64,000 bases of DNA from Scenedesmus sp. PABB004 (taxonomy: Eukaryota), in the NCBI GenBank assembly GCA_014905635.1, contig JABVCE010000029.1, forward strand, positions 372,001-436,000, in the 5' to 3' direction. How positions within the stretch are numbered: the stretch's first letter is position 1; each line of letters opens with the position of its first letter. Shown here piece by piece: positions 1 to 64,000 of this stretch. Position numbers and translations under genes: made by a program. Under the pieces are notes generated by a model. The model saw only the letters and a program-made list of their open reading frames with translations, was not told where the DNA came from and did no database searches.

Positions 1-289
1 GCGGCGCCGCTGCTGCTGCGACTGCTGCGCCGCACCAGGTTGAGCTTGATGTCGTCGAGCGCCTCGCACTGCGTGAGGTTGTTGTAGTCCGGCACCGTCA
101 GCAGGCCCGACTTGTGCCCCCGCACGATCGCCTCTGCGCGCGGCGCGGCGCGGCACGGCGGAGCAGCAGACGTCGGCGCCGCGCGGTGCGCTCCGCCGCG
201 GGCCCGGCGCGCCGCCGCGGGCCCCGGATCTGCGGCCCACCTAGGTAGCCGTCCTTGATGTTGAAGTAGAGCTGCTCCCAGCCCCACAT
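1..289 (-). CDS. VHA-d: V-type H+-ATPase subunit d (V0), 5' part; runs off the window start
   Basis: Exon 289-241 (MWGWEQLYFNIKDGYL) joined across a GT-AG intron to exon 133-36 (EAIVRGHKSGLLTVPDYNNLTQCEALDDIKLNL), the conserved N-terminus of subunit d. Confidence 0.95.
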
Positions 290-1087
290 GGCGCCGGGCC
301 GGGCGCCCGAGCGGGCCCGAGCACGCCTGGCGCCCGGATCCGGGCCGGAGCGGGTCGCGCCGCGCGCGTGGAGAACGCTGCTGGCGTTGCGGACAGCCCG
401 GAGCCGCGTCCCGGGCGCGAGCGGCGCGGGGCACGCGCGGGCGGGGGCGCCTAGATGGCCTGCGCTCGCGGGTCGAGGACGGCGCGGGGAGGGTGGGCGG
501 TCGGTCCGGATGTGTGCCGGCGGGAGCGGCGGGCGTTGTGGAGGAGCGGGCGCACTCGGCGGCGGCGCGCGCTGCAGCGGCGGCGGCGCAGCGCGGGGCC
601 GCAACCCTAGCGCCGCCCGCGGGTGCCGCCGTCGATCGGCGGTGGCGGCGTGCAGAGTGGGAGCTCGCTGGGCCACCACCACCGCCGGTGAATTAAGAGG
701 TGGGCGAGCGTGCGCAAGAGCAGAGAGCAGCGGGGCGCCTGGCTGCGCCGCCGACCAGCGCGCGCTCGGTCTGCCGCCGCCTCTGCCAGCGGTCGCCTCC
801 CCCGACCCTCCAGCGCTGCCCCACGGCTGTGCCAGGCGCTAGCCGGCAGCTTTGCGCACACTGCCGGCCGGCCGCCGCGCGCGACGGCCCGGCCGGTCAG
901 AGCGCGCCGCCCGAACCCCGCTGGTCGGCTGCGCGCCGGCGCGCCGCCGCCGCCGCCGCAGGCCCGCCAGACCGGCCTGGCCCCGCCCGGTCCTCACCCC
1001 CTCGCCGCAGGCCTCACCACATCACGGCGAGCGGCCGTCGTTGGCCCCCCGCCCCCGGCTGTCTGTGCCGCCGCCGCTTGGCGCCCG

Positions 1088-3057
1088 ATGCTGCTCGCCC
1101 GCGCCACCGCCGCGCCCCTGGCGGCCCGTCACCATGCCTCTGGGACTGCTCTCGCCCCGCCACGACCGGCGCCGGCGTGGCTGGGCCGCCGGGCGCTGAG
1201 CTGCGGTGGGTGCTGCGCCGCGCGGCCATCAGCGGGCCCCCAGCGCGCGTGCGGCGCGCGGGCCAGCCCGGCAGCGCGTCGGCGGGCGGCTCGTAGCATT
1301 CTGTTTTTGTGGCGATACGCGCCAGACCCGGCCGCGCGCCCGGCAGCATGCTGGCCGCCCGGCAGCGCACGCCGCTGCCGCCTGGGCCGCGCCGCCCTCG
1401 CCTCACCCCACTGAGCCTGCTGCTGCTGCCCTGCTGTGTAAGCAGCCTCAACTGCGCCCCGGCGCGACGGCAGCGGCGGCGGCCGTGGCGGCGGCTGGAG
1501 CAGCGCGCGGGCGCCGCGGGAGCGCATCGACGCCAGGGAGGCGCCGCAGAGCACGGTGCGGCGCCGCAGACTGCTGTGGGCTGGGCGCAGCCACTCGCAG
1601 GGCCACGACACTAACCTGATGTACCCGCCGTGCAGGCCTCACCTCTGGCCAAGACCATCGGCATCATGATCCGCGACGTTGAGAGCCTGCCGGAGCTGGA
1701 GGGTGTGCTGCAGGAGTGGGGCGGCAGCTTTGACGCCGTCCACGCGGCGGCGGCCTTCGCCAAGGCAGCCAAGATGGCGGGGCGGCAGCCCGCAGATGTC
1801 AGGGACCTGCTGGCACGCCTGGCGCCACTGTGGGGGGCGCTGGAGCCTGGCTGGACGGTGCAGGGCATGGCCAACGTGCTGTGGGCGGCCGGCAAGGTGG
1901 GCTGCGCTGACGACCGCCTGTGGAGCGGCACGCTGGCGGCGTGCCTTGACACTCTCGGACAGGCCAACGACCAAGACATGGCCAACGTGGTGTACGGGCT
2001 GTCTGCGGTTGCCGCTGCCAACAGGGGCGCTGTGCCGGGCGTGCCGCGGCCGGAGCTGCAGGCGGCGGTGGCAGCGCTGGTGGAGCGGCTGTGGATCCTG
2101 GCGACCAGCCCGGACGGCGTGGACCCTCAAGCCATCTCGACCACCTTTCTTGGCTGCGCCAGGCTGCGACTCAACCCGGGCGACGCCCAGGTGTCCGGCC
2201 TGCTGCAGGCGCTCGCACGGCCAGCAATGTTGGGGCGTGCGAAGCCCCAGGAACTGGCCAACGTGCTGTGGGCGGCGAGCGAGCTGCAGCTGCGCTGCGG
2301 CTGGCGGCCAACGGTCAGGGAGGCGGCCTGGCGGCAGCTGCTGGGCGAAGGGGGGCTCGAGCGCGTGGGGGGTGGCGACTCGCCTCAGCAAGTGTCCAAC
2401 GCCGCCCTGGCGCTGGCGCGGCTGGTGACGGCGGAGCCGCCGGCCATCAGCCGTGAGCTGGCGACCGAGGGCGTGCAGCGGCAGCTGGAGGGCGCAGTGG
2501 CGCAACAGCTGGGTGAGTGGAATGCATTCGATGTCAGCAACACACTCTGGGCGTGCGCGGAGCTGGGCCTGAGAGAGCAGGGCTTTACGCAGCGCGCAGC
2601 GGACGCAGCGCCGGGCTGGCTGCCTGGCGCCGCACCACCTGCACTCAACCAAGCTACCTGGGCGTGCGGCACGCTGCGCTTTGAGCACCCCCAGCTGCTG
2701 GCGGCGCTGGTGGCGCGTGCGCAGCAGCTGCTGGCGCCGGGCGGTGGCGGCAGGCGGCCGACCCTAGCAGAAGCTGCGCGGGTTGCGTCCACGGTGGGCT
2801 GGGCCGTGGCGGTGCTGGACCAGGTGCAGCTGGCGGAGGGCGCGCGGGGCCTGGTCGTGGCGAGCGGGGCGCAGCGGCTGGGCACTGAGCTCCACTATGC
2901 AGCGGCTGAACACCTGTGGGTGCACGCCTGGCTGGTGCGCCGTGGCCTGCTGGACGGCCGCGGCCTGGCAGGCGCGCTGAGCGCCGCCCAGCTGGCGGCG
3001 TGCGAGGCGGCGGCGGCGCGCAGCGACCCCGCCGCGCTGCTGCTGGGCGGCGAGTGA
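1088..3057 (+). CDS. Octotricopeptide-repeat (OPR)-type organellar RNA-binding protein, spliced; start uncertain
   Basis: Long terminal exon 1636-3057 after a ctaac...cag acceptor, with repeated motifs VQGMANVLWA, DQDMANVVYG, PQELANVLWA, PQQVSNAALA, AFDVSNTLWA, PPALNQATWA. Probable upstream exon about 1445-1555 and a transit-peptide-like ATG at 1088 (tentative). Confidence 0.7.
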
Positions 3058-3433
3058 GCGGCGTGCGCGTGGCGTGAGGTTGAGGGAGGCGAAGCGTGGT
3101 GTGGGGCGGCGGCCGGCGCTTGCCGCGTGTGGTGGAGCGGTGCACGCCGGCGTGCGGCCGCCGGCGCGGGTGCTCGGCTGCGCCCTGCCGCGCGAACCTC
3201 GCCACGTGACGGCCCTCGCAACGCCCCCGCACCACCCCGGCCGCCGCCGGCCCGTCAGACGCAGTGACCGACCGGCCCCCTCGCGCCAGCGCTCTCCACG
3301 CCGAGCCCGCCCCTGCCACGCGGCCGCAGCGGCCTCGGCGGCGATCCGCGATCGGCGTCTGCGATCGCTGCTGCCGGTGCCGCCGCTCGCGCCTGCCAGT
3401 CACGCCCGTGTCACCCTGCCTCCCGACCGCATC

Positions 3434-5833
3434 ATGCGGTCGTTCTGGCGGCCCGCCGCGACCGTGCAAGGCCCCGGCCAGCGGCGCGGCACGGCAGCAG
3501 CGCTGCCGGTGACGGTGCTGCAGCGCCGCCGCGGCGCGCCCGCCGGCGCCGGCGCGCGCCCAGCGCGACGGCTGCAGGCCTGTGTAGCTGCCGCGGCGGC
3601 GGCGGCGCCCGTGGCGGCGCCCGACGGACCGGCGCCGCTCGTGCTGGGGCGGCACCTGATGCTGTCGGACTTCTTCACCTCTGGCGCTGGCCCGCTGCAG
3701 ACGGCGGCGTGGCAGGTGGTGCTGGACGTGCTGCTGCCGCTCGTGGCGATCGCCGGCGTGCAAGTCGTGCTGGGGCGCGCCGTGGAGCGCGCGCGCGCGG
3801 CGCTCGACGCGCGCGTCGCGGGCGAGGAGGGCGACGTCGGCGCCGAGCTGCGCCGCCGGTCGACGCTCGCGGCGATCGCCGCGCTCGCGCTGGGCGCGCC
3901 CGCGCGCGCGCTGCTGCCGCCGCTGCTTGTCGCGCACACGCTGCACGCGGTGCTGCGCGTGCTCGCGCTGCCGGCGCGATGCGGCTGGGCGGCCGCGGCC
4001 GACGCCGCGCTGCAGCGCGGCCTGCACGTCGGCGAGCTGGCCTTTGTCACCTGGTTCCTGATCGCGCTCAAAGACGTCGTGGTGCGTGACCTGATCCTCG
4101 TGCGCGCGATGCGCGAGGGCCGCAAGGAGCTCGAGCGCGTGTGAGTTGTTCGCGCACGGGCGGCGGCGCTGCGCGGCGCGTGCGGGCGCGCGTCGACGCT
4201 CGCCGCGCGCCGCGCCGCCGTGGCCGCGACCGCGTCCGCAGCTACGTGCCGCTCAACAGCCTCGTGACGTGGGCGGCGGTGCTCGGGTGCTGCCTCTACG
4301 CGGCGACCTCGCTCGGCGTCGCGCTGCAGCCGCTGCTCGCCGTCGGCGGCGCCGGGGGGATCGCGGCGGGCTTTGCCAGCCAACAGATACTAACCAACAT
4401 CGTCAGCGGCGTCAACATCTTCCTCACACGCCCCTTTGTCGTGGGGGACCAGGTAGGCGTGCGGCAGGGTCACATCCGCGCGGCCGGGCGCCACACGCGC
4501 GCGCGCGCGCGCTCACTCTGCCCGCGCCCGCGCGGCGCCGACGCGCCCGCCCGCCCGGCGCCGACGCGCCCGCCCGCCCGGCGCCGACGCGCCCGCCGCC
4601 GGCGGCGCCGCCCCGCCCGCCCGCCCCGCCAGGTGCAGTTTGCGGGCGCGCCCGGCACGTCTGCCATCGAGGGCACGGTCGCGTCGGTCGAGATCCTCCG
4701 CACGCTCGTCTGCAACAGCGAAGGCGCGCGCCGCCCCGCCGGCGCCGCGCCGCGCCGCCGCCCCAGCTCGCCCGCGCCAGGAGGGCCTGAGCTGAGCGCC
4801 CGCCCGCCCTCCTCGCTCGCTCGCAGGCACGCTCGTCGCGGTGCCCAACAAGCTCGTGGCGGAGCTCGTGATCTTCAACCGCACGCGCAGCCTCGCGCAC
4901 ACCGAGCCGGGCGAGCCCGGCGGCGGCGGCGCCGCGACGGCGGCGCCGCAGCGGCGCGTGCTGTGCTTCCACATCGAGCTGCCGCGAGAGCTCGAGCCGC
5001 AGCTCGACGACGTGCGCGCCGACGTGAGCGCGTTCCTGGAGGACGTGACGCAGCAGCAGCTGCGCGACAGCGGACTCATTCCCAGCCACGACGAGGCCGA
5101 CGAGGGCGGCGAGGGCGGCGAGGGCGAGGACGACGGCGAGCAGCGGCGCTCGCCGATACTCAAGGCGCTCGCGCGCGCGGTCTCGGGCTCGCCGCAGGCG
5201 ACCGACAGCGAGGACGAGGGCGAGGGCGAGGCCGGCGGCAGCGACGCAGCGGCGGATGAGGCCGCGCTGGAGGCGGCCGCGGCGAGCGCGGCGGCGGAGG
5301 CCGCCGCGCCCCAGCCCAACCCCGTCGCGGCGGCGGTGGCCGCGACGGTCAGCTCGGTCAGCTCGGCCGTCGCGAGCGTGAGCGGCTCGCCGGCGCCGGC
5401 GCAGGCGGGCGGCGAGGCAGGCCGCAGCCGCGGCGCCAAGGGCGGCAAGGGCCAGGCCTCCGCCTCGGGCGACGACGACGCCGGCGCGGGCGCGGAGGAG
5501 GCCGCCGACCCCAAGCCCAACCCCGTCGCGGCGGCGGTGGCCGCGGCGGTCAGCTCCGCCGTCGCGGTCGTGAGCGGCTCGCCGACGCCGGGCGGCGAGG
5601 GCCAGGCCTCCTCGGACGGCGACGACGCCGGCGCGGCGCCGGGCAGCCCCGCGCTGGTCGTGCGCATCGCGCTGAGCCGCCTCAGCCGTGACTGCCTCGT
5701 GCTGTTCGTCCGGTGCGAGATGCTGCTCCCGGCCACGCTCGGCGCCGACGCCGAGGAGCGCCAGGTCGAGGCGGTGCTGATGGGCGTGTCGCAGCTCGTG
5801 CGCGAGCGTTATAACGGCACACTGCTGTGGTGA
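3434..5833 (+). CDS. MscS-like mechanosensitive ion channel, probably organellar; 4 exons
   Basis: Exons 3434-4140, 4242-4452, 4633-4723 and 4827-5833 give GGAGGIAAGFASQQILTNIVSGVNIFLTRPFVVGDQV...EGTVASVEILRT...EGTLVAVPNK, the MscS TM3/beta-domain signature. TGTAA at 5963. Confidence 0.88.
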
Positions 5834-6012
5834 GCGGCGGCCGGGTGACGCGACGCGGCAGCACGGGTGCAGCGTGAACCGGCGGCGGCGCGAGGTTTGG
5901 GCGTCCTTCGGGCAGCGGCGCGCTGCACGTTAACCCCGCCGCCGCGGTCGGTCGGTCGGCGCTGTAACCGCGGCGCCCTCCTCCCCTGCGCGCGCGCTCG
6001 CGGCGCCGTCCG

Positions 6013-8543
6013 TCACTTTCGGCCCTTGCCCTTGGGCCGCGCCGGCAGGTTGGGGCGCGCGGGGCCCTTGGCCTTCTCTGGCTCCTCGCCGCGGTCCGCC
6101 TTGGCGGCGCGGTCGAGCGCCTCGTCCACCTTGCCCGCGCCCTGGCTGCCCTTGACCGTCTCCTGCGCGCGGCGACGCGGCGACGGGGGCGGAGCGGGGC
6201 GCGCGGGCAGGTCGGCGGCCGTGGCGCCGCCGGCCGCAGCAGCGCGCGCGCCGCGCGCCGCGCGCCGGGGGCGCGGCGGGGCCCGCGCGCAGGCCGCGCG
6301 CGCCTGGCGGTCGCGGCGGCGGCGCTGCTTCTTCTTGGCGTCGCTGCGCTGCCACTTGGGCAGCCAGCGCTCCGGGTCGGGCGGGGGCAGGCCGCCGTTG
6401 GGCTTGGTGGGGTCGTAGCCCTGGGGGTAGCGGGGCTTGCGCTTCTTGCGCGTCTTCTTCTGCGAGGAGGGAGGGACCGAGGGACGACGCAGGGAGGGAG
6501 GGGGCGTGAGCGAGCCCGCAGGCGGCACTTGCACCGAGCCTGCGCTGCCTGGGCGCAGCAGGTGCAGCGCGTGCCGCGCACGCGCAGGGCACTTGCGCGC
6601 GCACCCGCTGCCGCTCCGCGTCGCCCTCGGGCTCGTCCGCCTCGCGCTTGCGCGACGCCGCCGGCTCCTCGCGGCGCCGCGTGCTGGCCATCGCGCGCGC
6701 CGAGTCCTCCAGCGCGTCCAGGTCCAGCCCGGCGCCGAGGTTGGCAAACGAGGCTGCGCGGCGACGCGTGCGCGCGCGGGTCAGGTCGGGGCGCGGCGAC
6801 GCGGCAGGCGTTGAGGCGCGCGTCCGGGCGAGCGCACCCCCCCCCCCAAACATAAACACACACACACGCACGCGCGCGCGCACCTGGCAGCTGCTTCTGC
6901 AGGGCCGCGATCGCCCCCGCGTCGCCGGCGGCCGCCGCGGCGCGTGCGAGCTTGGCGAGCGCGCCCGCGCTGGTGGAGCCGCCGGGGCCGCCCATCGTGG
7001 TGAGCTGCTGGTACAGCGCCATCGCGTCGCTGGCCGCGCCCTGGCAGGCAGACGAGCGGGGGTGGTGGGTGGTGGTGGTGGGTGGGTGGTCTGAGGCAGT
7101 CGGCGGGCCGCCGCGCGCCGCGGCGCTGTGGTGTGGCCGCGCGCGCCGTGGCGCAGCGCCGCGCCGCGCCGCGCGTCAGCACACCTGCGCCAGCTTGAGC
7201 GCGACGAGGCGCTGGAGGCACCAGCCCACGCCCGCCGCCGCGGCGGCGTCGCCCTTGGCGGCGCCCTGATAGTGGCGCAGGGCGGACTGCAGCAGCGCCT
7301 CGGCGCCCGCGACGTCGCCGGTCTGCTCGTGCAGCGCCGCGCGCGTCGCGACCACGCCCGGCCGCAGCGCGAGGTCGCCCGGCAGGCCGCTGCCGAGCAG
7401 CTGCAGCGCGTGCGCCGCGTTGCCCGCCTCCAGCGCGAGCTGCGCGCGCAGCAGCACCGGCCGCGCCGCCGCGGCGGGGTCGTCCCCCGCGTCGGCGAGC
7501 GGCGCGCAGCCCGCCAGCAGCTTGTCGGCCTCGGCCGCCTGCGGCGCGCGCGCAGGGGTGTGGGCGCGCACAGCGCCGCTCGCAGCACCGGTCCCCTGGC
7601 GCCCCGCCCGCCCCCGCGCCGCGCGTCCCACCTTGCCCGCCTTGGCCAGCAGCGCTGCCTGCAGCATCGTCACCGGCACGCTGCCGGGGTAAGCCGCCGC
7701 CAGCTGCGCCGCCAGCTGCTTCGCCTGGTCCGTCTTGCCTGCGCGGCGGCGGCGCGGCGCGGCGTGGGCGACGGGACAGGCTCGGCGCCGCACCACAAAC
7801 AGGGGGCGCCGGAGGCCCCGAGGCGCCCTGCTGCGTTCAGGCTCTGCGTTCAAGCCGTCACAGCGCTGCGCCCCGCTGCACCCCGCCGTGCCCCCCCCCA
7901 CCCGACATGAGGTAGAGCAGCGCGCGGTTGAGGTGCAGCAGCTGCTGCTGCGGCGCGCTCAGCCGCGTCGCGAGCTCCGGCTCGAGTGCGAGCCCTGGGC
8001 TGGTGCTGCCTTTGTCCGCGAGCAGCGACTCGAGCTTGCGGATGGAGCGGGCAAAGAAGCCCTTGGCCGACGCGTCTGCGCGCGCGGCGGCGGCAGCGGC
8101 ACGCGCGCGCGCGGTCAGCTCGGCGCGCGCGCGCGCGCGGCGGCGTGCGGCGGCGCGCGGGGATGTCCACGCGCGCCGCACCCGTCGCGTGGCTCGCGAC
8201 CGCCCAGTTGTTGGCGGCCAGCGCGGCGACCTCGCGCGCGGGGATGTCCCCGGCGACGAGCGGCTGCAGGCGGTCGAGCGCCTTGGCCGGCCGGCCCGTG
8301 GTGAGCAGGAGGAACGCGAGCAGCACCGTCAGCGGCGCCAGCTCAGCCAGCACCTCCTCCTCAGTGAACTCCTCGTCAAACAGCGCCTCCTCGCCTGACG
8401 ACCCCCGGCGCGGCGGGGCGCGGCGGGGAGCGGCGGCGCGCAAACGCGTTGGGGCGCGGCGGCGCCCGGTGGCGGCCCAGGCGCGCCACCCGCCTGCCAC
8501 CCCGGGAACCCCCTCCCCCCTTGCGAGCCAGCGGCCCCCGGGG

Positions 8544-8574
<31 letters not shown>

Positions 8575-9185
8575 GCTGCCGCTTGCGCCGCCGCATCGCG
8601 CCGCGCACCCTGCTTGTACGCCGCCTTGACCGCCGTCTCGGCGGCCTCGAGCTCGCCCAGCGACGCGAGGCCGACGGCGCGGTTGAAGCCGATCTCAAAG
8701 CTGTCGCGCGGCTTGACGCCGAGCGCCTTCATCAGCTCCGGCAGCTGCGCGGAGAGGCCCGCGCTGACGTAGGCGGCGAGCAGGTTGGTCTTCTGCTCCA
8801 TGCCGCTCAGCTGCGCGCGCGGTGCCGGCGCGGGGGCGCGGTGGGCGTGGCGGGCGCTCGACGGACGCCGCGCGGCGGCGCGCCGGCTGGCGCAGCGGCA
8901 GCAGCAGCAGCAGCGGCGGCGGGGGCCGCAGCGCGCACCTGGCCGGCCGCCTGCAGTTTGTTGACCGCGTCGACGCACTCCTGACCGCGGTCGAGCCTGA
9001 AGCACACCTGCGCCGCGAGCTGCAGCGCGCCGCTCGACTGCTCCTCCGGCACCGACGGCAGCAGCTTCAGCGCCTCGTCAAACTTGCCAAGCCGGTAGCA
9101 GGCGTACGCCTGCCCGGCGCGGCGGGGGCGGCGGCGGGGCGGTGCGCGGGCGCGTCGGCGCGGTCGCTGCCGCAGCCGCAGCCCG

Positions 9186-9224
<39 letters not shown>

Positions 9225-9591
9225 CGCACCCGCTCAAACTGCATCTTGCCGACGAGCGACTTGTGCGCCAGCACGCGCGCCGCGTCCTCGTACTCGCCCA
9301 GCTGCAGGTGCGCCACGACCTTGCACGCCAGCGCGTCGGCGTCGCCCGGCGCGAGCTTGAGGACTGCGCGGGCGCGGCGCCGGGCGGTTGGCGGCCGGCG
9401 CGCAGCAGCAGCAGCGGAGGCGGCGCGCCGGCCGCTGCCGCGCGCCCGCCGGCGCCGCGCGGCCGGCCGGCAGGCCTGCGGCATCGCTCACCGGCATCGG
9501 CGGCCTTCAGCACCTTGGCGTCCTGCCCCTGGTGCGTGTGCTGCGCGAGGCGCTCAAAGGCGAGCTCCAGCTCGCTCGGGGCCTCCGCCAT
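6013..9591 (-). CDS. SRP72: Signal recognition particle subunit SRP72, multi-exon
   Basis: N-terminal TPR region (DADALACKVVAHLQLGEYEDA, AYACYRLGKFDEAL) and the C-terminal RNA-binding motif KKRKPRYPQGYDPTKPNGGLPPPDPERWLPKWQRS, followed by GSQGAG. Confidence 0.95.
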
Positions 9592-9943
9592 CGCAGCGGC
9601 GAATGCGGCGGACACCGGATCGGGCGCCCCACGCACAGGCTCCGGCTGCGGGGCGGGCTGCGCGGCCTAGGGGCTAAGTGGGGCCCGATGCTGCTGATGG
9701 CGTGCGGGCGCGGCCCTGAGCGCGCGCTGCGGCTCTGCGGTCGCTGGATGCCCGCGCCAGAGGTGGCCTGATCGAGGCACGGCCGGGGCGCAGCGCCCTG
9801 AACCCAACTGACGGCGCGACGGCGGCGGCGCAACCGCTGCTGCCGCGGCCGCGCCTCGCGCCCAGAGCGTGCTGCCCCACCTCTGCCGACCCAGGAGCTG
9901 CTGTTGCCGCCATCAGCTGAGCACCCTCCGCCGCTGCCAACCG

Positions 9944-11316
9944 ATGCCGCCGCTCCCCGCGGCCGCGGCGTCGGCTGCGCAGCGTGCGCCGCCCGCGGCG
10001 CCGGCACAGCACCAGCAGCACCAGCAGCGGCGGCGCCGGCGACCACCCGCCGCCGCGCCGGCGCCGCAGCACCAGCTCCCAAACCAGCAGCTGCTGCGTT
10101 GGGAGCGGGACGGCTTCACGGTCAGCCGCGGCCTGCTGCCACGGGAGGCCCTCGAGCCCGTGCGCGACGCCGTGCAGCGCGTCGTCGCCGCGCGGCGGCT
10201 CGAGGCGCTGCGCCACCGGTGCGTGCGCGCGCGGCCGGCGGCGGCCGCGGCCCGCGCCGCACGCGCCCTCGCGCCCGCCCACGCCCCGCGGCATGCCCCC
10301 CCCCCTGCCGTCCCGCCCGCGCAGCGTGCGCGTGCTGTGCCCGGAGCACCCCGCGCCGGGCGCGATCGCGACGGAGGCCGAGGCGGAGCGCCTGATCGAC
10401 GCCTCGGCCCACGAGCTGGGGTTTCTGCAGTTCTTCAACCTCCACCGCACCGAGCCCGCCGTCGACGCGCTCGCGCGCAGCGCCGCGCTCGCGGGCGCGG
10501 CGGCGCAGCTGCTGGGCACGAAGCGCGTCAGGCTGTACCAGGCGCGCGCACGCGGCGGCGGGCGGCGGCGGGCGGCGCGGCGGCGGGCGGCGGCGGGCGG
10601 CCGCAGCATGCCAGCTCGCCGCGCCCCGCCCGCCCCCCGCAGGACGCCGTGTTCCTGAAGCAACCCGGCTACTCGGAGACCAACTGGCACAGTGACCTGC
10701 GCATGGCGCCGCTCGACGCCAACGCCTTTGTCACCGCCTGGCTGCCGCTGCGCGCGATCGGCGCGTCGGAGGGGCTCGTGTTTGCGGCGGGGAGCCACCG
10801 CGACATGGCCCTGACGTTCTGGCACGACTTGCGCGGCAGGGACCTGTCGGACCGCGGCTACCGGCTGCGCAGCACGGGTGCGCCGGCGGGGCTGGCGGGG
10901 GGCTGGCGCGCTGGCCTCGCGGCCAGGGCCGCGCGCCCTTCCCGCCGCGCGCGCGCCCCCACCGCACGCGCGCTGCGCCGCGCCGCGCCCCAGGCGCCAT
11001 GGACGTCGGCGACGTGAGCTGGCACCACGGCTGGGCGCTGCACGGCGCGCCGCCGCAGCCGCCCGGCACCGCGCCGCGGCTCGCGCTCGCGCTGAGCTTC
11101 TTTGCCGACGGCGCGCGCCTGCTGGCGCGGACGCGCGACCCCAGCGTGCACCAGCACATGCTGCACGATGAGGACGCTGAGTCGTACGCGCCCTGGCTGC
11201 ACGACCTGCGCGACGGCGCGCCCGCGCGGCACGCGCTGCTGCCGCTCGTCTGGCCGCCGGGCGGCGAGCGGAGCGGGGACGCCGGCGGCGCCGCGGCGAG
11301 CGAGCAGCGGAGTTAA
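9944..11316 (+). CDS. Phytanoyl-CoA dioxygenase (PhyH) family 2OG-Fe(II) oxygenase; start uncertain
   Basis: Spliced product has WERDGFTVSRGLL, LYQDAVFLKQPGYSETNWHSD (HxD), VTAWLPL, AAGSH and GDVSWHHGWALHGA. Confidence 0.85.
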
Positions 11317-11383
11317 CCGCGCCTCACGACGCCACGACGCCGGCAGCTGCGCCCCACGCCGCGTCGCCGCCTCTGGCTGCGCC

Positions 11384-13513
11384 TCACGCCGCCGCCGCCG
11401 CGCTGGCGGTGCCGCGCCAGCCGATGTAGTTGGCGCACACGCGGCTGAAGCCGATTGGGTCGTCCGGCCGCACCGTCTGGTCGAGCTGCTCAAAGTCGTC
11501 GGTGCTCCACGTGATCCCCACTGCCAACCCCGCGACGCCGCCCTGGCGCCGCGGCATCACGACCAGGCCGTACCCGTGCTCCGGCTGCCCCGACGCCGCG
11601 GACAGTGCGCGGCCGAGACCGAAGGGCCGGATCGAGCGCTGCGCAGCGTGCGTCGGTGGGGGCAGGTGGGCGCGGGCGGCGGTAGCCGTGTCGTGCTGGG
11701 TGCGCGCACCCAGCGGCGCGGCTGCCGGCGCCGCCGCCCGCCGCGGCCGCGGCCGGCCAGGCCGGGCCTCCTCCTCCCCGCCCGGCAGCGACGCACCCCG
11801 AGGTCGGCCACGGGGTCTGCTGTCGCGATAAACACCGTGTGCACGCGCGCCCAGTCGCGCGGCGGGCGGCCGAGCGGGCTGCAGGCCTTGGAGTAGAAGG
11901 CCGGATTGTAGTAGCCCTCCTGGCAGGGGGCGAGCGGCGGGGCGAGCAGGGTGAGCTCACGCGGCGGGCCAAGGCGGCGCGGGCGCTGCTGCGAGGGGCG
12001 GCGGGCGGCGCACCCCGAGCACGCGCGTCGGCGCGGCGGGCGACGTCGACAGCGCGGGCAGCGCGGCGAGCCGGCGCAGCAGCCAGGCGTCGCGGGGCAC
12101 GCCCGGCGCAGCGCGCGTGGCGTCGAGGCGGGCGACGTGGATGTGGAGCTGGTGCACGCCGCGCCGGTTGGGCGGGTTGAGCATCAGCGCAAAGCTGTCG
12201 TCCCCGCCCGCGCCGCCGCCGTCGCTGCCGCCGCGGCCAAAGCCCAGGCGGAGCGCCTCGTAGTATGCGTTGGCCCACAGGTGCTCCCCCGCGTCGTCGG
12301 TGCAGCCGGGCGCGGCGCTCTCGATGCCGGTGCAGGGCGCCTTGGGCATGACCTGTGCAGGCAGGACCGGAGGGGGCGCAGGGCTCGGCGGGCGCCCGGC
12401 GCGAGCGAGCAGGGCACGCCACGCACGCAGGGGCAAGCCGCCGCGCGCGGCCCCGCCCTCACCAGCCAGTGGTTGGCGAACAGCCGCCCGCCCGCGCCGC
12501 CGGCGCCGCCGCGCGCGAGCAGCAGCGCGTAGGGCGCGGCGGCCGCCGCAGCCGCGTTGGCGGTGCCGCCGGTGCGATCAAAGCACATGTTGCAGTAGCT
12601 GGGGGCGGCCGCGGCGGCGGCGGTGCGGCGCGCGCCGTCGGCGGCGGGCGGCCCGCGCCTGGCAGAGCCGGCCAGCACGCGCCCCGCAACGCAGTGCTCA
12701 CGTGCAGGAGGCGTTGAACGCGCCGCTGTCCAGGTTGAGCGCGTCGGTGACGCAGTGCCGGGTGATGGCCTGGAAGAGCCCGCAGCGCGCCGCGCAGCCG
12801 GCGTTGTCGGGGTGGGTGCAGTCGGCGGTGAAGCGCGGCATGCAGTAATTCTGCATGATCGCCAGCCGCCGGGACGCCAGGCAGGGGAGGAGTGGCGGGA
12901 CACCGGGGCATAGGGCCACGGGGGCGGCGGCGGAGGGGGCGGGTCAGGCGCGGCGCGGCGCCCGCGCCGGCGCGCGCGGGCGGGAGGCCGTGGCGCTGCC
13001 GCCCCGCAAGCCGGCCAGCCACCGCGGGCGCACCTCGGGCAGGCTGGGCGCCGCGCGGCGGGGCCAGCGGCCGGCGGCGGCGGGCGGGGCAGGGCAGGGG
13101 CGTGGCTCAGAGCGGGCGTGGCGAGCGGGGGCGACGCGCCGCGCCGCGCCGCGGCGCGGCAGGGCTCACACGGCGTCCAGGTAGCGCAGCGTGGGACAGA
13201 CGTCGGGGTCGTCCAGGCTCTTGCACGCCGTCGCTGGGATGCCGGCCGCCGCGTCGGCTTCGCAGCCGCGCATCCGCGCCGCGGGGTCGTGGCTGCACTC
13301 GGTCGCGCAGTCGCCGCGCGGGTAGCGCGCCGCCGGCACGTCGCCCGCGCCGCCGGCGGCGCCAAAGCCATAGAAGCGCCGCGGCGGCGCCGCCGCGGTG
13401 CCGCCGCCGCCCAGGGCCCTCGCGGGCGCCAGCGCGACCGCGCTGATCTCGAGGCCGCCGGCGCAGAGCAGCAGCGCCACCAGCGCCAGCGCGCTGAGGC
13501 ACCTCAGGCGCAT
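11384..13513 (-). CDS. Secreted Cys-rich protein with CDP-diacylglycerol pyrophosphatase (Cdh, HIT-like) domain
   Basis: Signal peptide MRLRCLSALALVALLLCAGG. Spliced motifs GLFQAITRHCV, HWLVMPKAPCTGIES, HLWANAY, FALMLNPPNRRGVHQLHIHV, RPF...YGLVVM and EQLD occur in the same order as in bacterial Cdh (comparison from memory). TGA at 11386-11384. Confidence 0.7.
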
Positions 13514-14035
13514 GCTGCCGCCGTGCGGCGGGGCGTCGCCGGCGACGCGCGGCCGGCCCTCCAAGCTGCGCCGGGCTGGCAGCGGCGCGCGGTGCTCATC
13601 AGCCGGATCGCGCGCCCGGTCGAAAGCTGATGCGCCGGGACACGGCCAGGGTGTGGTGCGCCATTTCGAGCGCGAAGCAGCGGGCTTGAGCGGGTCGCGT
13701 GGGCGAGCAGCGGCGGGTGCGCGGCGGTGAGCGCGTGCCGGGCGGCGCACGGGACGATCTGGACGATCGGGGGTGGGTGCGGGGATGCCGGGGCGGCCCT
13801 GCAGCTGGTGCCGTTCAGCCCCGCGCGCGCGCCGCCGCCGCGGTTGAGCGGCGCACGCCGGCGCGCGGAGCGCTGCGGCCGACGCAGCCCCGCCGCAACG
13901 CACAGGCAAGCACATCGATCTCGCCTCTCCCTCGCGACGCGCAGCGCACGACGCGCGCCTGTGTCGCCGACGCAGCAGCAGCAGCAGCAGCAGCAGCGCT
14001 CGGCAGCAGCCGCCGCCCTTCACGGGCGGGCGGGC

Positions 14036-15766
14036 ATGGGGCACATCTACTTCGACGACGACGGCGGCGGCCAGCCAGACGGCGCGCCGGCGCCGCCGCA
14101 GCTGCAGCCGCCGCCGGGCAGCGGCGCAGTCGCCGGCGCGCCACCGGCCGCCGGCCCGCGCTTCGCGGCCTGCTGCGCCCGCGCGCGCGTGGACTACAAC
14201 GCCGCCGACCCCTGCTACGTCTTCAAGGCCGTGGTGGCCCCCGACGGCGGCTGCGTCGCGGCGGCGCTGAGCAACCACGCGCTGAAGCTCTTCGCCGCCG
14301 CGCCGGGCGGGCTCGCGCACGTCGGCGACATCGCCGCGCACGCCGGCACCATCTCGGACGTGCAGTTCCCCTTTGCGGAGCTGCCGCACGCGCTGTACAG
14401 CTGCAGCCGCGACGGCACCGTCGCGGGCTGGGACCTGCGCACGCGGGCGCAGGCGGAGAGGTGCGGCGGCCGCCGCGGGCCGCCGCGGGCCGCCGCCGGC
14501 CGCCGCCGCGCCCCGGACTCGCGCTCACACGCCGCCCGCCGCACCGCTGCGCTCGCAGCTACCGGGCGGGCAACCAGGAGCTCTATGCCTTTGCTGTGAG
14601 CGATGGCCTTGTCGCCGCGGGCGGCCAGGGCGACGTGCACTTTTGGGACCGGCGCAGCGCGAAGCGGCTGGCGAGCTTTGACGACATGCACATGGATGAT
14701 GTCACGCAGGTGAGACAGTCCCGGGGGCGACGGCCGCGCTGCTGGCGCGGCAGCGGGCGCCGCGGGCGCCGCCGGCGCGGGCAGGCAGCGCAGGCGCCGC
14801 CGTGCGGCACGGCGCAGCGGCGGCAGCGGCGGCGGCAGCGACGGCAGCGCCGCGCGCCCAGCGCGCCGGGCGCGCCTGCCGCGCAGGTGCGGTTCCACGC
14901 GCCCAGCCGCAAGCTCCTCACCGCGAGCCAGGACGGCCTGGTCGCGGTGCATGACCTCGCCAGTGGCCTCAACCAGGACGACGGCTTCATCGCTGGTGCG
15001 CCACGCAGCAGCTGCGCGGCCGCCCCGCCCGCGCGCCGCGCGGCGGCGGGCGAGCGCCTGGCAGCCACGCGGCCCAGCCCAGGACCGCCGCCGCCGCCGC
15101 CCCCCCGCCGCCGCACCCGCGCGCCGCGCCGCAGCGCTCAACGTGGGGACGTCTGTGGAGGAGCTGGGGTTGTATGGCCCCGGCGAGACGCGACTGTGGT
15201 GCCGCACAGGCACCGAGACGCTGCAGCTGTGGGACTGGCTCGCCGCGACCGACGAGGCCGCGCCCGGCGGCGACATGGCGGTCGCGGACCTCACCGAGGC
15301 GCGGTCGATGGCGGCGGCGGCCGCGGCCGGCGGCAGCGCGGCGGGGCTGCTCGGCGAGGTGGGATACCTGGTGGGCTGCCACTACGACGCCGCCACGCAG
15401 CAGCTGCTGCTGGTCGCGGGCACGACCGGCGGCGCGGTCGCGTTCTGGCCCGTCGCCGAGGCGGCGGCGCGCGGCGGCGGCCTGCCGCCTGGCGCCAACC
15501 TGCTGCAGCCGCCCGCGGTCGTGCTGTCGGGCGTCCACCGCGACGTCGTGCGCTCGGTCGAGTGCTTCGCCGGCGCGGCGGCGGCGCGGCTGCTGTGCGT
15601 GAGCGCGGGCGAGGACGCACAGCTGGGGCTGTGGACGCTCGACGGCGAGACCGCGGCGGCGGCGGTCGCGAGCAGCTCCAAGGACTCGGCCGACTCGGGC
15701 GGCCCCAGCCGGCGCCCGGCGGCGGCGCAGGGCGGCAGCGCGCCCGCGCGGCGGTCGCCCTACTGA
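14036..15766 (+). CDS. WDR89: WD40-repeat protein, WDR89-like; 4 exons
   Basis: AHAGTISDVQF...YSCSRDGTVAGWDLR, VHFWDRR, FDDMHMDDVTQVRFH, LLTASQDGLV, LNVGTSVEELG, TGTETLQLWD, HRDVVRSV...SAGEDAQLGLW. TGTAA at 15813. Confidence 0.82.
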
Positions 15767-15886
15767 CCGCGCACGCGGCGGCGGCGCGGCTGCCGGCAGC
15801 GGCGCAGGGCGCTGTAACCGCGGCGAGCCAGTTCGGTTGCCCCGGCGCTCCCTCACCGCCGTCACAGATTGGCCCCAATGCCCCCA

Positions 15887-17878
15887 TCAGCTGGTCTTGG
15901 TCTTGATGGGCGGCACGTCGATGACGCGGCCCGTGTTGGCCAGCCCCGGGTCGCACAGCTTGCAGGACAGGCGACAGCTGACGGACATGTAGCCGGCGTT
16001 CTTGTCGCACTCCCCCGACGCCGCCCAGGAGGCGCAGCTCACGTGCTCGTCGGCGCAGCCCGTGGGGCGGCGCGGCGGCGCGCCGTCGCCAAAGGGCGAC
16101 ACGTGGATCCACTTGGTCGCGGACCACTTGGACCTGCGGCGCGCGGCGAGCGCGTGGGCGGGGCGGCGGCGAGCACGTGGGCGGGGCGGCAGGCGACGCG
16201 ATGGGCGGCGGACGAGGCGCGCGTCCGTGGGCGGCGCGCGGCGCGGCGCAGCCTCACCCCTTTGTCGTCGGGCAGCTGGCGTGCAGCGAGAGCGGGTCCT
16301 TCTTGCCGTCGGGCGTGAGGCTGTAGAACATGAGCGCGTCGCCACGGCGGGGCTTGTTGGCGAGGCCCCGCAGCGCGCACTCGCTCCACCCAGGCCCGCT
16401 GACCTTGTCCGGCGAGTCGGGGAACACAGTCTCACCGCCTGCCCGCCCGGCGGCCGCGCGGCGGCGCGGGGTGAGCGCGGGTGGCGCGGCGGGCGCGGCC
16501 CCGGCCGTGCGCACGGCCGCGCCCCCGGCGGCGCCGCAGCGACGCCGCGGGCGGGCGCACCCTCCTCTGGCGTGCTCAAGTACATGAGCACTGTCAGAAC
16601 GCGCTGCCCGCCCGCCTCCAGGCGCTGGTTCACCTGCGCGGCACACGAGCGCGCGGCAGCCGGGGCAGGGCTTGCAGCGTGCCGCCGCCGCCGCCGCCGT
16701 CGCCGCCGCCCGCGCCCGCTGTCGCACGGCACGGCCAGCCCTCCCCCGCCGCCGTCCCCGGTGGCCCCCCAGGCGCACGTCATCATGGAAGTAGTCATAG
16801 CTGGAGCGGCGGGCGTCAGCGGCGGGCGGCGGCAGCGGGCGGCGGCGGCGTCAGCGGCGGGCGGCAGCGGGCGGCGGCGTCAGCGGCAGGCGGCCGCGGC
16901 GCCGACGGCGGCGGCTGCGCGGCCGCCAGCCAGCCAGCGCGCCCGCGCAAGCGTTCCAGCACCAGCGCCCGCGCCCGCGCCCGCGCCACGCACTGGGCCT
17001 CATACTTCTGGCCGTCCTTGTAGTGCAGCACCTGCAGCCCCTCCTGGTGCTCTGCGCGGCGCGGCGCGGGCGCGCCCGGCTCGCGCCCGCCGTCGCCCTG
17101 GCCGCTCGCCCCGCGCGCCCGCCGCGCCGTGCCCCCGCGAGCGCCGCGGGCCCGCGCTGGGGCCGTGCTGCGCGCGCACCGACTGGGATCATCGTCACCG
17201 CCGCCACGCGCGTCTCGATGCGTGAGACGACGTCGTCGTGCGCTCGCTGGTAAAACGTGCCCGTGCTCGTGCGCACCTGCGCCGCGCGGGCGGCGGCGGC
17301 AGGCGCGCGGCGGGCGCGCAGCGCGTGAAGTGAGAGCGCACCGCGACGGCGGCGCGCCCGCACGGCCTGCGCGCTCCGCGCCGCGCCTCGCTCTTCTTTA
17401 CGACGCCCGTGGCGCTGTCCACGACGTTGGACTCCTCCATCTTGGGCTCGGACTGCGTGCGCGCGGCGGCGCGCACGTGGCGGCACGCACCCGCGGGCCT
17501 GGGCACGGCGGCGCGCGCGCCTGGCCCCGGGCCGCGCCGCCAGCGGCACTGCCACCGCCGCCGCCGCCGCTCGCGCACCATCTTGATGATGTGCTCGCAC
17601 TCCGCGTCGCTGAGGAAGCCGCGGAAGAGGAAGGCGCGTGGCGACCACGACAGCTGCTCCACCTCGCCCCGCCAGTTCTCCTGCGGCCGCCGCGGCGGCC
17701 CGTTGCGCGCGCCCGGGACAGCGGCGGGGGCTGCTGCGCCGGCCCGGCTGCGACGCCGCACCTCAACCACGCCGTAGCCGACGGCGTCGCCTCCGGCGAC
17801 GGTCGCCGCTGCTGCTGTCAGCGCGAGCGCCAGGGCCCAGCGCGGTGCTCGCCGGCCCCCGACGCCCTGCCGCGCCAT
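15887..17878 (-). CDS. P4H: Plant/algal-type prolyl 4-hydroxylase with C-terminal ShK domain
   Basis: LSWSPRAFLFRGFLSDAECEH, VRTSTGTF, LQVLHYKDGQKYEAHYDYFHD, QRVLTVLMYLS, GGETVFP, SLHASCP, KWSATKWIH, then CADEHVSCASWAASGECDKNAGYMSVSCRLSCKLC. Confidence 0.93.
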
Positions 17879-18342
17879 CGCGGAGGGGCGGCGGACGCCG
17901 CGGACAGCACGGGCGGCGCGGCGGCGCGGCGCGCGGCAACAGCTGCGCGGCGTCGGTTGCGGCGCGCAGTCGCGGCTGCGGGCGTGCGGCGGCTAGGCGC
18001 TGGTGTGCAGGTCTGGGGGGGGGGGCGAGGGCGGCGGGGCGAGACTTGCGCCGCCGTGGAGGAAAGGCGGGAGTCCGCCGCGGTTTGGGGGGGGGGGGGG
18101 GGTTGCACCGCCGCGCCCCACGCCTCGCCGCCCGCCCGCGCCCCCGCCGCTCCGTTCCGGCAACCGGGGGGCGTCATTGCCTGTACGTCAGCCCCGAGCG
18201 CACGCGTCGCGCGATTTCATTTCAGTCAGGGTTTAGCCGCTGCGTGCCGCGCTGCAAAGAATTGTTCTCCACCTTGACCAATCATCCGCGTCTCTTCGTT
18301 CGTCAGCCGCGTCGCGTCGGCCGCGTCGGCCGCAGCGTCGCC

Positions 18343-26663
<8,321 letters not shown>

Positions 26664-27055
26664 GGCCGCGCCGTCGCCGCGCCGCGCCGCGCCGCCGCGT
26701 GCGCCGCTGCTCTCGCTGCTGTCGCTAGTTTGATGCGTGGCGCGGCATGGTTGCGCGACGTCGATCGCGGGGGGCTGCAGGGGAAGACTGTGGTGGGAGC
26801 GCGGCGGCGTTCGGGAGGCGTCGTGCGAGCGCGAGGGCTCAAAGCGCGCGTGGTCACTCTGGTGGTCATGTAGCCGCGCTTGCTCCATCGCGTGCGCCGC
26901 GGCGCCCAAAGGCTAATCGCGTTCGCACCGCGCCTGCCTGCGTGTGCACGCTGCTGCGCGCCCACCCCGCGCCCGCCGCCGCCGCTGCTGCTCGCGCTGC
27001 CGCGCGCTCGGCGGTCCCCAGCACCCACACACGCTCGCACATCCGGCGGGCCGCC

Positions 27056-29249
27056 ATGGGGTGGTGGGACCTCAGCATACGCTTCCTGGGCTGGGTGCGG
27101 GGCGGCGGCGCGGCCGGCGCGCGGCGCGGCGGCGGCAGCGGCGGTCGGCCGCCAACCGCCGCGCGGCGCGCAGGGCGGCGGCGTCGGCGCGGTGCTGCTG
27201 GGGCTGATCTATGCCTTCCAGGAAAAGCTGGTGCGGGGGGGCGCGGCAGGGCGACGCGCAGCTCTGCAGCGTCCGCGGCGCGGCGCCAGCAGCAGCAGCG
27301 GCGCTGCTCACGCCGCCACCGCCCGGCTGCAGCTGTACGTCCCGCGCATCCCTGGCGTGCCGGAGCACGACGAGCAGCTCGTGCCGCAGCGCTGGGGCTT
27401 CGCGGAGGAGGCGGTGCGCGCTGGCCGGCGGAGCCCGGCGGGGCGGCGGTGGCGGCGGCGGCGGCAGCGGCGGCGCCGACCCCGCGCCCGCGCCCGCGCG
27501 CCCGCCAGGACGTGTGGCTGACGGCGGCGGACGGCACGAAGCTGCACGCGTGGATGCTCGTGCCGCGCGGCTGGACGAGCGAGACGCTGCGCGCCCGGCC
27601 GGTCGTTCTCTTCTTTCAGGCGCGGGCCCCCGCACCCGCCGGCAGCGCCGCCGCGCCGCCGCGCCGCACGCCTGCGCAGGGGGCCCGGGGCCTGGCGGCG
27701 CTGGGAGCCTGGCGGCGCGCACTCCGCCGCGGCCCGCCGCGACCGCCGCCGCCGCGCGCCGCGCCGCCGCCACCGCGCGCAGGAGAACGCGGGCAACATG
27801 TCCCACCGCCTCCCCTTCCTCCGCCTCATCGCGCAGCAGCTGCAGGTCAGCATCTTTGCGCCAAGGTGCGACGCGCGGCGGCGGCGGCGGCGAGCGGCGG
27901 GGCGGCCGACGCTCGCGCCGCGCGCGCACGCCGCGCGCGCGCGCCGCCGCGCCTGCCGCCGCCCCGCCCGCCGCGCCCTCTGCGGCCGCGGCCCACGCCC
28001 GGCCTGCGCCCGCGGCCGCGCGGCGCCGCAGCTACCGGGGCTATGGCATGTCCCACGGCAAGCCCAACCAGCGGGGGCTGCAGCTCGACGCGCAGGTGCG
28101 CGCCGCGCCACGCCCCGCGCCGCGCCTGCCCAGCCCGCCTCCCGGCCCCCGCCTTAGCACGCCGCACTGGTGCGCGGGTGCGCAGGCGGCGCTGGACCAC
28201 CTGCTGGCGCGCGACGACGTCAACACAGGCGCGGTCGTCGTGTTTGGCCGCTCCCTCGGCGGCGCGGTCGCGATCCACCTGACCGCAGAGAACGAGGACA
28301 AGGTGCGCCGCGCGGGGCGGCGAGGGACGGGGCGGGCAGGCGCGGCGGCCGGGGGCGGCTGCGGGCGGCGCAGCGCCCCTCCTCGCCCCGCCGCGCGCCG
28401 CGCACGCGGTCACGCGGTCACGCCGTCCGTCGCTCTCCCTTGGCGCCTAAACCCTAAACCCAGGTGGCGGCGCTGGTGGTTGAGAACACCTTCATGTCGG
28501 TTGAGGACATGGTCAGCCAGGTGCGGTTAAACCCTAGGGTTTAGGCGCCCCGCGGCCGGCCTGCAGAGGTGCTCGCCCGCCGGCCGCTGGGCGGGCGAGA
28601 GGTGGCTGAGGGAGGGCTGGCGGGGCTGCGCGCTCGCCCAGCCGCGCCGCCGGCGGCGGGCCCCACAGGTGCTGCCGCCGCTAGGCAGCGTGATCGGGAC
28701 GGGCAAGCCGCTCAACTGCCTGGTGACCAACAAGTGGCGCAACCTGCCAGAGATCTCTCGCATACGCCGCCTCCCGCTGCTGCTGCTCGCCTCCGTGCAC
28801 GTGCGCCGCCGCGTGCGCTGCGTGCGCCTGGGCGCAGCCGCTCGCAGCCTGCGGCGTCGGCAAGCGCCCACCGCGCCCCGCCCGCCCGCTCGCCCGACTG
28901 CCTGCCGCCGCCGGCCGGGGGCGCGCAGGACGAGATGGTGCCATTCCGTCACATGCAGGCGCTGCACCAGGCGACGCGCAGCCCCGCGACCGTCTGGGTG
29001 GAGTTCCCCGACGCGCTGCACATGGACGCATACCACACCAACAGGCGCGCGCGCGCGCGCACACAGCGGCGCCGCGGCTGACCGCCGCGGCCCGCAGCCA
29101 GCTGAACCCCGCCCCGTGCCGCGCTTGAACCCTGTGTGCCTGCTGCCAGGGAGATCTACTGGCCCGCCGTTCGCGAGTTCATGGAGGCCCACGTGCTGCC
29201 CAAGGCCGCAGCGGCCGCGGCGGCGGCCGCGGCGGCGGCCCGGGAGTGA
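27056..29249 (+). CDS. ABHD13: Alpha/beta hydrolase, ABHD13/WAV2-like
   Basis: LIYAFQEKLLYVP, DGTKLHAW, FFQENAGNMSHRL, SYRGYGMSHGKPNQRGLQLDA, FGRSLGGAV (nucleophile elbow), VENTF, DEMVP and HMDAY. Confidence 0.92.
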
Positions 29250-29599
29250 GCGCGGCGACGCGCACGGCGCGAGCGCGCGCATGCGCGCCGGGCGTTGGCG
29301 GCCGCTCCGCCCCCGGGGGTTGTGACCAGGGCTCTGGCTCAAACGTTACATGGGCGCCGGCAGAGCGCCAGAGCGGCAGCGGCGACAGCCCGCAAGCCGC
29401 CAGGCCGACACAGACGAGGGACAGGCTGGCGGCTGACGACCGAGCGCAGCGGCTTGTTCAAAACGCGACACGATGGCAGTCGCAGCCCAGCTAAGAAGAA
29501 GAAAGAAAGGGAAGAACGCTGGTCCCCGTCAGCCACGAAACTTTATTGACGCGCACCGATCCCGCCACCAGGCCAGCCGCCACCGTCGCGGCGGCTGCT

Positions 29600-31056
29600 T
29601 CACCTGCCCGTCAGCGAGCGCCGCACCAGCGCAGCGTTGGCGCCGACGTGGTCCTTGACGGGGGTGTGCGGCCCGCGCAGGAGCATGGCGCTGCTGGCGC
29701 GCGCCGGCGACGCCTGCGGGCTGCCCAGCACGGCGGTGCCGGCCAGCCGCTGCTGCATCACCAGCTGCGCAGCACCCTGCTGCAGCAGCAGGCCGCCCCT
29801 GCTGCTGCTGGCGCTGCACGCGCGCGGCACGCTCGCGCCGCGGGTGAGCGAGGCGGCGGAGCCACCCAGCAGGCTGCTGCCGGCGGTCACCGCTGCCGGA
29901 GGCTGTGAGGAGCAGCTGGAGGGCGCCCAGCTGAACGGCGCGAGGCCGCCGCAGGCGCTGCGGAGCGGGCTGGGGGGCTGCGCGGGTGCAGGGCGAGGCG
30001 GCGGCGCGGCGAGTCGGGCGGCGGCGCCCGGGGCGCTGAAGCGGCCCGCCGGCCAGCTCCCCAGCGCCGCCGCCTCCCTCTGGTGGGCGCACCTGGCGGG
30101 CTGCCGGAAGGGCGTCGTGGGCTGCTGCACCGCGCTGGGCGGCGCCGTGGGGCTGATGTTGGCGGTGGGGCTGGCCGCGCCGGCGGCGTCGGGGGCGCCG
30201 TCCACGGCCGACGGCAGCAGCAGCAGGCGCCGCACCTGCGCGCGCTGCACCGGCGTCTGCGGCGAGCGCACGCCCTGGGGGTAGGTCCGCGTGTCGTGGA
30301 AGGCCTGCCGGGCGAGGGGCGCACGCGGCGCCAGGGCAACGGCGGCGGGCGCGCAGGCGGGTCAGCGGCGCCCGCCGCCGCCCGAGCGCGCGGCGCGCGA
30401 CGCGCGGCGCGCGCGCCTGCGTGAAGCGCAGTGCCTGCGTGCAACTCAGGCCGAAGAGGCGGCCGAGCATCGTCGCGACGAGCGTGCCAGTGCGGCCGTG
30501 CCCGCCCCAGCAGTGTATGTAGAGCCGCTCGCCGCGCAGCACGCGCGCGCAGCAGTCGTCGGCGAGGCGCGACATCGCCGCGTCGGTGGTGACGCTGCCG
30601 TCGATGATGGGGAGGTGGAGGAAATCGAGCTTGCGCTGCGCGAACGACGCGGACGCGCCCGCCGCGTGCGCGCGGCTGAGCAGGCGCTGCGCGTCCTTGA
30701 TGTACGGCCGCAGCCCCAGGCCCGAGCGCCACGCGTGCTCGGGCAGGTGGATGTTGACCTCCGCCTGCAGGCACACGACTGCGCGCGCGCGGCGGCGGCG
30801 GGGTGAGCGCGCGGCGCGGGGCGGCGCACGGCTCGGCGCGGCGCGCGGCGCGGCGCGACGCACAGGTGTTGACGCCCAGCTCGAGGAGCAGCGTGAGCAT
30901 GCGCTCGGTCTCGTCGTCGTCCAGGGTTGCGGGGTAGGCGCCCGCGATGCAGCGCCCGGGGATGCACCAGTTGCTGAACGCCGTCGGCCCGGCCATGTGC
31001 TTGCACGCCGCCACCGGCGGCAGCGGCGGCAGGCCAGCCATGCTGGCCACTGGCAT
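29600..31056 (-). CDS. Cys-based (dual-specificity/PTP-like) protein phosphatase; start uncertain
   Basis: GPTAFSNWCIPGRCIAGAYP, FLHLPIID, catalytic YIHCWGGHGRTG (CX5R) and SPQTPVQRAQV. Confidence 0.85.
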
Positions 31057-31430
31057 CAGCGGCAGCCGCGGACCTCGCGCGCCGCTGCTCGGCGGCCGCC
31101 GCGGCCTGGAGGCGCGGGCGCTCGCTGACGCCGAACTGGGTGAGCTTTCCGACACCTATTCAGACTGGTGAGGGGTGCGTGGCGCCGTGGGGCGCAAAGG
31201 CGCCGGGCCGCGCCAGTTGAAGGCGCTGGACCGCGGGACGACCCGCGCGCTCTCAACTCGCGCCTGCGCGGCGAGCTCACAACTGGCGCGTCGGACGCGC
31301 GCAAGGCGCCACGTAGCGTCGGCGGGGCTTGGCGCGGGTTGAGCGGCGGCGCAGGCGCGACGCCAAAGAGTGGCGTCGCGCGGGCGGGACGCCGCGGCCT
31401 GCCAACCAGCGGCGCGCGTCGCTCGAGAGC

Positions 31431-33675
31431 TCAGAGCCAGGTTTCCAGCTCCGACGCTGTGCGCCGCGCCGCCGCGGCCAGGCCGCGCGCGTCGCCCACC
31501 CACGCTGGCGGTGTGGCAGGGCCGCCGGCGCACCCGCCGCCGCGCCCCCGCGCGGCCGCCCACGCGGCGTTGCGCGCCGCGGCCGCCGCCGCCGCGTCGG
31601 CGACCGCGTCCAGCGCGAGCGCCGCGCGGACGAGGTCGAGCGCGCAGTGCGCAGCCCTCAGGCGGCGCGCGGCCGCGCCGCTCGCGCCCGCCGCGGCCGC
31701 GAGTGCCGCGAACGCCCCGCCCGCCGCGCCCTCGTCGGCGGTGCGCAGCGCGTCCGCCGCGGCCAGGCGCCGCCGCGCGATGGTGCCTACAAAGTCTGCA
31801 AACTCGGCAAAGCTGAAGCCGCTGTTGGCCGCCAGCAGGCGCTGGACCAGGTCCTCAAACTCGCACGCGCTCGCGGTGTCCCTGCGCAGCAGCAGCGGGG
31901 CCGCGGGCGTCGAGGGCGCGCGTCGCGCCGCGCGGGGCGAGGTGCGGGCGCGCGCGGCGCAGCGCGGGCGGCACGCCTGCAGTCCTCCAGCTGCGCCGTC
32001 GCCGCCGCGTGCTCTGCCGCGAGCAGCGCCCACGCGCGGTGCACGTTGTGCGCGTTGAGCCAGTTGTGGTTTATCGACAGCGTGTCAGCGGTGTTGGCCA
32101 CGTCGTGGTGCCAGCCGCTCGGCACAAACAGGACGTCGCCGGCACCCTGGTCCACTTCCAGCACGTGCTCGGCTGCCGCCGCCGCGCCGCCGCCGCCGCC
32201 CGAGCCGGCCGGCGCCGGCGCGGGCAGCGCAGGCGGCAGCTGGCCGAGGCGGTCTCGCAGCAGGTGGGTGTGCTGCGGCGGCAGCAGCCGCCACCTGCGG
32301 CCCCGCCGGCGGGCGCGGCGCGGCTGGGCGGTCGCGCGGGTGGCGAGCGCCCGCTCGCTCGCTCGCTCGCTCGCTCGCTCACTCGCTGCCCCCGTCCCTC
32401 CGCACCGCTTGCGGCCGACGACGTTGGCCGACCAGCTGAACGAGCGCAGCACGTCTGCGGCGCCGGGGGCGCGCCAGTGGCGGAGATCAGGCGTGCACGG
32501 CCGCTCGCCGCCTGCGCGCGTGCGCGCGCGGGTCGGCGCGGACCGGCGCGGCGTGCGCACCCGAGTGCAGGGGCGTGAGTGTGCCGGCGGGGCCGAGGTA
32601 GATGAAGCGATAGTCCCGCGTCACCGCGGCGCCGCCGGGCTCGCACGCGGCCTGCTGGCGCTGCTCCTGCGCCTGCTGCGCCGGCTCCTGCTGCTGGTCC
32701 TGCTCCTGCTGGCCCTGCTGCTGCTGCTCCTGCTCCTGCTGGTCCTGCTGCTGCAGCAGCTGCTGCTGCTGGCCCTGCTGCTGCTGCTGGCCCTGCTGCT
32801 GCTGCTGGCCCTGCTCCTGCTGCTGCCGTGCGTCGTAGTACTCATTCAGCCAGTCCTCTTGACAGTACAGCGGCACGTCATACACCTGCGCCGCGCGCGC
32901 AGCAGCGCCCAGTCGTCACGCCGCGCGCACCGGACGCCGCCGCCTGCCGCCCCGGCTGTCCGAGCCAGCCGAGGCTGGCTCCTCCGATGCCCCACCTGGT
33001 CGCTCGGGAACTCGGCGACGTAGTGCCAGTCTTTGAGGTACAGCAGCGGCTCAGCAGCTTGGCCCTCGCCCTCGCCCTCGCCGTCGCCCACCTGGCCCTC
33101 GCCCTCGCCCCGCCGCCCCTCCCACCAGGCCGCATAGTCATCCAGCGCCATGCTGCGCACGCCCCCCGACCCGCCACCGTCGGTCACCGACACGCGGCAG
33201 CGCCCCGCCATCGCGCGCAGCGCGCCCATCGCTACGCCGCCGCCGGGCGCAGCCCAGGCGCGCCGCGCGCGCCAGCCCGCCGCGGCGCCCTGCGCACGCG
33301 GGCGGTGGTGACTTGCTCGGCGAGGCGCGGGGCAGGCTGGGCGGCGCGGCGCCTGGGCGCGCGCCGCGCCTTGATGAGCACCGGTGTGTTGAGCGCCATG
33401 TGGCGCTCCACAAAGTCATGATAGGCCAGGGACTCCGCGTCCACCTCCGGCACCGCGCGCAGCGGCGGCGGCGCAGCGCTGCCCCCTGCCTCCGGCGGCG
33501 CCAGCAGGCTGTCGTCGCAGGCCGGCGCCGCTGCCAGCAGCCTGCGGTGCGTTCCACCGGCCGGCGTCAGGGGCGGCAGCGCTGCGCGGCGACGGCGGAC
33601 GCGCCGTCGACGGCGCGCGGCAGCAGCGCACGTGCGGAGGAGCTCGAGCGCGCGCCCCGCGGCGCCGTCGGCCAT
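31431..33675 (-). CDS. JMJD4: JmjC-domain oxygenase JMJD4-like, with a poly-Gln insertion
   Basis: NTPVLI, LLYLKDWH, DWLNEY, DYRFIYLGPAGTLTPLH(A)DVLRSFSWSANVVGRKRW, VDQGAGDVLFVPSGWHHDVANTADTLSINHNWLN. Gln-rich tract at 32650-32825. Confidence 0.92.
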
Positions 33676-33871
33676 CGCGGCGGCGGTCGTGGGGAGCAGG
33701 GGGGCAGGGCACCGGAGCGACGTGCGTTGGCCGCGGCGCGCGGCCGCGGGACTAGAACCTGCACCGCCGGTGCCGCGCCGCTGCGCACGCACGCACGCCC
33801 GCCGCGCGGCGCCGCCATGCGCCAGAGACCCCCGACGCCCGCACCTGCCGCGACACCAGATCCTCCCCGCC

Positions 33872-34957
33872 ATGGCCGTCATGATGCAGCGCAGCTCGGT
33901 GGCCGCGCGCCCCGGCCTGGCCCGCCCCGCGCGCAGCGTGGCCCGCCTGGCGGTCCGCGCCAGCGCCGACGAGGGCGAGGCGAAGACGGTGGTGCAGAAG
34001 CTGGCCGTGCCGCTGGCCACCATGGCCACCGCGACCGCGCTGCTGGGGAGCGCGATGGTGGCTCCCCCCGAGGCCCTCGCCGCCCGCAGCGGTGGCCGCG
34101 CCGGCGCCAGCGGCTTCTCGGCTCGCCGGGCGCAGTCCTTCGCGCCGTGAGTGGCCAGATCGGGCCGGGGGCGCGGGGACAGCGTGTGGTTGCTCCCGCT
34201 CCCAGGGCGTCTGCAGGACACCTGGGCGCGCAGGGCGGGCGCGCGTCCGCACCGGAGCCAGACCGCTGCTCGTGCCAGCGCCCCGGCAGCGCCGCGGCGC
34301 CCGCATGCACGGCGCCGCGGCAGCGGCGGCAGCAGTGGCAGCGGGCGCGTGGCGCGCCTCGAGGCGGGCGCCTCGCCCTCACCCCGCGCCGCCTCCGCCG
34401 CCTCCGCCTCCGCCGTTGTCGCAGGCGCGGCGGCGCCGTGCCGCGCGCCGCGCAGCGCAGCTACTCGACGACCAACGTCATCGTCGCGCCGCCCCTGTAC
34501 TCGCCGTTTGGCTTTGGCGGCTTTGGCTTTGGCGGCTTCATGCCCTTCCCCTTCTTCGGCGGCATGCTCCAGGCGCGCGCGCGGCGCGACGCCGCCGCGG
34601 CCGCGCCCCCGCCCGCCGCTCCGCACCCCGCCCCGCCGCGCCCGCGCACGTCGCCGTCCGCGCGCCTCACGCGCGTGCGTGCCCCCGTGCCCCTCCTCCC
34701 CTCATCCCCTCCGGTCTGCTCCCTCACCTCGCCTCACCTCGCCTCACCTCACCTCACCTCACCTCACCTCACCTCACCTCACCTCACCTCACCTCACCTC
34801 ACCTCACCTCACCTCACCTCACCTCACCTCACCTCACCCCACACAGTTCATGTTCCTCATGCTCGCCGTGAGCTTTGTCTTCAGCGTCGTCAAGGGCGCG
34901 ATCGGCGCCGCCAACGGCGCCGGCAAGAGCAAGAGCCAGGACTGGGACGACCTGTGA
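33872..34957 (+). CDS. Small Gly-rich plastid/thylakoid membrane protein (SGGR motif, like the DUF1517 N-terminus)
   Basis: Transit peptide plus a hydrophobic segment ending ALA-ARSGGRAGASGF, then NVIVAPPLYSPFGFGGFGFGG and a C-terminal TM helix ending DWDDL*. Confidence 0.65.
34723..34838 (+). repeat. (CTCAC)n pentanucleotide microsatellite at the 3' end of an intron
   Basis: More than 20 consecutive cctca/ctcac units ending just before the acag acceptor at about 34846. Confidence 0.95.
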
Positions 34958-35595
34958 GCGCGCACGCGGGAGGCGGCGGACGGCGACAATAACTAGGGAC
35001 GGCCGCTGCCGTGCAGCGGCGTGAGCGTTTTTGGGCGTGGATCGCGAGCGGGCGGCGCGGGCTCGACGCGGCCGGCGCGGCGCGCGTGCGTGGCTGCAGC
35101 GTCGCGCGGCGCTGCCTCTGCAGAGCCCCGGCGTGTTGCGTGGGTCGGAGTGCCGCGGCCGTGCCGGGGCTGGTCAACGTGTGCTTGCTCGTGAGCGCGC
35201 AGGTGCACCAGGACGCCGCGGCGGCGGCGCGACCGCGCCAGCGCGGCTCAGCTCAGCTCGCCAGCACGTGCGCCTGGCGATGCCAGGAAGACTCACCCGC
35301 CGGCGCGCCGGGGGCGCTGGGCGGCCGAGCGCGCGGGGGCGCGAGTGGGCGCATCTTTGTGCTGCTGCTCGCGCCGAACCGTCGGCAGCGCCCGTTCGGA
35401 GGCGCGCGGGCGTGTGACGTGTGGCATCAGTCAAGCGCAGCCGGCACGCGCGCGGTGGGACGCCCCAGAGCAGCGCCCGCAGCTCGGGCGAGCTCGAGGC
35501 GGCGCGGCGCGATCGGCGGCGAGCCCCAGCAGCACCGGCAGCGCCTGGCCCCCAGGCAGCCCGCCCAGGCGCCGCGCGCGCCGATCTGTCCCGGC

Positions 35596-38500
35596 ATGCG
35601 CCGCGGCGCACGCCGCGCGGGCGGCTCAGCGCGCGCGGCGCCGTGGCGCGCGTCGTGCGCGCGCGGCGCGGCCGCGGGCGCGGCGCTGCTCTGCGCGGCG
35701 GCGCTGGCGCTGCGGGCGGCGGGGCAGCAGGCGCCGGTGGTGTACTGCCGCAAGTGGTCGCGGTCGGCGGCGAGCTTCTTCCCCGTGACGGCGAGCACGA
35801 CGCTGCGCGACTGGCACTGCTACAGCCAGGGTGCGGCGCCACGCCGCGGCGGCGATGCACGGCGCGCCCGCCCGCGAGGCTCAGCTGCGCCGCGGCGCTC
35901 GCGCTGAGGGCGCTCGCCGCGCGCAGCCCCAGACCGCTGCGGCGGCGTGGGCTCGAGCTACGGGGGCTGGAACTTCTCCGAGGAGTGCTCGGGCGACCTC
36001 ACAGGCGCGCCACCCCGGCGGCGCGCCGGGGACCTGGCAGGGCCGCGGGCCGCACGCCGCGCGCGCAGATTGACGCCCCCCGCGCCCGCGCCCGCGCCCC
36101 GCAGGCTGCGAGGCGCTGCCCGCGGCGTTCAACGGCAGCTGCCTGCGCTGGCAGGTCAACACGACCAACGACGCCGCGCCGTGCGGCGCGCTGCGCTGCT
36201 GCACCGACGGCTCGTCCGAGGCGCAGTACTACCAGGCAATGTGCGCGGCGCAGTCGCTCGTGTGCACCGAGCCCGGCCCGCACCAGCTGGAGTGCAACAT
36301 GGCCACGATGTGCCCCACCGGTGGGGCGCGCCGCCAGCGCACTGCGGGGGCCGACGCGCGGGGCCCGGCTCCGAGGGGCTTTCAGGGGCGCCCCTCCACC
36401 TGCCCCCTCCCCCCAAAAAAACACGCGCGCGCGCGCCTCCTGCCCTGCCTGCGCGCAGGCACGATGCTGACGGACTCCGGCGCCTGCGTCGGCCTGCCGC
36501 CGAGCCCGCCGCCGGCGCCGCCGCCGCCGCCGCGGCGGCGGCCGCCGCCGCCGGCGCCGCCACCGCCGCCGGCCCGCCGCCGCCGAGCCCGCCGAGCCCG
36601 CCGAGCCCGCCGAGCCCCCCGCCCCCGAGCCCGCCGCCGCCGGAGCCGAGCCCGCCGCCGCCGGCGCCGCCGCCGCCCTACCCGCCCAAGCCGCCGGTCT
36701 CGTACTTCACGGGCCACCCGCCCCTGCCGCCCTACCCGCCCCTGCCGCCCTACCCGCCGCCGCCGCTGAGCCCGCCACCCCTGGCGCCGCCGCCGCCCAG
36801 CCCGCCCAACCCGCCGGCAATCATCATCGACCTGCGGACCTCGCCGCCGCCGCCGCCCGCGGCGGCCGCGCCGCCGCCGGCGCTGGAGCAGGGCGCGCCG
36901 CCGCCGCCGGCCGCACAACCAACGTCGCCGCCGGCGCTGGAGCAGGGCGCGACGCCGCCGCCGCCGCCGGGGCTGGTCGCAGCCGCGGCGCCGCCGCCGC
37001 CGCACCAGCAGCAGCAGGCGGGCCAGCCGCCGCAGCAGCAGCAGCAAGCGGGCCAGCCGCCGCCGCCGCCGCCTGGCGCCGGCGCCAGCGGCAATTACCT
37101 GGGTGCGCGCGCGTGGCGCGGCCGGCGCTTGTTCTCGCCGCCTGCGGCGCGCGCGGCACCGCGCCCAGCACGCCGCCGCCCCTGTTCTTGCAGGCGCGCA
37201 GGTGGTGCTGGTGCTGGTGTTCCGGCTGGAGTATGCGTCGATCATCTCACGCTTCGAGGCCTTTGTGCGCGACCTGGACGCGGAGCTCGCCACGACGTCG
37301 GGCCTGCCCCCGGCCGCCGCGCACACGACGGGCGTGACCGCGGGCAGCGTCGTCGCGCGCGCGGAGCTCTTCTTCGCCGCCGCGACGCACACGTACGCCG
37401 ACGCGGCCGCGTACGCGGCCGCGGTGCAGGCCAGCCCCTCGGTGCTCACGAGCGCCGCGTTTGCCGCCCTCTACGCCCCCGCCGACACGTGCACCGCGGA
37501 GCTGCGCGCCAAGTTCAGGGGTGCGCCCGCCGCGCGCGCGCCGCGCGGGCGCGCGCAGCGCGCACGGCACGCCACGCCGCCCGCCCGGCCGCCCGCCCGC
37601 CCGCCTGCGCGCCGCGCTTCAGACAGCGGGGCCGCACCGCCGTCGCCGCCGCCGCCGCCGCCGGGCGCGCCGTCGGGCGACGCGCGGTCGGCGTCCGCCG
37701 CCGTGCGGGGGCTGCTCGCCGGGCTGGTGGTCGTGCTCGGCCTGGCCGCGCTCGGCGGCGCCGGCTTTGTGTGGCAGCGCGTGCGGGGCGCAGCCTGGCC
37801 CGGCTGGGCGGCGCTGGCGCCCTGGACGGCGGCGGCAGCTGCGCGGCGCTTCCAGCAGCAGGTGGGCCGGCGCGCGGCGCGGCCGAGCTGCGTGCTGCGC
37901 GCCGCGTGGGGCCGGCGCCGCCCTCACCGCCGCCGCGGCGCCGCAGGCGGCGCTCTGGCAGGAGGACGCGCAGCGGCACAGCGAGCCGCTGGGGGCGATG
38001 CCGCGCCTGGTGCAGGGCTCGCTGGCGGGCGTGCGGCAGTCGCTGGCGGGCGCGCCCCGCCGCAGCGCCGGCGGCAAGTCGCGCAGGGCGAGCGCCGGCC
38101 GGCCGCGCGACGACAGCGCGGCGGGCGGCCCCCACCGCGGCCGCAGCGCGAGCGGCGCGCGGGCGGCACAGGAGCGACCGTGGCTGCCGCAGCCGGCGGA
38201 CTGGAGCGAGCGCGAGGGCAGCGACTGGCAGGAGCACGCGGCCGAGGCCGGCGCGCGCGCGCCGCACCGCGCATCCCGCACCCGGGTGCGGCGGTCGCTG
38301 GCGCAGATTGAGACGGAGCCGGGGGAGCCGGACGCGCTGGCGGACGAGCGGTGGGAACTAGAGGAGGAGCGGCAGTGGCAGTGGCAGGCGCCTGGGGAGG
38401 AGCAGCAGCCGTGGCAGCCGCCGTGGCGCGCCGGCAGCTCGGCGCGGCAGCACGCGCGCAGCCAGCAGGCGGACGAGGACGAGCGGGCGGCGCGGCGGCG

Positions 38501-38741
38501 CAGCAGCCAGCAGCCGCGGTCGCGCAGCCAGCGCTCGCCTGCGGGCGCGCCCCGCGCCAGCCGCCGCAGGGTGGCCGGAGCCGGCGACGACGGCACCGCC
38601 GGCGACCCCTGGGACGCCGCGTGGTGGCCCGAGGCGCCCGCGCAGGAGGAGGAGCTGTGGCGCAGCGGGGCGGGCGCGACGAGGTCCGCCGCGGGGCTGC
38701 GCAGCGGCGATGCGCCCGAGGACGACGAGCCGTCCTCCTAG
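35596..38741 (+). CDS. Type I membrane protein: Cys-rich N-domain, SPn/Pro-rich stalk, SEA-like domain, TM helix and low-complexity tail
   Basis: Hydrophobic leader, Cys-rich exons (CLRWQVN...CCTDG...CTEPG), SPPSPPPP repeats, GVTAGSVVARAELFF and TM GLLAGLVVVLGLAALGGAGFVW. An apparent frame change lies in the CCG run at about 36530-36590. Confidence 0.6.
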
Positions 38742-38972
38742 CTGGTCGGCGCGCGGCCCGCCAGCGCGGGCCGGCGCCGGGCGGCAGGGTAGCTCGCGCT
38801 GCTCAAGTTGCCGGCTGGGCGCAAGCGCGCGCGCGCGCGCGTGCAATCCGGCACCGCCGCCGCCGCTCCTGCCCGACGCCTCAGCCGGCATGCAGCAACT
38901 CGTGAGGCGCCCGGCTCGCTGCGCCCTGCCCGCCAACGTCTCGCACAGCCAACCCGCCGCCCCGCTGCCCCG

Positions 38973-41900
38973 TCACATGCCCGGGTGCCGGACGCTGCTG
39001 CCGCCGCCGCCGCCGCCGCCGCCGCGCTTGGTGATGCTGAACGCGTCGTCCAAGCCGGCAGCGCCGTGGCGCCCCAGCAGCGGCATCACCGCCGGCGGCG
39101 CGCCCGGGCGCGGGCGCGGCGCGCCGCCGCGCTGCGGCGAGGGCGCCGAGGGACCGGCGGCTTGCGCGGGCTGCCGCGCCGCTTGCTGATGCTGAAGAGG
39201 TCCTCCAGCGCGGCGTCGCTGTGCCGCCCCAGCACGGGCACCAAGCCGCTCGCACGCGCGCCGCCGCCGGCGGCGGCCGCTCCCCCGGCCGCGCCTGCCG
39301 CCGCTGCTGAAGCAGCGGCCGCGACCGCCGCCGCGGCTGCGGCGCGCGTGGCGGGGGTCATGCCGGGGTGCGAGGCCGCCCCGCCGCGACCGCCGTCGCC
39401 GCTGCCGCCCGCTGGCGGGGGCGTGTGCTGCGTCGCCGCGGCGCGGCGCCGCGGCGCGGCGGCGCTCGTGGCCGGCTCCGGGTCGTCCTGCACCGGCGGC
39501 AGCGCGTTGGCAAAGGCCACACGCCGCTGCGTCGCCGCCGCGGCTGGCGCGGGCAGGCTCACGCGCTCCGCTGGCACGTCCGCGCCTCCCACCACGCCCT
39601 CGTCGTCCCAGCGGCTCTGCGCCGGCTGCGGCGCCGGCCGCTGCGCCGGCGGCTGCGTTGACTGCTGCGCCGGCTGCTGCGTCGGCTGCTGCGCCGCAGG
39701 CGCGCCGGCGGCCGCCGCAGGGGCGCCGCGGCGCCAGTGGTGCGGCGCGTCGCTGTACTCAAGCGAAAAGTCGGGCTGCACCGGCGGCAGCGCGTTGGCA
39801 AAGGCCACGCCGCCGCCCTGCCCGCCCAGCGCCGCGCTGCTCACGCGCGCCGCCGGCATGCAGGCGGCAAGGTCATCGTCGCTGTCGCTGCCCGGCTCGC
39901 CGTCCAACGGGCCGCCGCCGCCCGACGCCCCGGGGGCCGCCGCGCGCGCGGCGGGTTGGCCCCGGCCTTGAAGCTCGCCAGGAGCTGGTCCAGCCGCGCG
40001 TCGAGGTCCTCCGGCAGCGACCGCGGGTCGTGCAGCTCACCCCCGGCTGGCTGCTGCTGTGGCTGGGCCCGTCGCTGCTGCTGCGCCGCCGCCGCCGCCG
40101 TGTCCTCGGCGTCCTCAAGCTCCGCCAGGTGCCGCCACACGTCGCCGCCGGGGCGGGGCGGCGCCGCGTCCGCGCCCGCGCCCGCGGCCGCGCCGTCAGC
40201 CGCTCGCCGCTCCGCCTGGCGCGCCGCGGCCGCTGCCTGCGCCGCCGCCGCGTGCGCCTGGGCGCCCTCGAGCTCGGCCAGCCGCGCCGCGGACGCGGTC
40301 GCCGCCGCCGCCGCGCCGGCCTGGCTGAGCTGCGCCGGGTTGACGGGCGCGGCGGGCCCCCGCCGCCGCCGCCGCCGCTGCCGCTGCCGCTGTGCTGGCC
40401 CGCGGCCGAGAGCGCCGCGACCGCCGCGTCGGGGGGCGGGCCGCTGGGGCGGGTGATGTCAAACATCCAGTCGGCGCAGCCCGCCCCCAGCGCGCCCAGC
40501 GCCACCGGCGGCCGCGCGTGCTGCGCCTGCTGCTGGCCTGCGGGGCGCCGCGGCGGCCTGCGGCGGGGCGGGCGGCCGTGAGCGGCCATGAGCGCGCAGC
40601 GTGCAGGCGCGCCGGCCCCGTCGCCGCGTTCGCTCCGCCTCCGCCGGGCCGCGCGCTCACCCCGGCGGCGCCTCGTCGTCCGAGTTGGCGGCGAGGCTCC
40701 AGTCCACGCGGCCCATGAGCTCCTCCGTGTCCGGCTCGCTCTCCGTCGCGGCGCCGCCCGGCGCCACCAGAAACTCCTCGTCGTCGCTGAGCGTCTGCAC
40801 GTGCTGGAACGCCGCCGCGCGCGCCGCCATCGCCGCCGCGTGCTCCGGCTCCGGCGAAGCCGCCGCCGCGTCGGGCATCGCAGCCGCTGGGCTGCTGGCG
40901 CGGCGCGACGAGCCTGCGGGACGTGCCACAGGGCGCGCGCCAGGGGGTCAGCCAGGCAGGCAGGCGCCGCCACGCCGCGCGCCGAACAGCTGCGCTGCTG
41001 CCGTCAGCTGCCGCCGCCTCACCTGCTGCGCTGGCCGTCTCGCTGCCGGTGGAACGGGTGGCCAGGCTCGCGGTGAACTCGTCCAGGGCCTGCGACGGGC
41101 AGGCACAAACGCGGGCGGGGCAGCGTCGGCAGAGGCGGATGCGCCTCGTCGAGCTGCTGCTCGAGCGCGCCCGCCCGCCCTGCGGCGCCGCCCTGAGCGC
41201 TCCCTGCATGCTGCCTCTCCCGCGGCCGGCGCGCCAAAACCCCACGCACGCACCTCGAGGTTTGCGCGCAGCGCGGCGCGCAGGAGGTCGCCGCCGCCGG
41301 CGTCCGTGGGCGCGCCGCTCGGGCTGGGCGGCGCGGCCGCGGCCGGCGGCGGCGCGGGCAGCAGCAGCAGGCCGCCGGGCCGGCGCGGCGACGCCAGCGC
41401 CGGCGGCTCCGGCGCCGCGTGCGGCGTCAGGTGCGTGACGCTGGCCTTGATCTGCCCGCGCGGCCGCCCCGCCGCGTCGGCGATGTGGTGCCAGCCGTCG
41501 AGCGCGCCGAGCACGCGCAGCGCGGCGAGGTCGAGCGCCGCCGCGCCGAGCAGCTCGTCGTCGTGCCGCGGCGCCGCCGCGAGGCCGGCGTAGAGGGGCG
41601 GCACCTCGCCGCGCCCGTCGCTGGGCAGGCGGCGCAGCCACACCTGCAGCACGAGCTCCTCCGCCCCCGCCGTGTCGAGCGCGAGCGGCAGGTGCACGGC
41701 GTGCAGCCACTTGGCGCTCGCCGTGTGCCCCAGCGGGCCACACCAGGCCGCCACGAGCGGCGTCGTGAGCAGCGCGCCGCCCGCCTCGGGCCAGCGATAC
41801 GCGACGTACAGGCACGGCGCGGCACCTGTGCGGGGCGCGCGGGGCGGCAGGCCGCGGGCGGTGAGCACGCGCCGCCCCGCGGGCGGGCGCGGCGCGGGCG

Positions 41901-44900
41901 CAGCGCGGCGGGGCCGCCGCCCCACTCCCTTGCCCCGCCGCCGCGCACCGCCCAGCTCCGGGAGCTGCAGGTTGAGCGCGCCCTCCACGCACAGCCGCAC
42001 GTCCCGCACGCCCAGCTGGCGCGCAGGGTCGAGCGCGACCAGCTGCTGCTGTTCGGGCCGCTGCGGCGCAAGCGCCAGCGCCAGCGCGCGCCCGCCCAGC
42101 TCCGGCGCAGCTGCGCCGGCGGGGCTGATGCTGCGCGAGCCGCCGCCGGGCGCGGACACGTGGGAGACCTCCGCGCGCAGCCGGCCGCCGCTGCGCGGCC
42201 TGCCCAGCTCCAGCAGCGGCTGCTCGTCGTCGCCGCGCGCCACGGACGGTAGCTGCTCCTCCGCAGCGTCGCTGCCAGCCGGCGACGCCCACGGCGGGTG
42301 CGCGGCGGGGCTGGCGGCCCTGCTGCTGGCGCCCGACGCGAGCTGCCGGCCGGCCGGCGAGGCGGCTGCCGGGACGGCGACCGCCCTGGGGGGCTCGCAG
42401 CCGCCCGCACGCGCCTCGTCCCCGCCCGCGCCGGGCGTCGCCGCGCGCTGACCGCCCGCGCCCGCGCCGGGCGGCGGCAGCGCCGCGAGCGGCCCGCCGA
42501 CCTGCCAGAGTGCGGCGGGGTCCGCGAGCAGCGCGTCGGGTGGCGGCTCGCGCGGCTCCAGCTCCAGCAGCACCTTGAGCCGCAGCCGTGTGCCGCCCAG
42601 GGTCTTGGGCATGGGGTGCACCAGCGCGAACACGCCGCCCAGCCAGCGCGCGCCGGGCCGCGCCGCGACGCCCGACCCGCGCGGCGCCAGCAGGGGCGAC
42701 AGGTCCACCTCGGCCGTGCCCAGGGGCGCGCCCGCCGCGCCCGCGCCGGCGCCGCCCGCACCGCCGCGCCGCGCGCTGGCGGGTTCCTGCTGCGCGACCG
42801 ACAGCACCAGCGGGTATGCCAGCAGCGCTCGGCCGAGCCGCCAGTCCGCCACCACCCAGTGGCGGCCGACGTGCCCCCAGTCCACGCGCCACGCGCGCGC
42901 CAGCAGCCCCGCGGCGCACGGCGCGCTGCTGGCGGCCTTGCTGGGCGTGGCCGCCTCGAGCTGGCTGCCTGTGGCGGCGGCGGAGTCGGCAGGGAAGGGG
43001 CGTGAGCCGTGAGGCGGCAGGCCGCGCCGCGCCGCGCCGCGCGCTGTCGCGCCCCGCCCGGCGCCAGGGCCGCGCCTGGCAGGCGGTACGACGCGGCGTA
43101 GCTGGCGATGCGTGGCCGCTCCGTCAGCGCCTCGTCGCCGCCAGGGAGGAGCAGCTCCTCCACGTGCACGCTCAGCCGCGCGAGCTGGCCGTCAAAGCCC
43201 TCGGGCGGGCTCGCCAGCAGCGGCGCCAGCGCCGCCGCGGGCTCGGGCGGCAGCAGCACGCGCAGCTCCGGGAACCTGCGCGGACGGCGGGGCGGTCAGC
43301 GGCGCGGGCGGGGCCGGGCGGCCGTGCGCTGTGGGCCGCCCGCCCCGCAGCTCACCGCGCCAGAGGGCACGCCGCGGCGGGGCAGGCGTCCAGCTCGTGC
43401 CCCCCAATGCTGCTAAAGCGCAGCGCCACCTCCACCGCACCCACGGGCTGGCCCAGGCGCGACGTCAGGGTCAGCCAGCAGGCCACGCCCTGAGCGGGCG
43501 GCGGCGGCGGCGTCGCGAGGTGTGCGGCAAGCGAGCTGGCAGGCGCGCGCGGAGGCGCCGCGCTGCCCTCCGCGGCAGGCAAGCTCGCGCGCCATGCGCC
43601 CACCTGCGGCCGCGTGAGCAGGCCCTGCAGTGGGCAGGACGCGCTGCCCAGCAGCACCTGCTGCTGTCCGGCCATGCCGTAGCTGCTGGACTGGCCGCGC
43701 GCGAGCGCCGCCGCGACGGCCTGCGAGCGCGGGCAGTGGTGCCAGACCTCCACGCAGCAGTCCTGGCTCGCCAGCGCCGCCAGCGTGGGGCCGTTCAGCT
43801 GCAGCGGCACCAGTGCCTGGTGGTGAAACTGGGGGCAAAAGGTCTGGGCCTGCTTGCGCACGGGCGGCGGCAGCAGCACGGCGCGTCAGCAGCGGCCCAG
43901 GCACGCATCGTGCGCCGCCCTCCAGCTCCGCGGCCGGCGCACCTGGAACGCCGTGCGGATGGCCGGCGCTTCGCTGGCGCCGCTGCCGCCCGGGAACAGA
44001 CGCAGGGTGGCAAAGGGGTGCGGACCCAGCTGCGCCGCGCGACCCAGCAGGCCCGAGGCGCCCCCGAGGCCGCGCTCCGCGTCCTTCACAGCGGCCTGGG
44101 GCGGCGGCGCAGCAAGCGCTCGTCGGCTGCCGGCAGCCCACGCCTGCGCCTGCGCGCGCGCCCGCCCACCTGCAGGCCGCACGCCCTGATGATCTGCACG
44201 CTCAGCTCCGCGCTCGGCGGCGCGGCGGCTGCACCCGACTGCCACGCCGGCGACGCCGGCCGCGCGCCAGCGCCCGGCGAGGGCGCGCCACGCGCCGGCG
44301 TGCGCTGCAGCACCGGGCTGGCGAACCCGGACAGCGTCGGGCTGCTGCCACCCGAGCCGCCCCGCGTGGGGCTCTGCTCGAGCCCCGGGCACGGTGCAGG
44401 GCTGGCCGCGCCGCGGGCGGGGCTGCTCGCAGCGCTGCCCGCCTGGGGCCGGCTGTAGCAGTGCGTCGCGCTGTAGCGCACCGACACCTGCAGCAGCACC
44501 GGCCGCCCCGCCTGCTGCACCGCCGCCTCGCCGCTGCCCGGCTCGAGCGCCAGCGGAACCAGGAATGCGCGCAGCACGCCGCTGCTCTCGCTCGTGCCTG
44601 GGTGGTCCACCTGCGCCAGCGCGAGCACCTGCGCCAGCGGCAGGCTGCCCGCCGCCACCAGGCTGTCGCTGTCGTCCGACCACTTGTCCCACAGCTGCGG
44701 GGGCGGGCGCGGCGGCGCGGCGCGTCCGCAGCGGGGCTCTGCGGCGCGCGGCGCTGCCTGCGCGGCGCGCGCGCGCGTGCGCCCGGTGCCGCCCTGCCCC
44801 GCCCGGCGCGTACCTCGAAGCACAGAGCCTCGTCTTCGCCCGTGCCGGCGCCGAGCGCCTCGGCCACGCCGCGCCCCGGCGGCAGCAGCACCGCGTGCTG

Positions 44901-47055
44901 CGCGTGCGCCGCAAACACCGGCGCCGCGACGCAGCCGACCTCCTTCGTGAACAGCGCCTCCTCGCCTGCGCCGACGGCGGCGGCGGCGGCCAGTCGGTCG
45001 CGGCCCTTGGCGCCATGCGAGGCTGCCGGGCCGGCCCTCCCACCACCCGCTGCGCACCGCACCAGGGAATGAGTAGGCCATGAAGCGGCTCTCGGGCGCC
45101 GCCTGCCCGCCCGCGCGCAGCGCCGCGCCGTCGGGCAGCGCGCTCGCGCTGTGCAGCGTGACGTCGATCACGTGCCGCACGCCCACAACCACGGACGCGG
45201 ACGCGGCAGCGGCGCCCGCAGCGCCGCCGCCCGCCGCGGGCGAGCTGGGCGGGCTGGCGGTCGGCGACGAGGCGGCGCGCAGCACGCGCGCCTCGAGCGC
45301 GCCGGCGGCGCGGCCGCGCAGGACGTCGTACAGCTCGAACGACCCCGCCGCAAAGCAGGGCTGCTCCCGCGCGGCGCCGGCGGCCGCCGCGGGCGTGCGC
45401 GGCTGCTGCAGGGGCAGGCGCGCGATGCCCAGCAGCTCGCAGTCGCCCCCGGCGGCGCCGCCCGGACGCCGGCCCGCCCACAGCTCGATCGCGAGGCAGG
45501 GCCTGTCGGCCGGCAGCAGCGGCCCCGCCAGGCAGGGCGGCCCGCTGACAATGGCGCTCACGGGCGCGCCGCCGCCGCCGCCCACGACCAGCAGCGCGCC
45601 CACGTCCAGCTCGCAGCAGGTCCGCCCGCCGGACTTGACCACAGCCGTGACGCCGGCGCCCGGCGCGGCGACGCCCGACACGCCCAGCAGCTCGACCTTC
45701 AGCAGCGCCGCCCCCTGGCCGTCAGGCGGCGCGGCGCCCGGTGCTCCGCGCCGCAGGCTCGCCGCCGCCGCGGCGGCCGCTGGGCTTGGCTGCTCGTGCT
45801 GCTTGCGCCGCCGCTCCTGCGACGCCGCGCGGCGCTCGCGCTGCCGCGCCGGGCTCGCCGCCGGCGAGCGCCCCGCGCGGGCGCGCAGCAGCTCCTGCAG
45901 CAGCAGGTCCTCCAACTCCTCCAGATCCTCCAGCTCGCTCACGCGGCTGCCGCCAGCGCTGCTGCCGCTGCTGCCGGCGGGACTGTCGGCGCCGGCCCCC
46001 CGCCAGCCCGCCGCCGGGTCGTCGCCGCCGGGCAGCAGCAGCTGCGGCAGCAGCGGCGGCAGGAGCGCTGCTGCCAGCGCCGACACGCCGTGCGGCTGCC
46101 AGAGGGCGGGTCCGCCGCTGGTGCCGCCCCAGGGCAGGCCGGCTGCGCCAGGCAGAGCGACGCTGACGCCACGCGCCGCGGCCCGGTCCATGGCCGCCTT
46201 GAGACCCTCCGCCCGGCGCACGATGTCGGCCAGCGGCTCACGGCGACCGCCAGGCGACGCCGGCGCCGCGGGCGCTGCTGCTGCGGGGTCTGCCAGCACA
46301 GGCGGGGCCGCCTGCTGCTGCTGCTGCTGCTGCTGCTGTCCCTGCAGCTGCGGCGGCTGCTGCTGCTGCTGCTGTTGCTGCATCGGCTGCTGGGCGGCGG
46401 GCTTTTTGAGGGCAGGCGACCCGCCGCCGCCTGCCGCCCCACCGGCATTCTCCTTGCCCGCCGCGCGCCCTGGCTGCTCGCCCGCCGCCGCCGGCGCAGC
46501 CCGCGGCGCCGGCGGCAGCGGCAGCTGCACGCCGCCGTCGGTGGTCGCGAGGTGCTCGCCGAGCTCGGACGCGCTGCCCGGCGCCGCGTAGTCCACGCAC
46601 ACGCGGACCGCCGCGGTCGCGACGCGCTGCCCCGCCGGCCCGCGCGCCGGCAGCGCCGCCTCGAGCGGCGCGCCCACGGCCAGGCGCGCCAGGTCGACCT
46701 CGACCGTCGCGACGGGCCGGCCGCTGGGGCAGGCCTCGAGCGCGAGGCGCAGCACGCCGGCGTCGCCGAGGTAGCGCGACAGCCCGCGCGGCCCCGCCGC
46801 GAGCGGGAACGCGGCGCCCGCGCCGCCGCGGCCGGGCGCAAAGGGCACCACCGTGTCGGCGTCGCAGCCCCACCAGCGCACGCGGAGCTGCAGCTGCGCC
46901 GGCGGGCGGCGCGCCGCTGCGCCGCCGGCCCAGTCGAGCGCTGTGACGAGCACGACCAGCTCCCCCTGCGCCGCGCCGCCCACGCCCGGCGGCAGGGAGT
47001 GCCCCGCGATGGCCACGTGCGGGGCGTCGCCGGCGGGCAGCCGGCGCGCCGCCAT
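38973..47055 (-). CDS. C2CD3: C2CD3-like multi-C2-domain centriolar protein; 3' end uncertain (39086 or 38973)
   Basis: N-terminal SLPPGVGG...LRVRWWG...LSRYLGDA motif typical of C2CD3, then several C2-like blocks (IELWA, LSVQIIRACGLQ, TFCPQFHH...VEVWH, LCVEGALNL...YVAYRW, LDGWHHI). Confidence 0.65.
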
Positions 47056-47659
47056 CGCCGCGCGGCGTTGTCGAGCGGGCGGCGCGCGTGCCGCTGCTGC
47101 GCCGCCGCCGCGGCGGGCGCTGGCGGCGAGGCGCCGATCGGCGCTGGCGCGCGTGCGTGCCGCAGGCGCTGCGTGAGCGGCTGCACAGCGGCCGGCGGGC
47201 GACAGGGGCGGCGGGGGAGGCCGGAGCAGCACAAAATCACGGCCGGCGCGACGAGGCACGCTCCAGCTCCGGCGCCGGTCTGGGCGGTTCAGTGCAGTCC
47301 GTGTGAAGCCCTGGGCGGCGGGCGGGGCTGGGGAGGGGCGGGACGCTTGGCCTCCCGCCTGCGCCCGGTGAGCCCCGGTCGCCGCGCCCCGGCGCCCCGC
47401 CGCGCGCGCTCCCCGTCACCGCCACAGCTCGCTCGCCACGCCACGGGCGACAGCAGCTCGCAGCCTGCACGCCGTCTGCTGCCGTGCGGTACGCAGCGGT
47501 AGGCGCCGCCCCGGCCTCAGGCCGCAGGTCCCGCCCCGCGTGGGTGGGCGTCGCGGCCGGGACCCGGCAGTCGGGCGCGCGCGCCAGCCGGGCGGGCGAC
47601 GCAGCGGGCGAGCAGCGGCGCGGCGAGCAGCGCGGCGAGCAGCGCCGACCGGCGCCGCC

Positions 47660-50600
47660 ATGGCCGCCACCGCGGGCTCCCTGGCCGCCGAGCTGGGCCT
47701 GGGCACCGAGCGCAGCGACGGTGAGCTCGGGCGGCCGTCGGCGCGGCGGCGCGCCGAAATGCGCGGCGGCGGCCGCGCAGCGCGCGCGCGCGTACTGCGC
47801 GCCGCCCGCCCACGCGCCGCCCGCCCGCCCACGCGCCGCCCGCCCGCCCGCGCGCCCGCCGGCCCCGTGTGCCCCACCCGCGCAGCCGGCGGCCTGCGCA
47901 GCAGCGGCGGCGCGCTGGCCGACAAGCTCGGCGGCGGCCGCTCGGCCGCGGGCTCGCCGCCGCCGGCGCCGGTCGCGCCGCCGGGCGCGCTGCTGCTCGT
48001 GACGACGGTCGACATCGGCGACGGCGCGAGCGACCGCATTGAGGTGCGCGAGGGCGACGTGCCACTGGAGGTGGCGGCCGCGTTCGTGGCCAAGCACGGC
48101 CTGCCCGAGGCCATCACGCCGCGCCTCGCGGTGCACCTGGAGGACAACCTCGCCAAGGTCGCCGCGCAAAAGGCGGCCGCGGCGGTGAGCCGCGCGCACG
48201 CGCACGCGGCGGCGGGCCCGCGGGCGGCCCCGGGCGGCCAGGGGGGAGGAGGGGGAGGAGGAGAGGGCCAGGGGCGCGGGCGGGCGCGCCGCCGGCGCCC
48301 GCGCCCACGCCCGCGCCCGCGCCCGCAGCTCGCCCGCGCGGCGGGCGACGCCGCGGCGGCCGAGGTCGAGGACGGCGAGGGGTGCGGCGCTGCCGCCGCC
48401 GCCGCCGCCAGCCCCGCACCGCGTGCACCGCGCCGCGCGACAGCTCGGGCCGTGCCCGCGCCGCCCCGGGCGCCTCACCCCCGGCCCTTGGCCCTCCCTC
48501 GCTCCCTCCCCCCCCCCCCCCCGCGCGCGGCGCAGGGCGGTCGTGTTCCACCGCCTGTACGAGCAGGCGGTCGCGCTGCGCGCCAAGCTCGACGCCAAGC
48601 GCAGCGCGCTCGAGGCGGACGAGGCCGCCGCGCTCGCGGCGCAGCGCCGGGGTATGAGCTGGATCTCCAGCGAGATGATGCGCGAGCGCTCGAGCGGGCC
48701 GTTTGGGAACTACGGCTCCATGCTCTACGCGGAGAGCATGGAGAGCGCCGCGCGGCGCAAGGACAAGGCGCGGCGCGCACGCAGCCGCGCCGCGCCGCGG
48801 CGGCCGCGCGCACGGCCGCGCCGCGCGGCGCCGCGCGGGCGCCGCGGCGCCCGGCTCACGCGCCCGGCCCGCCCGACCGACCGCGCGCATGTGCGCAGGC
48901 GGAGCGCGCGCGCGCCGAGCGCGCGGCGGAGGAGGTGTCTGGCGTGACGTTCAAGCCCGAGATCAGCCGCCTCGCGCAGCACCTGTGGAGCCCGCACGAC
49001 ATCGGCAGCGTGCCCGCCTGGCAGCGCCTCAGCAAGGGTGCGCGGCGGCCGCCCCCGCGCATGCGGCGCGGCGCGGCCGTCCCTGCGCGGCGCGGCGGCG
49101 GCCCCGCGACCCCGCGCCCGCGCGCCATGCCGCGCCGCAGCGAAAATGAGCAAGGCGCAGGAGCGGCTGGAGACGCTGCGCCGCGAGAAGGAGGAGGCGG
49201 AGGTGGCGGAGTGCACGTTCAAGCCCTCGCTCAACGGCCGCAGCCAGCGCCTCATGACCGAGCGCGCCGCGACGCTGCGCAGCCTCAACGTCTCCGCGCA
49301 CCAGCAGCTCTACCAGGACGCCGTGCGACGCCAGGCCAAGTGAGCGCCCGGGCCGCGTGGCGGCTCGGCGCCGCCGCGCAGCGCGCAACGCTGCCGCGCA
49401 CGCCCGACCCGCCGCGCCGCCCGTGCCCCGCCCCCTTCCCCGCCCCCGCAGGCAGGCCGACTACGCGCACTGGTACCCCGAGGAGGTTACCTTTGCGCCC
49501 AAGCTGCACGAGAGCGCCATGTCGCGCGCCTTCCTGCGCCGCAGCCTGGGCCCCGAGGGCGCGGCCGCGCTGTCCGCGCGCGGCGAGGAGCGGCACAAGG
49601 CCCTGGTGGACCGCCTCTACGCGAGCTATGACAAGGTGTGAGACACACCCGAGCGACCCCACACAGCGCGCGCAGCGCGCAGCGCGCAGCGCGCAGCGCG
49701 CAGCGCACAACAGGCCCTGGCCCCCCACGCGGCCGGCCGCGCGGCGGCGCGCGCGCGCCCGTCACTGACCCTGCGCTGCGCCGCGCCGCGCGCAGCTGCA
49801 GAACAAGCTGGCCGAGGCGCGCTCGACGCTGCAGACGGCGGTCGACCCTGCGACCGGGCGGCGCCTGTTCACGCCCGAGACGGGCCGCGCGCCGCACTTT
49901 GCGCGCAACGCGTCGGCGCTGCCCGTGGGCGAGTACTTGTACTCGCTCAGTGCGACGCACGCCGACAAGCTCGCGGCCGCGGCGGAGGACAAGGCGCGCC
50001 GCGCGGAGGCCGACGCGGCGCGCGTCAAGCACAACAGCAGCAGCGCCGCGCTCGTGCGCGCGCTGCAGACCAAGCGCTTCCGCCAGGCGCGTGCGCGCGC
50101 GCTTGCGCGCAGCGGGGCGCGAGGGCGGCGCGCGGCGCGCGGCGCTCCACCGCCCTCGCCCCCCGCGCCGCGCTCACGCCCCCTGGCCTCACGCCCCCGC
50201 ACCGCCCCCGCACCGCCCCCGCACCGCCCCCGCACCGCCCCCGCACCGCCCCCGCACCGCCCCTCCCCCCCACCTTCCCTCACCGCCGCCCAGATCTTTG
50301 ACTTCCTGGACCAGGAGGGCCTGGGCTGCGTGGACCTGGTGGACGTCATCGGCAGCGGCCCCGCCTGGCTGGACGACCTCGACGAGCAGGCGCGGCACGC
50401 GGCGCGCGCCGGCCAACCGGAGGGGGCGCCCGCGGCGCGGGGCGCTGCCCCCGCCAGCGCCGCCGCCGCGCGGCGCTCACGCGCGCCCGCGCGGGCGCCG
50501 CGCCGCCAGGTGCGCGCCGACCTGGAGCTTGCGGCCAAGCTGCTGGCGCGGCGCCGCCTCAAGCACAACGACAGCGGCGCGAGCGAGGCCTCCATCTCCA

Positions 50601-52202
50601 TGCCGCCGCCGCCGGCGCTCGGCGACGTGGCAGGCGCGCGCCCGCGCGCCGCGCGCGGCCGCGGCGCCGCGCCGCGCCGCGGCGCCGGCCCTCGCGGCGC
50701 CCGCGCGCGCGCCTCCCACCCCGCCCCGCGCGCGCGCGTGCCGGCCCGGCCCGCAGGCTGCGGCGCGCCGCGCGCCGGCAGCGCGCCCAGCACGCCGGGC
50801 GGGAGGGCGGGCGTGAGCTTTGGGTCCTTCTGCTCCCTCATGGCCGAGGTGCTCGCGGCGCGGCGCGGCCCGCGCGCCTACCTCGCGCCCTCGCCGCCGC
50901 GCACGTTTGTGCCGGCGGAGACGTTCCAGCCGACGATCACGCAGCGCTCCAAGCAGCTGGCCGCCAAGATCCGGCCCAAGGCGCGACGCGGCGCGGCGCG
51001 GCGCGGCCCCGCTGGCGGGCGGGCGCGCGCGCCGCGCGCACCGCCCCGCCCTGACCCCGCCCGCCCCGGCGCGCCGCCCGCGCACGCACAACCAAACGCG
51101 CCGCCGCCAGGACACGCCGCTGTTCGAGGCGCTGTACGCCGAGGGCGGCGCCATCCGCGCCAAGCTGAGCGAGAAGCGCGCGGCCGCCGAGGCGCAGGCC
51201 ACCAGCAGCTGCACCTTTGCGCCGCGCCTGGTGTCGCACCAGATGGTCAAGGAGGGCCGCGTCATGCGGGTGCGAGCGCGGGGGGCACGCGCGCCGCGAG
51301 CGGGGGCACGCGCCCCGCCGCGCGTCGCCGCGCCGCGCGGCGCCCGCGCGTCGCCGACCGCGCGCCGCGCGCGGCGCCCGCCCCGCCCCGCGCAGTCGGT
51401 GCGCGACGGCACGTGGAACACCAACAGCGCGGCCACCAGCAAGGGCGGCGCGCTGGACAGCGCCGACAGCCTGCAGGCGCTCGCGGCGCTCATGGCCGGC
51501 GGCGCGGAGCAGCGCCCCGCGGCGCAGCAGCCCGCGGCGGCGGCGGCTGCGGCGGCGGAGCGGCCGGCCGAGGCGCAGCGCCTGGCGGCCAAGGAGCTCA
51601 GCGCCCAGCTCGCGCGGCTGCAGGAGGCGCAGGACGCGGCCGAGGCGGCGGCGGCGGCCGAGGAGGCGGCAGGCGCGGAGGAGCGGCGCGCCGCGGCGGG
51701 CGAGGCGGGGTGCGACGCGGAGGCGGGCGAGGCGGGCGAGGCGGGCGAGGAGGACGACTTTGAGGGCAGCGAGGAGCAGCGCGCGTACCTGGAGCTGGAG
51801 GCGGAGGTGGCGCAGATGCTCGCCGCCACGAGCGCCGCGGCCGAGGCGGCGGAGCGCCTGCACAGCGCGAGCGACCAGCAGTACCTCAGCCAGATCCTGG
51901 GCCTGGCGCAGGAGCAGGTTGACGCGATGGCGCCCGCCATCTCCCAGCTGCAGGGCCTGCAGGTCGGCGGCCACAGCCGCACCGAGTCGTTCGCCTCCGA
52001 GGCGTCGCCCTCCGCCGCGGCGTCGGCCACAGGCGCCGCGGCGGGGCCCGGCGGCGCGCGCCGCGCCTGCAGCAGCAGCCCGCCCAAGAGCAGCGCAACG
52101 GCGGGCGCGGCGGCGGGCGGCGCGCGTGCCGTGCAGGCCTCGGCGGGCAAGGCGCCGCTGGACCTCTTCCAGCTGGCGGCGGGCGTGGAGGGCAGCAGCT
52201 GA
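47660..52202 (+). CDS. Uncharacterised multi-exon protein with repeated (C)TFxPxI/L motifs, an EF-hand-like segment and coiled coils
   Basis: N-terminal VDIGDGASDRIEVREGDVPLEVAAAFVAKHGL, motifs VTFKPEI, CTFKPSL, VTFAPKL, LFTPET, TFQPTI and CTFAPRL, RLY motifs, and IFDFLDQEGLGCVDL. Exon phases are consistent. Confidence 0.75.
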
Positions 52203-52611
52203 GCCGGGTGCTGTCGCGGCCAGGTGCTGTCGCGGCCAGCGCGGTGCTCGTCTTGGGGTGCTGCGGGGCATTGCTGGAGCGGTGATCACAACAAGAGCAG
52301 AAGGGTGGCTGGGGGGCGACCCTAAAAGAGCTATGCACGTGACGTGTGCGTGTGTGGACGGCTGCCTGCGTGCCCGAGCTGCTGCGCCCCTGCGCTTGCC
52401 GTCGGCAGACCGCTGACGGCAGGATTCGCGACGACGCCCTAGTTGGGGGCGTCAGATTTCATGGCCAGCTGCTGCAGGGCAGCGAGAACAGGTCTAGAGC
52501 CATCGCAAGCAAAGTGCGGCGGCGCAGGGTAAGGTGCTGGTCAATCAGATCCGGCAGGCGCGCAGCACCCTCGCCGCGCAGCACCCTCGGCACGCAGCAC
52601 CCTCGGCGCAT

Positions 52612-52726
52612 AGCGCCGCCCGCGCGCGCGCTGCTCGGCGGCGCCGCGGCGCAGCGCTGCCGGGCGCCGTTCCCCTAGCCCCGCCGCCCCTGCGCAGCGG
52701 AGGTGCGCGGCTGCAAGGTGCTGCCC
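52612..52726 (+). repeat. Partial, slightly diverged monomer of the 172-bp satellite at the gene/repeat boundary
   Basis: Matches the second half of the monomer (...gccgttcccctagccccgccgcccctgcgcagcggaggtgcgcggctgcaaggtgctgccc). Preceded by three 16-bp cgcagcaccctcg units at 52561-52608. Confidence 0.85.
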
Positions 52727-52729
52727 AGC

Positions 52730-54789
52730 GGCGAGCTTCTTCGAGATGGGGCCTGACAGCAGGCTCCGCACCGCCGAGCCCCCGCCCGAGATAGTCGCGG
52801 CGGGGGGGGGTGGGAGGACTGCTGCGTGGTGGACGCGGCGCAGGCGCCGCGGCCAGCGGCGGGCGCGCAGCGCGCGGCGGCCGGAGCGCCCGGTGCAGCG
52901 GCGCCGGCGGAGCAGCCGGAGATGCACAGCAGGGCGCGGCGATGGTGCCTCGTGGGCTTCTGGCCTGACGTCCGCGTCGACCCCTCCGTGTGGGGGCTTG
53001 GGCACGCGGCCACGGTCATGCAGTTTACGGTGCGCGGCGCGACCCTGCGGCTGCTGCAGCTGCGCTGCGCGCGCGAGGTCACGCCGGCAGGGGGCTGGAC
53101 GCCCGGCGTTGGCTGCGTGCCGGGCCTCTGGCGCGCCGGCTACGGCCAGGCCTGCCCGGCCAGCGCCATCGCGCGGCGGGAGGCGGGCCAGAAGCGCAGC
53201 TGGGCGGAGCGGCAGCGAGCCGAGACGCCAGACCCGGAGCCTGGGCTGCCGGCGTGGCAGAAAGTCTCGCCCCCGCGGCGCCACGTCATGGAGCGCGTCG
53301 GGCCGGCGGCGGCCGCTGCCGCCGCGGCGCGGCGCGAGGAGCATGAGCAGCGGCGGGAGCAGCAGCTGGAGCAGCGCAGGACCCTGGTTCAGGAGCCGGC
53401 GGCCAACGACCTCGTCGACCCGCTCACTGGTGCGACTGCGCCGCCGCGCGCCGGCGAGCGCGCGGAGCCGCCCGCCTGGGCCGCCTGCTACGCGCGCGCG
53501 CAGCAGGCGCGCATGCCGCGCGCCCTGCGACACTTTGGCTGGAGCCTGCTGCACGGCGGGGTGCGCGTCAGCGGCGACAGGGTCTTCTCTTACCAGCGCG
53601 CGGCGCCGGAGCTGGCGGAGCTGGCGTGCCCGCACCCGCTCTGCCGCGCGCAGCAGCAGCCGCCGCTGGAGACGCTCGGCCACGTCCTCGGCGGATGCCC
53701 CGTGGCGGCGGCGGTGCTGCAGTGGTTTGCTCACCTCTGGGCGCGGCTGCAGCCGGGCTTCCCGCGCGCGCCGCCCCCGCCCAGGGTGATGCTGGCGGAC
53801 GACTTTGCCAGGTCGGGCGTCGCGCCGGAGCTGCAGCAGCTCTGGACGCACCTCCGCCTGCTGCTGCTGCGCGCCCTGCTTGCCGCGCGCGCGCGGCACG
53901 GCGGCGGCCAGCCCGGGCACGCGCCTGCGGCGGCGATTCGCATCTTTGTGTACTCGGTGCGCGACGCAGTTGTGCTGGACTGGCGCAAGGCAGCGATGGA
54001 TGTGCGCGCGCTGGCGGGCGTGCCGCGCTCCTGGCTGTCGGGCTCCGGCAAGGAGCTCACTCGGGCAGGTTTCGAACGCCGGTGGTGCCACCGAGGGGTC
54101 ATCGCGCGCACGGGCCAGCACGGGGGCCGCTTCACAATGGAGTTCCGGCTCACCGCAGCGGGCGTGCCGGCGCTGCCGGCGGCGCCGGCGCTGGCCCCGC
54201 CGGCGGCGCAGGACCCCGTGGCGGCGGCGGCGGCGGCGGCGGCGGCGCAGCGCGGCGGCTAGCTGCAGGGGCCGGGGGGGGTCCGCGGCCGGGCTTGCTG
54301 CGACCCCGGCTGGCTGCGTGTCGCGCCTCTTCTGCAACGTGCAAGGTTGGGCGGTGTCCGCCCGTGCCGCGGGGCTGGTGTCTGCGTGTTTGTCGTCGCG
54401 CGGCGAGGGGGCTGCAGCCGATGGGGCCGGCCCCATCCGCCGCCAGCGTGGATGGCGTTTGCGCGTGATCTCTGCGCGGAGGCTTGGGGCCGGTGCACCT
54501 CGCTGCACCGATGCCCGGTGCGGCTCGCCGCACCGGAAGGGGGGTGTGCGGCCTGATCTGCTGCTGCCCCTTTGATTGCGGGGCATCACCTGGTCTCCTT
54601 GGGCGCCCGTTGGGCGTTGGCCTCTGGCTGTGCCGTTGGGTGATGTGTGGGCCCCCTCTCGGGGGGCGCCGGGGCGCGGTTTTTCACGAGGGGTTGCTGC
54701 GCTCTTCCCGTTGGAGCTTTTTTCAGTGGGCTGCCCCTGGGCCTCGGTCCTTGTCTGGTCACCCGTTGTAACAAAAAAAAAAAAAAAAA
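52730..54789 (+). mobile_element. 5'-truncated L1-clade non-LTR retrotransposon, copy 1 (ORF2 3' part, 3'UTR, poly(A))
   Basis: ORF 52826-54262 has a zf-RVT-type CCHC knuckle (FGWSLLHG...CPHPLC...ETLGHVLGGC). Then a 0.5-kb UTR, TGTAA at 54767 and an A-tract at 54773-54789. No RT or endonuclease domain is present. Confidence 0.85.
52826..54262 (+). pseudogene. C-terminal fragment of LINE ORF2 (zf-RVT region)
   Basis: 478-aa open frame with the CCHC motif. It extends upstream as ASFFEMGPDSRLRTAEPPPEIVAAGGWEDCC if the G-run at 52802 has 7 G, as in copy 2. Confidence 0.75.
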
Positions 54790-55056
54790 CCCAACGGCAC
54801 AGCCAGAGGCCAACGCCCAACGGGCGCCCAAGGAGACCAGGTGATGCCCCGCAATCAAAGGGGCAGCAGCAGATCAGGCCGCACACCCCCCTTCCGGTGC
54901 GGCGAGCCGCACCGGGCATCGGTGCAGCGAGGTGCACCGGCTCCAAGCCTCCGCGCAGAGATCACGCGCAAACGCCATCCACGCTGGCGGCGGCAGGGGC
55001 CGGCCTCAGCGGCATCAGCCCCCGCGCCGCGCGACGACACACGCACCCACCAGGGG

Positions 55057-55442
55057 ATAAAGATAAAGATAAAGATAGTTACACCACAGGCTCGCGCCCA
55101 TTGGTCCCGCGCCCCTTAAGGACGGTGTCCCGCATCTTCCAGATGTCCATCACATAATCTGCCACAGAGTGAACATCAAGCTGATCCTGCAGCAGGTCAC
55201 CAAGCAGATAACGCCGAGCCTGCTCCAGTGCTGCACACCGACTCGCCGGGCCGGTAACGGCAGCCCGAGGGGCCGCCGCACCAGCAGAGACGCTGCTGAC
55301 GCTGACCGCCGCGCTGACATCATCAGCCCGAGGGGCCGCCGTATCAGCCGTGACGCCGCTATCGCTGATGCTGACCGCCGCGCCTGCGTCAGCAGCCCGA
55401 GGGGCCGCCGCGCTAGCCACGACGCCGGGGTCGCTGACGCTG
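55057..55442 (-). mobile_element. 5'-truncated fragment of a second non-LTR family (RTEX/CR1-like C-terminus) with a (CTTTAT)n tail
   Basis: 7-bp TSD CCAGGGG at 55050-55056 and 55443-55449; empty site at about 57201-57215. ORF end ...LLQDQLDVHSVADYVMDIWKMRDTVL...VV* is followed by ctat(ctttat)3. Confidence 0.75.
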
Positions 55443-55636
55443 CCAGGGGGCAGCAGTTGGCTTTGCTGCAAAAACCCCTGAGAAAGCCGCGCACCGATGA
55501 GAAAGCCGCCCCACCGGGCAGGCAGCACGCCAAGCCGCCGCGCACGGAGCGCGTGCAGCCGCCAAACACGCCGGCGGCGCCAGGGGCCGGCCCCATCGGC
55601 TGCAGCCCCCTCGCCGCGCGACGACAAACACGCAGA

Positions 55637-56967
55637 GGCGAGCTTCTTCGAGGTGGGGCCTGACAGCAGGCTCCGCACCGCCGAGCCCCCGCCGAGATAG
55701 TCGCGGCGGGGGGGTGGGAGGACTGCTGCGTGGTGGACGCGGCGCAGGCGCCGCGGCCAGCGGCGGGCGCGCAGCGCGCGGCGGCCGGAGCGCCCGGGGC
55801 AGCGGCGCCGGCGGAGCAGCCGGAGATGCACAGCAGGGCGCGGCGATGGTGCCTCGTGGGCTTCTGGCCTGACGTCCGCGTCGACCCCTCCGTGTGGGGC
55901 TTGGGCACGCGGCCACGGTCATGCAGTTTACGGTGCGCGGCGCGACCCTGCGGCTGCTGCAGCTGCGCTGCGCGCGCGAGGTCACGCCGGCAGGGGGCTG
56001 GACGCCCGGCGTTGGCTGCGTGCCGGGCCTCTGGCGCGCCGGCTACGGCCAGGCCTGCCCGGCCAGCGCCATCGCGCGGCGGGAGGCGGGCCAGAAGCGC
56101 AGCTGGGCGGTGCGGCAGCGCGCCGAGACGCCAGACCCGGAGCCTGGGCTGCCGGCGTGGCAGAAAGTCTCGCCCCCGCGGCGCCACGTCATGGAGCGCG
56201 TCGGGCCGGCGGCGGCCGCTGCCGCCGCGGCGCGGCGCGAGGAGCATGAGCAGCGGCGGGAGCAGCAGCTGCAGCAGCGCAGGACCCTGGTTCAGGAGCC
56301 GGCGGCCAACGACCTCGTCGACCCGCTCACTGGTGCGACTGCGCCGCCGCGCGCCGGCGAGCGCGCGGAGCCGCCCGCCTGGGCCGCCTGCTACGCGCGC
56401 GCGCAGCAGGCGCGCATTTTTTTTTATTTATTATTTTTTTTTTTTGTTACAATGGGTGACCAGACAAGGACCGAGGCCCATGGGCAGCCCATTGAAAAAA
56501 GCTCCAACGGGAAGAGCGCAGCAACCCCTCGTGAAAAACCGCGCCCCGGCGCCCCCCGAGAGGGGGCACACACATCACCCAACGGCACAGCCAGAGGCCA
56601 ACGCCCAACGGGCGCCCAAGGAGACCAGGTGATGCCCCGCAATCAAAGGGGCAGCAGCAGATCAGGCCGCACACCCCCCTTCCGGTGCGGCGAGCCGCAC
56701 CGGGCATCGGTGCAGCGAGGTGCACCGGCCCCAAGCCTCCGCGCAGAGATCACGCGCAAACGCCATCCACGCCGGCGGCGGCAGGGGCCGGCCTCAGCGG
56801 CATCAGCCCCCGCGCCGCGCGACGACCGACACGCAGACACCAGCCCCGCGGCATGGGCGGACACCGCCCAACCTTGCACGCTGCAGAAGAGGCGCGACAC
56901 GCAGCCATCCGGGGTCGCAGCAAGCCCGGCCGCGGACCCCCCGGCCCCTGCAGCTAGCCGCCGCGCT

Positions 56968-56998
<31 letters not shown>

Positions 56999-57620
56999 GG
57001 GGTCCTGCGCCGCCGGCGGGGCCAGCGCCGGCGCCGCCGGCAGCGCCGGCACGCCCGCTGCGGTGAGCCGGAACTCCATTGTGAAGCGGCCCCCGTGCTG
57101 GCCCGTGCGCGCGATGACCCCTCGGTGCTGCCTGCCCGGTGGGGCGGTGTTCTCATCGGTGCGCGGCTTTCTCAGGGGTTTTTGCAGCAAAGCCAACTGT
57201 TGCCCCCTGGTGTGTGCGTGTGTCGTCGCGCGGCGCGGGGGCTGATGCCGCTGAGGCCGGCCCCTGCCGCCGCCAGCGTGGATGGCGTTTGCGCGTGATC
57301 TCTGCGCGAAGGCTTGGAGCCGGTGCACCTCGCTGCACCGATGCCCGGTGCGGCTCGCCGCACCGGAAGGGGGGTGTGCGGCCTGATCTGCTGCTGCCCC
57401 TTTGATTGCGGGGCATCACCTGGTCTCCTTGGGCGCCCGTTGGGCGTTGGCCTCTGGCTGTGCCGTTGGGTGATGTGTGGGCCCCCTCTCGGGGGGCGCC
57501 GGGGCGCGGTTTTTCACGAGGGGTTGCTGCGCTCTTCCCGTTGGAGCTTTTTTCAATGGGCTGCCCATGGGCCTCGGTCCTTGTCTGGTCACCCATTGTA
57601 ACAAAAAAAAAAAAAAAAAA
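55637..57620 (+). mobile_element. L1-clade copy 2, 5'-truncated, internally interrupted and deleted
   Basis: 55637-56416 is near-identical to 52730-53513; UTR and poly(A) lie at 57127-57620. Flanked by the 12-bp TSD CAAACACGCAGA (55625-55636 and 57621-57632). Confidence 0.85.
56417..57127 (-). mobile_element. L1-clade copy 3, antisense 0.7-kb 3' fragment inside copy 2
   Basis: Poly(T) at 56417-56445, then GTTACA and the reverse complement of about 54089-54771. No TSD; host sequence is deleted at the site. Confidence 0.85.
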
Positions 57621-57674
57621 CAAACACGCAGACACCAGCCCCGCGGCACGGGGGGACACCGCCCAACCTTGCAC

Positions 57675-59380
57675 GCGGCTCCAAGGTGCTGCCCGGCCAC
57701 GGGCTGCGCCGCCGAGCGCCGCCGCCGGCGGCCGCGCCGCGCCGCGGGCCGCGCGCCGCCCGCGCGCGCGCCGCTCGGCGGCGCCGCGGCGCAGCGCTGC
57801 CGGGCGCCGTTCCCCCTGCCCCGCCGCCCCTGCGCAGCGGAGGTGCGCGGCTGCAAGGTGCTGCCCGGCCACGGGCTGCGCCGCCGAGCGCCGCCGCTGG
57901 TGGCCGCGTCGCGCCGCGGGCCGCGCGCCGCCCGCGCGCGCGCCGCTCGGCGGCGCCGCGGCGCAGCGCTGCCGGGCGCCGTTCCCCCTGCCCCGCCGCC
58001 CCTGCGCAGCGGAGGTGCGCGGCTCCAAGGTGCTGCCCGGCCACGGGCTGCGCCGCCGAGCGCCGCCGCCGGCGGCCGCGCCGCGCCGCGGGCCGCGCGC
58101 CGCCCGCGCGCGCGCCGCTCGGCGGCGCCGCGGCGCAGCGCTGCCGGGCGCCGTTCCCCCTGCCCCGCCGCCCCTGCGCAGCGGAGGTGCGCGGCTGCAA
58201 GGTGCTGCCCGGCCACGGGCTGCGCCGCCGAGCGCCGCCGCCGGCGGCCGCGCCGCGCCGCGGGCCGCGCGCCGCCCGCGCGCGCGCCGCTCGGCGGCGC
58301 CGCGGCGCAGCGCTGCCGGGCGCCGTTCCCCCTGCCCCGCCGCCCCTGCGCAGCGGAGGTGCGCGGCTCCAAGGTGCTGCCCGGCCACGGGCTGCGCCGC
58401 CGAGCGCCGCCGCCGGCGGCCGCGCCGCGCCGCGGGCCGCGCGCCGCCCGCGCGCGCGCCGCTCGGCGGCGCCGCGGCGCAGCGCTGCCGGGCGCCGTTC
58501 CCCCTGCCCCGCCGCCCCTGCGCAGCGGAGGTGCGCGGCTCCAAGGTGCTGCCCGGCCACGGGCTGCGCCGCCGAGCGCCGCCGCCGGCGGCCGCGCCGC
58601 GCCGCGGGCCGCGCGCCGCCCGCGCGCGCGCCGCTCGGCGGCGCCGCGGCGCAGCGCTGCCGGGCGCCGTTCCCCCTGCCCCGCCGCCCCTGCGCAGCGG
58701 AGGTGCACGGCTGCAAGGTGCTGCCCGGCCACGGGCTGCGCCGCCGAGCGCCGCCGCCGGCGGCCGCGCCGCGCCGCGGGCCGCGCGCCGCCCGCGCGCG
58801 CGCCGCTCGGCGGCGCCGCGGCGCAGCGCTGCCGGGCGCCGTTCCCCCTGCCCCGCCGCCCCTGCGCAGCGGAGGTGCGCGGCTGCAAGGTGCTGCCCGG
58901 CCACGGGCTGCGCCGCCGAGCGCCGCCGCCGGCGGCCGCGCCGCGCCGCGGGCCGCGCGCGCCGCGCGCGCGCGCCGCTCGGCGGCGCCGCGGCGCAGCG
59001 CTGCCGGGCGCCGTTCCCCCTGCCCCGCCGCCCCTGCGCAGCGGAGGTGCGCGGCTGCAAGGTGCTGCCCGGCCACGGGCTGCGCCGCCGAGCGCCGCCG
59101 CCGGCGGCCGCGCCGCGCCGCGGGCCGCGCGCCGCCCGCGCGCGCGCCGCTCGGCGGCGCCGCGGCGCAGCGCTGCCGGGCGCCGTTCCCCCTGCCCCGC
59201 CGCCCCTGCGCAGCGGAGGTGCGCGGCTGCAAGGTGCTGCCCGGCCACGGGCTGCGCCGCCGAGCGCCGCCGCCGGCGGCCGCGCCGCGCCGCGGGCCGC
59301 GCGCCGCCCGCGCGCGCGCCGCTCGGCGGCGCCGCGGCGCAGCGCTGCCGGGCGCCGTTCCCCTGCCCCGCCGCCCCTGC
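57675..59380 (+). repeat. 172-bp GC-rich satellite, array 1 (about 10 monomers)
   Basis: The marker caaggtgctgccc recurs at 57682, 57854, 58026, 58198, 58370, 58542, 58714, 58886, 59058 and 59230, an exact 172-bp spacing. Confidence 0.97.
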
Positions 59381-60074
59381 GGCGTGTTTGGCGGCTGCGC
59401 GCGCTCCGTGCGCGGCGGCTTGGCGTGCTGCCTGCCCGGTGGGGCGGTGTTCTCATCGGTGCGCGGCTTTCTCAGGGGTTTTTGCAGCAAAGCCAACTGT
59501 TGCCCCCTGGTGTGTGCGTGTGTCGTCGCGCGGCGCGGGGGCTGATGCCGCTGAGGCCGGCCCCTGCCGCCGCCAGCGTGGATGGCGTTTGCGCGTGATC
59601 TCTGCGCGGAGGCTTGGGGCCGGTGCACCTCGCTGCACCGATGCCCGGTGCGGCTCGCCGCACCGGTAGGGGGGTGTGCGGCCTGATCTGCTTTTTTTTT
59701 TTTTTTTTTTTTGGTTACAATGGGTGACCAGACAAGGACCGAGGCCCATGGGCAGCCCATTGAAAAAAGCTCCAACGGGAAGAGCGCAGCAACCCCTCGT
59801 GAAAAACCGCGCCCCGGCGCCCCCCGAGAGGCCCCCCTGATCTGCTGCTGCCCCTTTGATTGCGGGGCATCACCTGGTCTCCTTGGGCGCCCGTTGGGCG
59901 TTGGCCTCTGGCTGTGCCGTTGGGTGATGTGTGGGCCCCCTCTCGGGGGGCGCCGGGGCGCGGTTTTTCACGAGGGGTTGCTGCGCTCTTCCCGTTGGAG
60001 TTTTTTTTCAGTGGGCTGCCCCTGGGCCTCGGTCCTTGTCTGGTCACCCATTGTAACAAAAAAAAAAAAAAAAA
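59381..60074 (+). mobile_element. LINE 3'UTR plus poly(A), carrying an antisense 144-bp 3'-end insertion (59692-59835)
   Basis: UTR sequence, TGTAA and A-tract. The insert is poly(T) plus the reverse-complemented 3' end, with TSD CCTGATCTGC (59682-59691 and 59836-59845). Confidence 0.88.
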
Positions 60075-60126
60075 CAAACACGCAGACACCAGCCCCGCGG
60101 CACGGGGGGACCGCCCAACCTTGCAC

Positions 60127-61140
60127 GCGGCTCCAAGGTGCTGCCCGGCCACGGGCTGCGCCGCCGAGCGCCGCCGCCGGCGGCCGCGCCGCGCCGCGGG
60201 CCGCGCGCCGCCGCGCGCGCGCGCCGCTCGGCGGCGCCGCGGCGCAGCGCTGCCGGGCGCCGTTCCCCCTGCCCCGCCGCCCCTGCGCAGCGGAGGTGCG
60301 CGGCTGCAAGGTGCTGCCCGGCCACGGGCTGCGCCGCCGAGCGCCGCCGCTGGCGGCCGCGTCGCGCCGCGGGCCGCGCGCCGCCCGCGCGCGCGCCGCT
60401 CGGCGGCGCCGCGGCGCAGCGCTGCCGGGCGCCGTTCCCCCTGCCCCGCCGCCTGCGCAGCGGAGGTGCGCGGCTCCAAGGTGCTGCCCGGCCACGGGCT
60501 GCGCCGCCGAGCGCCGCCGCCGGCGGCCGCGCCGCGCCGCGGGCCGCGCGCCGCCGCGCGCGCGCCGCTCGGCGGCGCCGCGGCGCAGCGCTGCCGGGCG
60601 CCGTTCCCCCTGCCCCGCCGCCCCTGCGCAGCGGAGGTGCGCGGCTCCAAGGTGCTGCCCGGCCACGGGCTGCGCCGCCGAGCGCCGCGCCGGCGGCCGC
60701 GCCGCGCCGCGGGCCGCGCGCCGCCGCGCGCGCGCCGCTCGGCGGCGCCGCGGCGCAGCGCTGCCGGGCGCCGTTCCCCCTGCCCCGCCGCCCCTGCGCA
60801 GCGGAGGTGCGCGGCTGCAAGGTGCTGCCCGGCCACGGGCTGCGCCGCCGAGCGCCGCCGCCGGCGGCCGCGCCGCGCCGCGGGCCGCGCGCCGCCCGCG
60901 CGCACGCCGCTCGGCGGCGCCGCGGCGCAGCGCTGCCGGGCGCCGTTCCCCCTGCCCCGCCGCCCCTGCGCAGCGGAGGTGCGCGGCTGCAAGGTGCTGC
61001 CCGGCCACGGGCTGCGCCGCCGAGCGCCGCCGCCGGCGGCCGCGCCGCGCCGCGGGCCGCGCGCCGCCCGCGCGCGCGCCGCTCGGCGGCGCCGCGGCGC
61101 AGCGCTGCCGGGCGCCGTTCCCCCTGCCCGCCGCCCCTGC
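60127..61140 (+). repeat. 172-bp satellite, array 2 (about 6 monomers)
   Basis: Marker at 60134, 60307, 60477, 60648, 60818 and 60990. Confidence 0.95.
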
Positions 61141-61828
61141 GGCGTGTTTGGCGGCTGCGCGCGCTCCGTGCGCGGCGGCTTGGCGTGCTGCCTGCCCGGT
61201 GGGGCGGTGTTCTCATCGGTGCGCGGCTTTCTCAGGGGTTTTTGCAGCAAAGCCAACTGTTGCCCCCTGGTGTGTGCGTGTGTCGTCGCGCGGCGCGGGG
61301 GCTGATGCCGCTGAGGCCGGCCCCTGCCGCCGCCAGCGTGGATGGCGTTTGCGCGTGATCTCTGCGCGGAGGCTTGGGGCCGGTGCACCTCGCTGCACCG
61401 ATGCCCGGTGCGGCTCGCCGCACCGGTAGGGGGGTGTGCGGCCTGATCTGCTTTTTTTTTTTTTTTTTTTGGTTACAATGGGTGACCAGACAAGGACCGA
61501 GGCCCATGGGCAGCCCATTGAAAAAAGCTCCAACGGGAAGAGCGCAGCAACCCCTCGTGAAAAACCGCGCCCCGGCGCCCCCCGAGAGGCCCCCCTGATC
61601 TGCTGCTGCCCCTTTGATTGCGGGGCATCACCTGGTCTCCTTGGGCGCCCGTTGGGCGTTGGCCTCTGGCTGTGCCGTTGGGTGATGTGTGGGCCCCCTC
61701 GGGGGGCGCCGGGGCGCGGTTTTTCACGAGGGGTTGCTGCGCTCTTCCCGTTGGAGTTTTTTTCAGTGGGCTGCCCCTGGGCCTCGGTCCTTGTCTGGTC
61801 ACCCATTGTAAAAAAAAAAAAAAAAAAA
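61141..61828 (+). mobile_element. LINE 3'UTR plus poly(A) with the same antisense insertion (61452-61593)
   Basis: Near-identical to 59381-60074, including TSD CCTGATCTGC and the caccggTagg variant. Confidence 0.88.
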
Positions 61829-61882
61829 CAAACACGCAGACACCAGCCCCGCGGCACGGGGGGACACCGCCCAACCTTGCAC

Positions 61883-63413
61883 GCGGCTCCAAGGTGCTGC
61901 CCGGCCACGGGCTGCGCCGCCGAGCGCCGCCGCCGGCGGCCGCGCCGCGCCGCGGGCCGCGCGCCGCCGCGCGCGCGCGCCGCTCGGCGGCGCCGCGGCG
62001 CAGCGCTGCCGGGCGCCGTTCCCCCTGCCCCGCCGCCCCTGCGCAGCGGAGGTGCGCGGCTGCAAGGTGCTGCCCGGCCACGGGCTGCGCCGCCGAGCGC
62101 CGCCGCTGGCGGCCGCGTCGCGCCGCGGGCCGCGCGCCGCCCGCGCGCGCGCCGCTCGGCGGCGCCGCGGCGCAGCGCTGCCGGGCGCCGTTCCCCCTGC
62201 CCCGCCGCCCCTGCGCAGCGGAGGTGCGCGGCTCCAAGGTGCTGCCCGGCCACGGGCTGCGCCGCCGAGCGCCGCCGCCGGCGGCCGCGCCGCGCCGCGG
62301 GCCGCGCGCCGCCCGCGCGCGCGCCGCTCGGCGGCGCCGCGGCGCAGCGCTGCCGGGCGCCGTTCCCCTGCCCCGCCGCCCCTGCGCAGCGGAGGTGCGC
62401 GGCTCCAAGGTGCTGCCCGGCCACGGGCTGCGCCGCCGAGCGCCGCCGCCGGCGGCCGCGCCGCGCCGCGGGCCGCGCGCCGCCCGCGCGCGCCGCTCGG
62501 CGGCGCCGCGGCGCAGCGCTGCCGGGCGCCGTTCCCCCTGCCCCGCCGCCCCTGCGCAGCGGAGGTGCGCGGCTGCAAGGTGCTGCCCGGCCACGGGCTG
62601 CGCCGCCGAGCGCCGCCGCCGGCGGCCGCGCCGCGCCGCGGGCCGCGCGCCGCCCGCGCGCGCGCCGCTCGGCGGCGCCGCGGCGCAGCGCTGCCGGGCG
62701 CCGTTCCCCCTGCCCCGCCGCCCCTGCGCAGCGGAGGTGCGCGGCTGCAAGGTGCTGCCCGGCCACGGGCTGCGCCGCCGAGCGCCGCCGCCGGCGGCCG
62801 CGCCGCGCCGCGGGCCGCGCGCCGCCCGCGCGCGCGCCGCTCGGCGGCGCCGCGGCGCAGCGCTGCCGGGCGCCGTTCCCCCTGCCCCGCCGCCCCTGCG
62901 CAGCGGAGGTGCGCGGCTCCAAGGTGCTGCCCGGCCACGGGCTGCGCCGCCGAGCGCCGCCGCCGGCGGCCGCGCCGCGCCGCGGGCCGCGCGCCGCCCG
63001 CGCGCGCGCCGCTCGGCGGCGCCGCGGCGCAGCGCTGCCGGGCGCCGTTCCCCCTGCCCCGCCGCCCCTGCGCAGCGGAGGTGCGCGGCTGCAAGGTGCT
63101 GCCCGGCCACGGGCTGCGCCGCCGAGCGCCGCCGCCGGCGGCCGCGCCGCGCCGCGGGCGCGCGCCGCCCGCGCGCGCGCCGCTCGGCGGCGCCGCGGCG
63201 CAGCGCTGCCGGGCGCCGTTCCCCCTGCCCCGCCGCCCCTGCGCAGCGGAGGTGCGCGGCTGCAAGGTGCTGCCCGGCCACGGGCTGCGCCGCCGAGCGC
63301 CGCCGCCGGCGGCCGCGCCGCGCCGCGGGCCGCGCGCCGCCCGCGCGCGCGCCGCTCGGCGGCGCCGCGGCGCAGCGCTGCCGGGCGCCGTTCCCCTGCC
63401 CCGCCGCCCCTGC
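61883..63413 (+). repeat. 172-bp satellite, array 3 (about 9 monomers)
   Basis: Marker at 61890, 62063, 62235, 62406, 62576, 62748, 62920, 63092 and 63263. Confidence 0.95.
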
Positions 63414-63780
63414 GGCGTGTTTGGCGGCTGCGCGCGCTCCGTGCGCGGCGGCTTGGCGTGCTGCCTGCCCGGTGGGGCGGTGTTCTCATCGGTGCGCGGC
63501 TTTCTCAGGGGTTTTTGCAGCAAAGCCAACTGTTGCCCCCTGGTGTGTGCGTGTGTCGTCGCGCGGCGCGGGGGCTGATGCCGCTGAGGCCGGCCCCTGC
63601 CGCCGCCAGCGTGGATGGCGTTTGCGCGTGATCTCTGCGCGGAGGCTTGGGGCCGGTGCACCTCGCTGCACCGATGCCCGGTGCGGCTCGCCGCACCGGA
63701 AGGGGGGTGTGCGGCCTGATCTGCTGCTGCCCCTTTGATTGCGGGGCATCACCTGGTCTCCTTGGGCGCCCGTTGGGCGT
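63414..63780 (+). mobile_element. LINE 3'UTR copy without the antisense insertion, interrupted at 63781
   Basis: Empty site gcctgatctgctgctg at about 63714-63729. Similarity to the UTR ends at ...gttgggcgt(tgg). Confidence 0.85.
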
Positions 63781-64000
63781 TGGTCTTGGTCGGAGTAGGC
63801 GCGGTTGTTGCCGGCTAGAGGAGCGAGTCGACAACGGCGGAGAGCGGCGGTTGGCCAACGAGAGAGCACGGAGAGCACGGAGACACGAGTGAAGGAGCAA
63901 AGGTTACATGTGCGTGGTGAAGAGACTCCTTAGGCAAACGGGGCGGGCGCACGGAGCTATATAGCCGAAACGGTATCGGTAATCGCAGCTTCTCGGCGGC
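63781..64000 (-). mobile_element. Probable LTR end (3' or solo LTR) of an LTR retrotransposon; runs off the window
   Basis: Abrupt switch to lower-GC unrelated sequence beginning TG. Read on the minus strand: CTATATAG (63957-63964), then TGTAA (63908-63904), then the terminus ...AAGACCA, which is U3-R-U5 order. Confidence 0.5.

Follow-up and report, generated by a model that had tools for sequence, protein, structure and literature searches.

The final ~11.4 kb of a gene-dense stretch of the Scenedesmus sp. PABB004 genome (64,000 nucleotides in all, hereafter the window) is the edge of a retroelement-and-satellite island that may form part of its chromosome's centromere, a candidate to which we give an even chance of being right. 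The island spans 52,613-64,000, the last host-gene sequence ending at ~52.2 kb, and it continues past the window end at 64,000. Four components account for nearly all of it: LINE-A, a poly-A LINE family (51%); T2, a 131-bp variant piece of LINE-A 3'UTR (5%); a satellite (38%); and a 3' end from LINE-B, another LINE family (3%). The remaining 2% matches none of these four. The host genome comprises 39.8 Mb at 78.5% GC, with 1.31% repeats; its assembly has 77 contigs (PMC12571836).

The change from genes to repeats is as abrupt as the original prediction had it. When the LINE was compared with the whole window by BLAST, only short low-complexity matches fell before 52,726, and all 26 occurrences of a 12-base satellite anchor in the window lie at or after 52,715. 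Pfam matches in the first 52 kb are to SRP72, ABC transporter, WD40 and C2CD3 pieces. The last host gene model, P0002, is chimeric: after 52,184 it runs, through an erroneous splice, into the LINE frame of 52,835-54,259 (tblastn). The CpG observed/expected ratio is 1.03-1.23 in the repeats versus 1.17 in the genes; there is no difference, and no sequence trace of special chromatin in this measure, a point against a centromeric reading.

Table 1. The last host gene and the repeats of the island, in window coordinates.
Feature	Position	Strand	Basis or identity
Last host gene exons, P0002 / HT031_006103, genuine part	47885..52184	+	tblastn of P0002 on window
Partial satellite monomer, positions 81-172 plus first 22 bases of next; left edge of island	52613..52725	+	97% identity to satellite reference
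LINE-A copy A, 5'-truncated, 3'UTR, poly-A ~54,770-54,789	52726..54789	+	
LINE-A fragment D, reference 1650-1916, abuts copy A poly-A	54789..55053	-	95.5% identity
LINE-B 3' end: last ~100-120 codons, stop codon, tail	55056..55442	-	98% identity to P0165 C-terminus
T2 (131 bp), then diverged LINE-A 3'UTR stretch	55443..55632	-	
LINE-A copy B, reference 1-789, cut at 789 by copy C	55633..56417	+	98.7% identity to copy A
LINE-A copy C, reference 1364-2064, poly-T 56,418-56,446, inserted into copy B	56418..57127	-	
T2 + LINE-A 3' end, reference 1650-2064, poly-A, without nested copy	57125..57619	+	
56-bp LINE-A fragment, reference 1613-1668, between poly-A and satellite	57620..57675	-	
Satellite block 1, 10 monomers, last stops at monomer position 162	57674..59381	+	
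T2 + LINE-A 3' end carrying nested LINE-A 3' end	59380..60074	+	
Satellite block 2, 6 monomers	60126..61141	+	
T2 + LINE-A 3' end + same nested copy; duplicate of 59,380-60,074	61140..61828	+	
Satellite block 3, 9 monomers	61882..63414	+	
T2 + LINE-A 3' end, reference 1650-1902, without nested copy, cut at 63,789	63413..63789	+	

The satellite has a period of 172 bp and is 89.5% GC; its 25 monomers, in three blocks, and a 113-bp partial monomer at the left edge make up 4.4 kb of the window. Identity among the 25 block monomers is 93-100%, or 97-100% once the final, end-truncated monomer is left out of each block. TRF reports the same period over 57,674-63,414, where its "32.9 copies, 77% matches" spans two LINE interruptions. 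The nucleosome-length satellite that had been predicted is borne out by both TRF and the monomer count. The three blocks are parts of a composite unit, 1.76-2.3 kb long and tandemly repeated, that is made up of the 56-bp LINE piece (seen again at 60,074-60,127 and 61,828-61,883); six to ten monomers; T2, the variant 3'UTR piece; and the 3' end of a LINE. Elsewhere in the genome, a diverged satellite copy lies between Copia and LINE-A on one other contig (38 kb), reached via a predicted splice. A search with satellite translations found no further protein model, and an exact 24-base satellite scan of JGI metagenome contigs gave no match. The shortness of the satellite, its presence on one other contig and its divergence there count against a centromeric reading, as do these two negative searches.

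LINE-A encodes an APE endonuclease together with a reverse transcriptase and is L1/Tx1-like, in keeping with the L1-type family originally proposed. Reverse transcriptase (PF00078) is present in all seven long LINE-A-bearing models scanned, and the Pfam APE domain in one of them (P0138). Read directly, model P0005 starts within the last part of an APE domain, and a CCHC motif lies close to its C-terminus. In relatives at 52-58% identity, APE and reverse transcriptase are present, sometimes with zf-RVT; among the best 120 of 284 protein matches, the nearest are metagenome proteins, and six are models of Scenedesmus sp. PABB004. The best match in the PDB is human LINE-1 ORF2p (E 4e-23 to 1.9e-22), R2 following at 4e-9 or weaker. 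In the island, copy A retains the last 501 amino acids of ORF2 (52,757-54,262), including a CX4CX12HX4C motif, and 83-95% of its frame matches LINE models of PABB004 at 84-100% identity.

Copies of LINE-A are 5'-truncated and inserted into one another. All four independent LINE-A 3' junctions lie inside LINE-A (54,789; 56,418-56,427; 57,619-57,620; 59,692), and the insertion at 59,692 is flanked on either side by a 10-bp target-site duplication, CCTGATCTGC; the nested 3' end itself (59,693-59,835) is on the minus strand, poly-T first. Nine of the 11 LINE-A pieces in the island hold 3'UTR positions only. LINE-A 5' ends border satellite sequence at two different element positions: 52,725/52,726 and the satellite-T2 junction. 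The self-nesting claimed for the cluster therefore stands, as the four junctions attest, but the claim of a single family does not, both LINE-A and LINE-B being present. Copies A and B probably are duplicates rather than separate insertions, because their 5' ends agree to ~3 bases.

Could the order of these pieces be an artefact of collapsed or mis-joined repeats? Near-identical units of 1.8-2.3 kb are difficult to assemble, and reads are not placeable in the satellite part of the island. Against this, LINE-A, the T2 junction and the LINE-B end recur at 95-99% identity in metagenome contigs from four runs in four studies; clean poly-A junctions and target-site duplications are biological signatures; and junctions of like kind occur in models of other PABB004 contigs. 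A misassembly is very improbable. In one metagenome contig 52,712 is followed at once by 55,059, satellite by LINE-B tail; this is an empty site lacking LINE-A copies A and D, and a point from independent DNA in favor of the main reading. Metagenome contigs of two runs link 54,487 with 57,125 and so show T2 to be part of a LINE 3'UTR variant.

The repeats are not limited to this locus. Counted from annotated proteins, and hence from gene models that happen to traverse repeats, LINE-A occurs on 14 contigs (long matches on 12, short stretches on two), Copia on 11 and LINE-B on five; taken together, the three families occupy 20 of the 77 contigs, nine of which carry at least two families. All seven contigs with at least two models hold them in a single group, with accession numbers within 4 of each other, where accession order is taken by inference as gene order. 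Chimeric models on other contigs record LINE-in-LINE, LINE-in-Copia and Copia-satellite-LINE arrangements: P0134 combines Copia with LINE-A, and P0138 combines Copia, satellite and LINE-A. Adjacent models occur as well, P0170 adjoining P0134. In the annotated proteins, LINE-A, LINE-B and Ty1/Copia thus form compact groups time and again, on many contigs, although the rest of the genome is nearly repeat-free. Twenty contigs may exceed the chromosome number, a point that counts against centromeres.

Such groups also could be heterochromatic knobs, or places where retroelements find a "safe haven", that play no part in the kinetochore, with the centromere elsewhere or of another type. In a very gene-dense genome the surviving insertions would be those in older repeats, leading to a pile-up, and selection against genic insertions accounts equally well for the nesting and for the co-location of three families. 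The Ty1/Copia copies, 96-99.7% identical as proteins, and the empty site in a wild relative likewise point to recent activity rather than an old fixed structure. Survival alone, however, leaves the single group on each of the seven multi-model contigs unexplained, and the compact green-algal islands that have been tested coincide with centromeres by CENH3, in the reports on Chlorella sorokiniana (PMC11005252) and Chlamydomonas (10.1101/2025.03.28.645958). We consider this explanation unlikely on balance, if still one of substance.

The edge of a chromosome offers a further setting, a subtelomeric repeat cluster in which LINE copies and a satellite build up, of the kind originally reported for Zepp on chromosome I of Chlorella/Coccomyxa. 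Tandem composite units of satellite plus element are typical of subtelomeres, reportedly from work on Chlamydomonas, which would favor this setting. Zepp clusters are noted at two Coccomyxa subtelomeres, in the cited part of PMC3446292. The window argues otherwise: CCCTAAACCCTAAA, with as many as two mismatches allowed, has four matches, all at 24-29 kb and none in 52.6-64 kb, so no telomere-type array adjoins the cluster within the window. In addition, the 448-kb contig continues beyond the window with at least ~4 kb of Copia coding region. This region is represented by model P0125, two accession numbers past P0002. The sequence at 63,790-64,000, which has no match in a library of LINE-A, T2, LINE-B and the satellite or among the proteins compared, probably is the start of the next element, and P0125 may be tied to it. 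A subtelomeric location is distinctly unlikely.

Centromere-marking retroelement islands in Coccomyxa, Chlamydomonas, Chromochloris and Chlorella resemble the PABB004 island, which adds a satellite. As given in the cited sections of the respective papers, Coccomyxa has one nested Zepp cluster per chromosome, of 1.5-42 kb (PMC3446292); ZeppL clusters sit at Chlamydomonas centromeres (PMC8226300) and bind CENH3 (10.1101/2025.03.28.645958); and the centromeres of Chlorella are built from Copia, L1 and RTE-X, with CENH3 ChIP confirmation in C. sorokiniana (PMC11005252). Chromochloris zofingiensis, like Scenedesmus a member of the Sphaeropleales, has Copia-type putative centromeres according to the same portion of PMC11005252. 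The original view that no centromere had been described in this lineage therefore holds roughly, the exceptions being Chromochloris, in the same order, and a preprint on S. obliquus UTEX 3031 whose one mention of a centromere is in the legend to a figure.

The PABB004 island shares with Zepp and ZeppL an L1-like poly-A LINE, frequent 5' truncation, self-insertion, arrays composed mostly of 3' ends, and a compact form directly beside genes; its size falls within the range cited for Zepp. Unlike theirs, it is shared with LINE-B and Copia, and the likeness is one of anatomy. For Zepp clusters, no tandem satellite is reported inside or nearby (PMC3446292), whereas the PABB004 tail is 38% satellite. 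Its Copia and two LINE families, in compact islands of a small gene-dense green-algal genome, recall the Chlorella type; Chlorella and Chromochloris centromeres, in contrast, are reported without tandem satellites in the portion of PMC11005252 cited. Nor are nucleosome-length arrays necessarily centromeric: chromosome 11 of Chlamydomonas has a 184-bp array, hundreds of kb long, that is listed separately from its centromeres (10.1101/2025.03.28.645958).

In plants and animals, most centromeres are satellite arrays into which retroelements are embedded, CR elements in plants and Jockey-3 islands in Drosophila, for example. Their likeness to the PABB004 island lies in the 172-bp nucleosome-length monomer, in retroelements within or beside the array and in higher-order repeat structure. 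There are also differences: the PABB004 arrays are tiny, with six to ten monomers per block and 25 in total; the monomer has 89.5% GC; and the blocks are co-amplified with LINE pieces rather than forming a long homogeneous array.

How did the island arise? LINE-A integrates by target-primed reverse transcription, leaving 5'-truncated poly-A copies, and lands repeatedly in its own earlier copies, in other island elements and beside satellite monomers. Unequal exchange subsequently multiplied the composite unit in tandem. By analogy with the Zepp, ZeppL and Copia/L1/RTE-X islands, a single island per chromosome would carry CENH3 nucleosomes, and the elements would either target such chromatin or persist nowhere else. 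A more specific version, possible if doubtful, is that PABB004 has regional composite centromeres of a type still undescribed for green algae: on each chromosome, one island in which LINE-A, the Tudor-like LINE-B, young Ty1/Copia and the 172-bp satellite are interleaved and co-amplified, the satellite serving as a landing pad.

According to the papers above, the green-algal centromeres described to date are satellite-free retroelement islands, and PMC11005252 restates the hypothesis that satellites originate from retroelement-rich centromeres. Co-amplification of a satellite with a self-targeting LINE provides a concrete test site for that hypothesis. If the composite reading is true, the island would be the first satellite-bearing green-algal centromere, and a possible living intermediate between retroelement and satellite centromeres; if the islands are not centromeres, they are an ordinary retroelement refuge. 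Within a genome so small and poor in repeats (39.8 Mb, ~1.3%), the islands are small enough for assembly and engineering.

LINE-B offers a further opportunity. Its models carry a Tudor-like domain together with APE and reverse transcriptase, and the Tudor-like domain gives a way to test how such chromatin could be located by an element. The LINE-B piece in the island is 98% identical to the C-terminus of P0165 and also to P0168 and P0170; the plus-strand sequence of its tail is (GATAAA)3 (55,056-55,077).

Tiling of the tail (positions 52,613–64,000) with four references resolves it into LINE-A, the main poly-A LINE family (50.7%); a 172-bp satellite (38.4%); T2, a 131-bp variant piece of the LINE-A 3′UTR (5.1%); the end of a second LINE, LINE-B (3.4%); a diverged LINE piece (0.5%); and a terminal stretch that matches none of the references (1.9%). 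The original prediction had described an abrupt switch from genes to repeats, consisting of one self-nested L1-type family, a 172-bp satellite and other retroelement pieces, at a candidate centromere edge. The switch, the nesting and the satellite all stand, but the single family does not, since LINE-B is also present, and the anatomy is richer than was described. Retroelements of more than one family and a satellite co-amplified with them form a mixed island here, which recurs genome-wide as compact groups. A candidate centromere is the best single explanation, to which we assign roughly an even chance.

The genome of Scenedesmus sp. PABB004 is given as 39.8 Mb in 77 contigs, with 78.5% GC, 7,092 genes and 1.31% repeats (PMC12571836, in the text available); GC along the window runs from 72 to 83%, in line with that value. 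Pfam identifies ordinary eukaryotic genes before 52 kb (SRP72, ABC transporter, WD40, C2CD3), and the gene arm also carries two clean microsatellites (see table). Low-complexity matches aside, LINE-A and the satellite are absent upstream of 52.6 kb in the window, and Rfam and tRNA scans revealed no RNA genes in the tail. Six annotated PABB004 proteins (P numbers below) match the 501-aa frame of LINE-A copy A. One of these, P0002 (HT031_006103, KAF8057295.1; contig of 448,327 bp), is 100% identical to it, and its exons jump from the gene arm into the element; P0002 thus represents a host gene fused to the LINE-A frame through a false intron. Further chimeric models mix genes, Copia, LINE and satellite (P0001, P0003, P0006, P0134 and P0138).

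Features of the gene arm and the island (window coordinates; reference position, position along LINE-A)
Feature	Position	Strand	Detail
Microsatellite	19639–19778		(CTGAGCC)20
Telomere-type run	24176–24241		CCCTAAA and variants such as CCCTTAA
Microsatellite	34722–34842		(CCTCA)24
P0002 exons	47,885 to 52,184; next 52,835–54,259 (plus strand)		
LINE-A copy A	52,726–54,789	+	Last 501 ORF2 codons with CX4CX12HX4C motif, 3′UTR, poly-A
501-aa frame of copy A	52,757–54,259		
LINE-A fragment D	54,789–55,053	−	Met by copy A poly-A at reference position 1916
LINE-B 3′ end	55,056–55,442	−	388 bp
LINE-A copy B	55,633–56,417	+	Met by copy C poly-T at position 789
LINE-A copy C	56,418–57,127	−	
LINE-A 3′ junction	57,619		Poly-A against fragment, position 1668
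LINE-A copy, 136 bp	59,693–59,835	−	Duplication CCTGATCTGC on both flanks
Stretch without match to references	63,790–64,000		

Copy A holds only the end of the element. Longer PABB004 models of LINE-A extend it by reverse transcriptase; P0005 also has the end of an APE endonuclease, and P0133 (2308 aa) a long amino-terminal part. Among the matches listed, the relatives of LINE-A come from metagenomes, are 52–58% identical and some 1,600 aa long, and have APE, RT and sometimes zf-RVT domains; the closest lie alone on metagenome contigs of 4–7 kb. The best solved-structure match is human LINE-1 ORF2p (E 4e-23 to 1.9e-22), ahead of R2 at 4e-9 or weaker. The L1-type assignment made at the outset is therefore supported, by the APE and RT domains of models and relatives as well as by the structural match; the carboxyl-terminal frame itself has no family in Pfam. 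The element also nests in itself: four of four independent LINE-A 3′ junctions lie within LINE-A, one of them flanked by the duplication CCTGATCTGC. Copies A and B share a common element start, to within about 3 bases, and have different upstream flanks (satellite and LINE 3′UTR, respectively). Given this common start, the two copies are probably duplicates; the start they share may stem from a segmental duplication, or else from a truncation point that is favoured.

The LINE-B piece is assigned through its last 122 codons, which are 98% identical to the carboxyl terminus of P0165. All three long LINE-B models (P0165, P0168 and P0169) contain APE and RT, with a Tudor-like domain upstream of APE (PF21743, 31.6–31.9 bits; Pfam cut-off 27.2). 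In a LINE, this chromatin-reader type of domain could guide the choice of integration site. In place of poly-A, LINE-B has as its tail a short repeat, (GATAAA)3 on the plus strand; the LINE-B end has neither a Pfam family nor an ESM Atlas match.

The satellite has a period of 172 (TRF) and a monomer GC of 89.5%. A 12-base anchor occurs at 25 sites, in blocks of 10, 6 and 9 with a spacing of 170–173 bp, with one further occurrence at 52.7 kb inside a partial monomer. Identity among the 25 block monomers is 93–100%, with the lowest values in pairs that involve the last monomer of a block, which is truncated at position 162; among the remaining 22 it is 96–100%. A 56-bp LINE-A fragment on the minus strand stands ahead of every block, and each block stops at monomer position 162, where it is joined to T2 and a LINE-A 3′ end. 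These parts together form a composite unit of 1.76–2.3 kb, which is repeated. The same nested insertion is present in two of the four T2-LINE ends and absent from the other two, so the units were duplicated at different times.

Two origins for the satellite were considered and rejected. Derivation from LINE-A found no match in tblastn with LINE-A ORF2 models (approximately aa 1–1326), and a 77% DNA match to LINE positions 1445–1532 is GC-rich low complexity that matches ordinary genes too. Nor does a LINE variant carry the satellite as a fixed internal segment: in the window and on another contig LINE-A is joined to it at differing element positions, and a metagenome contig has it joined to LINE-B. 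Elsewhere in the genome, residues ~283–530 of P0138 (38-kb contig) contain at least four diverged monomers in translation (76–89% identity over 27–58 aa; best tblastn E 5e-17), situated between a Copia pol end and a LINE-A copy. Both-strand translations of the satellite aligned to no further gene model at E ≤ 1e-10 among proteins of 302–963 aa, weak evidence given that 8000 low-complexity candidates may crowd out true matches.

Spread across the genome was counted from annotated proteins only; as the listing covered 15 of the 20 members of one protein cluster, all values are minima. Long matches place LINE-A on at least 12 contigs (1,269,045; 448,327; 1,304,822; 784,350; 4,853,734; 795,618; 87,414; 19,129; 304,485; 1,005,304; 38,216; and 504,318 bp). 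Short stretches add at least two more: the P0126 carboxyl terminus, which reads through poly-T and the LINE end (733,712 bp), and the first 56 aa of P0165, which match the LINE-A frame (1,843,548 bp). A Ty1/Copia element (P0125, with complete gag-protease-integrase-RT) is present on at least 11 contigs at 96–99.7% protein identity; these near-identical copies and its uninterrupted polyprotein of 1,376 aa make it look recently active. LINE-B models are on at least 5 contigs. Together the three families occupy at least 20 of the 77 contigs, with two or more families on at least 9. Seven listed contigs have at least two models, and on all seven the accession numbers differ by no more than 4, which we infer to mean that the element models are adjacent; accessions advance irregularly (2.2–3.6 per locus tag), so the position of an island within its contig is not derivable in this way. 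On the window's own contig, Copia model KAF8057297.1 (P0125) follows P0002 and lies outside the window, and the island thus continues past 64,000. A refuge for retroelements without centromere function is a possible, though rather doubtful, reading of such groups.

The candidate-centromere reading is preferred because the compact mixed-island pattern marks centromeres in related algae. According to the parts of these reports available, each Coccomyxa chromosome has a single nested Zepp cluster, 1.5–42 kb in size (PMC3446292); in Chlamydomonas, centromeres are made up of ZeppL (PMC8226300) and CENH3 binds to them (10.1101/2025.03.28.645958); Chlorella centromeres, confirmed by CENH3 ChIP, combine Copia, L1 and RTE-X; and Chromochloris has putative centromeres of Copia type (PMC11005252). 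In the same accessible text, the Coccomyxa clusters have no tandem satellite nearby (PMC3446292) and the Chlorella centromeres are without satellites (PMC11005252), whereas the PABB004 island has one inside it. Chlamydomonas chromosome 11 carries an array of 184-bp repeats that spans hundreds of kb, listed separately from centromeres in the portion available (10.1101/2025.03.28.645958). For the Scenedesmaceae, the literature search found a single figure-legend mention of centromeres (10.1101/2022.11.30.518549) and no description of those of PABB004; the text of PMC13315243 mentions neither centromere, satellite nor Zepp. Two of the Coccomyxa clusters are subtelomeric (PMC3446292, in part), and a subtelomeric cluster is an unlikely alternative here: a window-wide search found four telomere-like matches, all at 24–29 kb inside the gene arm, and none in the tail. 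They comprise a short run of telomere-type units, which may resemble plant telo-box promoter motifs, and single matches near 25.7 and 28.4 kb.

Parts of the window recur in 17 listed sequencing runs, all DNA and nearly all labelled metagenomes, mostly freshwater. Each contains less than half of the sampled words, and the list includes no RNA run. Positions 44,001–57,680 were compared with contigs of four runs, each run from a different study. Contigs from runs X1 and X4 connect 54,487 directly to 57,125, identifying T2 as part of a LINE-A 3′UTR variant; one X1 contig connects LINE-A at 54,201 to 55,056. One contig from run X6 connects the satellite at 52,712 to 55,059, with 5 other letters between. 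Here the satellite directly touches the LINE-B tail and copies A and D are missing, so the junction may be read as an empty site, which would suggest that the A/T-rich tail received an insertion recently. An assembly artefact appears highly improbable beside this independent DNA. An exact 24-base satellite motif had no match in JGI metagenome contigs. In X6 the satellite contig has a depth of ~71 and the LINE contigs 2–5, only a hint, as depths are contig means summed over organisms and were not used as copy numbers.

Other metagenome contigs, of about 52% GC, carry LINE relatives with 41–55% aa identity over partial matches (L032:12413–17221, L067:2118–3839 and L068:1215–2936). Next to these relatives lie tandem arrays of a 144-bp repeat, all from a single family; this makes two cases in which a LINE adjoins a repeat of near-nucleosome length.

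Follow-up and report, generated by a model that had tools for sequence, protein, structure and literature searches.

A satellite array with nested copies of an L1-like LINE in Scenedesmus sp. PABB004, and the strand question that they raise

Does a retrotransposon that inserts into its own copies also choose the strand on which it lands? This question is raised by a 64-kb window (the whole stretch of DNA analysed, 64,000 nucleotides) from an alga of the Scenedesmaceae with a GC content of about 78%. The original prediction for this locus held that a LINE inserts into its own copies, and always in antisense orientation. All four antisense juxtapositions that it named are present, two of them (copy 2 and a 144-bp fragment) as clean insertions with target site duplications (TSDs).

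The locus is probably the edge of a repeat compartment, a satellite array that an L1-like LINE entered. Upstream lies a host gene whose stop codon is at 52201, some 400 bp before the left edge of a 172-bp satellite. This edge (52610..52729, + strand, ~0.7 monomer), recognised by direct reading, TRF and 38-bp matches to the monomers, is preceded by a 16-bp microsatellite (52557-52609; direct reading and TRF). A further stretch of it lies at 57676..59380 (+) and comprises ~9.9 monomers by TRF, with a monomer spacing of 170-172 and alternating G/C variant monomers. The first 52.6 kb of the window contain no copies of the LINE family, and all nine A or T runs of at least eight bases in the 64 kb fall within 54.7-61.9 kb. 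Two further satellite-to-LINE 5' junctions, with truncation points at 52915 and 54316, occur in metagenome run X1. Rfam returned no matches in the window.

Its sequence marks the element as an L1-like LINE of the poly(A) type, with a predicted APE endonuclease and reverse transcriptase. Tails are A17-A19, the 5' ends lie at copy-1 coordinates 52730, 54089, 54338 and 54655, and the TSDs measure 12 and 10 bp. The copies in the window are 5'-truncated and without RVT_1, and Pfam found no match in the 501-residue ORF of the window; LINE gene models that match the copy 1 ORF at 85-100% identity do bear RVT_1. P0001, P0004 and P0005 combine RVT_1 (PF00078) with a C-terminal region matching window 52757-54259 at 85-94% identity, and P0015, of the same family, carries RVT_1 at E=2.9e-28. 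The tails and this domain bear out the earlier assignment to the poly(A) LINEs. The endonuclease is seen in P0007, which has Exo_endo_phos (PF03372, E=1.5e-17), RVT_1 and a weak zf-RVT match, is 53% identical in the RT region and shares 45% identity with P0015 across 1069 residues. Pfam called no Exo_endo_phos domain in P0015, the N-terminus of which is incomplete; its alignment reaches residues 72-275 of the P0007 Exo_endo_phos domain. The family has a Cys-His C-terminus, its gene models sit on contigs of at least nine different lengths, and among 279 RT relatives the best 120 are metagenome proteins, apart from those of the source genome itself. Gene models were mapped by exact 7-mers; loose tblastn was dominated by GC-rich low-complexity matches. 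The automatic database name for the family's gene models is 'transposon TX1'.

Copy 1 (52730..54789, +) is a 5'-truncated LINE with 501 C-terminal ORF2 codons (52757-54259, stop to 54262), a short 3' UTR and a poly(A) of A17 at 54773-54789. Directly beyond it lies an antisense element, H, of the long-UTR subtype, in which a 130-bp segment (Bsp) separates UTR1 from UTR2. This UTR1-Bsp-UTR2 order is found unbroken, in sense and with no other letters, in three metagenome contigs (X3 contig 17, X1 contig 4 and X2 contig 11). The UTR2 part of H occupies 54790..55056 (-; copy-1 coordinates 54641->54375, 95.5% over 267 bp), its Bsp and UTR1 part 55443..55636 (-; ~54470->54381), and its 5' end 57621..57675 (-; 54393->54338, 98.2% over 56 bp), where it joins the satellite at 57676. 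Between the first two parts is an unrelated 5'-truncated retroelement with a (CTTTAT)n 3' tail (55057..55442, -), flanked by the 7-bp TSD CCAGGGG at 55050-55056 and 55443-55449; X3 contig 17 preserves its empty site, skipping 393 letters with 7 shared, and Pfam found no match in its 83-residue ORF. The 3' truncation of H coincides exactly with the end of the copy 1 poly(A). At 54790, H lacks its own last ~148 bp and poly(A), and the sequence upstream of copy 1, a satellite fragment, does not contain them. The predicted junction of copy 1 poly(A) with an antisense UTR at 54790 is thus real, but it is an abutment with target loss and not a resolvable insertion.

Copy 2 (55637-57620) interrupts H cleanly. 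Its 5' part (55637..56416, +) corresponds to copy-1 coordinates 52730-53513/4 and is 98.7% identical to copy 1, and its 3' part (57125..57620, +) consists of Bsp from its position 45, UTR2 and A18 at 57603-57620. The exact 12-bp repeat CAAACACGCAGA stands at 55625-55636 and 57621-57632, the joined flanks form a continuous antisense UTR, and the uninterrupted target is present in copy 1 (54381-54392) and in a metagenome contig, so that copy 2 was rightly placed in an antisense UTR. Copies 1 and 2 are probably not fully independent, because their 5' ends agree within 3 nt; the explanation favoured below gives no account of this common end. Copy 3 (56417..57127, -; copy-1 coordinates 54787->54089) is also 5'-truncated, has an impure poly(T) at 56417-56445, and lies between the two (+) pieces of copy 2. 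Its position and orientation inside copy 2 are as predicted, but it is not a clean insertion: its junctions have no TSD, and ~1 kb of copy 2 is missing. At its 5' junction there is a 3-nt microhomology, GTG, at 57125-57127.

To the right of copy 2, 57621-63786 is a three-fold tandem higher-order unit, with units of 1.75-2.45 kb, the first letters of each being precisely the copy 2 TSD and the H 5' end. Full-length retrotransposed elements arranged head to tail are excluded, since such a start needs duplication at the DNA level. The LINE tail of unit 1 (Bsp-UTR2-A17; 59381..60074, +) hosts a nested 144-bp tail fragment (59692-59835, -) with the TSD CCTGATCTGC at 59682-59691 and 59836-59845. Unit 2 (60075..61828, +) is composed of an antisense copy of the H 5' end (60075-60127, 53-55 bp), 5.9 satellite monomers (60128-61140) and Bsp-UTR2-A19 (61141-61828), and its nested fragment measures 142 bp (61452-61593, -; TSDs at 61442-61451 and 61594-61603). 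Unit 3 (61829..63786, +), with the H 5'-end copy at 61829-61883, 8.9 satellite monomers at 61884-63413 and Bsp-UTR2 at 63414-63786, is cut by unrelated lower-GC sequence (63786 to 64000). The fragment is absent from it, leaving an empty site at 63715-63724; a second empty site lies at 57382-57391. The (-) fragment in a (+) UTR is therefore confirmed by its TSD and empty sites, and it occurs twice because the region is tandemly duplicated: on the evidence of the sequence, the 144- and 142-bp copies are one insertion event. Over a 117-bp tail, copy 3, copy 2 and the 144-bp fragment are identical, and the unit tails differ from that of copy 2 at 3-4 of these 117 positions, a difference for which the crossing-over model proposed below needs either a crossover within the final ~60 bp or subsequent conversion.

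The insertion sites have little in common. The nicked strands end 3' in GTTTGT, TTGGGT, TCTGCT and GCGCAT, sharing only the final T, and the targets also differ in position within the host element. This agrees with the earlier view that no single-motif endonuclease is at work, and a site-specific endonuclease is dismissed on the same grounds. A T at -1 in all four window events has a chance probability of ~0.013 (0.391^3 x 0.220). The UTR sense strand is rich in T (115 T vs 33 A, T/(A+T)=0.78), and ordinary T-primed target-primed reverse transcription (TPRT) hence predicts an antisense excess in UTRs, because T-ended nicks fall mostly on the sense strand of the host and yield antisense inserts. 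The ORF part is nearly balanced (181 T, 158 A, T/(A+T)=0.53). All three UTR events are antisense, and the ORF events are one antisense to two sense. Across the six oriented events, the T-skew model is favoured 3.5-fold over 50:50 and 2.5-fold over a single free bias.

The sense events come from two gene models, P0001 and P0003, on other contigs that their database names assign to the same genome, and were read from predicted proteins, not DNA. Residues 1656-1670 of P0001 are a LINE tail (copy-1 coordinates 54741-54785, +) within a (+) ORF, where the host stops at 53541 and restarts at 53531, an 11-bp duplication; in P0003, a (+) tail at residues 1513-1534 is flanked by host positions 53809 and 53846. 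Gene prediction may be biased towards sense read-through. Self-insertion as such stands: two events in the window are proven by their TSDs, and one more is deduced from a gene model elsewhere. The sense fragments of tail and poly(A) in sense LINE ORFs, however, run counter to the claim that it is always antisense. Further antisense pieces adjoining (+) LINE sequence are found in P0001 (residues 769-781), P0015 (1433-1445) and P0014 (3-14). The ratio of antisense to sense is 4:0 in the window (two-sided p=0.125), a small sample for which, as originally cautioned, chance is possible; it becomes 4:2 with the sense cases (p=0.69), and 7:2, still antisense-leaning, when the three gene-model pieces are counted (p=0.18). 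Taken together, this suggests that the antisense pattern reflects a small sample and strand composition.

Exact searches with a 33-nt tail+poly(A) pattern in metagenome contigs, and with a 29-nt UTR pattern in metagenome, genome and viral contigs, gave no loci, and a 135-residue read-through peptide (antisense tail, sense UTR, sense tail) had no match among 1.84 billion representatives. Metagenome contigs from runs X1, X2, X3 and X5 end at the poly(A), with a depth of 0 across 54784-54887, and so neither bridge nor contradict the poly(A) junctions.

The reading that we prefer, with a probability of roughly 0.6, is that the edge of a satellite was invaded by an L1-like LINE through relaxed TPRT, that its copies cluster through landing or survival, and that the antisense pattern stems from a small sample and T-skew. 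We infer the following sequence of events, crossing-over included. A 5'-truncated long-UTR copy, H (-), would have entered the satellite, and the unrelated (CTTTAT)n-tailed element and copy 2 (+) would then have entered H with clean TSDs. Copy 1 (+) may next have been primed in H with loss of the target between its two junctions, and copy 3 (-) in copy 2 with deletion of ~1 kb. Unequal crossing-over, between LINE tails and satellite, could have multiplied the unit of H 5' end, satellite, LINE tail and poly(A), one of which would have gained the 144-bp (-) fragment before duplicating again. All insertions would be ordinary TPRT with relaxed sequence choice, and clustering would follow if the family lands or survives in the satellite/LINE compartment, as in Zepp and Zepp-like LINEs.

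Other readings explain parts of this picture. The TSD-less junctions (copy 1/H and copy 3/copy 2) lie at A/T homopolymers, and the lengths of G runs differ between copies, suggesting a noisy long-read assembly; they might accordingly be DNA rearrangements, by inversion or inverted-copy recombination, or assembly chimeras. We consider this very improbable, as both junctions look exactly as TPRT would leave them, a T-ended target joined immediately to a complete tail, misassembly could not create the perfect TSDs of 10 and 12 bp at the other two events, and occasional large target deletions are established for L1 insertions. Less far-fetched, though still unlikely, is untargeted insertion with survival only in gene-poor satellite and transposon DNA, such that nesting and orientation arise incidentally, from survival and chance. 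The cluster does start right after a gene, within satellite, and other elements are mixed in (the (CTTTAT)n-tailed element, and Copia in P0003 and P0010), as is typical of a transposon refuge. Yet copy 3, the copy 2 tail and the 144-bp fragment, very young given their identity over 117 bp, are already all within family DNA, and the remaining 52.6 kb, with their intergenic parts, contain none of the five to six independent events.

A true antisense bias, in which new copies are guided to old ones and to one strand by R-loop nicking of the displaced sense strand or by transcription-coupled insertion, appears doubtful. In its favour are the unanimity of the window events, the three antisense juxtapositions in gene models from other contigs, and an insertion-level antisense bias proposed for human L1 in transcribed genes in a passage of PMC5717806. 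Against it stand the two sense nested tails, one with an 11-bp host duplication, the non-significance of both 4:2 and 7:2, and the T-content of the strand, which by itself would give 78% antisense in UTRs. No positional or homology relation links the insertion points of host and insert, and this also leaves the earlier proposal of guidance by RNA homology without support. A replication-direction bias was rejected, with (+) and (-) inserts both within the same 5 kb. It is a long shot that self-insertion is strand-biased beyond T-content, with resident transcripts forming R-loops or recruiting the RNP and so exposing the resident sense strand to the endonuclease; new copies, entering antisense, would then build a satellite/LINE compartment, possibly a centromere, of alternating polarity. 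The T-content rule would make an RNA-guided mechanism unnecessary, and offers a testable expectation for nested LINEs in extreme-GC genomes: orientation follows the local T versus A of the host strand.

Among known systems, mammalian L1 combines APE and RT with poly(A), variable TSDs, 5' truncation, 5'-junction microhomology and a T-ended primer strand. The window LINE resembles it in all of these, with TSDs of 10-13 bp, and in its large target deletions. It differs in its sites, which share a single T at -1 where mammalian L1 uses a TTTT/A-like site, and in its setting, with almost no A/T runs across the 64-kb window; to our knowledge, L1 does not show such strong local clustering within family or satellite DNA. 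Twin priming of L1 likewise places sense and antisense pieces side by side, but leaves a tailless inverted 5' segment within a single TSD pair. The inversions here are not twin-priming products, because a poly(A)/poly(T) tail is present on every inverted piece, and two of the pieces are flanked by a TSD of their own. Site-specific LINEs (R2, the Tx1 group) also insert repeatedly into one kind of repeat, whereas the targets here differ.

The closest likeness is to Zepp of Chlorella vulgaris C-169/Coccomyxa subellipsoidea and ZeppL-1_cRei of Chlamydomonas reinhardtii, which share the L1-type poly(A) and nested clusters of 3' ends; the comparison is one of cluster anatomy, not phylogeny. PMC8226300 (citing Higashiyama 1997) and PMC3446292 describe how nested self-insertion of Zepp yields arrays of 3' ends. 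These sources and bioRxiv 10.1101/2022.06.16.496473 depict Zepp/ZeppL clusters of mostly 5'-truncated nested copies with other transposons mixed in and satellites sometimes flanking. The Scenedesmus locus has this nesting, with two TSD-proven and two further nested events packed into 11 kb, against zero in the remaining 52.6 kb. A literature search for ZeppL together with Scenedesmus found no paper. Zepp clusters in C-169 were reported to lack satellites, whereas the Scenedesmus cluster is embedded in a satellite of nucleosome-sized (172-bp) monomers, which makes the locus a candidate centromere edge. Zepp and Zepp-like algal LINEs are already known to insert into their own copies in nested fashion, and the present case is ordinary transposon biology, extending to the Scenedesmaceae the set of green-algal LINEs that accumulate within copies of themselves.

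The LINE that makes up this cluster is an L1-like, APE-type poly(A) element, as judged from the domains carried by its relatives and, within the window, from A17-A19 tails, 5' truncation to differing extents and target-site duplications (TSDs) of 10-12 bp. The G+C content of the window is 76-83% throughout. The open frame of copy 1 (501 codons, 52757-54259) is 100% identical to the Scenedesmus sp. PABB004 gene model P0002 over 95% of its length, and 85-94% identical to five longer PABB004 models, four of which contain a reverse-transcriptase domain. P0015, a gene model of the same family, matches RVT_1 (E=2.9e-28). Its alignment with the metagenome relative P0007 spans 1069 residues at 45%, and P0007 carries Exo_endo_phos and RVT_1 domains and a sub-threshold zf-RVT match. 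A Pfam search returned no match to the window ORF; direct reading revealed a C-x4-C...H-x5-C motif. The closest relatives comprise 279 proteins at E<=1e-20, and the best 120 of these are nearly all metagenome proteins (42-58% identity).

The family is confined to 52.6-63.8 kb of the 64-kb window, as are all nine A or T runs of at least eight bases found on scanning the whole 64 kb; outside LINE tails there is no such run anywhere in the window. The cluster opens with 0.7 monomer of a 172-bp satellite (52610-52729), followed by copy 1 (52730-54789, +) and by H, an antisense host LINE (54790-55636 plus 57621-57675). H is split by an unrelated (CTTTAT)n-tailed retroelement (55057-55442, -; 7-bp TSD CCAGGGG) and by copy 2 (55637-57620, +; 12-bp TSD CAAACACGCAGA), which itself contains copy 3 (56417-57127, -). 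Three tandem units then occupy 57621-63786, each running from 53-55 bp of the H 5' end through 6-10 satellite monomers and Bsp, a 130-bp UTR segment, to the UTR and poly(A). A single (-) tail fragment of 142-144 bp, flanked by the TSD CCTGATCTGC, recurs in units 1 and 2, and the empty site of this 144-bp fragment is visible in unit 3 and copy 2. Unit 3 is interrupted at 63786 (copy-1 position ~54623) by unrelated sequence. Positions 63787-64000 are lower in GC and unrelated to the rest of the window, and may represent the end of another mobile element extending past it. No later sense insertion into a poly(A) tail was seen among the window tails.

The sequence features behind the original prediction are real, and the LINE does nest in its own copies, a behaviour described before for elements of this type. 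Two of the insertions, copy 2 in H and the 144-bp fragment, are of the classical sort with flanking TSDs. In copy 3 the tail meets copy 2 immediately at copy-1 position 53513/4, a 3' junction of the type produced by target-primed reverse transcription; copy 3 has no TSD, ~1 kb of copy 2 is missing, and its 5' end (54089) meets Bsp position 45 via GTG microhomology, a pattern resembling insertion with target deletion. The tail of copy 1 abuts H at 54641, the final ~148 bp and tail of H are missing, and the copy 1 5' end adjoins satellite, all of which fits target loss. Twin priming can be ruled out for all of these events because every inverted piece carries its own tail. Each tandem unit starts with the copy 2 TSD and the H 5' end, so the units are rejected as independent insertions and arose instead when DNA already containing copy 2 was duplicated, unequal crossing-over being the simplest route. 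A 117-bp tail is identical in copy 3, copy 2 and both 144-bp fragments, and the unit tails differ from these four at 3-4 of 117 positions. Copies 1 and 2, which differ in flanks and UTR type, start within 3 nt of the same LINE position (GGCGAGCTTCTTCGAG; 52730 and 55637). This suggests a shared truncated source; since 5' truncations that occur separately should seldom end at one position, a transcribed truncated source copy or a reverse-transcription stop site is possible.

The proposal that these insertions are always antisense does not survive a wider sample. All four window events are antisense (two-sided p = 0.125). We mapped 11 PABB004 gene models (P0001-P0006, P0009, P0010, P0013-P0015) to copy 1, whose coordinates serve as the family reference scale, using exact 7-residue words in six frames, and found sense-oriented nested tails in P0001 and P0003. 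In P0001 (1,269,045-bp contig) a sense ORF continues up to copy-1 position 53541, is followed by a tail peptide and resumes from 53531; the sense tail peptide, with its lysine run (residues 1656-1670), corresponds to copy-1 54741-54785, with 93% identity by tblastn. Read from the predicted protein, this appears to be a fragment nested in sense orientation, with 11 bp of the host duplicated. In P0003 (1,304,822-bp contig) a sense tail peptide and lysine run (residues 1513-1534) lie between host positions 53809 and 53846, with no host duplication visible. Short antisense pieces also adjoin sense LINE sequence in P0001 (residues 769-781), P0015 (1433-1445) and P0014 (3-14). The antisense:sense ratio is 2:1 among TSD-proven events, 4:2 among nested events (p=0.69) and 7:2 with the three juxtapositions added (p=0.18), where calls from gene models are protein-based and thus indirect, and the way genes are predicted may have biased them. 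A strict antisense rule is thus not supported.

Base composition offers one account of the antisense tendency. At each of the four window events T is the last base of the nicked strand (seen from the insert's strand, an A stands before the TSD or flank), for which the chance probability is ~0.013 (0.391^3 x 0.220), allowing for tail-boundary ambiguity; P0001 was left out of this count, as the junction base is unreadable from protein. The UTR sense strand holds 115 T and 33 A, with five T runs and no A runs of at least three bases, and the ORF part 181 T and 158-159 A. Were a T end required of the primer strand, the host sense strand would hold 78% of the sites in UTRs and 53% of those in the ORF; inserts at these sites would be antisense, and an antisense excess would be expected in UTRs. 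The observed UTR events are antisense in 3 of 3 cases, and the ORF events comprise one antisense and two sense. With no free parameters, the T-content model fits 3.5x better than 50:50 and 2.5x better than a single fitted bias. This explanation is suggestive only, and these counts leave room for a genuine strand bias.

Public metagenomes provided an independent check of the arrangement. Parts of copy 1 were found in 17 runs, with 61-65% of sampled words in three of them, and Logan contigs of four runs (X1, X2, X3 and X5) were compared with window positions 52600-55700. Three contigs (X3 no. 17, X1 no. 4, X2 no. 11) carry UTR1-Bsp-UTR2 unbroken and in sense, with zero other letters over 55443-55636, and therefore H is a normal long-UTR member of the family, not a rearrangement. 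In all three the copy 2 insertion site is uninterrupted, and X3 no. 17 lacks the 393-bp foreign insertion, with seven letters shared at the joint. The long-UTR form, verified by metagenome contigs as a family variant, runs along the UTR to copy-1 ~54470, through Bsp, and into the UTR again from ~54375; its segments lie at 55443-55636 (-), 57125-57210, 59381-59510, 61141-61270 and 63414-63543. Bsp resembles degenerate UTR with an internal deletion. The foreign retroelement (55057-55442, -) belongs to another family, is 5'-truncated with a (CTTTAT)3 tail, and encodes an 83-residue ORF end without a Pfam match. Metagenome contigs hold longer copies of it and a copy with a different hexamer tail, and in X3 contig 16 a copy lies antisense against the LINE ORF at copy-1 position 54201.

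The satellite (57676-59380, 60128-61140 and 61884-63413, plus the fragment at 52610-52729) is ~85% GC, with monomers alternating between ...GGCTGCAAGG... and ...GGCTCCAAGG..., and TRF also gives a 343-bp period. Two X1 contigs join satellite to LINE 5' ends at 52915 and 54316 in the same orientation; these are other truncation points, and the LINE-satellite association therefore recurs. Because the monomer is nucleosome-sized and harbours the LINE cluster, the satellite may mark a centromere edge.

P0002 is a prediction artefact in which an upstream host gene (end 52201) is fused to LINE copy 1 (52757-54262), and in P0001 and P0006, too, pieces of the LINE are joined to host genes. A break after ...ASFFE occurs in several models; at that point the LINE sequence reads GAG|GTGGGG, which resembles a splice donor. 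In P0006, from another contig, the antisense-translated 172-bp satellite is matched exactly over two short stretches (residues 863-873 and 920-940), directly upstream of (+) LINE; in such low-complexity sequence these matches give a weak hint of satellite-LINE adjacency elsewhere too.

Nested LINE clusters are already described for Zepp and Zepp-like elements of green algae. Coccomyxa subellipsoidea C-169 has one per chromosome, with no satellites reported there (PMC3446292). In Chlamydomonas the ZeppL clusters, interspersed with other transposable elements, are putative centromeres, and some are flanked by satellites (bioRxiv 10.1101/2022.06.16.496473). Chlorella centromeres are likewise described as LINE/L1-rich (PMC11005252), and LINEs are described as dominant in most Scenedesmaceae (PMC13315243). 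Our literature search found no paper combining ZeppL and Scenedesmus and nothing bearing on Zepp-like centromeres in Sphaeropleales. Overall, the locus behaves like the Coccomyxa, Chlamydomonas ZeppL and Chlorella clusters, with Zepp-clade membership and centromere status as candidate assignments only.
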